DNA from: Lingula anatina | Lineage: Eukaryota > Animalia > Brachiopoda | Assembly (NCBI GenBank): GCA_051362555.1 | Contig: CM120648.1 | Span: forward strand, 5,700,587 to 5,764,586 | Direction of reading: 5' to 3' | Length of the DNA: 64,000 bases | Shown here: positions 1 through 64,000 of the stretch, piece by piece | How the letters are laid out: each line of letters starts with the position of its first letter | How positions within the stretch are numbered: position 1 is the first letter of the stretch | Notes under the pieces: generated by a model | What the model was told of the DNA's origin: nothing | What the model saw: only the letters and a program-made list of their open reading frames with translations | Databases searched by the model: none | Position numbers and translations under genes: made by a program

Positions 1-2074
1 CGTACATGTAGCATCTTTTTCACTTGAAGTGTTATCAATGCAGTTTATCCGCCATTAATGGTCAACTTGATGTCATCCGTGTAACATCTATCAGCGGAAT
101 AACTAGTGATTATGACATTCAGCTAGTGACACGTATAGTATTTTAATGATACTTGAAATGCGTACTTTAAGCATCACCCTGATATCAGGGTACCTTTGCA
201 CGGTTCACACACATGTACCCTAGAAGTACATGTATCTTCGTTCACTGTAAAAAGAACATTTCGAAACACAGTGCCGTGGATAAATTATTTGTAAGTTTGT
301 TCATTGTGAAGCTAGCTGTGACCCATGGGAAAAAGAAGCAAGGTGGAAATCAGCATTGGCAGTTCTTCCTATCGACAACAAATTCCATTTAATGGCTAAA
401 TACTTCATATTTCAACTTATTCCCCCAACGACCTCAACACATGAAAGCAAACTAAATCAAACGGTCGTTTCAAAAAGCGTGGAATATGCGTTAATGGCAA
501 GAGAGTATGGCTTTGAAAACGGATCAAATTCAGTTAAATTGGTTCTTCATTGTCTCTTGTATAAGGACACGTGGTTTTTAAATCATCCTTAAGAAAGGTA
601 ATCGTTTGTAAAAGACTAAACGTGTTTCAACTACGAGGCATTGCGTTTCGGCACTTCATCAAATGGCCTTGGTCACAGAAGGACAAAGCCCTTTGATTAA
701 GGGTAGAAAAGTTACGCCTCGTAGGTATAAAAAAACGTGTTTGTTCTCTATATAAACGACTTACCGTTTTACCATAAGTCAAATCATCCTTTGTACAATG
801 TAATATAAGAAAGCGCAAAATCCCCTAGAGAAAGTGATTTATTTTAGGAATTTATTGTACCCTTTATATGCAGACCCAAATTATACCACGGAAATAAAAC
901 ATTACCATGGAAACGGGCGAAAATCGAAATACAAAATGGTGGATTTTGTAGGTTTATTGTACTCCTGATCACAAAATGGGAAGATATTTTTACTAAAATA
1001 ATCACCATAAGCGATGTTTTAGATAATTTTGTCAGTCATCTTAAGAACTAATTCAGAATTTGCGGCCGCCAATTTCGGCCTTTGCCGCTCGCCCAATAAG
1101 ACATCTGAGTTTCAGGATATAAAGGATATAAAATCAACCAACTGTGAACACCATATGATAACGTAGTCATCCGACTTGTAGTTTAATCTTAATAGGATTG
1201 TAATTGCAAATGAACAAGTTTATTTCAAACCATTAAGATTCAACGGTGGATATGTCAACCAAAACGCGTGCCCTAGTGACTCAATACTTGTGGTTGAACG
1301 TACACAGGAAACATTATTGTAGAAATTCACCTTTTTAAGTATATTTGAAGTTAATGGATAAAGAGGACGATAATGAAGAAATAAGCCTCACATCATACTA
1401 ACCCTTAACACCATACTAACCACAACCTTATATACCTGTACCATGTCCTTAAATTTCATTTAAAGGCAATACCTCTTGAGCTGTAAAAATAGGATGCAAA
1501 TGAACTGGCATTAAGGCTGATGCTTAATCAAAATGACATTGTCCAAAATACGCTTTGTCAACATTAGGTAATTGACATTTTGTTGGATGATGGCCCTCTT
1601 TCCGGTAGTGTTTTCGTAAACTAAAAAAATGAACATTTTGAACAATCTACCAGGGTGTATCTTGATTAATAAAAAATAAGGACAATCCTTCAATAAATTT
1701 GGGATTGTCAACCAACTGATTTCAAACCGACGATTACAACATTCCAGGTCTGTTAGACAGCCGAATTAGTCATAATATTAGAAGAGACAGTTAATGTAAA
1801 TCAAAGACAATTTATGTCCGAAGCTTTGGAATGTGGACCCCTTGCAGAGAGCGGATGGCGCAGTTATACTTGACAAAAGGGACTGAGGTCAATTTGAGGG
1901 TACGCGTAGAACAACTCCATTACATTTCTTTCAGGCCATAGATTTATACATAGCATCAGATAGTACACTGTACAAAAATGATGAAGAATTGTATTATATA
2001 TGACATATCAGTATAACTGAATTAACATCTAAATCAGGTAAAATAAAGCATTTATCAAAACATCTGCCACGTAC

Positions 2075-2922
2075 CTTCTGAGAAACTCTCTATGCCAGGG
2101 AAGGAACGCCGGGCCTTGGTGGTTGGCCGGGGCGTTACAACTGAGATGTAGACGCGTAAAGATATCGTACTGACTGATACCTTCGATGTAAATGGTCTTC
2201 ATTTTGTGCAGGGCGGCGTGGAACCTCTTTCTCTCTGAGTCTGTCAACAGGCGGTATTCTTTCCTCGTGGCCCGCGGGAGATCGTAAGGAGGGTACGGCG
2301 TGGCGCCGCGTCTCGGTCGAGATTTCGAAGACGGGCCAATTTTAGCCCTTCCTAGTGATTCTATCCATTCACGTGCAGATTTCGAAAGTTCGGCAAAAGG
2401 TGGGAGTTTTTCAGGTTTGGTAGAGTTTTTATTTGCGTCTTTAAAGATAAATTCCTTTGCGTCGTCACCTGATCCTTCCTCATCTTCAGAGCCATCCTCG
2501 TTGCTGATGTTCACTGGCCCTTTACTTTTGCTTTCTTTGGCCTTTGGCTTGCGTGCCTGTCTACGTTCTCGTTCGTGGCTCTCAGTTTCAGTTTCGTTTT
2601 TGTCATCAGACCCGTCCCCATACAACCAAGTATCATTCTTATCGTCAAGATGAGGATCTATTTTAAACCATAACTTCTGTAGTCTCTTGAGGCAGAAATT
2701 ATCCCGTTCTTTATCAGAATAATCCAGCAATGACTCTTCCTTGTCGATTTCTTCTTTGCAGGCGAAATACTCTCCTAATTCGGGTATGGCCGATTTACGG
2801 ACAGGTTTCACGAGATCCTTTGGGTTCGTAGGCTCTTCTTCTTTGGCTTTAACTCCACAGCTTTCGGAAATGAGCAAGGAAACAGCCACGAGAGACAAAA
2901 CCGTGAATCGGTACTGTCTCAT
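2075..2922 (-). CDS. Tyrosinase-like (type-3 copper) secreted protein, first coding exon; downstream exons not identified in the window
   Basis: ATG at 2922 gives MRQYRFTVLSLVAVSLLISESCG, a signal-peptide-like start. A charged low-complexity region follows, then RKEYRLLTDSERKRFHAAL...YDIFTRLH...ANHQGPAFLPWHREFL, the CuA motif of tyrosinases. A splice donor AG|GTACGT follows at 2075/2074. Confidence 0.9.
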
Positions 2923-5900
2923 CGTCTTTTTCGTTGTCTTTAACACATGGGCGGGAAAGCACGTACGAAGAAAGCGCCAAATCTTTGTAAGTCAGCTGGT
3001 GAGATTCAGACTATTGAGCAAAAGCAGCGACGGCAAACCAAACGCGCAGTCGCACTAAAAATAAACGCCGTCGCAGCTAAAATAAACAACAGCCAGCGCC
3101 TTCAGATTTATGGTTTGAAAAGCGTCTAGGTGTCACAGTTATCGTCCTTAAATGAGACCCGAAAGGTACCGCCGACGTGAGTTGATTTCCATATGGTCCT
3201 CACAGCTGTGGTATCTGTAACACGCAACCAACCTCAGCCCTGAGTCAGATTTAGGCGTAAAATAAAGCGGCATTTAAAATGTCCCAATCTGACTAATTCC
3301 CCTGGTTAATGACTAGAGATCCATGCACTGAGGACGTGTGTTCTAATGGGAGTTTTAATCTGTGGTTTATTTAGGTACACCTTTCAGTGAGGATGGCAAC
3401 TGGAAATTTACCTTGCGACGTTTGGCATTTATTGAAAAACCCGTTAGATACGGTGGATGAAAAAAGCCAATAAAGTAAAAACCATTTTGTCTGTGACACT
3501 CACATTACAGAAGCTATTCTTCATTCGTAACGAAAAACGAAACATTAGACAAGATTTCAAATGGTAATGTGTTTATCTTTTGCAGCGTACAAGATCGGTG
3601 ATTACTTTTACCGTTTCTGAACAGCTCACCAGTTCTCCACAGACAACAGAAAAGTAACATCGTTGTTTTAATAAATGCAGCGATAAACAAATTTAAAACA
3701 TTTTGTAAATAGCTGGGTGAAATACAAACCGTGGTATTATAAATGTGGATGTATAGATAATGATTGAAGGACCTTTTACAATTAAGCAATTTGCTCTCAG
3801 GGTATATCCATCATCATCGAGGCGCTCCGTGTAGATAGAAATATACATATTTGAAGAAATCGTGGTGAATAAGGTACACTGCGTTTAACTACTCACACCT
3901 GTTCGTTTTAAATATTAAATATAGACCTACTAGTACTACACTCATGGAAAGCTTCATACCATTTCACTCCATTAAAGCTATCACAATTTGCCAGAAAGGA
4001 TTCTGCGGAAATCGATCAGTCTAAACTTTCTATTGATCACAATGACGGGTGATGTAGGTGAGGGTTCCCGTTGGTAGCCTCAATCACAAACACGTTAATT
4101 AAGACATAAAAAAGTGGCGAGGATCACCCTGAGTTCTACAGCATAGATTTGTAGCACTGCTCTCCAATTGAGCGGTGACATAACGCGTGTGCTGGATAGA
4201 GGTCATGGATATCATCCGGGACTTTGCACAAAGTCTCGCGACTTAACGTAAAATCCAGCGAATATTCGCGGGATTTGGAAGAGTCTTTAGTCAAAATTAC
4301 TGCAGACTTGCGCATGCGGTGAAGCAATAATTAAAGGTAGACAGTTTTTATCCATGGATATCTGTAGAAATGCAAACGGTACAATTTTACCATTTTTTTT
4401 GCATTGCAATTGCTTTTTTAAACTAAAGCATCTGGCGCTTAGAGTTTCACTCTAAACAGTTAGAGTTCAACAACGCCTTAAACGGATTTTCGCATTTTTA
4501 AAGTCTCGTTTGACGTCAAAAGTGCCGACGCCTTCGTTTAAGGCTATCTCATTAGGCACCTTGTGACCTATGACTCTCAGGGTAAGAGGTATCATTTATG
4601 TAGCATAATTCTTAAAAATAGCAGGTATTTGTAAATGGGATATTTTCAATGAGTAAAAGAGGTTTTTGAGAAAAAATTTCACTCTAAATTACCAGGAAGT
4701 ATATCCCCCTTTTTTTTAGAAAGTCAAGGCTAAATTTATAGGTGGTACATGCATTCCTTAGCTTAACCTCATGAATTTAATCTCTTTTTGAAAATATGAA
4801 GCAAAGTGTGATAGATATTTAGGTGTGGGAGAAATTTTCAAAGAAAGCAGCAGCTGCTATGCAATTTTAATTTGAAATTGTCACAAATTATTACCATCTT
4901 CGTAGGAATTGATGTCCATGGACTTATATGAATAATGGTACCACACAGAGAGTGGGCCCTATGATTACTCTTAAATACATTAGTGCAAAATATGCTATTG
5001 ATATTATTTATGCCAACAAAGAAATGGGTTTTGCGGGAAATATTTATCGCGAAAGAATTATTTCATTTGATTTTAAATCCTCACCTTGCATTTTAATCAC
5101 TCTTTTGTTAATATTTCACTCGCTCTTTACCTAATGGCTCGTATTCGTTGTTAAAATGAGTGCGAAATGCCCCATTTGTATAATGAGGGACGCATTAAGA
5201 CCGGATGGGACATAACATTAAATATGGTTCAGGTACGAGACGCGTGCAGACATCTTTTCTTTGCAAACTGTGAAAATCCATTTCAGGTCTAAAACGCGTC
5301 AACCGAGGCAGGTCCGTCGAATGAGTTGCAAAGGCCCGCTATTATGGGCGAAAAAGGTCCCCTCCTAATCAAAATTTAAACAGAGTGTATGTTATTTCTT
5401 AAACTGGGTCAACTAAGGGTATGAAGTAGTCACATTTTGCAGAAATGAAAAAAAAAATCCCCTCTTTGAAATTGCTGGCTACAGGTCTCTTAGGGTCATT
5501 TTTAATCAGCAGAAATACTAGTAAGTGCGTCCGAGGCGGAAATGACGGAAATATGGCGCCACTGCAGAGAGAAGGCGTTCAAACCTGGTGACGCGTTTTA
5601 AACTCATTTCTCTTTAAGTCATAAAGTATTTGAACGCGACTTCAAAACAAGTGGCCGGAACCAAGTTAATTAAAAAATTGTACAAGTATCATTGGTGAAG
5701 AACGAACCAGTGTATTGGAACATAGCACTTATTGCGTCTGTTTGTTAAGATTCAGAAAGAAAATATTAAATCACATTTATATATAATGTTGGTACATGTA
5801 AAAACAAAGGATATCGTAGTCCATATAGAATCCTAAAGAATTCTTATAGTTAGTTTTCTTGAGAGAAGTTTGTTGGATTATGTCTGTAATTTGCCGCACC

Positions 5901-6431
5901 AGGAATTCTAGAACGTTCTATATACCGTATTTTTCTTTTTCTTTTTGAATTAAAAATAAATTACGTACACAATCATTGTACAGTGATTAATTTGACACAC
6001 TGGTAACTGAAAATGGGAGCAGCTAGGGGTTGGTGGAGGTTTACAAGGTGTGTTAAGGTCTACCAACATGTAGGAGTTTGCATTATTCAAGTCACCTGTG
6101 AAATTGAAACCTTATTTAACATACGTATAAATAACGTGGTTTTTTTCTGGTGATGACGTCAAAGATCAGTAACCCAAGGGCCTCGGAAGAAATATGGAGA
6201 AAGGCAGAATTTAGGAAGGTTTTGTATTTTTCGTACAAATTGGACCAGTGACGAGAAACGAAACTACACATACAAATACACGGACGTTCGTGCCCTACTA
6301 GAAAAAGATCAACTCATGATCGCTTTGGTTGCCAGTATGGCCCTGGGACGTCTTTTAAAAGCAGGAAAGACATAAAGAATCGGAAAAAAAACATTAACAA
6401 CATTTATTGTTTGAATAATACCATGTAGTAT

Positions 6432-8077
6432 CAGTGTATGAAATTCAAGGAAATTACTAGCCAGACCGCCGGGCAGGTAACTCTGAAAAGTTACCAGCCT
6501 GGCCATGTAGTTACCTGCCCTAGTTATGATAACCCCTAGAGTTAAGAGAGGTATGCTGAGGGGGTCTAGAATGCATTCTGGGGAGAGTAATTTGGAAATG
6601 AAAGGGCAATATCATGCCTTATGCATGGAAATTTAGAAATTGGTTGGAATTTCTACTGAATGATACCTTGTCAGTGTTGGATTTAGAGGGGGTCAGGGGG
6701 CTCCTGACGCCCCCTTTTAATTTCTGTAAAAAAGCCTCACCTCTTGAAATAAGACTTTCACTAGTTGAATCATAGTTCTAAACCATACCAAATGGCACCA
6801 TTCACCATCCTTTAGCGGGCGGGGGAGGGCGGGGTAGTCAATTCAGTTTATGTTCACCTTGCAGGCTAACTCATTTCTTCTTCAATAATTTATTCATAAC
6901 TTTTATTCCGATTTCGTGATATCATTTGATCATAATTTTTGCTTTTCTGTATAGCAACAAGTATGTATGACCAAATATATATATTTTTGTCAAATAAATC
7001 AATCTCTGTGCTTGCAATAAAGAAGAAAGAATTTAGCACGTAGGGTCCCTTTGAATATCGCTTTTAAGCTTTAAAAAGTGGTCGGGAACGGTCCTGCACG
7101 CTAATGGCCCATAGACAGGAAATATCTCGAAAGCATTGCTTATTGAGAATAGCTATATATATATCACATAGAGGCTACAATATATTATATGGGGCGAGTA
7201 TGGGCGAGTTATTGGATCGAGATGCTTGCGCTCGGTTGCAATGCGTGATACTTTCGAGTTACGGTTTTACAAAAAATGTTGCCGCTCGACTAATTGCAAA
7301 TCGAAGTCACCTTTCCATGGGTCCCAATTTGTTCTCTTTCGTTTGGTTCTGTCGTAATCTTTATTATTTTTATTTCTTTCCTCAATTGTTTTTCTTTTGT
7401 GGACTTCTCTATCAGACTTGATAGAATTTTTTCATTTTTGACAGCTCAAGATGAAAGCACGTGGGAAAAGAACTACATCTGACGCACGGTGTAAACTCGT
7501 ACGTTCACTCATAATTTTGGGATTCAAATTTTTTGTAAAATTCTCCTTTAATTTGCCTCCGTTGCCTTTTTTACTGTAGATTATAAGCACGTGCTTCATG
7601 TACCTATAAGTCTATTTAATCAATATCATAATTTTTTTATACTTTCACATTTTTTTTACTCTCAACCTACAAATTGCTACTCGCGGTATCTCCTCTACAC
7701 AAAACAATGACATAACGTTATCTGCTGTTATGAAGCTGGTTAAGAACAATGTGCCTCGTTTCAAATTGTCTTTCAACTTCATATCACACAGACGGAACTT
7801 CGAAAACGAGGCCACTGAGAGGGAGACTGTTGGTTACATTTCGAGACGAGCATTCGATTGCAAGCTATGGTTAGTTCTTTGCTTCTATGAAAGTGGGTGA
7901 AAACAGTGAGTTTATTTGATATTTTGCTGAAATCGCTTGTGAACATAGACAAAATAAAAGGTGAAAATAGGCTGTAAAAATAGCCAGCCCGTCGGGCGGG
8001 TAATTTGCAAATCTTACCCGCCCGGCCTGAAAGTTACCAGCCTCGGGCTGGCGGGCAGGCGGCCATTTCATACACTG
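6432..8077. mobile_element. Non-autonomous hAT-like DNA transposon
   Basis: 13-bp TIRs CAGTGTATGAAAT (6432) and ATTTCATACACTG (8077). Flanking direct repeat GTAGTAT at 6425-6431 and 8078-8084. Shared subterminal motifs (TAGCCAG.CCG.CGGGC.GGTAA, AAAGTTACCAGCCT) occur at both ends. Confidence 0.7.
7122..7265 (+). mobile_element. Degenerate copy of the GGGCCCCGTATCTCG MITE family, nested in the hAT-like element
   Basis: Aligns by eye to the copies at 46410, 59365 and 59808 (atctcgaaagcat...atcacatagaggctaca...tatgggcgagtta...ctttcgagttacgg). Confidence 0.65.
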
Positions 8078-8694
8078 GTAGTATATTTTAGATCAAAAGG
8101 ACTTTATCAAAATGCGTTGTCATCAATTAAGGAATAATAATAAGAATAGTCATTGACCATACAATGTACATGGCTAGTTAAATTTGCTTAATGCGCCATT
8201 AGTTTCTTACTCGTCTTTCATTCTATGCATGAGTTTTTTCGCGGTCTCTAGATAGGCTTATAAAACAGAATTATCCTTTACTTAAAGACTAGATAACACA
8301 AGTAAAACAGGACGATTCAGTCCACCACCACCTTGGTCACGTGAAAGGTGATTTTGCACCTTTGCTCTCCTCAGGGAATTATATCGGGTTCTCTGCTCTC
8401 CTGAAAAGCCATATTCAATAATACGACGTTGGAATACAGAGTTAACATGCAAAGTGATTGCAAAATACACAATTTGCTGTGGATAAAGCAACTTTACAGT
8501 ACTAGTAGTGTTCACTGTGCTGCAATTTTCGTGCACTTGTACTGGTATACCTAATACTAGGTTGTTTGTTTTTGACATCATTGAAAATTGAATAAGAAGT
8601 GCATATAGTGGAATGTGTGGAGATGACATCCCAGTCTCCTTCATCGCATCGGAGTCAGCAACTGAGAGGCAAACCTTCTTCTCGTGCGAGGATC

Positions 8695-8833
8695 TCATTT
8701 ACATTGCGGGTCTTGTTTTGTTAGTTGGGCCTGTCTTGGGGGCACTGGTTGCCTAGGTGGCGGTATCTTTGTCAACACAACGTCAACACCCAAGAACTTC
8801 AGCGCGTGCAGCATGGTCTCCCCTGGAAGCACA
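8695..8833 (-). CDS. Alternative terminal exon (6b) of the SDR gene
   Basis: Pyrimidine-rich acceptor ttattttcttatttcag. Phase 2 matches the exon 5 donor. Encodes (S)VLPGETMLHALKFLGVDVVLTKIPPPRQPVPPRQAQLTKQDPQCK*, homologous to exon 6a (S)MLPAVTIYSVLQFTGVD. Confidence 0.75.
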
Positions 8834-9430
8834 CTGAAATAAGAAAATAAAATCAAACCGATGTATCATGACACAGATAATGGCATCACCCTGCTAGCCA
8901 TTGCTTCCTGATAACTCTCTCCAGTGAAACCATATGTCCCCCCCCCCCCCCCCAATTTATTAGTGCATAGATTTAAAAGACATTTAAGTTACCACTCAGA
9001 ACCTCCGGCTGTCATATACCAAGGGGATAAGGCTAGTCACTACATGTGTGTACCCTGCATTTATATGCCTTAAAATAAAACAAAGTACTGCATTCCGAGC
9101 ACGTTTATTTACAGTGCTACTAGTAGCTCAAAGCATGCTGAAAATGTTGCCATTCCCCAGCCAATATTTTTTTAGAAAATTCCCCTATGCAGAATCACAA
9201 ATCAATCAAAACTGTAACCTTTTCTGATTTTCTTTTCTAGCAGATACACTGTACAATTACCTGATGTCGTCCTTCCATATGTATCACAATCATTACCATT
9301 AAAATAGACAAATTAACAAATGTAATTGAATATTATATCTGATCTTCTATGATGACTAATGAAGTAATTAAAAAACAATAACCAATTAATTTGATTGCAG
9401 ATAACAGAAAGCAGAGTAAGAGACTTTGTA

Positions 9431-11750
9431 AACTAGAGGATCAGAGAGGCGATACCGCCTCCGGATATTGTACCACCAGCTGGAGTAAGCGCATTCGTAT
9501 GGACCCCCCCCCCCCTCCAAAAAGGGACACCATCACCAGTCTTGTGCTTGACAAGCTCTATAAGATGCAATCAATAAGAGTTCTCAAAATATGCAAAAAA
9601 ATATAACTAAAAATGGTACAATCAAGCAGATTTTCGAATTGACTTGCATTTTCCTACCCTTGATCACTCCTGTATTCTCTAGACAAAAGGCCTATTGGTT
9701 TTCCTTGAAAAGTGTTGTCAATGGTGCATATATGCTGACAAAAGAGAAAACCTAGGGGCAACAAGGGGCACATCTCTGCTAGTTTTAAAGATATGAGAGG
9801 CAAGAAAATATGCAAAGCTCAGTTCATGGTGAAAAAGTAGGTCAAAGGTCAATTTCAACATCATAGTATATGAATTTCTATTCAAGTTCAATAGCAACCA
9901 TGGGCATTTCTTTGCCAATTTTGCAGATTTAAAGGCCTGAAAACATGCAAAAAGCAGTTCATCATAAAAAGTAGGTCAAAGGTCAATTTCAAGGTCACAG
10001 ATTGCTAGTGTATTACTTCCTATTCAAGTTCAATAGTAACTATGGACCTATCTCTGTCAGTTTTGGAGATAAAGGAGAAAGAAAATTTGCAAAGTTCAGT
10101 TCATAGTAAAAAGACGGTCAAAGGTCAATTTTAAGGTCACAGTAAATTGCCAGTATATGACTTACTACTTAAGTTCAATAGTAACTATTGACCTATATCT
10201 GCCAGTTTTAATGATAAAACGGAAAGAAAATTTGCAAAGTTCAATTCATGATGAAAAGTAGGTCAAAGGTCAATTTCAAGGTCACACTTAGATTGCCAGT
10301 ATATGACTTCCTATTCAAGTTCAATAGTAACTATGGACCTATCTCTGCTAGTTTTGGAGATAAAAGGGAATGAAAATTTGCAAAGTTCAGTTCATGGTGA
10401 AAAGTAGGTCAAAGGTCAATTTAAAGGTCACAGTAAATTGCCTCTAATGACTTTCTATTTAAATTCAATAGTAACTATGGGCGTATCTTTGCCAGTTTTG
10501 GAGATAAAAGGGAACAAAAATTTGCAAATTTCAGTTCATGGTAAAAAGTAGGTCAAAGGTCAAATTTAAGGTCACAGAAAATTGCCAGTATATGACTTCC
10601 TATTCAAGTTCAATAGTAACTATGAACCTATCTCTGCCAGTTTTGGCGATAAAAGGGAACGAAAATTTGCAAAGTTCAGTTCATGGTGAAAAGTAGGTCA
10701 AAGGTCAATTTAAAGGTCACAGTAAATTGCCTCTAATGACTTTCTATTCAAATTCAATAGTAACTATGGGCGTATCTTTGCCAGTTTTGGAGATAAAAGG
10801 GAACGAAAATTTGCAAAGTTCAAATCATGGTGAAAAGTAGGTCAAATGTCAATTTTATGGTCACTGTTAAATTGCCAGTATGTGACTTCCTATTCAACTT
10901 TAATAGTAACTATTGACCTATCTCTGCCAGTTTTGGAGATATAATGTTACAATTCTGAGTTACAATAATGTGCCACCACAATGTACTTTTTAATACAGCA
11001 TAACACCAAAACCGTATGAAATACAAAAAAACGGAGACCACATGCAATGTTGGGCTTTACATGCTCTACAAAATGCAAAAAAGAATGGGTCGCTAGCATT
11101 AACGGTTCCTGAATTAGAGACAGTCTTCAGTTTCGGTATCTTATGGCCGTTTCTCCCGTGAAAATGCACCGATTGACCCCAAATTCACGGAGATGAAAGA
11201 TGACCCAAAGGGTAACACTTTCCAATAATATTATTGGTTAAGTCTGTGTAGTGTCTGAATAACAGCGCAAATAATATTTTTTTTGTAAAAAATTTCATTT
11301 TTTTGAAAATTTTGGCCCGTTTGACCTTGCAATAAAGGTCAAAGGTCAAATCCAAGGGCATATTTGAAATCTACACATGACTTTTGGAAAGCTATCTGTA
11401 GAAATTTTTCCCATAATTCCTTCCGTAGGGTAGATAATTGGCATTGAATTTTCAAAAATTTTGACAAGGGTGCATTTCAACGAGCGTCACGCCCAGGTTA
11501 ATGCACCGACTGAGACAAAAAAACCTGGGGGTTCAAGTTGAGGTTATATGTGACCTAAATCCAAGAGATGGGGACAGGGGTCCTTGCGGTCTAGGAGGAG
11601 AAGCGGTAACGGTGACTTGTATCCGGCGCCAGTACGCGGAGCCGGCGGAGCTTACGGAGCCGGCGGAGCCAATGGAGCCGGCGGAGCCGGACGAGACGGG
11701 TCGGGACTAAAACCATGAGTACCGCCAGCGTACACGCTGGTGGTACTAAT
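9431..11750. mobile_element. Helentron/HINE-like non-autonomous rolling-circle element
   Basis: One end has AACTAG, the hairpin GAGGCG-ATAC-CGCCTC (9446-9461) and sub-TIR GTACCACCAGC (9470-9480). The other end has the palindrome AGTACCGCCAGCG-TACA-CGCTGGTGGTACT (11718-11747), which contains the inverted sub-TIR. An internal tandem array is present. Confidence 0.7.
9805..10940. repeat. Tandem array of ~140-bp units (AAAAGTAGGTCAAAGGTCAATTT.AAGGTCAC...CTATTCAAGTTCAATAGTAACTATG), about 8 copies
   Basis: The core recurs near 9835, 9968, 10110, 10255, 10400, 10545, 10688 and 10833. Confidence 0.9.
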
Positions 11751-11802
11751 TAATTGATTAATGAATTACCAAGCAAGCCAAAGCAATTGCTGGGATTGGG
11801 TT

Positions 11803-13357
11803 TTAATCGTGTGCTTTGATACTGGCAAAGAAACTGTCCACACCAGTAAACTGCAGCACAGAGTAGATGGTTACTGCGGGAAGCATGCTGAAAGTAATTT
11901 AAGTTTCATTCATTAGTTTCCCTTTGTTGGAATTTTATGAAATTGCAATTAACCTCTACTCCAAGCTAGTGCTGAAAATAGTAATATTTATTTAACTTTG
12001 TCTCAATTAAAAATTCAAATCAATTGCTTTTAATCACTGTCATGTACCTGTATTGTAAATTCATATTTTTTCAAACAAAAATGCAAAGCCAATTATGCAA
12101 TGTAAAATTAATAATTAAAGTGAATAAATTATTCAACTAAAAAAGGCCAAATTCACCTTCTAGCCACCCAAGTTAAATACTGCAACAAAGGAAGTATAAT
12201 CATTCCTTTATTCTTCAATATGGCATCCACTGTTTCCATAGCAACATGATCTTCTTCCAGTGGAGGAAACAAATTAGGGAACCTGACGAAGAAATGACAT
12301 ATTTATATAATATGTTACCAGTGTTACCTGATTAAACAAAGGTGAAACAAATTCAAAAGACCAAGTTTACTTGTTAGTAAATAATTATCTTTAATTCATC
12401 AAATATAACCACAATGAATAGATCTGAATTCAGAAATGTGTATAATGGTGACCAAATGCAGCAAGTTTTTTGACATTCCATTTGTCTGAGCTAAAAGAGT
12501 TCTGTGTTTAAATATCTCTGTATTTTTCACATCTTCCAACAATGGTTTCTTGAAGATACAATCATGTCATGTATACATCATATCATACTAGTACTTCAGT
12601 AATTTTTTTGCACTGAAAAATAAAATCTAATCAGACCTAGTTAAGGATCATAAGAAGAATAGGATTTAAGAAATGGCTTTGTGGCCTTTGGACCAGGTAT
12701 TACGGGAACACCCTAGTTAGAAAACTGACAAGAAAAATTTGCATAAACATGTAGATTGGAAATATATTAAATAGAAAAAAATTCTGAACAATTTTCCAAC
12801 CCAGTGCCTTCAAACTACCTTGTCTCACATCCTTCAAACATCCTATTTCTGACCATATATGGATGTATGGTGGTTACATGGACACCTGCCACGCCCTTTT
12901 CATGTAGCTCCTCCCTCAGTGCCTCCATCATCCCAAGAGTGGCATGTTTGGAGGCGGAGTAATCCCCGCCCCTTGGGATGGTGGAGAACCCCAGACAAGA
13001 GTTGATGTTCACTACATGGCCATGATTGGTGCTGATCATTGCAGGCAGGAATGCTTTCATGGTCTGTGGGAAGAATTTAAGAGACAATGTAAGACATTCT
13101 CATCTACCGCAATCTTGTGAGTGTTCTCAATTGGTTGTTATGCTTGTAAGAAAAAATAATATTTATGGAAATGTAAAAGATGAAAAGAGAAGAAATGGTT
13201 GAATGGACTACTTGACAAGGGTTAATATTATTGGTTTCAGAATAATAAACCATTTTTTCTATAACTAAAAAACAGAAGTAATTTTTTTTTCTTAAACTTG
13301 ACCATTTAGACCAAAAGATATTTTATAAGTAAAACCGACTTTGTTAAAACATAAACT

Positions 13358-13390
<33 letters not shown>

Positions 13391-13731
13391 ACCCCCTGTA
13401 TTTCCTTACCCAACAATTTCCCAGTGTGTTGACCTGTACAGTCTTCTTGATATCCTCAAACTGGGCCTCCAGAACATGGCCCCCCTTCACTATCCCAGCA
13501 TTGTTCACTAAAATGGTGACTGGGCCATATTTCTCCTGGGTCTCTCTGGCCTAAAATACATTTAAATCTACAGGCACTGTATATAATGATAACTTGAAAA
13601 AAAAATCCTAGTATGCAAATGTGTATCTATATATTGTATTTTACATGTTGGTGCGCGCATGCGTGTGTGTGTGTGTGTGTGTGTGTTTTGCAGCCGTGAT
13701 GCTACCGGTATGTGCACATTTTTTCATCAAT

Positions 13732-13774
<43 letters not shown>

Positions 13775-14428
13775 CATGTGAATACGTATATGTAAAAGGT
13801 AAATAAAAATTGTGTTGAATATATATCACATACTCTTTGATAAACCTGTTCACAGTCAGAGACATCACATATCATAAAGTCACAAGGAACTCCCAAAGCG
13901 GCCACTTCTGACGCTGTGACTTCCAATGACTCCAGAGAACGAGCCCACAAGATCACCTGAAAGGAAAATAAATATGTCACCGTGTTTTTTTTTTTAACTT
14001 CATTTATTTGATTAATCGAAATATCATAAACATTAAAACAATAAATACATTGTACGTACATGTATATTATGCATATACATTGTAGGCATACTGACGTTAT
14101 ACCATTATATACTGGTGCAATATTACGCTATATACAGATCCTCACTGATAGATTATCCAAAACAAACAAACAAACAAACAAACAAACAAACAGAGCGGAA
14201 GATCTGCAGCATATTTCAATGTCAGCCACGCACCTGTTTAGGGTGATACTTGGCAATCTCCAGGGCAATCTTCCTCCCTATCCCTCTCCCTCCGCCTGTT
14301 ATGAGGACCACATCATCCGCTATCGACTTCCTTGCCTGGCCCAGGACTCTGCCACGGAATGCACGACATACTGAGCAAAATATCAGCCAGAGAAGCCGTG
14401 GAAACGACGGCTTGTCTACATCAACCAT
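11803..14428 (-). CDS. Short-chain dehydrogenase/reductase, SDR16C family (RDH10/SDR16C5/DHRS3-like). Exons 14428-14234, 13956-13834, 13550-13410, 13063-12819, 12282-12157, 11887-11803; about 304 aa
   Basis: Motifs VLITGGGRGIG (NAD(P) binding), CDVS, LVNNAG, catalytic YSASK and HPYMV. All introns are GT-AG with compatible phases, and the summed CDS is 915 nt. Confidence 0.92.
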
Positions 14429-14818
14429 TGCGCTTTAAATAGGTCAACTCAATCAAGGTGAGAGCCGAGCGTGGGTCAACTTAACTGGGTCAAGCTACTG
14501 CATGTTTACTCAACTATCGCAATGCTGACTGTGTTGATGGCGCATTTTTAAAGAATGTCGAAACAAAAACAAACAAACATAGATCTACAAACAAACAAAC
14601 AAACAAATAAATAATAATGTTTTGAGGATGGGACAACTCAGACTTTTCCGCAAAATAGATGAAGGGCTGAGGGGGGGAGGGGGAGGCAAAATAAATTTTC
14701 GAGAGAAGGGGTTGCAAAATAAATAAATATTCGGGGGTAGGACTGGAACACAGATTTGAAGTAAAATATGTAAACTATGAATTTCGGTTTATTGCTTATT
14801 TCCAGAGTTGGGCATAGC

Positions 14819-15426
14819 CACCCTGAGCTTCAGAGATAACTTGACACTAACCTCTTCACTATAGCCTATCTTCATCGTGTCAAGTTACCTCTGACGAAAA
14901 TAGTTTGACCTAGTTTATATAAGCCAATCGAATCCATGTTTCAAAATTTTTCACCAAAGTTTGGTGAAAACGCTGATTGGTTGACCGTCAATCGGCAATC
15001 CTCGGCTGATTCCGCAAGCTCCATATATACTAACAACATAGTTATTGTCGAGTGCGGAGACATCCGAGTAGTTCCGAGTGCATAACCGTACACAAAGAAA
15101 GCATGGAGTATATCGGAATTGAAACCAGAGCAGTATGATGCCCTGCATAATTATCTACTGAGGGATGATGTATTTTGCGTGCTGCCCACAGGTTACGGCA
15201 AGTCCCTGATATTCAGCCTTATCTTTGATTGGTCCGGATTTGAACAAAGCGAGCTTTGACTCGTTCGCGTTCATTGGCTAGATCGTTCAATGAGTCATTG
15301 AGTGCGGGCTTTAAATTTGATTGGCGGGCGGCGGAAGCAATCGAATGTGGTCAGAGGTAACTTGACACGATGAAGATAGGCTATAGTGAAGAGGTTAGTG
15401 TCAAGTTATCTCTGAAGCTCAGGGTG
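14819..15426. mobile_element. Non-autonomous TIR DNA transposon carrying a RecQ-like helicase fragment (AcademH-like by content)
   Basis: 77-bp perfect TIRs (14819-14895 and 15350-15426) with CA...TG ends. 8-bp TSD GGCATAGC at 14811-14818 and 15427-15434. Internal 15116-15217 (+) translates to ELKPEQYDALHNYLLRDDVFCVLPTGYGKSLIF. Confidence 0.85.
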
Positions 15427-17817
15427 GGCATAGCGAGAATCTTTATATATTTTATGCTTTATGGCGGAAAATAATGACGGCTGGCGCTGTCGATAATTTC
15501 TTAGATCAATGCAGCACTGCAAGTGTGATTATGATGAAATTATATACTGTAAGTAGGCCTACCATAATGATAAATTGATCGTCTTTAGAAAAAGACAAAG
15601 GCCTACAGAGAGGCCATAATGATATTTACACATCAAAGGAAAACTATCCCGACAAATCGATTTTTCCTTTAAAAAGAATAATTTTCTCCCATTCACGAAT
15701 CATTGCTCGAACATTCCCCACATTTCGATTGGGGGTAGGCCTATTACCCTGCACTTCCATTGGAGGTTTTGTATTATTTCTAATTAGATTCTTCAGTTAT
15801 GAAAGGCTTAATTGTCAGGAATTTTTGACCGCCAAGCGTTCCTGTACATTCCAAAATAAAATATCAGCATCTGGTACTTTTATTCGTGCGGTTTTATTAT
15901 TTTTCTTTTATTCAATTATTTTTTAGGGATTACTAGGCAAGCTATAAATAGCTTTGCAGGTTATGTACTAGTAGGATAATGTGACTTTGGCATATTTTCA
16001 CATGCGGATGGTTTACGTTCTAGATAGACCCTACTACTTACTCACTTAGGCCCGTCGCCCAGAAATTATTAATTTTTAGTATATGCCTTGCTTCGGTACA
16101 GGAATAGAGTATATGAAGTCAAAGTTATGACTGACATCGGTAGATACCCAGAACGCACTTCAACATCTCAACTGAAAATTGCAAATTGACATTTTGAACT
16201 TATTTGGCTGGATTATTTCTGCTTCAAAAAAGCCAGCATTTGTCCGCCCGCGTAAATAAGCTAAAATTCCGACGTGGCTATTTGTTCAAAATCTGATGTG
16301 TCATCCGAATTCGTTGAATTCCAACTTCTTCATTTCACCTTGTTTCTGGGTGAAACGCACAGAAAGTGACGCGCAACGAACTCTGCTGCCATATCATTAT
16401 TTTAACTAGGCATGTTTGCGTGGATTAATTATAAGTGGCTTTCTCAAATTTTTGTAAAGGCCGTGACACAAACTAATTTAGGAATGCGACGTTATTTCGA
16501 ATTCAGAACACGCACCTTATACCTTCTTATTACTGGAGACCTATTTGCAATTGGTTCGAATTCAAAATGTCAATCTGATCGTGCCTATGAATCTGAATAT
16601 GCGTCTGTATTAAATAGTGCCTGGTTCACTGACTGCGTTCATCGCAAGGAATAAGGCCGTGACAAGGAAAGGATGAAAAAGAAGCACCGTGTCTCTAGAT
16701 CTGTTCTCTCTGTACAAAATGTATCTAGGTCATTTTGTCTCTTTACCGCACGCGCTTTACGGCAAGACAGTTAAGTTACAAGGCCTTTTCTACAAATGTT
16801 TAGTGTAAAAATCGTTCAAAAGGGATAAAGTACCTGCAATTTTTCAAATTTAAAACGATGTTGAAAAATACTATCGAAATAATTTCCATGGCGTTGATAT
16901 ATTGACCTTTTTTTTACAGGTTCAAGCTTTATTTAAACTCCCATTGAATTCGGGTTGTTTTTAAATTTTAATTTGTAAATTATACTTTAAAAAAAAGTCG
17001 TGAGTGGGTCTTATATCAATTTATTCAACATTTTTAAATGTAGTCAACAGGGATGTAACAAATGAAATATTCTTTTGTATCAGTTATGTTAATAGTAAGA
17101 AATGCTCTGGCAGCCATAAAATAAACAGATATCTTTGGTAGATATGCCTTGAATCTATTTATGAACATCAAAAATGAAATAGAACAAATTGATAAAAAAC
17201 TTATTTAAATGAATCGCAGCATTAAGATTTGACCAAAAAGCAGCTATCGAGCATAAATATGTGTATTATCTATCTATTATTAAGCACGCTTCGAAAACAC
17301 TAGCAAACCATCAAAAGTTTAACTAAAGAAGTCACACACTTGAAGTCATTACTTTCAGATTTCTAGAGTATATATGATGTAATATAATATAATATAGTTT
17401 CCAATTCTTATGAGTATTAATTACTTTTTAAACTGTACTTACTAACATTCTTGTTATTATATATAGGTATGTACGGGTTCCCACATTCTCATAAGTTAAT
17501 AATTTTTAAAAACTGTACTTACTAACAAAAACTGTACTTACTAACATTCTTGTTAAATTGACAGATGCCAGTGCATGACACAAAAGGAATCTTAGGTTAT
17601 TTGTTCAGATGAAAGTCACATACTTCATAATGCATTATACAAACTACAACGTATATTTCTGTGCATTTCCTGTGTAAATATTTCAAAATTTCAAAATTAA
17701 GGCAAATGTCTGTGTTACGCACACACAGAGTCTCAGATAAAGACATTAGAGTACTGAAAACACGTTTTGTCTCAGATAAGGACATTAGAGTACTGAAGAC
17801 ACGTTTTGCCTCAAAGC

Positions 17818-17820
<3 letters not shown>

Positions 17821-17884
<64 letters not shown>
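17821..17884. repeat. (AT)n microsatellite
   Basis: Direct reading of the sequence. Confidence 0.95.
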
Positions 17885-17887
<3 letters not shown>

Positions 17888-18459
17888 TGTTGAAATAAAT
17901 GCTGGAGCATGCAGAGCGACATGTATCTGTGGTTTAAGTAACATAATGAGAAGGCGCCATAAGAAATACAGACAGGTGTGTGCCAAGGCTTGTAACAAAG
18001 AGTGCCACATTGTTTGAAATCAATCCTTCCCTTGTCAATGATTTTCTTATTAGTAATAATTGAAATGTCTACATGCTCGTCTTTTTTCCATACAGGTTTG
18101 TTGTGTACTCTATTGCCACACAAGGTTTTCTCACTTTTATCTTTTTTTTCTATATAAGTATGCAAAGATCAAAGACACCCCCCCCCCAAAAAAAAAAGGA
18201 ACAAAAAATGAAAAAAGAGTGCGCCATTGAATAAGAAAATAAAACTAGACGTACGAAATTTACGCACTTTTTTTAAAGAATGCTTTCATAGCAATTGTGC
18301 TTATCAACTAAGCAAGTGTCAAATGAAAATCGGCTGAAAAGTAGTGAACGAAAGGTAAATCATATTGTATCTACAATGGTGGATAAACGTTTTAAACAAT
18401 TAAAAAGATGCAAAGACAACTAGATGTATTAATAAGACGAAAACGAGCACCATGTCTTC

Positions 18460-18960
18460 TACTGTTATTAATGCAAACCCACGACCACTATATATATAAC
18501 GCTACTACTTAAGCAGCCATAACTTCTACTGTTGCTTCTGCATATACAACGATTCCTAGTGCTGCTACTGCGAAAGTGCAAAAAGCACGGCCGCTTTGGT
18601 ACTACAGCTACTGCGAAAGCAACACATTCTACTGCCACTGGTGCAAAAACCAATACTGCTACTGCTACTACTGCTTCTGCAAAAGCCACACCCTCTACTG
18701 CTACTGATGCAAAAGGAAACGCTGCTATCGCTGCTAGAGCTTATGCGAAAAACGTGCGAATTCTACCGCTACTGGTGCAAAACCCACGGCTATTATTGCT
18801 ACTGCTGTTGCCGTGGACGCTATAATGATTATAGTTATAATGTCTGCTAATGTTGCTGGAGAAAAAACTTTGCTACTGCCACTACTGCTCTTGCTACTGC
18901 TAAAAAAGAACCGTTGCCACCACAGGCTATATAATGATCCTGTAATTGCTGCTTCCGTGG
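18460..18960. repeat. Degenerate (CTA/CTG/ACT)n low-complexity tract
   Basis: Recurrent gctactgctactact units; gives spurious Thr/Ala- and Leu-rich ORFs. Confidence 0.7.
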
Positions 18961-19361
18961 CCCTCCTGCCCCTCCTAATGCCACTGTTTTAGATACTGCT
19001 GATATAGTGTTAGGTTTATACTACACGCTCCACTCTCTTCTTCTGTTCATTCGTGTGCTTTTCCCTGTATCAATCACTTTATTTTGCTGCTGCTATAGTA
19101 AAGCGATCTCTTGACGTCACGCAATTTTTCTCTTCAACGGCTATAAGCTATTAGCAAAATTAGTAAAGCGAAAACTTGGTCTTACGCCACTTTTCTTTCG
19201 CGACGGATGCCAAATATGCGATGTTTAAAAACTCTAAAATATTCTCATATTAGCAAAAATAAAAGAAGCATGTATAATTGATATTTGATTGACCGTCGCC
19301 GCACTCAAGCCAAATCAACTCAACACAGTTTTTCTCCATATCCCAAATTTTCTATCGCTGT

Positions 19362-20894
19362 TTACTGCCAAGCAGCTAGTCCGATCTTCTCCCACGCAGA
19401 TTTTCCGATGTTAAGAAAAGACAACCACAAGGGCATGCCATCCTTGGCCACGATTTTGTTGATCCAAGGCGCCATTTTGTACAGGAACCACACAGGCTGT
19501 AGAAGGCGATGGGCCCAGACTGGTGAGAAAGCCTCAGTGTAGCACGATGCCAGGACGCCGTTCACAATAATGGTGCCGCACCTGGTGTGAGGGTTGTATA
19601 GCCCTTGCAAAGTCTCCATCTTGATTTTAGTAACGGCCGAAAACTCCATGGTTCCATTTTCTGGAATGTAGGTGTATAGGTCATCGTCGATTTGCACATC
19701 CCTGGCGGGTACCATCGCCATCTTCCCATCTTGACCTTTGACATACAGGTAGTGACCCGGGCTGATGGATAGATGTTTTTGGTTCTCAGTCGTGAACACA
19801 AGGAAGGAAGTCTCTGTATTGGGATCAGCGTGACCAAACATGAAGATCTCTTGATAGTCCAGTGTGCCGTCTGGCAGAACAACTTGGACTTTATCTCCGT
19901 GCTGCAGAAGCTCCATTTTCAAAATGTCTCCAGAGGCAACGATGCAAGAAGCATCTTTTGGGAAACATTCTTCAGATTCACGGAGCTGTCGTCTAACTTC
20001 GGGGGTCACTTCATCCAAAATTCTATCTTTTATGTGTCTGGGAAATTTATTGTACTTTCGGATCAAGTTTCCTGTTGGCAAGTCGGTAAAAATCTTCAGC
20101 AATGATTTTATGTCTCTTTCCGACTGTTCTAAATCTGCTTGATACTTGACGGAGAGACTTGTTTCTTTTTCTAAAGCTCTCTGCTTTGCCTGCGCTACCC
20201 GCTTTGCCTCCTTAAGCTCCCTTTCCAACTTTCGGAGGGCTTCTTCTGCCTTCAAGAATAAATAATTTGTGTAGCATGCACCTTTGTTCTGTGCTACCAA
20301 TTTTTGGGCTTCATACAGCAGTTTCCTTCTTTCATTTTCTAAGTCTTTTCCTGGATTGGCTAGATTGTTACAGAATATGAATCTACTGCCACATTTTTCA
20401 AAAAGTACCTGGAATTCGGTTATTTGGATATTTGTCATATAATCAATTTCATTTGGGGTAATTTGGGGTCTAATTTGCAGGTGTTTTTCGTACACATCAG
20501 CATAAGTAATTACAATGATAACAAACCTATACATATCTGGACCGAACAGTTTTTCTACTTGATCAACGACGGCCGCCTCTTCCTTTGTAAATTTTTCGCT
20601 GTATTTCAAGACAAATAGTATAACATGGTAACCTTCAGGAGACAAAAGTACCGCTGAAGATATTTCATCGACAAGTTCTTTTTGGGTCATTGCGGTATCG
20701 AAAATCCCCGGGGTATCCACAACAGACAAGGTGTAGTATCTGTACCGGCATTCCCCCTTTTCACACTTCCTTGTGGTTGATTCTTGGCCAACACCGCATT
20801 TGAAGGCATTTAAATCGTTGAGTAAGGTGCACCCAAGGCTACTTTTTCCATGCCCTGTTTTTCCAAGGAGGAGGATATTAAAAGGGTTTTCCAC
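19362..20894 (-). CDS. Terminal exon: AIG1/GIMAP GTPase + coiled coil + Hog domain (Hint + sterol-recognition region) fusion, 510 codons
   Basis: Acceptor ttttcag|GTG at 20894. GTPase motifs: G1 LLLGKTGHGKSS, G2 STT, G3 VVDTPGIFDT, conserved box SPEGYHVILFVL..EKFTKEE, G4 TYAD, G5 FCNN. Heptad-like EEALRKLERELKEAKR. Hog motifs: CFPKDA (Cys codon 19967-19965), LSISPGHYLYV, ARDVQIDD, GLYNPHTRCGTIIVNGVLASCY, AHRLLQP, GMPLWLSFL. Confidence 0.93.
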   Translation of the reverse strand: MENPFNILLLGKTGHGKSSLGCTLLNDLNAFKCGVGQESTTRKCEKGECRYRYYTLSVVDTPGIFDTAMTQKELVDEISSAVLLSPEGYHVILFVLKYSEKFTKEEAAVVDQVEKLFGPDMYRFVIIVITYADVYEKHLQIRPQITPNEIDYMTNIQITEFQVLFEKCGSRFIFCNNLANPGKDLENERRKLLYEAQKLVAQNKGACYTNYLFLKAEEALRKLERELKEAKRVAQAKQRALEKETSLSVKYQADLEQSERDIKSLLKIFTDLPTGNLIRKYNKFPRHIKDRILDEVTPEVRRQLRESEECFPKDASCIVASGDILKMELLQHGDKVQVVLPDGTLDYQEIFMFGHADPNTETSFLVFTTENQKHLSISPGHYLYVKGQDGKMAMVPARDVQIDDDLYTYIPENGTMEFSAVTKIKMETLQGLYNPHTRCGTIIVNGVLASCYTEAFSPVWAHRLLQPVWFLYKMAPWINKIVAKDGMPLWLSFLNIGKSAWEKIGLAAWQ

Positions 20895-22411
20895 CTGAAA
20901 ATATAATGGAAGTTACCCTGCACATTTGATTTAAGTATTTGAGCGTGTAATTAAGGGTACTGTCATTAAACTTCCGAAAATGGCATTATGCGAGCATGTA
21001 ATAATCCAATTATTTACCATTTTGCTAATACAAAACAATAAAACAATAAAAAGCCCTTTAAAAACATAAAATATCGGCTTTCATGCTTCTCTTTGCTAAA
21101 CGTTGCCACCTCAGAAGTTTATCGTCATTTTAACAGCTTTCTATTTTGAGGTAAGGCAACAATGATATGGGGCATACATTCATCCAGATCTTTTCACAAA
21201 GATTGGCATAAGCGACGACAAGTGCATGGGCTTCAATCTACTGCAGTCATTTTGGTTGAAATATTTTTTGTCATGGAGTAATGAGACACAAATTAAAATG
21301 ATTCATTAAACAAAGGTATTATATTGCCTTTTAAGATAAAATCTGAACCAAGGCTACTACGCAAAATCTGACAGGGTTTTCAAGTGCTCAATAGTGTCAT
21401 GAAATTGGAGTTAAAAGGTGTTCATGAGTGTTCAGGTAAAGGAGAAATTTGAGAAACCAATTTTGAATTTTTACCACAATCATCGTCATCGGTAAAATTA
21501 AATTTATGTAAATATAAGGGAATTAAGTCAGTGGACACTGAAGATTCATCCATTTTTAAAACATGTACGTAAAGACAGAAATTAATGAGTCTTTGTCTAA
21601 CCCTGACATCGCCCTTAAGGAGGCTTTCTCATATCTTGGAAACACACGATCTGCCAAAGCGATTTTGATGGAGATTGCAAAACAAAATCTTCAGACCAAA
21701 TGAGTAGAATAGTAAAAAATAGGTCGTTTTCCAGAAGAACGTCACTTTTATTACATTGTGTTATTAGTGTATTGGGATTTTGCCAAAATGGTCCTAATCG
21801 GTAATCCTGTTCCAGCAATTTCAATCTTATGTGGATATGCTATAGTTCTTGGTAGAAATAAAAAATTAACAAAATAATATTTACTACATGTACCTGTTTT
21901 TTAGAGGGGGCTACTAGAAGATGCATTTCTGTTGGTTTTAACAAGGATAAATGTGGATTGCTTAGAATATTCTGTATCAGTAACTTTATAGCTGATTTTG
22001 CTTTAATGAAAATGGCATTTTCACTTTTATGTACCAGTCATCCAAATCATATACATTTGAACATCCCATTAATAAGAAATGGGTATTTGGATATTGATTT
22101 TTGGAGTTGATTTCAAAGCTCTTTGTAATGCCGCCACCTTGTTGTATTTTGCAGCAGTAAGTTTTGAGCCTTAATTTTTAGTAAAGCTTTTCTAAAATTT
22201 TTTTTAATGTAATAAGCACTAAAATAACGGTAAAGGGAAATTAAAAAGCGAAGGGTGGCATGACAATTATCTAAATGTTAAGTTCGCCTAATAATCACCT
22301 CAATCATACAAAGATTTGTGTGACAGCTTACTTATAAAGATTCTGTATTTCCGAATTTTCTTTACTCCATTAAGCTACCGGTAGGTTTATTTTATTTTTG
22401 ATTTTACTTAC

Positions 22412-22716
22412 TTGTGGTGGTGAGTGCTGCATGTCTTGGTCCTGACAAGCCCGCTGTGGTACAAAGACAGATGCCGAAGAAATGTGCGAACTATGTCTAT
22501 GTGCGTAAGATTCCGTATGCACACTCCTCGCTTCAGAAGAAGAACAGTTACTTGCGTCTCTATGAGGCGGGATCCTAACCTGTTCGACTTGAACATCAAA
22601 TGGGAGACCTGCCGGCACGGATTTAATGTACCTCTTTTTTGCTTCCCATAGAAAAGAGTCACCAGGTACGTGCTCAATTATCGGTGATGCTAACGAGGGA
22701 GATAAATCCAATTTAT
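22412..22716 (-). CDS. Internal Ser/His-rich linker exon of the GIMAP-Hog gene
   Basis: Acceptor gtatttcag|AT (phase 1) and donor CAA|GTAAGT (phase 0). The frame is open (KLDLSPSLASPIIE...MQHSPPQ). Phases join the 26937-26724 exon to the 20894 exon. Confidence 0.65.
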
Positions 22717-22950
22717 CTGAAATACAGCAATAAACTGATTTAAGTATACTGCACTGGTATATCCGATCTGAAGAAATGGTGTTGTAAGCCAGTTTGTAAA
22801 ACATATTCAATAAAATACATTTGCCTTCATTTATCATTATGAGGTTTAATTACTTAATATTTACAAGAATGGAAAGATTTAATAAATAAAAATAAGCAAG
22901 TGCAAAGTCTAGGAAAAAGCACACAAAGTCACTGAGCAAATGAGTAAAAT

Positions 22951-25900
22951 AACAAGGCAGCAAAGCTGTCTTATGTACAGACAAAAAGCGGACAATAACA
23001 ATGCGCAAAATAGGCTACTGTCAATTCTGAGACCAACTGACATTATGCTTAACTGCAAATTCTACATCAGATTTTATTATGCTCAACAGGTAATACCAAT
23101 GTAGGTAAAATGTGTAAGAAGCATAAGGCTTCAGGCCCATGGGAGTTCAAGTTCACACTTTGAAAATTCCAGAATGAGAAAAATGAAAATTTCACACAAA
23201 ATTGCATAAATTCAATAATAAATGATAACCCAATTGAGCTGGCTTTCTAATTTGAACTGCATGCCAATGCTAAAAATCATACTCGTAAGTTAAAAATAAT
23301 AATAAGTAACACAGTTTTCTTTTCATAATGTTTGTAGTAGCAGTGCAAAAAGATTTTTGTTGATTTAACATTACATAATAAATCACAGAAGAATTATCAC
23401 CAATTTTTTATTATTGGCTATAAATAGCATGGACATGTAGAAAATTTGATTACCATTTGGCTTCATGTCCATGGGAGCTCTGAGTCCCACAATCAATATG
23501 CCAATACAATAAAAATGAATATTTCACTAAAATGTATAACTTCCAGAAAAAGAAGCCAATTAAACTGCTTTTCCAACTCAGGCTGCATTTTAGTCCTGTG
23601 TGTCTTTTTTTGAAAGTTTGACAATCATAAGTAACATAGTTTTCTCATAATGGTCATCATGGCAACAACACCCACAATTAATTGTGTTTTCTTCTATTTT
23701 GATGCAATATTACATAATGCTTAACTACATAGTGACCATCAATTTTAAATGATAAAATATATGTATCATGGATTTTCAGAAAATGTTACTGGGTCTTCAA
23801 GCCCATGGAGGTTCTTAGTCACACCTTGAAAATGCCAATATGTGAAAAATTAAATTTTCACAAGAAAACTGTTTAACTGCCAGAAAAATTTACAAAACAG
23901 ATTGCATTGTCTACTGAAGCTGTATTTTAGTCCCATGTTTCTTTTCTGTAAGTTTGAGAACAATAAGTGACATGGTTTTCCTTAAATGGTTATCATGGGA
24001 GCAGTGCCCAAAATAGGGGTTTCTTCAAATTTTGATGCAATATTACATAATGTTGAACAGCATAACGACCATCAATTTTTAATAATTAAATATTAGTATC
24101 ATGGATATTCAGAAAATGTGACTAGCAAAGGTCTTCAGGCCCATGGAACTTCAAAGTCACACCTTGAAAATGCCAAAATATAAACAAGACAGCACTGTTC
24201 TGAAATGTTTTTTTTTTTTTCATTTTTAACAATTTTTAACATAAAACAAAATTAACAGTTTACTGCCATTTTATATGATCAACTGAAAAAAGTGATGAGA
24301 TGGGAAAAATATCAATAGATCAGTGTTAAATGTCCAATTTCCTCCATTCCGGGAATCTTGAACATAGTGAATGATTCAATCTGACAAACTGCAATGATAT
24401 GAGTTTATTTCCATTTTTTAAACTTTATGTTATAGTGAAGAAATGACAACAGCAGTTTGGAGCTTTGAAACGTTTATTCACCAACTCTTCTTTCATACAA
24501 CTTCACAAATATTTATACTCAATTTTTCCGTACTGATCACGCACTTACTTGTTTTCTTTTCCATTGTCTTTGCGTGATTACAAAATATTTTCCATTCGCA
24601 TGTTGCAAGTCACTATGCAACATTTCCTTATAAGGTAATCCCTAAGAGACTTGTTTTCAATTAAAGATATCTAAGATATTATTTGGATTACTCATACTTG
24701 GACCTTATCCAAAACTCAGTTATCATTTGATAAATAGATGATCAAAATTAAAATATGTTATGAAATTGACCAATCACATTAACTGTTACTGACTTTGACC
24801 TTTTCCATCTTTTTCTGACACCAAAAACATGTTCTACACTTGTTGGCTCTTGGAAAAACTTAATTTACACTCAATTACTCCCTGTCCTTTTACTCTTTTG
24901 ATTCCGCTTTAATTGTTATCTGTAATTAGTGAAAGTGTAAGTAATTTGCTTTACCACATATATTACACAATACACGATAACAAGTTTACCACCATTTTTA
25001 TAAAATCAACTAACAATGTTGTAAAGATGCAGGAAATGTCAACCAAACACTTTTTTATATTTTCTAGTTAAATAATGAGACTGTTAACATGCCTAGGAAT
25101 TGAGTCTGAGGAAATGTGAAGAAAAAAACAGCATAACTTCTACAATAATGACCCGATTATGCTATTTTTGGAACTCAACCTTCGTTTTAGCAAGATTGAC
25201 CACTCCTGTGAGTTTCATGACAATTGGCTTATCTGTTTTTCTTATATTGTGTTTACAGTGTTGCATATATGCTGAAAAGTGAAAACAAGACAGCACTGTT
25301 CTGAAATGTTTTTTTCTATTTTTAACAACTTTTTAACATAAAACAACAGTTTACTGCCATTTTTATATGATCAACTAAGAAAAGTGATGAGATGGTAAAA
25401 ATATCAATAGAACAGTGTAATGTCCAATTTCCTCCTTTCTGAAATTCTGAACATAGTGAAAGATTCAATCTGACAAACTGCAATGATATGAGTTTATTTC
25501 CATTTTTGAAACTCTATTACACAATACACAATAACAAGTTTACCATCATTTTTAACCAATCAACTAACAATGTTGTAAAGATGCAGGAAATGTCAAACAC
25601 TTTTACGAATCTTATTTGTTAAATAATGAGACTGTTAACATGCCTAAGAATTGAATCTGAGGAAATGTGAAAAAACAGCTTAACTTCTAAAATAATGGCC
25701 CAATTATGCTGATTTTCGAACTCAACCTGCGATTTAGCAAGATTGAACACTCCTGTGAGTTTCATGACAATTGGCTTATCTGTTTTCTTATATTGTGTTT
25801 ACAGTGTTGCATATATACTGAAAAGTGAAAAAACGGCATAACTACTAAAATAGTGGCCCGAACATGCCGATTTTCAAACTTGACCTGCGTTTTAGTAAGA

Positions 25901-26190
25901 TTGATTACTCCTGTGAGTTTCATGACAACAGGCCTTATGGTTTTCCTTAAAATGTGTTAACAGTGTTGCATATATGCTGAAAAGTGAAAAAACAGCATAA
26001 CTTCCACAATAATGGCCCGATCATGCTGATTTTCGAACTTAACCTGCGTTTCTGTGCTCTGTAAATATAAAGCCAAAAAGTAAAACTGTCTTCCACTTAT
26101 CGTGTTAACGCTGAAAGTGCACGGCGACGGCGACGACAGACGCAGGTGATGGCAATATGTACAGACACATCTGTGTCTGTACATAAAAAT
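22951..26190. mobile_element. Helentron/HINE-like element in the intron of the GIMAP-Hog gene
   Basis: AACAAG start, small hairpin GGCAGC-AAA-GCTGTC, sub-TIR TATGTACAGACA (22972). GACGG-type microsatellite and terminal palindrome TATGTACAGACAC-ATCT-GTGTCTGTACATA (26156-26185) followed by an A run. Internal tandem and duplicated blocks. Confidence 0.7.
24183..26050. repeat. Internal duplications and a ~155-bp tandem array within the Helentron-like element
   Basis: The block aaacaagacagcactgttctgaaatg occurs at 24182 and 25283. Units gcataact.c.a.aataatggccc...ctcctgtgagtttcatgacaa...cagtgttgcatatatgctgaaaagtgaaaa occur near 25130, 25678, 25836 and 25995. Confidence 0.8.
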
Positions 26191-26249
26191 ACGGGTTATG
26201 GGGTGAATATCGCCAAGTGTTTGAAGTGAATCTAGGCCATGGTCATTGT

Positions 26250-26417
26250 CAGGGGCGGATCCAGAGATATATTCTGACAGTCTTCCAAATTATCTTTGTT
26301 GATCCATCTTCCATTTTTGACCGTCTTCCCTCAGAAAACATTAGATGACTGACAACGTAAACTTGAAAATCTGACCGTCTCCCAGAAGACCCAGAAGACG
26401 GCCTAAATCCGCCCCTG
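26250..26417. mobile_element. Small MITE
   Basis: TIRs CAGGGGCGGAT and ATCCGCCCCTG, flanked by ATTGT on both sides. Confidence 0.6.
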
Positions 26418-26723
26418 ATTGTATAGATAAGGAATGCAAATATCATTCTAAAGGAGTGGCCATCCATTTAGAACTAAAGTATTAGAGTAAAAATGGAAAA
26501 AAATGGATCCAAGCACAGCAATGAATCGCCAGAAGGTGAAATTGTTTTTTTCCCCAGAAACATTCAATATGGCAGCTAAATCCCGTGCATAGTGCCTTTA
26601 CAGTAAACGAAAATGCCTGATTACACGGATTAACACAGTGATAGAATGCATACAGAGACTAACAATATAAATTCATTGTTGTCTTAGCGGTTTTTGATAA
26701 TAATCTCGCTTGACTGTACATAC

Positions 26724-26937
26724 TGGCAAAATCAATTATGGAGGGGTCAGCACGGACTTCTTTCAAGGCAGTCAGAAATAAGTCCTTGCCATCGTTTCTG
26801 TTATCCCGGATGTGGTCCCACCATTCAATGAGGAGTTCTGTCACAAGGTGACTTTCAGGAACAACAATCTTTAAGGTGTGTGCCAACCTCAATCTTTTGG
26901 AGTCATTTAATTTGTCGATCAACTCTTTAAAGCTCAT
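26724..26937 (-). CDS. Probable first coding exon of the GIMAP-Hog gene, encoding a death-fold-like domain
   Basis: MSFKELIDKLNDSKRLRLAHTLKI...VTELLIEWWDHIRDNRNDGKDLFLTALKEVRADPSII resembles the death-domain pattern (F..L...L.....LA..L.I / LL..W / L..AL.E). Acceptor ttgtag| at 26949 and donor GCC A|GTATGT (phase 1). An in-frame TGA just upstream supports this ATG as the start. Confidence 0.6.
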
Positions 26938-27710
26938 CTCATTTCAGACCTACAACGACGAAAGTAGAGGTAAGTAAAAAGCCATCCCTGAATGGGGTGT
27001 CCATATCTTACATTGTAGGCTACATGTGCCAACCCAGTGTCACAGAAACATGTTTACAGTATTAATTCCTACTAAGTGAGGTACAGTACCATAAAACTAT
27101 TACAACTACTTGTAGTGAACCGTTAATTAGTACTGATAGTCTTCCAAATTTGCATACTGAGATAATGGGATTTTTTCTAACAAGTTTTAATTATTCAAAA
27201 CTGTATATAGACATGACAGTTTGCATGCCTTGAACTATTAATAGTATTGAGAGCTAATTTCCATATATGTGATTTACCTGTACATATTCGTTAATGTAAA
27301 TTGTACCCACAATTAAATTTTAAGGTCTTAAGGCATGGCATGTCGCATGTCAGTCATAGAAGTTAATCTAAAATGTAAATAAAGTTCATGTATAAAAGCA
27401 GTGACAGGGAGAGAGTTAGGGAGAGATATAGATACCACAGGGAGAGATGGTAGAAGAGACCTGAGTCTTCAGTCGGTTGAATAAATCATGTAGCAGAAAA
27501 CTATACCTGCCTGTCTCAGTTGACTTACTGGTGAAAAAGAAATCAAAGAACCTATATAACCTAATCGGCTGGTTATTACATACTGTGACGGTCACAAGTG
27601 GTGATGACCATGACGTTATTACAATGTCAAGGCATTTTTCGAGCAAAATGCCATAATATATATTTTAGTTACCCAATGCATAGAAACATGTTTTAAATAT
27701 CAACTCTTAC

Positions 27711-27891
27711 TAAGGCCGCATCCAGAACAGTGGACTAACTAGTCCAAGGATCAAATATGTCGTCCCACTAAAAAGCTTGCCGTCTAATCCGCTAATAGCC
27801 ACGGAATAGATTCCCCGCGGGGAAGTATTCAAGTGGGTCGTCCATATTTGACCAGCAGACTAGTTAGTCCACTGTTCTGAATGCGGACTTA
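27711..27891. mobile_element. Palindromic MITE (Tourist/Harbinger-like)
   Basis: TAAGGCCGCATCCAGAACAGTGGACTAACTAGTC ... GACTAGTTAGTCCACTGTTCTGAATGCGGACTTA, with TAA/TTA boundaries. Confidence 0.7.
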
Positions 27892-28519
27892 ATGAGGTAT
27901 TGCCAATCATATGCAACTATTGTAAAGGTTCCTGGAGATCAAGGTCATGACCAAATTTCAAGGTCAAGGAATTTTTTGAGCAAAATATGCCATAATGTCC
28001 ATATTTTGGTTTTCCAATGTCACAGGAACATGTTTAAAGTATGAATCCCTGCCAAATGAGGAATCGACAAAATATTTGCAATAGCAAGCAGGATTCTTTA
28101 TTTTTAATTCTTCCTGGAAGAGCCTGTGTGACAGAAATGATAGGAACAGTAGTCCGTTCCCGATTACTTTTTGCACGTGACATTCGCCCCATATTAACCC
28201 CAATACACCGACTAACCCCAACTAATCATGCATGTAAGACCCCAGATTTCCATTCCCACCCGGGCTCCTTTGTTTTAATTGTTCGATCCACCTGGATAGG
28301 AACCAGCAACAGTCACAGATTGGCCACATTGGATCATATTTTGATTTTAATATAATTACTGGGTCGTAGCATTCACGATTATCTCAGAGAAGATTGAAGA
28401 CATGATTTATGTTACATGTATGCGATCACAGCAAATTCCTCTCCAGCCTATATCAGTATAGTATGAAGATGGTTTAATTTACATCAGACATCAGACAACT
28501 AAAATGAACGCAAGTGGAA

Positions 28520-31500
28520 ACTGCATATATACCGGTTTTTAAGACAGGATTGTAAATTTGTAATGATTTTAACAAGGGTTAGTCTCTTTCTGAAAAGGTC
28601 TACCGTTTTATGAAGTTCTTGAAAGATGAGATTGAAGGTAAAGATTTAGTGGAGGAGGATAGTTGATCCCATGAAGACATTAGAAAATAGTTAACTGAGG
28701 TACGGGGGTATTTAGGAGGAAGTTTAAAGACTCTTGTTATTTTCTCGGGTTATGATTGGAAAAGGGTTTCTGGATGGGTGGAATATATCAGAAACATAGG
28801 AGGGGACCATATTCGCCATAACTGAAAACATAATTTTTTGAGCATGCATTTTTCTTCTATCAAATAGAGAAATTCGATTTAGTTGTTCAAATATTTTGGA
28901 GGTACAAGAGCTAGGTAAGGCTCCCAGTACTATTATGCCGGCTTGGTATTGAAGAGACGATAGTTTCGATAATTTCTTCTGGAGTGAGTTATGATAGAAG
29001 ATGTCACAGTAATCAAATTGTGATTGGATAAAGGCATTATATATTACATTTAAATGTTTGGACCTAACTTTGCAGTATAGAGGTTTTAGTGCATTTAAAG
29101 CCCGTTGAACCTTTTCGTAAACAAGAGCAATATGGTCGTTAAATTTTGTTTTGGATCAAGTACTAGTCCCAGGTGTTTATGGCTCTTAGACCTAATAATA
29201 ATAATTTATTAAGCCAATAAAATACAAATGTATAAAATCGGGAATCTTTTGCCCTGTAGTAGCGCCATTGAAATATAAAGAATGAAAATTAAAATTACAT
29301 GTTAGAGTTAAAAACAGTTACTGCCAAAGGATAAAAGCTATTTAAAAATCGCTTACTACCCTTAAAAGCTAAGAGTCTCGAATTGCTAGGTAAAAATTTA
29401 AAAAGGGTATGAGCTGGATGGGAACTGTCTCCCATTATTGATAATGTTTTCTTTTTAGTCCTGTCTAGATATATAGTATGGACGGCAGTTAGATCTGTTC
29501 CAATTAAAGTCCCTGCAGTTTCGACGATCTTTTCCAACTTGTTCCTCTCCTCCACAGTTGCACGTCCATACCAAACAGTTACTGAATAAGTTAAAATACT
29601 CTCTAAAACACACCTGTAAAAGTTCGTTAAAATAAACACATTCCTGGTAAAAGCTTTCAATTTCCTTAAGAAATACATTCGTTGACGTGCCTTTTTCAAT
29701 AGCTTTCTTGATGTTATCGCCCCAGGTTAACCATTATTCAGCTGAACCCCTAGTAATTTATAATTGGAAACCTGTTCGACCGCTTTACCGTTAATTTCCA
29801 AGGGATTTTTACTTAACTGATTTCTTCTGAAGTCTATGATCATTTCTTTTGTTTTGCTCACATTTAATATCAAGTCATTGTCTGTGCACCAATTTACTAA
29901 ACTTGTAACATGGTATCATGGTATTGTTAATATACAATCATGGTATTGCTATTGTTAATATACAATCCAGGGTATGTATTAGTATTATTTTCTTTGCCGA
30001 ATATAATTTCGCAGCACTTTGCCGGTTTAAAATTCAGTTTCCATTTATTGGACCAATTTTCGATGGTACGTAGGTCACCTTGTAATATAGCGTGTGAATT
30101 GACATCACCCCGACGGGAGGGCATAAAGAGGGAAGTATCATCAGCGTAGATTAAACAATCAGTAGAGAGTCCGTCAGGGAGGTCATTAATATATATGAGA
30201 AAAAGTAACGGGCCAAGTATACTACCTTGGGGTACACTTGTATTTATGTAACCTCCCTTAGACAAATTAGACGATTTCCCACCGACACGTACTTTAACTC
30301 TTCTATATATCAAGTACGATGACAATAGTGCATGAAGTTCGCCGATTAGACCGTAAGACTTAAGTTTAAAAAGAAGGAGTGAATGGGGAACTCGGTCGAA
30401 TGCAGCCTCTATATCGAGAAAGACTCCTTTGGTGTCATAACCATTAATAGAGTTACTCGTAATTAAATTATGAATCGCCAAGAGCTGGTACTCTGTGCTA
30501 TGACCCTTCAAAAAGCCGGATTGTTTAGGGTATAGGAGTTTGTTGTCCAGAATAAAGTTAATCACCCTATTATATATTATTCGCTCTAAAATCTTAGATA
30601 TAATACTAAGTAAAGAAATTGGTCTATAGTTTAAAATAGATTTTTTATCATCCTTTTTAAAAATTGGGCAAATTTCGGCAATTTTCCAGATGTTGGGGAA
30701 GGTATTAGACTGTATAATTGCATTGAACAAAATATTAAGGGGCTTCACCACTGAGTTTTTGGAGAGTTTTATCATCTTGACGGTAATCAGGTCAGAGCCG
30801 TTAGCTTTATATTGGGTCTAGATCATCAATTATCGATTTAATTTCACTACTTGTATCATCAGCGTAGATTAAACAATCAGTAGAGAGTCCGTCAGGGAGG
30901 TCATTAATATATATGAGAAAAAGTATCTGAGATAGGGTAGCATTAGTTCTTACAGGAAAGAGAATTTCACCAACATTTGCTACAGAGTCCGAGTGGTACA
31001 TTGATGAGAAATAAAACAAAAATTCATCAGCCTTTTCTTGATCAGTAGACGCAACAGATCCATTTCTCGGGTTTTTGAGAATAGGAATAGAAGACGATCG
31101 CTCTTTCCCAAGAATATTTTTCTTTGCGGTCCAGTATAATTTGCTATCATCGCCTTTGTTGTCGAGGCTCTCTATTTTAGAATTAAGGAATGGTTCTTTT
31201 GTTTTAATTATTAATTCTTTAACTTTTATCGCCTGAATTTTGTAATTATTTTCATTCTTTTCTGAAGGTTTAATCCTCATTTTTTATATAGTTTCTTTTT
31301 CTTATTTAACTCATGCTTAATTTGGTCATTGAACCATGGCTTGTCATTTGACCTGATCAGCCTCCTTTTATGGGGTATATGGCGCTTGTTAAAAGAGAGT
31401 AAAGAGTCAGTAAAAACTTCAGTTTTTACGTTAATATCATGATCATTTTTTGAAAATAAAGTTTCCCAGTCATATTCGCTTATGTCTTTGTCTAAAGCCA

Positions 31501-31580
31501 CCACATTATCCTGATCGTACTTCCATATTGTTCTATATACAGGATCGTGCTTGGGTTGAGTAATGCCAAATTCAGTAACG
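28520..31580 (-). mobile_element. Degenerate CR1/L2-group non-LTR retrotransposon (ORF2 with RT), 5'-truncated and interrupted
   Basis: KPWFND, PNIWKIAEICPIFKK, NYRPISLLS, QSGFLKGHSTE, VFLDIEAAFDRVPH, VPQGSILGPLLFLIYINDL, YADDT, then HKHLGLVLD after the nested insert. Frameshifts and stops are present; boundaries are approximate. Confidence 0.9.
29194..29925 (-). mobile_element. Nested 3' fragment of a Rex1/Babar-like LINE
   Basis: KKARQRMYFLRKLK...FYRCVLESILTYSVTVWYG...SHPAHTLFKFLPS...RFLNSFYPLAV, the typical Rex1/Babar C-terminus. AATAAA and a (TTA)n tail lie at 29210-29194. It splits the host RT between NTMIV and RSKSHKHLG. Confidence 0.8.
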
Positions 31581-31589
31581 AGGGTGGAT

Positions 31590-32200
31590 TAAAAGGATGT
31601 GGAAAATACTCAGAAACAAACGCAATTTATTTATTGATAATATATCTCCCTGGCAGAAGAAGCCCCATGTGTATATACTAGTATTCCTTTGACATGGCGG
31701 CCACCTTGGATATTCTCGAAATGCCTAAGAATAAAGGATAGTTACTCACCACAAATGTATTATTTGAGTAATAAGGATGTGGAAAACACTCAGAAACAAA
31801 ATTATTAAAATAGTGTACAATGCATTTTTCTTGCTGGCATTAGTTGAAAACACTTGCATGGTCTAGTATTCCTATTTCATACGGCGGCCATCTTGGATTT
31901 TTCAAAAAGTCCAAGGACACTCGTTTGTTATCTGACATATATGCATTATATGGGTAATAAGGATGTGGAAATCACTATGAAAATAGTTAATTTGATAATA
32001 ATCAACATAGGTATGTATATATTAGTAAAGAATTTTTAAATTGGCGGCCATTTTAGATTTTTGGACCAAACGGTAAAATTTTTCAGAGGGCCACGGTTCT
32101 AGAACGATTTAGTATGTCAAAAGGCAAACACATGCAAAATTTGGTACTTTTATCCGCCGTGTCACGATTTGGCCATTTTTTACCCTAAGCCACCCCACTA
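31590..32200. mobile_element. Terminal fragment of a DNA transposon (possibly Academ-like)
   Basis: Repeated GGCGGCCA(T/C)(C/T)TT motifs, ending in ...CCGCCGTGTCACGATTTGGCC...CCCTAAGCCACCCCACTA. Only one end is visible. Confidence 0.35.
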
Positions 32201-32318
32201 TTTGGCCTTCTTTGAATTAGAACAAATGGGTGTATTGTAATGCACGCAGCTGTCTTAATTTAGTTGCAGAGTTAGACGGGTCAAAATACCACGTTACAAT
32301 GTTATATGTACATAAACA

Positions 32319-32374
<56 letters not shown>

Positions 32375-32998
32375 GTTAAAGTGTTTTTCCTGTACGTGTA
32401 TATATATAAAGAGTATACATGTAGTATCCTCCCAAGCTACCGGTACCGTACATGTACCAGTAGCTGAAGGACCTCTACCTGTAAACTTAAAATTAAAGGC
32501 TTTTTAGGCGGTGAATGTCTTTTTCGCCTCCATTCTCATGGCTCGGACAAGAATATAAAAAACTTTCTACTTTTCTTTTCCAATACCACTTGCATACATA
32601 TAACCAAATTTAAATAAATTTAAATAAATTTGCATTTCTTAGTTAAAAAAAAAGTAAATAAATAAAAAAATAACTAAATGAATAGAATAAAATAAATAAA
32701 TAATAAGGTTTACGTATTTAGAAATTAATAAAAATAGTGCCTTCATTCACTGTTATTTTATGCATCACTCTTCCCATTTGATATGTACTTAACTTACGTT
32801 TCACCCGTCCGCAGCTAATGTCCACTTGCACAGCCCCCTCCCGCAAAAAATGATTATTATTAATTGAAACTTTAGTATAAGATATCTTTGGGGCATGTAC
32901 GTAGGATAACATTTATTGGATGTGGTTAACAAATCTGCTCACTTATACAGACTAAACCAGTATTACATAACAAAAAGCTTCCGTTAAAAAACACTTAC

Positions 32999-33223
32999 TT
33001 CTGATGAACACTGCATGACTGCGTAGCAGGAATCGCACCGAAGAAATGCGTACGTCCCAACTGTGTTTGTCACTTTTCCTGTACAGACGCTTCTCGTTAT
33101 GTACGTTCCCCTGTACATCAGATGTGAGACCTGCAGATTTGTAGACCTGTTTATATTTCTTTCTGTGGAAAAATGTGCGTTGAACGATTGGTGACGCTAA
33201 CGAGAGAGATGAATCCAGTCTAT
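32999..33223 (-). pseudogene. Diverged orphan copy of the GIMAP-Hog linker exon
   Basis: atttcag|AT AGA CTG GAT TCA TCT CTC TCG TTA GCG TCA CCA ATC (RLDSSLSLASPI, versus KLDLSPSLASPI at 22716). The flanking intron is similar and the GTAAGT donor is kept, but the 3' end is frameshifted relative to the paralogue. Confidence 0.6.
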
Positions 33224-33588
33224 CTGAAATAAAGCAACGAACAGATTTGAGTATACGTTAAAGTGAAAAGAGCCTTCGTTGGATCTACATGTACCAGTAA
33301 AGCGTAAAATCCTTATGTCAGTAATCAACAGAATTAAATGCGATGTGTATATTAGTATCGTTCTATCGTGCTGTTCTCTAGCATTTTACCTGTTCACACC
33401 TTTCTTAAAGAAAATACCGGGTAAGTAAAAATAAAAAAAAACAGTGTGAACAGTTTTTTCTAATATCTGTATTTATCACTTGCAGCGAGCTTATATCAAT
33501 AGCCCAGGCAAAATAGGGGTTCATCTAGACAAAATTGCAACAGAGTTTATTTCTTCAACATCACCTGAGAACACCAAAGCATCATACT

Positions 33589-33820
33589 CAGGCCTACCCA
33601 AATACCAGATTCGGCACATAAGGATCCTTTATTAACCGGTATATCGGACCACACTACCCGTTTTCAAGGTGTGTGTTAGATCGCAATTCGGAGTATCATA
33701 CCCCAGAGACTTATACTCCGAAATGCGATCTGACACACACCTTGAAAACGGGTAGTGTGATCCGATATACCGGTTAATTCAGGATCCTTATGTGCCGAGT
33801 CTGGTAGTTGGGTAGGCCTG
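33589..33820. mobile_element. Near-perfect fold-back MITE (232 bp)
   Basis: ~108-bp inverted arms CAGGCCTACCCAA...TTCGGAGTAT / ATACTCCGAAAT...TTGGGTAGGCCTG, with an ATACT direct repeat on both flanks. Confidence 0.85.
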
Positions 33821-34199
33821 ATACTACCTCTGTAAAAGTCCCACAAAATCCCTGCATGTGAAACATATAAAAGTCCAAAATGACCGCCAATTGCGATGGA
33901 ATTATACTTGTCGCACTAGTATACTAGTATACATGGTCTTATTTAACTCACTAACGCCTTATAAAGCTCATTCATGCCACTATTTGCATATCTGTGTGCA
34001 ATACAGACACATCTACAGGGTTTCTTTTAATTATCTGGGGTTGTTTTACACCATTAAAATTATAAAATTGCCTCCAACTGCCCCAGAAACAATGTTTTTC
34101 ACAAACACTCGCCTTTAAAGATTTTTGTTACACCATGCTTCATTATTAGTTTTGACTAAATACACATCTCAGCTTTTGTTTTGATTTGTATCTTTATTC

Positions 34200-34620
34200 T
34201 TTAAAGAGAGCACATGAAATGTCAACAGAGACATGGAGAATGGTGAAATGGCAGGAAGAATGGGATGTCCTTCAAAATGGCAGACTGACATGTATGACTT
34301 CATTCCTGAAGTGAGCACCCGACCACCTGGCCATGAGCTGGGTCGCCTATCATGGACTCGACTGAACCGCATCAGAACAGGTCAAGGCCGTTTTCGTGCT
34401 AATATGTTTGAAAGGGGGCTCTGTCAATCTCCAGCATGCGAGTGTGGTGCCCCCCTACAGACAGCCAACCACACCGTAGAGACTTGTCAACTGCATCAGT
34501 GCACAGGGTTGGACTCACTTAAGTCGTTAGACGAAAGAGCTAAAGACTGGCTTGAAAATGCCAATATAATCCTCTGACTTTTGATTCTTAAGTGCACATT
34601 ACCTGGATGAAAACGGACAT
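34200..34620 (+). mobile_element. 3' fragment of a non-LTR retrotransposon (C-terminal CCHC zinc knuckle)
   Basis: WTRLNRIRTGQGRFRANMFERGLCQSPACECGAPLQTANHTVETC is typical of LINE ORF2 C-termini. Confidence 0.8.
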
Positions 34621-37600
34621 ACGCATATATATAAAGAAAGCACAAATTACGACAAAGGTAAATTGTAGAAATGACCAGTATTTTCTAGGAATATTCTTAA
34701 TTTTTTTTTAAAAAGTCAGGAGGCTGTCCGTCTTGTTATTGCCATCTGGTTTATATCTCAATATTTAAGCAATCTTTTTTTTTGTTAATTCTTTCCTGGG
34801 GCATTTGACGGCTCTACCCTTTTCGTCTCTCTTGAATTTAAGTTCTTCAATACAGTAAGTGTCTACCATTCTACTGATGAAATAAAACCCTCTAGAAAAA
34901 TAAAACGTTGGCGTTTATGCATCCCGCTGTTAAGAACAACAAATACCGCCATTTGACTCCGCAAGTCATTGCTTCAAATGTGCAAACATCACATAATTCA
35001 ACGAGCAGATGTATTCAGGAGAGACGCCTAAATGTTTATCTATTTTAATATACACTCTGTTAAAAATGCACAGAATAAAACAAAGAACATATAAATGACT
35101 TGAATGCCATAAATTTAAGTGAGCAGTCCGATGAACAGTGATTACATTATATGTCGTCAGGTGTTTGAATAAATGTTACGCACACTTTTCTAGAGTTCTA
35201 GAACCTGATGAGGGAGCAACAACAAGCTCACATGCTGACTTAATGGGGGCGTGGCAGCGCGAAGGTCGCACTGAACAGGACGAGATCAACTACAGTTGGA
35301 GCTACCGGTACGTGATGGCCGTCGCATTTTGATCAGGCGGGATATGAGCACTTTGTCAGTTTCGCCAAACTGTCGTGACATATTTATGATCCATGTTGCC
35401 TTTCCGGCGTCCATACTAACAGAATCCTGTATCATCACATGTGGAGTTTTCCAGTGTATGGTTATATCAACCTACGCTGATAGATTTTTTAAGTTAAAAC
35501 TTTAAATTGCTCAGAAGGTGTGCATTATGCTGTGTACCATTTGAGTAATTTTAAACAAGATAGTATGTGTAGATGCAAATTCAACATTTATAGACTTAAA
35601 CATTCACGAATGAGAAATAGACACCGTCGCAACAGTTTGTCGTATATAAATGGCACACGTTAAAATAACATTAGTTATGTATTGCCAACGACTGATACAA
35701 TGTATCTCTATATGCAAAATGAAATAATGTTCAAAAAGGGCCTTAACAAATATTAACTCTGTGTGTGTGTGTGGAATTGATCAAAAATGGAACATTTGTA
35801 GAGTTGTTCTTTATCATCTTGTAAATAGAACTCTGATATCAGAAGTGTGGCTGTGAATGGAGGTGGCACGTCGAGATCGATTACAATTGCGCCACGTGAT
35901 GACCCTCACGTACTTTAACTTGGCGGGACCCCAACCCTTCAGTAACTTTGCTGGCAAAAGACAGCCTTTTAGGACACATAACCCGGCGAAATAACGACAA
36001 TCTCTCCGATGGTTTCTACAGCGTTCAAAAATGGCAAAGTCCACACAATAAAGGCCAAACCTTCACCACAGTAAGGGAAGGGTTCTCTCTACCAGAGGTG
36101 AGTGAGTGATGATGGAAATAAATCTATGCACTAGTCAGCAATTAAAACGTAACAAAAGGCCTATCTAATAAAATTCATGTTTTGGTCTTGGTAAAGGATC
36201 AGAGAAACGTATCATTTACATGCTGCGGGCAGCAGTAGGTGACTTGACTGAAAAGAATTCAGCCCAAAATGGCCATCTATCTAGCTAGAGACATATCTGT
36301 GAATATCTGTAAAAATCTATCAGTCGCCCTGGTAGAGGGTAAATAGCAGGGACGAAAAAAGAAGGAAAGATCTAACAAACAACGTTCTGTCATATCCTGT
36401 AACACTTTTCTATGGAATATCAATAATAAACGAGTTTGTCCAACACTACTTGGGTAGTGTAGCTTTACTCTGGTGGGCATGAGTACTCGTATAAGACCGC
36501 AAGAGAAAGTTCAAATACCGGTATATACTTACCTAACTGAAGTGAAAATGAGAGGTGTTCTTGTTCCCCTACTGTCTTCTTCCTTCTGCTAGCGCTGTTG
36601 CAGTAAGCCCGAGTCGTTGTACATAAGACCACAAGTGCATATCCATATAAGGGGCACCCGATCCTTTCTTTAGATCTTCTTGGAAAAACAAACTGGGCTC
36701 CTCCCAAAAGGCCTTGGTAAGAACTTTATTGAACCCTTTGATTTCTGTGTTAATCCATATGCCAACATGTTTGTCTCAAATTATGATAAAATCTTTGTTG
36801 CAAGGGGTGTACTATTGGTAGATTATGATAAAATAATCGCGCATTTTGACTATATCTTAGTTATTAGGGTCAAAATTAGTGTACATTTTTTAAATTAAGT
36901 ATGGGCTCAGCCCACACGCCGGCTGCCTATGTCCGTCGTGGGGGGGGGGGGGGGGGAGGAGGGGGGGATGCCCCCCTCCGCGGGTGGGAGTTTGATGCCT
37001 TCCCCCTATGAAATTTTGAAATTAACATAAAATGTTGTAATTTACTGTCATTTAAACCAAAGATTATCCCTCTGAATATGAAAGATAGACCAGCTAGTCA
37101 GCCGTGTGGGCAAAATTTCACATTTATAGAGAAATCCACTAGTGAGCGGTTCTAGAACAAGTGTCATTTCTAGTTCAAAATTGGGGGCCTCGACACTCTT
37201 CACCTTCTTTCCAAGTATCTTTTATTAAAATGATAACAATAATGCGGCTCGACAATACACTCGTAATATTTCACGTACAGCTCGGCGACTCGTATTGGAT
37301 CTATCACACACACACACACACATATAAAAAAAATGAAAGAAGGCAACAAAGGTAAAAGGTCAACTGTGTAGAAATGTAGAAAAGATAAGAGAAAAAGGGA
37401 AGTGGGTTAAGGACGAAGTAAAAGCAAAATAGAGATTGCAATGTTTCACAGCTTATGAACACACATGTAGTTTGAAAAGTAAACAATAAAGCATCAAAAA
37501 AAGTTTAACAACTATTCCTGACCTCGATCGAAAAGCTATGGACTACTCGAAATTGTAAACAATACACACACACAAAAAAAACATTAATTGGGTCTTTTCC

Positions 37601-38258
37601 AGTTTATTACCATGCTTTCTAATCAAGTATACATATACATAACAAATAATCGGGGTTATCCACAAGAAGTAGCCCTTGAAAACACGTAGCCTTAATGAAA
37701 TCAATCATGTGTCCAGTTCAGCGTAACATACAGACATGTACCGGTGTAACGTGACAGAGAGTTCCCAATGATAGAGAGCTCCCTTCCCTTTCATTAATTT
37801 GCATAGGTAAGCCTCTCCCTAGATTCTGACACACTTAGGTACATGTACAGGCTCATCCTAACCATTATAACTGAATGGACGGCGGACGTCCTGTTACCCT
37901 CAGTTTCGTTACACCGGTATATGTGCATGTCCATGTACAATGCAAAACAACGGTAATAACCAGGCTCTCGTAAATGTACCTGCAATCTACATGATATTTG
38001 CAAGTAGTTCAGCAGAATAATACGACCAGGTCGCTCTACCGCTTATTATATATAAACTATTAAATTTTAGGATATATTTATCCAAATATCAAAATTAAGT
38101 CTATGATGCCGAAAGGAGATTGCACATTCTTGTGCTCGTTAGGGTATAAGCACTATAATAACGGGTTAGCGAGAATTTTTGATAGTAATCAACATTAGTT
38201 ATACACACGTGGGTGATTATTTTGCAGCGACCCTCATTTCTGAAGTGTTTCAAGAGCG

Positions 38259-40444
38259 TCAGAACCAAGCTACGTACAGCCCCATCACTCTCCTAAGGAG
38301 CGCATTAGTAAACACACCGTAAGGGTCAAGTGATTTTCTAATATTTAAGAAGACTCTCAGGTCGTCGCCGTAGATGTTTCTGGCCCTCTGTTGGAGATCG
38401 GGGTAGATGTCCAGTAGTTTCGCCCAGTGGGGTGCGCCACCTTTGATGCCAACGGAGTCACTCTCCCATGCGGAAATTATCTGAATTTTAAACAAAATGC
38501 ATCCTAAATATCCAGCTTTAATACTACAAAAGCGCTGTATTTGTTGAGTTTATTTTTCAAGACAAGGCTTGTATTAAAATAAGATAAGGAAAACAGCTAT
38601 TCAAGAGTATTGAGAATAAGCGTCAATTTAGAGGACAGTATCTGCAAGATGGGTTTCGACGCATGACATTGTACCATTAAAGATATATTTTACAAAAAGA
38701 AATGAAGAAATAAATAAAATAAAATGAAAAATGTATGCAGGAGATTACCGGGTATATGTTAACAATTCCAAATTGACTAAGAATATGAGAATCCTCATGT
38801 TAGATATTAAAACACTCATCTTAATTTTAGGTTTAAAATATTTTTATCACTTAATTCAAACTCCGTATTCACTATCCGTATGTTTCCTCTAGGCTATTTT
38901 ATATATGTGCGTGAGTGTGTGTGTGTTAGAGAGAGAGAGGCTGCGTACGTGCGCACATACGGTAAATTATATGTAGCATTATAATATACCTTTGTATAAA
39001 TATCCCTACTACGTTGAAGCTCATTAGAGTTTGTCCACTTTGACTCGAGGTTAAATGTCCCAAAGACGTCCCCAGTGGCTGCGAGCTGACCAGAAGGCAC
39101 CCTGATCCAAGCAGACGGAAGTGACGTAGCACATAGGTGGCAGATGGTACTGCGGACCCATCGGAAAAGGTTGTCGTGCAGATTTTGAACGCCATCCTTG
39201 CGCGACTCGTGATTAAGCGTTGACGCTAGAGACTGAAAGATTATTATTTTCTCAGTGAAAGAACTGGTGCCGTAATTTTGTCACGAATCAGTATTATTCC
39301 TCAAATATTTCATACATAGGTGATAAATTGGATTTTTCATACATACCCTTGAATTAACTACACTACTCTCAGTGAGTCAAAATTTTTACTGTAATAGCCA
39401 GCGAAAACTTACCCGAATGGCTGCGGCGCCTGCAGTGAAATCAGGGTCGGGAAAGTCGTACTCTGTAATGACCAAATTATATGGCCAGGCAGGCACATGA
39501 ACGGCTTTATGTAATGGTACTACTTGGGAGGGAGGAAGCACCAAGCGAGTCTTAAAAACTGCCTATTATAAAGAAACATATAAGATAACAAATTTGAACA
39601 CATTACCATGCAGAGGGGCAAATGAAAATACATGCTAAAAGTTATAACAGGCAAAATGTTATGCCTGTTGGTTAAATCTCATATATCTAGTAATTTGTCT
39701 GATCATTGACGGCCATTTTGGAATTTCTGAAAATATTTCAACACAAATAAATACAAACCAAGAGTCTTGTTAAAGCTACATGTACATTTCTGATGAATAA
39801 TAGAGGCGATCTACACTTTGCACGGTGCCCACAGTTTATTAGGGATACGTCTGGGGCAAAAAAAGCAGTGTTACCTCGTTTGTGTGACAAAAATGCCAGT
39901 AATGTATTGGTAAGTGTAGAGTTATGCGGGGTTAAACTGTTACGGTCTGCTTGTTTTAGTGACCCTTACATGAAGCACACACAGGTGTGGAGTAACGCAT
40001 GCAGTGCGTGCCCCCGACTTTGGATTCAATTTTGCTACCCAACAACCCAAGAGGGATTGCAATACTCGTATGGACATAAATTCGCCCCAATTATTATCCC
40101 AATTACCTAGTTATTTCGTAGAGGATAAACAGTAAATTATAAATTAAAGCCTGGTGTAGACTATATATATATCTCAATTTTTTGCATGCATACAGAAAAC
40201 ATTCCAATACAAGCCTGTGACCTTCATTCTTAAGACCGCCATCTAGTGTCCAACAAGGCCTCGATGTACTAGTCAAGCCATCATAAAGACATCCATTTAT
40301 TTTTTGCTGGGTTGAAAATCGATACTGTCCGGATTTGCTCCACAGTTAAAACGAGACGTGACAACTCGGATGCAGGGATTTCGTGTCAATTCCGTGTCTT
40401 TAAATGTAAAGCAGAGTAAGGGAATCTCTACGTATGGAAACACA

Positions 40445-40500
<56 letters not shown>

Positions 40501-43500
40501 GAGGTGTTTTGGGATATATAGATGGGTTATTATACTGGGGTAGATATATTTTCATACATGTCAACTCTCCCGGATAAACCGGGAGTCTCCCGGATACAGA
40601 TCGAATCTACCGGTCTCCCGTACGGGTAACCAAATTTTCGGAAAAAAACGACTTTGAAAATTTGCACCACTGTCATTTAACGTCCTGTCTCAAATACTCA
40701 GGAAACAGTGACAATACTAATAACCCCATGTGGTAGATAAGGGGAACTGACAGAGGAGCTAACATGATGACTGCTAGGGTGAGGTAAGCTCAAGCAAATA
40801 CCCGGTAGCTCGGAGATACGCTTTGTGGCAAGAAAGAACGACACATCTTGAATGTAAACGCGCCTGAAGGTCACTGACCTGTCCTTGTGACACCACTGTG
40901 ACGTTATACGAGGACGGACGTTCATCTGTGATCTGTATTGTTGCTGGACTTGAAACAGGGTTAACGATTCTGAAATTTAACAACATCGGGATTGATGTTT
41001 ACTACTGAGAAAACTTCTATTAAGTTATGGGTTGCATTCATGGTAATTGAAGGCACAATATCAAGATTTTGAGCGAAAAGTCTAATAATTGCTGATGCAA
41101 ATACTATGAGATTTCTGGTTCACGAAAATATGTGGTTCGAATTTGCGACTGTTTAAATGCACCGGTTAATTCTTGTAGAATTCCTCTATATCTACTAGCT
41201 AATCCGTCGTCAACCAGGAAAGTTGCGTGTTGCTTTAAGTGCCCAGCTGGTTAAGACAAAGTAGTCGTTTTGAGATATCCGTGCTAACTTAAGCCATTAT
41301 CATTAGACGAAAAATTCGACCTTTAACTTACTCTAACAATGCCAAATCGTTTCCGCAGTCCCATGTTTCGGGTACCAATCCTGTTTTTAGTACCTCCTGA
41401 GCCTCTGCCTCCGTCAGGGAGTTGTAGGGGTCATGCCAAATGTTGACGTGATAGTTCCCGGCCACGACGTCCCGTAGAAAATTAGGGTCATAGAGATTTT
41501 TCAGTGGGGTGAACACGTTTTTATGGACAACGTTCACTTGTGGGATCACCTATATGATATGAAAATGGCAAAATAATGATAAACGGTTTACTTCTAGGAT
41601 TTTCTTGTAAATATCCTGCGATGTACCACGACGAAGTAGTGTGTGGTCCTAAGCGCTGTGTACCTTTTATACAGCAGGAAGATAGAGCTACGTACCAAAA
41701 TGATTGAGACCAAATGAGAAATAACGCTCAAAATAATAATAATAACAACGAGTGTTTATACCAAAGCTACAAACGCATCCCTCGACACTCACTTTCAACT
41801 CGACTTCGAACAAAATTCCGAGCAGCCCCAAATTACATCGCAGTGCTTTCATTACTTCGGGGTGTGTGTCTTCCCTGAATTCCCTGATGTTCCCCCATCC
41901 GTCTACCAGCCTCGCGCTGACTAAGAAAGCCCCCATGGAAGCTGAATTGTAAAAACCAGCCTGAAATAAAAACGATGTGATTAATTTTCACCAACATTGA
42001 GTTTTTGTCTTGATTGTACATGTGCACTGCATGCATGCATTTTCGCTCAGTATTTTCGTTAAAAATTAGTTTAGTTGCAAAATCTATTCGATCATTTGAT
42101 GCCACAAATCAACCTCATTTCACACAAACACACAAAAAAGAAAAAGAGGTAACAAACATACAAGCAAAAAAAAAGAAAAAAAAAAACTTTGCTGTATGGA
42201 ACCCAAAGGAAGCATATTACGTGTGATCCCGTTCCGAGAGCACCAGCTATATGTGGTTCGTTAATGAGGGGTCCGTAAGGGAAGTTGTGACCTAAAGCAT
42301 CCAACTTTTGGTCAAAGTTTTCTTGGGACAGGCCGGCAGCGACTCTCACGGTGGCATGTGTATCGGAGGGTCCCTGAAAAACGACACTAGTTTTCACGTT
42401 TCATGATTAAAATTATTGGCTTGACAAATTTAATTGCATCAGCTTCTCATCTTGTCCCCTCAATTTAAAATTATAGATGATGCTGATATGATATAAAAAA
42501 TGTAGAGTGAGACGATCAACCCAAAGTACGGAACAAGATGGGCATTAACGAAGGCTAACACGTTTCAGAATTAAATGAACAGTTAAATCAAAATATGGTC
42601 GATGGCAGCAAGTATGTGTGTGAAAAAGCTCTCGTAGCCCCATGGGTTTGAATATATTTACAAGCAGTTTGCATAAACATGATAATTAAAATGCAAGTAG
42701 GCCCTGCTTAATGGGGCTTTGAGTTGGACACTTAAGGAGGCTGCTGCTAATATTACAAATGCCATTTTGCCCCAGCGATTTATATAAAATGAGTACAACT
42801 AAATCTAAAGACTATAGATGATAATAACATTACATTCTATTTGGGTTTTTTAAACCACCCTGAAATGACACTAACAAAATATAAGATGAAATAAATACAT
42901 TAATTACATGTTAATTATAAACAAAATGAAAATGAAAATACAAATATCCTACAAATGAAAAATAAAACAAAAACAAAACTCGCCCTGGAGCCCTTATATG
43001 GGTGACTGTAGATCTTGGTACATAGTAAAGGTAGAAAAAGCACAAAACACCCAAACCCAATATAGAGGTGCATTTCACATGCTGAAGTGTCAAAATATAA
43101 AAATGAATGAATTCAAAATTGTATTCAATATTTCAAAACATATATGTGTATAGAACAAAAACCCACGACTGTGTCAACTGAAATTCAACTTTTGATTTTT
43201 ACCATATCTTTAACATTAAGCAAAGAGACCTATATGGTAACGTATGTTCCAAAAAACGTACGGTAACGTATGTTCTTGCCACTTAATTTTCATTTTTATG
43301 CCGCGTTCCGATATGTTTTTTACTGGTTCAGTCATGGCAAATTAGACATGACGTAAGGACGTTTTTACAAATATTTAAACTGTATCTCAAGGGGCTTTGC
43401 GTCATGGCTCATACTAGGTAACGTATGTTCCCTAGAAAAATTGTCAAAATGTTTCATTTTGTTCAAGTACTTGTGTGCAAAAGATACAATGTTTTCTTTT

Positions 43501-44471
43501 GCTGACCGAACAATATATTGTGGTTCCATAATAGTTTGACATTTCTGATATAACCTTTGGATCATGAAGGGAAACATGTTTATTTAATGCTTATTTTACT
43601 GTCGGTAGGGTGCATTTTTCCCCATAATTTATTATTCTGTGACAAGCAAACTTAAGTCGCTCAAAAACAATTAACTGGTCTATACAGAAGATTATTATAA
43701 TTTTTAACAACGTTATACTTGTAGGAGATAAATCAATGAACAAAACCAGTGATGACTGAATTTTCAAAGTGAGTAGAACGTTTCACAGTTGGACGTTTTG
43801 TATTTGTGACAGTAACGTATGTTCCTTTTTGGGGTTAAACAATGAATTGTTTTTAATTAATCATGGTTCCAGGAGAGTGAAACTTTTATACAAGCTTCTT
43901 CATGTGGGACCCTAAAATAATAAAACACAGTTAGCAATCTGTGCAGTAAATATTTTTAATAACATGCTTGTGACATCAATTGCACCTCTATATTGGGTTT
44001 GGGTGAAAAGCATATACTTTGATTAATGTCTAGGTTGCATTCATTTAACTAAACAACATATGTACAATATACACCATACCGTAACACCCAGCTACGTAAA
44101 CAGAAAAGAACAAGTAGGTGCAAACTAAATTACTGGGAACTATTTTATTGACTCTGTTGACTTGTAAATAATCGTCGGTTTAATATTTGGAAGCAAACCA
44201 TCGGTATAAAATCCGGTCTATCGAATAAACTGAGATACATGGAGCTATTTTGTTGACTTGCACACAGTATTCGATCCCCCATCAAGGAGCACGGTATCTT
44301 TTTCTCGCTGAAATCTTTTGTAGATTCGTAATGATACTTTAACCAAACAGACACGTCACGTTCGGATCACGTGGGGAGCACGTTGCTACCACATTATAAC
44401 GTCATAGCACCGTACGCGTGCTAGCCACGTGATCCGAACGTGACGTGTTTGCTGGGAAGCATGTTTAATAT

Positions 44472-44511
<40 letters not shown>

Positions 44512-45991
44512 CGAGAGAGATATTATACACTGTTTTCATATAATTGTTTTCCACTTAAATGATAAGCTATAAGCTTATTATTTCTATATGATTACACGGT
44601 AGTTTGTTATGCAAAAGCCTTCCATGCTTATAACCTCTGGAGAAATCTGTTGTGTGTGTTGAGTTTCAAAATAGAAGGGCATCTCAAATGAAGATGCATG
44701 TAGATGAGCACAAGGATGAGCACAAGGACTGCCGGTAACAACAACTTACCGCTGGCTTGAGAACTACTGACTGCCCGTCATCTAGGGTCAGGTCCGTCAG
44801 ATTGAGATAGATTTGTCCCCGGTCTCCGTAGAGAGGAGATATAGAGTGACTACTGCCCATGGCACGGACTTGTCTTCTGTATGAAAGAGCAGCCCTGACT
44901 ATTCTCTGGATCTAAAAATATTATATTATATTATATACCGGTTTTTATTTTCTAATCAACCAAATACGGGTTGATTTGAATTTTCACTACTGTTAAAACA
45001 CACGCCTGATTAACATGCACGTTGATGGGGAATAAGCATTTTGTGCCTCAGACGTGGTTTTATAGGTCAAATCTATTTAATGAAATAGCTATGAATTGCA
45101 TATAGCAATAATGAAAATAATTAAATAAAAATAATAAAAGAGAATTTTGGGGAATTTCAAAATTTTCCAACAATTTTCAAAACCATCCATGGCCATAAGC
45201 CCGTTTTTGAATCACACTTGTACGCAGTAAGTGAAAAACTTTGTTGGTTTCACTCGTGACTGGAACTTATGGACTAAAAAAACTGATCTGACAACGGCTG
45301 TACATGTACCTACCTCTTCCGATGATTTGGGTTTGGCGACAAACACGTGGTCGTAACTGACAACCTGCGCCCAGTTTGTAAACGAAACCATTTCGATTAC
45401 AGGCGAAGGTCCCACGAATTCCTGCAAACATCTTTGTACAATTTGCAACTGGTGCGTGGTCGAATAGTCTGAAAAAGTAATAAGGCAATGTAAGGTTATG
45501 CATACAATGTACGACTGTTTGGCAAAAAAAGCCCAGTTAAAGATAACATCGACATATATTTTCTCAAAGTGTCACTCCGCTGCAACCCTTAAAACACAAA
45601 TTAGGCATTCATTAAAGAAAGAAAAGGCTTAAAAGGGCTGTCTGATTACCAATAATAGCTAGTAATTGCATAATTTTCAAAGAAAAAAGGTTGAATGTAA
45701 TAGGAGTAGGCATTTTCAGTTGAGATATATATTGACTTACGCTGTCATTAATAAACAAATGTTCACCTGAGAGGACGAGAATCTGCGTGCACTTTACACG
45801 CACACATGGACACAAATTTGCACACAAACGCACACACACACACATGGACACAAATTAGCACACGAACGCACACACACACATGGACACAAATTAGCACACA
45901 AACGCGTGCGCACAAACACACATACAAAATAGCACGTACCTGAGTTAAATAACATGCAGACATAAAGGCAATGAATTGCCGCAACGTACAT
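38259..45991 (-). CDS. FAD-linked oxidase, VAO/PCMH family, GULO/ALO-like (copy B). Exons 45991-45940, 45468-45314, 44911-44750, 42373-42221, 41960-41793, 41549-41332, 40969-40879, 39562-39413, 39232-38990, 38480-38259; about 537 aa
   Basis: Motifs FTNWA...[15 protein letters not shown] (covalent-FAD His motif), [40 protein letters not shown] and [16 protein letters not shown] introns; the summed CDS is 1614 nt in frame. Confidence 0.88.
40446..40497. repeat. Poly(A) run (~52 nt)
   Basis: Direct reading of the sequence. Confidence 0.9.
43048..44005. mobile_element. Non-autonomous TIR DNA transposon in intron 3 of oxidase copy B (4-bp TSD, Sola-like)
   Basis: 25-bp TIRs CACCCAAACCCAATATAGAGGTGCA / TGCACCTCTATATTGGGTTTGGGTG with AAAA on both flanks. 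Internal repeated motif GTAACGTATGTTC. Absent from copy A. Confidence 0.75.
44350..44448. repeat. Short inverted repeat / mini-MITE
   Basis: ACACGTCACGTTCGGATCACGTGG ... CCACGTGATCCGAACGTGACGTGT. Confidence 0.7.
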
Positions 45992-46409
45992 AATTCCCCT
46001 CTGTCTCTGCCGACTCTCTGGGATGGAATGGCATTGGATAGCGATGTGGTCTGCTTGTTACATCAAGGACGCCAGGTGAATTTCTAATTAGGATGCCTTG
46101 TTTAACCCATCTCGGGCTATAAGATTTGAAAGGGAACGGATACACGGTAAAGGGCATTTTCAAAATGTAATTTGAGCAGTTACAACGTACATGAGCTTAC
46201 GCGTTTTTTTTTTTTTTTTTTTTTTTTTGCTTTTGTGAGAGTGTCACTGCATATCCCACAATTTTCTGTTAAAATAATACATCCATAAACCACAAGTCAT
46301 TTGAATCCTATAATATATTCAGTGTTATTAATTTTAATTAATGTTATTCATTTAAAAAAATGTTTTTAAGAGATAGAAAGGCCCATGGCAGAGAGCAGGG
46401 AAAATACCT

Positions 46410-46558
46410 GGGCCCCGTATCTCGAAAGCATCGCGTATTGCGAATAGCGATATCACATAGAGGCTACACTGTAATGCGAATAGCAAGTATGGGCGAGTTA
46501 TGGAATCGAGACGATTGCGCACGGTCACAATGCGCGATGCTTTCCAGATACGGGGCCC
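46410..46558 (+). mobile_element. MITE, GGGCCCCGTATCTCG family (Harbinger/Tourist-like)
   Basis: TIRs GGGCCCCGTATCTCGAAAGCATCGCG / CGCGATGCTTTCCAGATACGGGGCCC in a CTG flanking context; four copies occur in the window. Confidence 0.8.
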
Positions 46559-47458
46559 TGATTTCCATGGGCATTGTTTGCGTTGTGATTGCTGTGATGA
46601 TTTGCAATAAAATACCTTGCGCTTTAATTGCAACATATTATTTCTCAACTAACACAATGCCGTTCGTTCTCAATGCTGTTTGAAACTGGGTGACCAGATG
46701 AATAAAACGTAACAAAAGTAAACAAAATAAAATATAAGTTATCAGTGCAAGTAGATATATATTATCCAGAGTTGAAGTTTTCCTTTTTGTATCTAAGGCA
46801 TCATTTGTATGAACACTTTAAAATATCAATGAACTTAGTATAATTAGTAAATGTATAACTTTTTTTGGTGATGCTCTATCGAGATCTTTGATTATGAACT
46901 GTAAAAACATATAAGAAGAACATAAGCATTTCTATATATTTTCAAATTTACCAATTGAAAGGTTGTCTAATTTATTCAGACAAAATGGGTTGTTTCAGTC
47001 AAAAAACATAACTTGCCCTATTTCCATAAATAAATGAATAAATTGATAAAAAGAAATCTAACAATATCAATGTATAAAAAAAGAAAAAAGGAAGAAAAAA
47101 AACAAAAAAAATATTTCAATAGTATTTATTTCATTAATCAGTATTTATTTCATTCATTTTAATCGATCTTGATTACAAAATGTAGTAACGGGAAGTGATT
47201 AAATGTTACTAATACCAAAGCAATAACACATGGTTTAAATCCTAAAATGAGTTTAAAGACGAGACTTCGTTTTTGCGATGTTTGCATCTTAAAAAGGAAA
47301 GAGATTTTTCTTATCTCATACATCAATACAAATCACAATTACCAGACTAAATATTTAAATGCGCAGCATTGCCTTCAATGGCCAGTCAGTAAAACGCACA
47401 ATACGGAACGAAGTTTTGTGTTTACATCTTACTTACGAAACATTAACAAGAAAGCACG

Positions 47459-50400
47459 TCAGAACCTGGCAACGTAAATCCCCAAAACTCTTCTTAAAAA
47501 TGAATTAGTAAACACGCCGTAAGGGTCAAGCGATTTTCTGATATTTAAGAAGACCCTCAGGTCGTCGCCGTAGATGTTTCTGGCCCTGTGTCGGAGGTCG
47601 GGGTAGATGTCCAGTAGTTTCCCCCAGTGGGGTGCGCCACCTTTGATGCCAACGGAGTCACTCTCCCATGCGGAAATTATCTGAATTTTAAACCAAATGT
47701 GCCCTACATATTCAGCTTACTACATACCTGTAAGTGCTGTGTTTGTTGAATTTATCTTTTCTAATCAGCATGTGTTTATAAATAAAATAGGAAAACACTG
47801 CTCAAGAGTATTGAGCGTCAAGTTAGAGATTAGTGTCTGCAGGGTGGATGCATCGACGTACACTGTGCGACATTTCAGATATATTTTCCAATAAATAAAA
47901 AAATAAATAAATAAATAAATAAATTAAATAATAATCATATGAAGGAGACTACAGGGAATTTGTTAACATTTCAACATTGACTACCGAATATGAAAGTTTG
48001 CATTTTAGAAATTAAAACAATCATTTTAATTTTAAGTCTAAAGTATTATTACTTATTGATTCTTCTGGGTTATTTAAAATCTGTGCGTATGTGTGTGTGT
48101 TTGAGAGAAAGAGAGAGAGAGAGAGCGTAAGTGCACACATACGGTATATCATTTGTAGCACTTTAAAATACCTTGGTAAAAATGTCCTTACTACGCTGAA
48201 GCTCATTAGAGTTTGTCCACCTTGACTCGAGGTTAAGGGTTCCAAAGACGTCTCCAGTGGCTGCGAGCTGACCAGAAGGCACCCTGATCCAAGCAGACGG
48301 AAGTGACGTAGCACATAGGTGGCAGATGGTACTGCGGACCCACCGGAAAAGGTTATCGTGGAGGTTTTGGACGCCATCCTTGCGCGACTCGTGATTAAGT
48401 GTTGACGCTAGAGACTGCAAGATAATAATTTTCCTCAGTAAAATAATTATAGTGCTGGAAATCGGTCTTATTTTCTTGCAGCAATAATTGCACGATTTAC
48501 TGAGTACATTTCAATGCACATAATGTACTCACTGCACTTCTAGGCCTACTCTCCAGTTACGTGTTGAATCTTGATTAGACCATTGTCTGAATAGCACTAC
48601 ATTTGAAATTGCAATTATGTTTTAAACTTTTTTAGATATATCAAGTCACATTGTTGCGAGGAGACTATCATTCCTCACATTTAGAATGAATTAGGTCGTT
48701 TTATAAACAAAAGGATTTATATAAATGTCAAATTTAAACGTGAGATTATAAAACAAACGGTTTACGTGTTAGGTCACCATTTATTTGACGGATAATAAAT
48801 CAGTGCCTGTTTTTTTAAGGTAAACATAATTTTCCTCGTTGTTAAAAAATTCCCTTTTAGCAATGGTCATAATAATAAGCATGCAGCCCCACCTTACGAC
48901 ATATACAATGTATATTCATATCTATTGCACGATATACTGTCCAATAAGACCGAAATGCAATAGCCAGCGAAAACTTACCCGAATGGCTGCGGCACTTGCA
49001 GTGAAGTCAGGGTCGGGAAAGTCGTACTCTGTGATGACCAAATTATATGGCCAGGCAGGCCCATGAACGGCCTTATGTAATGGCACTACTCGGGTGGGAG
49101 GAAGAGCCAGACGAGTCTTAAAAACTGCCTATTATAAAGAGACGTATGCGATCAAAAATGAGAAATTTGTACACATCACATACTATTCAGTGGGGCAAAT
49201 AAAAATACATGCAAAGTAATAACAGGCAAAATTCCATGCTATTATGATTTAGTTAAATCTAATATATCCATTAATATATATGTTCATTGACGGCCATTTT
49301 GAAATTCAAAAAATGTTTTAATATGTCAAGCAACACAAATAAATACAAACCAAGTTTCTTGTTATACAGTAGCAAATTATTTCAGGATAACTGACAGCCT
49401 AGATATTTTTCATACAAAGTCCTTGAACAAAAGGTTAACTATCTGCATCTTTGTCTTAACCTTTTGATCTTTAAATGGCTACATGTACAATGAATAATAG
49501 AGGCGATCTACACTTTGCACGCCGTGACAGTGCTCACCTTTATTAGTGATACTCCTGTGGTAGAAAAAAAAAACAAAAACAAAACAAAAACAAACAGCAG
49601 TGTTACCTCGTTTGTGTGACAAAAATGTCAGGAATGTATTGGTACATGTAAGTGTAGAGTCATAGGGGGTTAATATGCTACGGCCTGCTTGTCTTTGTGA
49701 CCCTTACATGTATAACACACACAGATGTGGAGTAACGCATGCAGTGCGTGCCCCCTACTTTGGATTCAATTTTGCTACCCAACAACCCAAGAGGGACTGC
49801 AATGGTTATATAGAAGTAAATTGGTCCCAGTTATAAGTGATTCTTTAGCAGATAAACAGTAAAGTATAAAACGTGGTGTAGGCTACATATCTAGAAACTT
49901 TATTTCGCATGCATGTAGAAAACATCCCAATATCTTAATTTTAAAAGCCTGTGCCTTTAATTCTTTAATTCGCTAGCTGCTGTCCAATAAGACCTTGGAT
50001 TAAACTCATCAAAACTCATTAAATTCATTGATATAATAGCTCGGAGATATGTGTCAAGAGAGATCGACACATTTTTAATGTACATGTAAACGCGCCTGCA
50101 GTTCACTGACCTGTCCTTGTGACACCACTGTGACGTTATACGAGGATGGACGTTCATCTTTAATCTGTATTGTTGCCGGACTTGAAACAGGGTTAACCAG
50201 CCTGAAAAAGACATCAGAATTAATATGTTTACTGCTGGCAAAAATTATATAAACTTATGGGTCGTTTCCAGGGTATTTGAAGGTACAATATCTAGATTTT
50301 GAGCGACAAAAAGTCAAATAGTTGCCGACGCAAATATTATGAAATTACTCATTCACATACGACGAACATATGTGGTTCGAACTTGCGATTGTCTTCATGC

Positions 50401-51355
50401 ACCGGCAATTCTTGTAGAATTGCTCTATATCTTCCGCAGCCAATCTGTCGTCAAACCAGGAAAGTTGCGTGTCGCTTTAAGTTCCCAGTGACAATACTGA
50501 GCAGTCTATAATCCCTTACAATTTGACAAAAAAATTGACAATTTACTTACTCTAACATTGCCAAATCGTTCCCGCAGTCCCATGTTTCGGGAACCAATCC
50601 TGTTTTTAGTACCTCCTGAGCCTCTTTCTCCGTCAGGGAGTTGTAGGGGTCGTGCCAAATGTTGACGTGATAGTTCCCAGCCACGACGCCCCGTAGAAAA
50701 TTAGGGTCATATAGGTTTCTCAGTGGGGTGAACACGTTTTTATGGACAACGCTCACTTGTGGGATCACCTTTTATACGAAAATGGCAGAATAATGATAAA
50801 AACGGTTTACCACTATGATTTTCTTGAAAACATTCTGTGATGTACCTTTGTGCAGTGTTCCTAGACAGTATGCACCTTTTATAAATCGGGTGCATATACT
50901 TTTAAAAATCGAGCTACTAAACGTACCAAAATGGTCGTGACGAAATAAAGAATAATGATAATTATAATAATGCATTGCATCAAGTGTTTATAGACATTTA
51001 CTGTGACCGCGTTCCTCGAAACTCACTTTCAACTCAACTTCGAACAAAATTCCAAGCAGCCCCAAATTACATCGCAGTGCTTTCATTACTTCGGGATGTG
51101 TGTCTTCCCTGAAGACTCTGATGTTCCCCCATCCGTCTACCAGCCTCGTTCCTACCAAGAAGGCCCCCACTGAGGCTGAATTATAAAATCCCGCCTGAAA
51201 ATCAAAGAACGTACTTTATTTCCACAAACACTGACTACTTGCCTTCATTATGTTTTACTACGTAGGCATGCATGTATGTTCGCTCAGTATTTGCGGTTAA
51301 AATTGTTAAAACTATGCAATCTTTTGATAATTACTACCAGTGAATTTAGGATTCA

Positions 51356-51396
<41 letters not shown>

Positions 51397-51410
51397 AGCA
51401 CGCACGCGCG

Positions 51411-51460
<50 letters not shown>

Positions 51461-53037
51461 GGAAACATTTTAATAAACACTTTGCTTATGGAATCCGAAG
51501 GAAGCATATTACGTGTGATCCCGTTCCGAGAGCACCCCCTACATGTGGTTCTATTATAACAGGTCCGTAAGGAAAGTGGTAACCTAAAATATCCAACTCC
51601 TGGTCAAAGTTTCCTTGGGACAGACCGGCAGCGACTCTCACGGTGGCGTGTGTATCGGAGGGTCCCTGAAAAACGACAGTATTTACATTCCGTGATAAAG
51701 GAAATACTGACTTGACAGATTTTACTGCCTCAGTTTTTCATGTCATACGGTCACTGGCCGCATGTACTTGTGTGAAAAAGTTCGCGTAGACTCAAGGGCC
51801 GGAAAATATTAACAAGCCGTTTCTTTACACAGTTTTTTTGTATATATTTCTACTTATAAGAAGAACTTTTTATATACTTCTTTGATAGCCGTCTTATGCA
51901 AATATGAAAAGCTATGTGTTGAATTAAAAAAAGCAGGGCATTTCTACTGAAGATGAATGTCACATGCACTAGGAAAACAAGGAACTACAGTACGACCATG
52001 CATAACAACAACTTACCGCTGGCTTGAGAACTACTGTCTGCCCGTCATCTAGGGTCAGGTCCGTCAGATTGAGATAGATTTGTCCCCGGTCTCCGTAGAG
52101 AGGAGAGATAGAGTGACTACTGCCCATGGCACGGACTTGTCTTCTGTATGAAAGAGCAGCCCTGACTATTCTCTGGATCTAACAAAAAACGTGTTTTTTT
52201 TTTCTTTTTTACCAAATACGAATGGACTTTATTATGGCTTAAACCATACACAGCTGAAATACGTAGATGTGAAATGAGCATTTGGTGCCTCAGGCGTGAT
52301 CTTGCATGTCAAATCTGTTTCACTGAGTTATATATGGCAAAAAGAAGGAAGAATACGATTGTCGGGGAATTGCATAATTTTCCATTAATCACCATCTTCA
52401 GCCATTACCCCGTTTTTAAGTTTTATAAATTTAGTTTTTGAGACACACATGGAAGCATAAGGTGAAGAACTTCATTAATGACACTCGTGATGATAAAAAA
52501 CTAGAACTTATGGATTAAAAAACTGATCTGACAACGGCTGTACCTACCTCTTCCGATGATTTGGGTTTGGCGACAAACACGTGGTCGTAACTGACAACCT
52601 GCGCCCAGTTTGTAAACGAAACCATGTCGATTACAGGCGAAGGTCCCACGAATTCCTGCAAACATCTTTGTACAATTTGCAACTGGTGCGTGGTCGAATA
52701 GTCTGAAAAAGTAATAAGGCAATGTAAGGTTATGCATTCGAATGTTTTGTGTAAAAGTCCAGATAATGATATCATCGATAAGTGGTTTGGTTTAATTTAT
52801 ATTAATGTCTCTTTGTCGCATCACCAAAAAGGCCTTCATCCAAAAGAAGGATGGTGGATAATATTGTAATATCATTTGAAAAGCAGAAATGGTCTTATGG
52901 AATAGTCCGAGGCGTATTTAGTTTAGAATAGGAATTAAGGCTCGCACTCTTATCAATGAAATACATTCTTTATATTAACTTAACCTTATTCAAGCACACA
53001 AACCTTCACCCCTTCCATACCTACATGTACCACTGTC

Positions 53038-53069
<32 letters not shown>

Positions 53070-53275
53070 GAGTACACACATGTACGCACAGACACACTCA
53101 CATGTACGCAGGAGAACGCGTAAGCATACACACACACTCACACACAGGAGTACGCGCATCCACACACACACACACACACACACGCACACACACACACACG
53201 CTCAAGTGTATACATACAATTACCTGAGTTAAACAGCATAGAGACATAAAGGCAATGCACTGCCGGGAAAGACAT
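47459..53275 (-). CDS. FAD-linked oxidase, GULO/ALO-like (copy A). Exons 53275-53224, 52702-52548, 52178-52017, 51665-51513, 51194-51027, 50768-50551, 50201-50111, 49128-48979, 48414-48172, 47680-47459; about 537 aa
   Basis: Same motifs as copy B ([30 protein letters not shown]). All ten exon lengths are identical to copy B. Confidence 0.88.
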
Positions 53276-54122
53276 GGCTCTTCTTCGTAACTAACACTTT
53301 TCTGGAGTGAAATAACCCTTTATATAGCGACGCAGTCTGCTTGATATATTATATAGGACATCAAGGACGTTACGAGTAAAGATGCTTTGATTTCGTCACA
53401 GTTCGTCTAAGGACTTCATACCGTTCCCTGATGAATGGGGTTTTCAAAAATTACAAGGTCACAATATGGCCAAAATGTTTCCATTCACAATTTTTAATAT
53501 CAAAATAAGGTAATAAATTCACCATGGAAGGTTATCTCTATATATCTACATAAAATTCAGTTATATGAGGGCTTGTCGGGAATGCGTATAAGCAGGATTT
53601 CTGATGAATGGTCGACCACTGCGTTGAAAAAAATTGAGGCAGGGGCCTAGATTACCCCGTATCTTTACAATATTTTGATGTCTATTTCAAACCCTCATAT
53701 AGATTATTTTCCATATATGTGTACATAAGTATACCACGACATCAGTTATGTGTTGCATGCAACGTAAAAGTTCTAACATTATATATTTCTGTAATCCAAC
53801 ATTGCATTACCTGCATGGTCCGGTGTGACAGGGATGGTAGTCAGCTAGGAACCATAGTCCATTCCCTATTATTTTGTACAAGTAACATTCGACCCATATA
53901 CTAACCCCAATACAGAAACAAACCTCAACCTGTTAAACCATATTAGCTTATGGAGTCTCTCTCGATATCGTTTCAAACCATTTCCATTTTTTCGAGTGTA
54001 AATTCTGTTTATGGATTTTACGGTTCTTGCAGTTCTTGTGTGTCAAATCATTTCCCAAATTTTTAAAATTATTAAAATGATACACCCAAAATCATTGTGA
54101 AATATGAACAATTGTCTCTTTA

Positions 54123-55022
54123 TCTAGATTTAATTGCGATTCCTTCGCTCAAGAGATGGTAGCAAGCCTGACTCCAGAACATCGATATATTTCTAGTGAT
54201 TCATGTTTCCATTAACCACTATCAATTCGCCCAAGCCATGGATGCTGATGCAGTCCCACACCATGATGAATATGCTGCTCCGGGTTCGAAAATTCAGTGC
54301 ATGTGGTTCAAATGCTTTACCAGCAGTTTGCCAGCATTTTACCCGTCTGTCATCAGAGGTCAGACCAAAGCGACACTCATCAGAAAAAAAAATATAGGAC
54401 CAATTGTCATGAACTGTCCAGTTCCAGATCCTGTTGACCCTTGTTTACTCTACGTTGCCTGTTTTGTAACGATATAAGAGGTTTCAGTCTTGCTACCCTG
54501 CTGTACAGTCTCAGAGCATGTAACCGACGCCTAGCAATTTTCACAGACACATTCTTATGTGTGAAATTGTTCCAATGTGTTGTCAACTGACAAGCAGTGT
54601 CGAACTTTGACAACCTGGACATCAAAATCAGTCGTCGGTCTTCACGGCCAGTATTTTTTTTGAACGACCCATCAGAGGCAATTTGTCTCTTGATCCAGTG
54701 TTTCTATACCGAGACCAGACCCTCTGCACGGTTCTGACTGAACAATTCAATTATATCGATATTCTGACATTGCTTATATTCCGCCTCTTCAGGTTAATAA
54801 CTTGCACCTATAACCGTTAGATAATTGCCTGTATCTTGCCATATTGGAGGAAGACAGGAATGACATTTGCTGTACATGTACAAGACCAACAATACAATTC
54901 CATGGTATAGCGGTTTTATACTCATTAGTCACATTATAAGTAGACCAGGCATTATAAGTACCCAAGATCTGCCTACTTTTATTACTCTGAGGTAGGGGGT
55001 GACACTTCTTTTGTCCAGTGTG
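54123..55022 (-). mobile_element. Degenerate Tc1/mariner transposon relic
   Basis: ARRRLHALRLYSRVARLKPLIS..NRQRR, IFFSDECRF and HGLGELIVVNGNMN fragments on the - strand. A TIR-like end CACTGGACAAAAGAAGTGTCACCCC lies at ~55020. Confidence 0.75.
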
Positions 55023-57384
55023 TGTATGTGCATTTGAATATCTTTCAGTTCAATTGCAACATTTTATTTCTCAGCTAACGCAATCATGTTCCTGCCCAAT
55101 GTTGTATGCGGACTGGAGATAAAATACATTTGAACTTTGGATTATTGACAGGAAAAGGCTCTTTTACTTTTACCACGTGTAGGTTGTCGCAGGATGAGTG
55201 ACCCTCCCCCCCTTTACAAAACTGGCCATTTCGACCCATTATCATAGGACCTTAGTCACGACGAGTAGTAATTATCAAAAGATTGCATAGTTTTAACAAT
55301 TTTAACCGCAAATACTGAGCGAACATACATGCATGCCCACGTAGTAAAACATAATGAAGGCAAGTAGTCAATGTTTGTGGAAATAAAGTACGTTCTTTGA
55401 TTTTCAGGCGGGATTTTATAATTCAGCCTCAGTGGGGGCATTCTTGGTCGGAGCGACTCGTCGTTAATCATGTTAGACACGGTATCTGTAATAAAAAGCA
55501 CTATTTCTAACAATTTACAACTGTGAGGTGATTATTTGTAAATAAAAGTACATGGAAATGGGGGTGGGACAACCTTTTTGACCAATGTTGTATAGGATAG
55601 ATTTATATAAGGTGTAAGACATCAAGATAACGTGATAAGTTTTAGATATTTGTGGATTTTATGCTAGTTAACATTTGCTTTGTTTTAAAAATGAAAAAAA
55701 AAAAGAGGAGTGTATGTGGTAAAGGGTAAGAATTCGAAGACAACACATACAAAATGAGTTTTTGGTAATATTCAAATAACATTTTAAGCTAATTGAAAAC
55801 TAAGCTCTAAGAGAATACCTTGTAAGGAAATAATGAAAGATGGAATGCAACATTAGAATGGAAAATTCTGGTAATCACGCAAAAGACAATATACGAAGAG
55901 AAGAGAATACGTGATCAATGTTAAGAAAAAGACTTTAAATACTCTTGAATTTGTATGAAAAATTGATCGGTGAATAAACGTGTTTGAAAGCTCCAACACG
56001 TCGTCGTAGTCAATATGCGACCACTCCCCTAATCCTATCGTACTACCTAGCAAGCAGGATCGATCTATCTCCGATTGTATTCTCACTAAATCGCCGGAAT
56101 TCCATACCATTTCAGAAAAAACTTTAAAAACATAAAGTGTAATTTTCTGCACGTGATTGTCCTATGAGACATGTAGCCTATACCAGTACATACAACGCCA
56201 ATTAAGCTATTCTATGCACGAATAAACTTAACATGCATGCTCTCTAACATGACGTACCAAGTCATACCGATCTATGTTCTGGCCGCTACGGGTTTGGAGG
56301 AAGAAGTCTGATTTGCATCAAGTCTCCCTCCCCACGTTTTCTATTAGACTGCGTTAAGCTTCTAACATCTTACCAGCTGGATTGAGCCAACTAATACTAT
56401 GGTGAGGGGATTCTCGCTAAAGTGCAAATCAGCTGAGGCTTGTCAGACATTAAAGCCAATTAAAGTGACTGCACTTACAGATAATCTACCACAGAGTTGG
56501 ATCGATCCAGCAAGTACTATGGGTTTATCTGAACGCTCCCTTCCATTGCGTAACCGCTATCCAATCACGTTGCCATCTTATCACCTCATGACCTCATTTT
56601 TAACTTTACACCAATCAATCAACGCGAAACAATCCATGTTTACAATCCCGAACTCACGCTACTCGATCTCACCATCGACCTTCCATTAATATACATTGTG
56701 CCACAAACAAAGCCAGATTCGCCATTAAGAATTTTGTCTCCGGCCACGTAAGTGTTAAACATGCTTTTTTTCCCTAATATTTTAGTGTGTTTATGTTACA
56801 TACATGTACTATCCGTAAAAAGTTCTGTTCGCTTAAAGAATCTACCCCGTAGGGTCTTAAATTCTTAGTTAGAAGGGCGGATTCAATACCAGAAACGTTA
56901 CTACAGGAGCTTTTACTTAACATACTGATATTTACAAATATACACACGGCTTCTTTGGTTAGATTATGTGTCTACAAACAAACTGAATCACTCAATGATC
57001 TATAACTGGGATGCGGTACTGCAGAGTTCGTAAAAACAAGGCCTGTTTAGATCGTGTTTTTTCTTATTCTTGACTGTATTCAGCCCTAACCTCCTTTCCC
57101 TATATTAAACTAAATTTGATGGCATATTGAAGACATTAAGGGATACTAGTACATACGACAACCAATATTCGTCCTGTACACCGATCTCGTGAGAGCAAAA
57201 CAGACCGAGTAAAACTGCTTAGAGCAAAGAGAAAACATCGCAAAAACTGCCCCAACTCCGTCAACGGGGTTAAGATTGTTGCGTACAGAAAAAAAGCCAT
57301 CATATTCAAGGCTGAAAACAGGTCACTGGTCTATTACTCTTGTCTATGCGCCAGTGTTTACTAATCAGGGTATCGGGTATTATT

Positions 57385-57419
<35 letters not shown>

Positions 57420-58844
57420 CCCCATATCTCTCTTCTTTCCCATTTCGATTGTATACTTTATACATCTGGTTTCTGTTACTTCTCAAGCTGCCGGGCATGC
57501 TGGAGAATTGCTATCAAACGTTTCACGATTAAGTTACTTTACTTCAAGTCCAAGATAGAAGGTAAGAACCTCCTCCTGGGTGAAAGTTATTAAATCCGCA
57601 TTATTTTGAAGAACTGCACGGTCTCCAATATAAACTATAACGCCACTACTTCTATCTAGTACAGGGAGCATTGAACCGACTTACATGTACGTCCCTTGTA
57701 TACGTGGTTATCTCTAACTAATAAAATAACGACCCGGGACTGTGGTATACCAGGTAATGTGTACATTATGATTACGCGACTCAAGTGCCAGTCTTACTTA
57801 TTATAACGCCAGCGTGCCATAAAAAAATAGAGACGATTATTCCAATCGGACCTATACTGTAGGTAATTATAAAATGATGTAAAAATGTGCGGTTCTTCAT
57901 TCAAGCTTTCAAGATTGTGCACAGTGCTATGTATTTTCCACGACCGTTGCATTCGCCATAACACTTGCTTGGAAAGAGCTGCTGGATGTTCGCGATATAA
58001 ACACTACATGTAATTGCCCAAAGTTGGTGCTTTGAAATGCCACGTCACATTCTTTTTTTTATCTTTTTGTCAGACTTTAATATTTGGAGACGATATTTAG
58101 TCTTTTTAATCACACTATTGAAGCCACCCATTTCTACATGTACATGTATACATGTACGTCAGCAACTTCTGTCAGCTAAACCATTTACACAACCCGTAAT
58201 GGCTCTCTTCGATCCTGGAGCGTTCTTATCTCCCTGATGAGTGATAATCTCACATAAGCCTTTTAGCTGAAAAATTCTATGAAAGGCTGCCACAAATTTT
58301 GTAACAGTTTCGAGATATTTCAGTCTGGTAAAGAGTATAAGGATCGAGCACACACACTACCAACATCAGAACATATGTCATAACATCTGCTCCAATATCT
58401 GTATATGCTGTGTGCTAAGCGACGACACAAAAGATAACATTATATACAGTATGTTATCTGGGCATGACTTTCCTTCACGCTGCATACCGATAGGGCCAGC
58501 CGTTTAGATTAACGACACTGGGCTTTTGAAATGACAAGTGTACAGATGACGTAATTCTATCTAACACGTTGCGCTTGCCCCTAGATAAAGTTATATTAAT
58601 CTCACTGGCTTTTAACTTTCTCATAGCTGTATGTAAGCTCATCTTAAAGATTTCAGCCACCGTTTCAGCCAGAGAGAATTCCTTCCATAGAAAAGGAAGC
58701 TTTTTGTCGGCCTTGTGCCATCTTTTCACGGTAAAAGTTTTAGACGGTTTAAAATAGAAATTCAATTTCAGAGCAGAGTGAATACATGACGGTTTAAAAA
58801 AGAAATTCAATTTGAGCAGAGTGAATACATGTACGTTACGCGCT

Positions 58845-58877
<33 letters not shown>

Positions 58878-58965
58878 AAGAGAATGGAGGAGGAGAAACA
58901 TATCACGTCTTTGTTTCCCTTTTTCCAGAATCGTCACCAACAATATCCAGAGCGCCAGATTAGTA

Positions 58966-61900
58966 ATGGCACAAAAGCCAAATTACACAGCACGGAACTA
59001 CCTGAGCGTCAGCCTTCCAAATCTGGTGCTGGGGGCATCACTTGTTTCTCTACCTCGCGAGGAGCAAGCTGAAGACAGCCTCGCAGAACCGCCCTCAAAG
59101 AATGAGCTGGAGGGGTTGGCTCTGTGTGATCACGTGGATAGCGGATGGTCTTGGGTTATCATGGTAACGGGGACATTGGCGCTTTTCATTGCAAATGGTT
59201 TTTGTTACAGTTGTGGTAAGTACTTAAGACGTTGATTTCTTCAGGTATAGTTTATTTCTATGTCTATCCAATGGTTATGGTTTGTGCTTTTTTCTGGATG
59301 TACTTTTTTCGGGTCTATCTTATGTCAACAGTCTGTAAATCTGAAAGCATACTGGAACATATCAGGGCCCCGTAACTCGAAAGCATCGCGCATTGCGAAT
59401 AGCGATATCACTTAGAGGCTACAATATATTATATAGGGCCAGTATAACCGAGTTATGGAATCGAGACGCTTGCGCTTGGTCGCAAGGCGCGATGCTTTCG
59501 AGTTACGGGGCCCTGGCCTTGACATTTCATAGCCAGCATTAGACTACAAGGTGTTCGTCAATATCATTTCGCACTATTTCCATAATTTCCAGTGTAAATT
59601 ATGTTTTTAGATTTTGTTTAAAAAGTCTCAAAAAACAATGCGCATTGAAGACCGCTAACCACGGTAAATTTGCTTTATTTTTGTAAGTCATCCGTAAAAA
59701 AGCAAAACCCTTTGTTCTTGACAGAACTATTCATATCTCATAATCAATACATTAATGAGACAAATTTGATTTTGACCTTTTGAATGGACTATGTCGTCTG
59801 CTGAGCAGGGCCCCGTATCTCGAAAGCTTCGCTATGTTGCGCACGTGCGCAAGCGTCTCGATTCCATAACTCGCCCATACTCGTCCCATATCATACATTG
59901 TAGCCTCTATTTGATATAGCGATTCGCAATACGCGATGCTTTTGAGATACGGGGCCCCGTTCTCACTAGCGCTCTCCTAGCTTCCATTTGCTTTGTTCAC
60001 AGGCGTCCTTTACCTTCCGTTGTTAGAAGCCTTTGGCGAAGGCGAGGTTATGACGTCACTGGTGGGTTCGATACTATTGGGCCAAGGCATTGTATCGGGT
60101 ATGTAATGTTCAACACTGTTACAACAATAATGAGGATACCGTATTTGATGTGTGTATTTCCTCGTCATTGATGCTTTATGCAAGTTAGACGATACGTTTT
60201 TTTTTCGTTATCGAGTAGTTTTTCATGAATAAATCACGGCGTTTATAGGCTAATTTACTATATTGACGTACTAATTACTCTTTAATATGTACTCATTCTA
60301 TAGTACATTAGACAACAAACAGTGTTAGCATGTCAATGTAAAAGTTAAATTAATTATTGTTTTTTATATAAAAACTTCATAAGGTTTTAAAGATAGCACT
60401 ATTGAATTTGAGACAACTTTTTTCAAACATCATGTGTTATTATATCAGCACATACAGAACAATGTGAGGAACCTGTTTCAAGAGAATGCGAACCCGTATC
60501 AGGGGTAGACCGGAGTCCCAAATATACTTAGCCGACAAGGTGTTCAACTTCAAATAGTGAAGTTTTTTGTGCGATGTACATTGTCTTTCAGATAACATTC
60601 TACCATTTATTCACTGTTTTCTCTTTTAGCTTTTATTGCTTCCATATTATGTGACAAGCTGGGTTGTCGCAAGGCATGTGCTCTGGGTGCTGTGGTCGCT
60701 GCAGCTGGACTTGGAGCAAGCTTCTTCGCCACAAGCTGTGCGTTCCTCATAGTCACGTATAGTGCAGTTGCAGGTATTTTTTATCTCTTATTAATGATCA
60801 ACACAGTACCCAGCTGCATTACGAAACTTGACTTATACATGTACATATACGTGCAGACTAGTGGAATACTACTATAACTAAAAATCCGAATTATTATTAG
60901 TTTACAGTTTATAGTTTATATGGGGGTGCATTTCTCTGTTGGCCTCTGTTAAAGAATTGCTCCTCGAATTTAAAGGCATAACATCTCTTTGCTTTGGCGG
61001 GGAAAAAGTGCCAAAAAAACATATGGTACATATGGTAAACGACTATTCTCAGATACTTTGGGTCTTGTATCCGCCCCAAGATACCTGTACAAAGTTATAA
61101 CTATATGTCGTTTACATTGTACCCTGTACGTTTTTATCCCTTTCATAAACTTACCTTGCTGTTTTCTCAGGTGCTGGCTTGGTGATCAGCTACCAAGCTG
61201 CCACTATTAGTGTGGCCCACTACTTCCACGAGAGAAGACCATTCGCCATGGCCTTTATTCAGGTGGGGTCCAGTCTCGGACAGGTGGTCGTCGCTCCACT
61301 TACACACTATTTTGTGGATGAATACACCTGGCGAGGAGCCATGTTGTTACTGTCTGCTATCAGTTTGCATCTTTTGGTAGTGGCAGCTTTGCTGCGGCCT
61401 CACAGAACAGAGCACTTTCAAAAGCAACTTAAAAATGGCGTCCTGTTCGACTTCACGGTGTTGAAGAACGTGCCGCTGCTGCTTTTAACGCTTAACGTTG
61501 TTCTGTTGAATGTGGTGCTAGGGTTATTATTTTTCCATCTACCTGCTTATGCAGTGTTCTCAGGAACGCCAATTCACAAAGCTTCATTGCTGCTTTCTCT
61601 CATAGGATTCACGGGCCTTTTTGCAAAGCCACTCTTCGGAGCAGCCATGAATCACCCGGATGTTGACCAATGTACTGTTTACAGCATGTCGCAAACGCTC
61701 ACTGGGGTCTTGATGACACTGTCTCCGATATTAATGGCTGACTTTTCTGGACAGATGATTTTTGTTTTGCTTTTCGCCATCTACACAACTCCGTATTTCG
61801 CTGGGATAGTGGCAATATTTTTGGAGCATGTATCGGCCAAGCACCACGGAGCAGCACTGGGACTTCTACAATGTGGAGGCGGTCTTGGAATACTATTTGG

Positions 61901-62493
61901 ACCATTTATCGGAGGTACGTTCAGAATAAACATGACACCTGTATTTAATACCTGATCATTCATATCACTTAAATAAAGGGGAAATTAAGCACATTGATAA
62001 ACACTCTTCACTTGTAACAATCTGACAGGGTCGCCCACTCCAGTTTAAAGGTAGCCTATTATTTTAATGTTTATGTAATGTAAATTTAAGGTAACAGTCA
62101 CTTTATTGTTTTATCATGTGGTTTTCTGTTATTGTGTTAAAGGTTGGACGTTCACCTTGACTGGGTCATATGCTCCAGGTGTGCAGTTTGCAGGTAAGAC
62201 CACAAAACCACCGCATTTCTTAGAGTTTTTTTTTTAAAACGCAAGGATATACTCAATGCATAAAAGACGGGAAAGATATAATAAGTCCAGAACCATTCAA
62301 AATGCAATGTTTTCATACAGGTGGGTGCCTCGTGGTCAATACTCTCGTCATGTTTGCTGTGGAGATTTCATCTGGCAAAAATCCCAGACAGAAGATGGCG
62401 GAAGTTGCCAACCTGGATCACGTGTCTTCTGGCTGCACCGAAATTAGTCCGAGTACGGTCAGCCGATCCGCAGAGAACATGGCTGTTAGATGA
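58966..62493 (+). CDS. MFS monocarboxylate transporter-like (SLC16/MCT family). Exons 58966-59215, 60003-60098, 60630-60773, 61171-61914, 62143-62193, 62321-62493; about 485 aa
   Basis: DSGWSWV (TM1 signature), DKLGCR, YFHERRPFA, YTWRGAMLLLSA...AALLRP and GPFIGG motifs, with multiple hydrophobic helices. Phase-1 GT-AG introns; summed CDS 1458 nt. Confidence 0.9.
59365..59513 (+). mobile_element. MITE, GGGCCCCGTATCTCG family
   Basis: GGGCCCCGTAACTCGAAAGCATCGCG ... CGCGATGCTTTCGAGTTACGGGGCCC. Confidence 0.85.
59808..59957 (-). mobile_element. MITE, GGGCCCCGTATCTCG family (opposite orientation)
   Basis: Same TIRs; the interior is the reverse complement of the 59365 copy (tctcgattccataactcg, tgtagcctct). 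Confidence 0.85.
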
Positions 62494-62884
62494 CCTTCAT
62501 AAAAAACACTTATAAGGGGAACCAAAGCAGATACATTCAACTGAAACATCACTCTTCTAATTTATAACACCAGCATGCCAAGCGACACCTGCGTAACCTT
62601 TACCTAGCTACATATATTGATAAGTGAGTGAAGAGTACGAAATCAAAGTGAACGTTTTGTCATCCATTTATATCATACTAAGAAAATGCTAAAATTAAAT
62701 CTTTTTTCTAATTCATCACCAAGATATATCGTATCCAAACTATTTACTGCAGTACAACCAATAAATCCTTTTAAGTTGTGAGTTTCTAGTTTCGGAGTCA
62801 CTCTGGCAAAAGAGACAGAGATTAGTGAATTTCAGTGGTTTTGGTAAAAGTCTGAAATATAGAACTCGAAAGTGGGTTTATAGA

Positions 62885-63029
62885 CATGGGCGTCACTTGA
62901 CCCCCGCCCCCCCCCCCCCCCCTGGAATTTTGACGGGCACGTTAATTGCGGGAACCCAGCCAATCATTAACTCCCCTTCAATGACTTTGACCCCCCCCCC
63001 CCCCGGAAAATATTCTGCGGACGCCCATG
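62885..63029. mobile_element. Small hAT-like MITE
   Basis: TIRs CATGGGCGTC / GACGCCCATG. 8-bp TSD TTTATAGA / TTTATGGA (7 of 8 match). Internal poly-C runs. Confidence 0.65.
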
Positions 63030-63724
63030 TTTATGGATAATAATATCTCCTGGTAATTGTAAGAAGAAGTTGCTTAACGTTTCCAAGAAAGGTATTATGC
63101 AATGTAAAGATCTAACGTGCATTATACGTGCATTAACCTGCGCTGTTTGTTTAAGGAGGACTTATATCGGGTGATGAGGCATTGGTATAAAATTTAATAA
63201 ATGAAAGATATGAACAGACTCCAGACCTTATCTTGAAGGATTAAGATGATGACCTTTGTTGCAAGTGCTCTCTTTGGTATTTAAGGAGATAGCTTTGTAT
63301 ATACGAACTATTTCTGTTTTACGCTAGTGGACTTTATGCATGTAAATCTGGTGGCAATGGTGGTGGTGGTGGTGGGGGGGGGGGGGGGGGGGTCGGGGGG
63401 GGGGTCACGTGCCTAAAATGAAAATAAAATGCTGTATCCCCTGATCCCCCCTCCCCTCAATTTACCTCCCCCTTTTCCCGCCCCACGATGGTTAATACAT
63501 AAAAGGCTTTATTTTTGATTGTATCTTTATCTGAACATGTTATATACTATACTTTCTTTGCAGAATAGATTGCATGACACACATATCAAAATGCCTCCTT
63601 TTCAACACTCATAATTTTAAAATACGATTCACGATGTTTACTTCAAAACCTTGGAGAACAACAACGTGTGCGCTATAAAATAAGGTTCAACTTTTGACCT
63701 TTTACACAATATTACAGCAAAAAA

Positions 63725-63960
63725 TTAAGTGGTTGTATTATAAATATAAGCATGTGCAGATTTGACAGGAATATCCAGATGAGACGCTGCCTTTAGCCTA
63801 TGGACATCTCCTCTACAACGTGAAGTAGTATGGATATCACTATTGTGACAGGAAGTGACGTCATTGAATTTGTTATCCTCTAAAATATCCTCGCCGTGCT
63901 TTCCACGGGAAGCTGCTTTCATTGCAAACATAACCAGTGTGTTAACAAGAAGACACCCAC
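63725..63960 (-). CDS. Terminal exon of a second, convergently oriented SLC16/MCT paralogue; the rest lies beyond the window
   Basis: ttttcag|GT GGG TGT CTT CTT GTT AAC ACA CTG GTT ATG TTT GCA gives GGCLLVNTLVMFA, versus GGCLVVNTLVMFA in exon 62321-62493. Confidence 0.85.
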
Positions 63961-64000
63961 CTGAAAAATAATATAATAAAACACGTTTATGTATCATACC

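Follow-up and report, generated by a model that had tools for sequence, protein, structure and literature searches.

A Lingula anatina gene joining a GIMAP-type GTPase to a Hedgehog-type Hog domain, a candidate for self-cleavage and lipid tagging

Hedgehog proteins are processed in the ER lumen with the participation of PDI (PMC3051819, in the part of the text available), and a statement of 2020 held sterol transfer of this kind to be known in Hedgehog proteins only (PMC7242414). Among GIMAP GTPases, GIMAP1, 3 and 5 are anchored through a transmembrane segment at the C-terminus and GIMAP2 through a double hydrophobic segment (PMC8201404, available part). Combinations of the GTPase domain (AIG1) with the Hint autoprocessing domain are documented in four Acropora millepora transcripts (PMC3723955), in the transcribed Biomphalaria gene Bg1869, from a study whose available text reports no AIG gene with a signal peptide (PMC7053062), and in lancelets, including CARD+AIG1+HINT (PMC12373286). 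The fungus Glomus mosseae has GmGIN1, an AIG1/IAN-like GTPase joined to a bona fide Hog domain in which motifs J, K and L are present (PMC2362128). As far as the accessible parts of these sources go, the coral, snail and lancelet proteins are described by domain and read in terms of protein splicing or proteolysis, with neither a sterol-anchor proposal nor an assay; such architectures are called amphioxus-only among animals (PMC12373286), a view not upheld by the AIG1+Hint relatives found here. Hint is not mentioned in the accessible portion of PMC8857920.

In the literature searched, no assay of any animal AIG1+Hint protein was found. In vitro self-cleavage of GmGIN1 has reportedly been observed (in work attributed to Requena in 2002 and Heupel in 2010), and this earlier biochemistry may lower the novelty of the present case. 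The earlier note on this DNA had allowed that such architectures may already appear in domain databases. Since AIG1+Hint is already published for coral, snail, lancelets and a fungus, the architecture itself is not new; 26 of the 163 relatives that we fetched also have AIG1 followed by Hog, and the family-wide view is what the present analysis adds.

Gene structure and domain content

The AIG1+Hog fusion in the window (the whole 64-kb stretch of Lingula anatina DNA analysed here) is real. GTPase, helical linker and Hog domain are all encoded by one 1,533-base exon (Table 1), lying in a single open frame of 516 codons (19362-20912, minus strand), and the Cys of the CFP that opens the Hog domain is codon 310 of this exon, in agreement with the uninterrupted fusion and the Hog start given in the earlier note. 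The HMMER and AlphaFold checks that it had proposed placed both families above their curated Pfam cut-offs (for AIG1, 138.6 bits vs. 27, residues 12-230) and matched both folds: the AlphaFold model of exon 3 matches the GIMAP2 fold (Foldseek E 7.3e-18) as well as the Hedgehog Hint domain (TM 0.96, rmsd 1.0).

Table 1. Positions of features of the AIG1-Hog gene, in window coordinates
Feature	Position	Strand	Basis or description
Exon 1, candidate coding	26724..26937	-	ATG at 26937; 71 codons + 1 base; phase-1 donor; splice signals
Exon 2, linker	22412..22716	-	305 bases; phase 1 to 0; without Pfam match
Exon 3	19362..20894	-	1,533 bases, 511 codons: AIG1 GTPase, helical linker, Hog domain, stop codon
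AIG1/GIMAP GTPase	20223..20879	-	Pfam PF04548 E 2.4e-40; GIMAP4 E 4.4e-30
Linker	19980..20264	-	charged, helical, coiled-coil-like; 41% E/K/R/Q
Hint autoprocessing domain	19536..19967	-	Pfam PF01079 E 2e-34; residues 312-487
Sterol/adduct recognition-like region	19368..19523	-	amphipathic helices; family profile alignment + AlphaFold
Poly(A) signal AATAAA	19078..19083	-	sole canonical one within 1.86 kb past the stop
Exon 2 paralogous copy	32999..33223	-	225 bases; 84% identity over 70 bases

The GTPase motifs occur in order (G1 GKTGHGKS, G2 Thr47, G3 DTPG, conserved box, G4 TYAD, G5 Asn183). The conserved-box Arg is catalytic; Lys takes its place here, Arg being found in 102/129 Hog-less and 15/23 Hog-bearing relatives. 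Lys is also present in 7 of 23 relatives. P0002, a Lingula anatina protein (XP_013410208.1, annotated 'protein Spindly-like') with AIG1, coiled coil and Hog as here, has this Lys too. The coiled coil that the earlier note had placed between GTPase and Hog corresponds to a charged, helical, coiled-coil-like linker, modelled by AlphaFold as helices 217-275, 281-289 and 292-311, the last of which runs up to just ahead of the scissile bond. The linker has no transmembrane segment.

Residues of the Hint domain were assigned by alignment to Drosophila Hh structures (1AT0, 6TYY, 6TD6). Cys1 (19965-19967) has Glu directly ahead of it, His occupies the Hedgehog Asp46 site (19830-19832), SPGH stands for TxxH (19752-19763), and SCY contains Cys143 (19539-19547). 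A family profile spans both recognition helices of Drosophila Hh 257-460 (E 3.1e-33); in the window protein, helix 1 keeps His and Pro and has Trp in place of Arg381, and helix 2 starts GMPLW where Hedgehog has GIHWY. The window copy departs from Hedgehog in three respects: Glu before Cys, Trp for the helix-1 Arg and Pro for the His of HWY. An intein motif consists of a C-terminal His-Asn followed by the C-extein nucleophile; an intein was rejected here, the Hint domain ending in SCY and continuing into recognition helices as in Hedgehog, and Intein_splicing being absent among the nine families listed at E<=0.1.

The first Met of exon 3 falls after the P-loop and, therefore, a coding exon is needed upstream. 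A three-exon chain (26937-26724 / 22716-22412 / 20894-19362) with AG/GT signals and agreeing phases (1, 1-to-0, 0) yields a spliced product of 683 residues with the Hog Cys at residue 483, reproducing the phase-compatible upstream exons and the length of the earlier note; the lack of a signal peptide is likewise borne out, with no hydrophobic N-terminal stretch and a top 19-residue hydropathy of 0.45. Exon 1 was chosen post hoc and its open frame recurs in 56/5000 shuffles. A further coding exon 5' of it was considered and rejected, stops being present in all three frames shortly past the acceptor; at acceptor 26949, an in-frame stop precedes the exon 1 ATG. Exon 2, for which three acceptors are possible, is the sole open phase 1-to-0 exon in the intron scan, and its frame is open in 14/5000 shuffles. 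Its final seven codons align ungapped to the annotated start of P0002, and of the window's 107 open donor-adjacent 7-mers this one matches best; the exon 2-to-3 junction is thus backed by homology. A conserved Met within exon 2 may be where translation begins; initiation at the ATG at 22432, a possible alternative, would give a protein of 517 residues, and this short form is as plausible as the 683-residue form. The paralogous copy of exon 2 has the same acceptor/donor context and an ATG six codons ahead of the donor, its end being frame-shifted relative to exon 2; no further copy of AIG1, Hog or exon 1 was found inside the window.

The earlier note had also seen a death-domain-like N-terminus, a resemblance by eye only, to which six tests lent no support. 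For exon 1, Pfam gave no family even with E allowed up to 10, and there was no PDB sequence match, no homologue among 26 candidates and no usable Atlas match; against a CARD profile it scored below 310/500 shuffles, and a death fold was absent among the matches listed for its weak single-sequence model (four helices, pLDDT 64, with no alignment behind it), the top structural match (VIA-align Z 6.5) being to unrelated helical bundles. Because the model is weak, this result falls short of a refutation. Elsewhere in the family, CARD occurs in 4/26 AIG1+Hint relatives, and 9 of the 19 long N-termini among relatives are MACPF-like.

Of nine RNA runs with the same label, four were mapped (approximately 6 to 25 in 100 of each read; same-organism origin not established). 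In these partly read runs, depth was zero over the GTPase and linker bins in 4/4 and zero over exon 2, and reached at most 0.33 over exon 1; the bulk of mapped reads are intron repeats, and no exon junction of the AIG1-Hog gene appears among the 15 listed of 195 read joints. The exon chain, for which the earlier note had suggested RNA-seq, was thus not confirmed in this way. Run X7 has low depth at the 3' end (19000-19902), a signal that a close paralogue could also give.

Conservation across the family

An alignment of 29 relatives (three of them near-copies of others) shows an intact catalytic set, in line with the full Hog domain of the earlier note. Cys1 is present in 27/29 and Cys143 in 26/29; both the His and the Ser/Thr of TxxH, as well as His at the Asp46 position, are found in all 29. 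Within the recognition region, H374 is kept in 26/29, P379 in 29/29 and R381 in 24/29, the Y435 position is Trp in 22/29, and HWY is replaced by PxW family-wide (Pro for the His in 27/29). Gly precedes Cys1 in two of the 29 relatives only.

That Hog stands in for a membrane anchor, as the earlier note had put it, is supported by a contrast, not phylogenetically independent, between the two classes of protein: the stretch from GTPase to Hog contains a hydrophobic 19-mer in 0/24 Hog-bearing proteins, vs. a hydrophobic 19-mer or CaaX-like end in 49/109 Hog-less AIG1 proteins (60/109 have neither). In P0042, the GTPase groups with the Hog-bearing ones, Hog is absent and the C-terminus reads CNIL.

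Distances in GTPase and Hog are correlated (Mantel rho 0.66, 0/2000 permutations). After exclusion of ten short domains (three Hog-bearing), FastTree set 24 Hog-bearing and three Hog-less GTPases apart from 126 others with support 0.976, and a quick IQ-TREE run on 61 rows gave the same split an SH-aLRT of 82 only; these GTPase trees are unrooted, leave out coral and fungal sequences and draw on a comparison set biased to best hits. Strong splits are partly common to the trees (4/6 GTPase splits in the Hog tree, 5/9 Hog splits in the GTPase tree). Long co-inheritance of GTPase and Hog thus has partial support from these sequence comparisons. A search for Hog-only homologues returned P0002 as the sole match among 435 candidates.

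Proposed processing and alternative readings

We propose that this GIMAP-type GTPase-Hog protein would sever itself between Glu and Cys while in the cytosol, and that the GTPase would thereby gain a sterol, or a lipid alcohol like it, at its new C-terminus, a reading to which we give neither more nor less credence than to its opposite; such a tail would likely replace the membrane anchor of other GIMAPs. Taken separately, self-cleavage is likely, and a putative sterol tail on the GTPase stands at about an even chance. Cys1, aided by SxxH, would likely make a thioester to be handed to Cys143 as in Hedgehog. Amphipathic C-terminal helices would then attach the precursor to a membrane and offer a lipid hydroxyl for activation by His46, and with this step the overall course becomes evenly balanced. 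The freed GTPase (482 residues and 55 kDa if translation starts in exon 1, 316 residues if it starts in exon 2) would remain membrane-bound through its lipid tail and form GTP-bound oligomers as GIMAP2 does, the 22.6 kDa Hog fragment being the spent product. The lipid droplets, lysosomes or pathogen-containing membranes named as targets in the earlier note are conjectural. From family association alone, the GTPase likely has an innate-immune or cell-death role.

Engineered D46H (D303H) Hedgehog is active with wider sterol acceptance (PMC9163320), and D303H Hedgehog autoprocesses in 293T cells (PMC12054796), according to the available parts of both texts. In Hedgehog D303A, cleavage by DTT persists and full cholesterol transfer is lost; since only cleavage is retained in this mutant, a base conserved at position 46 points to transfer onto a nucleophile beyond cleavage. 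Phe is tolerated at Hedgehog Y435. The cytosolic site presents no obstacle, because the C1-C143 disulfide is dispensable for folding. Against sterol transfer stand the Pro for the HWY His, the Trp for R381 and the Glu for Gly(-1) of the window copy; in human SHH, cholesterol transfer fails in H433A (the His of HWY) and requires R381. The ER-lumen setting of Hedgehog processing, the 2020 statement confining the transfer to Hedgehog proteins and the empty GTPase bins of the four RNA runs also weigh against the proposal.

Membrane anchoring could also be the job of the Hog helices. In one such alternative, rather unlikely in our estimate, they keep the uncut precursor at the membrane until attack by water or a small thiol cleaves it and releases the GTPase in soluble form, with no tag. 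The absence of a transmembrane helix would be explained equally well, the isolated SHH recognition region sends GFP to the Golgi, HWY is lost across the family, and SHH lacking helix 2 still cleaves but transfers no cholesterol; nevertheless, a position-46 base is kept in 29/29, though dispensable for simple thiol cleavage in Hedgehog, and both helices are retained together with the aromatic at Y435. It is quite improbable that the thioester is resolved by a nucleophile other than a membrane sterol (a different lipid, a sterol that is modified or of microbial origin, or a protein), cleavage then being a sensor or ligation step. His46 broadens the substrate range in Hedgehog, PxW is conserved yet unlike HWY (the nematode adduct recognition region also differs; PMC2362128, available part), and CARD (4/26) or MACPF-like (9/19 long N-termini) heads would suit triggered activation, but helix 1 is near that of Hedgehog and no candidate nucleophile is pointed to by the analysis.

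A low probability also attaches to the window copy being a silent, decaying or non-processing paralogue within an active family. The empty GTPase, linker and exon 2 bins in 4/4 runs would fit this, as would the copy-specific Trp for R381, Glu at -1 and conserved-box Lys, the frame-shifted exon 2 copy upstream and the frequent dispensability of lancelet GIMAP genes. However, the 511-codon exon is intact with every catalytic residue present, P0002 has the same Trp and Lys (Lys in 7/23 relatives), the 3' end shows low depth in one run, and the RNA runs were read to only ~6 to 25 in 100, their organism match not being established.

Extending the lipid-tagging reading to the whole family is more doubtful. 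AIG1-Hog members, which we found in brachiopods, molluscs, flatworms, echinoderms and lancelets, would tentatively represent an old family with a second, cytosolic sterol-ligation system, in which a naturally occurring His46/PxW version of the enzyme puts a lipid on immune GTPases headed by CARD, DED-like or MACPF-like domains. The lipid would be a third kind of GIMAP anchor, and its attachment may be set off by how much sterol the target membrane contains. If cytosolic sterol transfer holds, Hedgehog chemistry gains a second, non-developmental use, and GIMAPs a third route of membrane anchoring beside transmembrane helices and CaaX tails; without sterol transfer, the window gene adds one case to an invertebrate GIMAP architecture already known. 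The family supplies natural D46H enzymes, a variant previously engineered in the texts consulted, and existing reporter assays are directly applicable to them.

Relation to known systems

Human GIMAP2, GIMAP4, GIMAP5 and GIMAP7 have the GTPase fold, motifs and helical extension in common with the window protein, the Hog region being unmatched by any GIMAP chain found. The coral, snail and lancelet AIG1+Hint genes, in the published parts available, have the same domain order as the window gene. GmGIN1 is fungal and is likened to the window protein by its published description, which (in the available part of PMC2362128) gives AIG1 then Hog without a signal peptide. P0002 is the sister of the window protein in both GTPase and Hog trees (47% identity over the GTPase, 74% over the Hog region) and likewise has the start motif, His46, SPGH, Trp for R381 and PxW; it differs in a linker of ~250 residues vs. 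~80 here, in Ala before Cys and in that an N-terminal extension is not annotated. With the Hedgehog autoprocessing domain (Drosophila HhC, 1AT0; D46H mutant 6TYY), the window protein shares the Hint fold, Cys1, T/SxxH, Cys143 and a two-helix recognition region. Unlike Hedgehog, it has neither a Hedge domain nor a signal peptide, its N-fragment is AIG1, and four sites are changed (Gly(-1) to Glu, Asp46 to His, R381 to Trp, HWY to PLW); because D46H Hedgehog is active, these mismatches leave a Hedgehog-like working of the window protein possible.

GTPase and Hog domains in one exon and their relatives

The window has the look of AT-rich animal DNA bearing introns and repeats, and an uninterrupted minus-strand open reading frame of 516 codons (19362-20912) carries both an AIG1 domain (Pfam E 2.4e-40) and a Hint domain (E 2e-34), each well past the Pfam cut-offs. 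Exon 3 starts from the acceptor at 20894, with the Cys of its CFP motif at codon 310; the two domains thus share one exon, as the earlier note had read from the bare sequence, and none of the predicted introns can part them. An AlphaFold model built on a 30-row alignment (mean pLDDT 84) finds structural matches in GIMAP2 and in the Hint domain of Hedgehog (TM 0.96, rmsd 1.0); since both folds are already familiar to AlphaFold, this match backs the assignment rather than an activity. The core of the gene is genuine, and the kind of protein is already known. Indeed, the suspicion that the architecture might be on record proved right: the available text of published sources presents four Acropora transcripts interpreted as protein splicing (PMC3723955), the Biomphalaria gene Bg1869 (PMC7053062), a lancelet CARD+AIG1+HINT architecture (PMC12373286) and the fungal GmGIN1 (PMC2362128), while that of PMC3417536 handles Hint and GIMAP separately. 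In the openly accessible literature searched, we found neither an assay of an animal AIG1+Hint protein nor a sterol-anchor proposal.

The survey proposed earlier yielded AIG1 followed by Hint in 26 of 163 fetched proteins (14 from one search and the best 150 from a second, one common to both), with sources including Lingula (2), the mussel Potamilus (2), Haliotis (4), Plakobranchus (1), Physella (2), Bulinus (2), Branchiostoma (4), sea cucumbers (3) and Macrostomum (1), and one more that clusters with Bradybaena. Among the fetched proteins, which do not include the window's own, the nearest relative comes from Lingula anatina. A tree built from 153 GTPase domains, after omission of 10 short domains, splits 24 Hog-bearing domains and three others from the other 126 (FastTree support 0.976; SH-aLRT 82 on a 61-row subset), and GTPase and Hog distances correlate (rho 0.66, 0 of 2000 permutations). 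Strong splits of the two domain trees partly conflict. The split and the correlation are consistent with an old fusion, without proving a single origin. Lingula-type Hog domains (the window's own, P0002 and P0096) cluster with lancelet and sea cucumber ones, not with mollusc ones (FastTree 0.986).

N-terminus, gene start and transcripts

The death-domain-like N-terminus claimed in the earlier note was not recovered: Pfam, PDB sequences, homologue search, Atlas and a CARD profile found no death fold in exon 1, and a weak four-helix model has none among the matches listed. A death fold there remains plausible because relatives bear CARD (4 of the 26) or, in one homologue (P0102), a weak DED match under the cut-off. 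A MACPF-like domain, defined by a shared profile, is common to nine of 19 long N-termini of AIG1-Hog relatives (P0036, P0048, P0084, P0096, P0067, P0132, P0068, P0072 and P0118), with Pfam MACPF E values of 0.0015-0.0046 (under the cut-off), an Atlas score of 0.96 and a resemblance to MACPF/stonustoxin-type pore formers. This MACPF-like + GIMAP + Hog layout occurs in molluscs and Lingula, and we found no description of it in the accessible text of the literature searched. From family association and the CARD or MACPF-like heads of relatives, we infer an immune role.

The proposed exon chain encodes a 683-residue protein in which the Cys of CFP is residue 483. In exon 3 no Met precedes the P-loop, so that an upstream coding exon is required. 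The seven codons that close exon 2 (MQHSPPQ) align ungapped to the N-terminus annotated for the Lingula relative P0002 (XP_013410208.1), the best match among 107 open donor-adjacent 7-mers of the window; this alignment supports the exon 2-3 junction and also raises a possible 517-residue form, starting at 22432 and lacking exon 1. In favour of the long form, exons 1 and 2 stay open in only 56 and 14 of 5000 shuffles, respectively, although both were picked post hoc. The exon 2 paralogue (see table) is an orphan: the window contains no GTPase or Hog exon that would belong to it.

The junction thus gained backing from homology, and RNA depth did not confirm the chain. In each of the four runs analysed, out of nine candidates (roughly 6 to 25% of every run sampled), depth was zero across 19903-20805 and exon 2 and at most 0.33 across exon 1. 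Since these runs may stem from another organism than the window does, the result is an absence of support rather than a sign of silence. One oligo-dT run gave low depth across 19000-19902, peaking at about 21 over the most conserved Hog part, which fits either the gene's own 3' end or a close paralogue. Intron repeats partly related to the ~145-base array attract heavy depth from copies elsewhere.

Features of the window outside the three exons
Feature	Position	Strand	Remarks
Tyrosinase-start exon	2029-2991	-	hydrophobic N-terminus; Pfam E 2.1e-4, slightly below cut-off
Tandem array of ~145-base units and partly related intron repeats	9758-10952; 22950-26420		
Inverted repeats	14818-15427; 33588-33821; 27711-27891		one with 78-base arms, 100% identity; resemble non-autonomous DNA transposons
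Putative LINE reverse transcriptase and endonuclease remnants	28724-31588	-	several broken frames, judged by eye
Exon 2 paralogue	32999-33223	-	frame-shifted; ATG at nearly the same place as in exon 2
Tandem segmental duplication	38257-45981; 47457-53265		about 6-8 kb, 70-84% identity
Major facilitator transporter exon	61149-61955	+	MFS_1 E 6e-24; possible first exon ~58825-59235

Proposed membrane anchor and reaction

No hydrophobic 19-mer separates the GTPase from the Hog domain in any of 24 Hog-bearing proteins (the query among them; three with gaps below 19 residues dropped), whereas 49 of 109 Hog-less relatives (27 short-tailed ones dropped) have either such a 19-mer or a CaaX-like terminus (Fisher p 7.7e-6, uncorrected for relatedness). 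Cys stands at position -4 in 27 of 136 Hog-less AIG1 proteins, against ~1.9 expected from neighbouring positions, and 19 of these ends are CaaX-like, which suggests prenylated GIMAPs among them; P0042, which lacks Hog but groups with the Hog-bearing GTPases, has CNIL as its last four residues. The available part of PMC8201404 describes human GIMAPs as anchored by C-terminal hydrophobic segments, with GTP-bound scaffolds proposed. The contrast supports a membrane link provided by Hog, whether through a covalent lipid or the helices themselves.

The position of Asp46, the general base of Hedgehog, is His in the window protein and all 29 aligned relatives (three of them near-copies). His46 is also present in P0015, in which a trypsin-like protease from Porphyridium is joined to a Hog domain, and is thus not confined to AIG1 fusions. 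Both recognition helices are present; judged against the SHH mutagenesis in the accessible text of PMC7242414, the window protein carries Leu at F377, like Drosophila, and Trp at R381, where 24 of 29 relatives retain Arg; Pro replaces H433 in this copy and in 27 of the 29 relatives, and Trp replaces Y435 in 22 of them. Cys1 is preceded by Glu, and by Gly in just two of 29 relatives.

Self-cleavage of the window protein is quite probable. In vitro self-cleavage has reportedly been observed for the fungal GIN1. The most likely full account, with about an even chance of holding throughout, is that the precursor would be synthesised in the cytosol, its C-terminal helices would dock it onto a membrane, a thioester would form at Cys1, and the GTPase half would pass to a sterol-like alcohol that His46 activates. 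An engineered His at Hedgehog Asp46 keeps activity and broadens the sterol range, according to the available text of PMC9163320 and PMC12054796, while D303A Hedgehog retains DTT cleavage and loses full cholesterol transfer. The changes at H433 and R381 weigh against a plain Hedgehog-like reaction, because H433A and R381A each abolish cholesterol transfer by SHH (PMC7242414, as far as accessible).

Tethering followed by release without an adduct is unlikely, and is the foremost alternative; helices holding the membrane by themselves would agree with the anchor contrast. Formation of a different adduct appears less probable still, and similarly improbable is a silent or non-processing copy, to which the zero RNA depth might be referred if the runs and the window were known to share an organism.

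Transfer to a sterol-like alcohol remains our preferred reading, and the chief interest lies in the family-wide His46/PxW signature (PxW being the counterpart of Hedgehog HWY) together with the exclusivity of anchors, which make sterol transfer outside Hedgehog readily testable. Aligned with Drosophila Hedgehog and scored by SHH residues, the window protein has Cys1, Cys143, H374 and, in the form SxxH, the TxxH motif in common with Hedgehog, and differs from it in His for Asp46 and Trp for R381.
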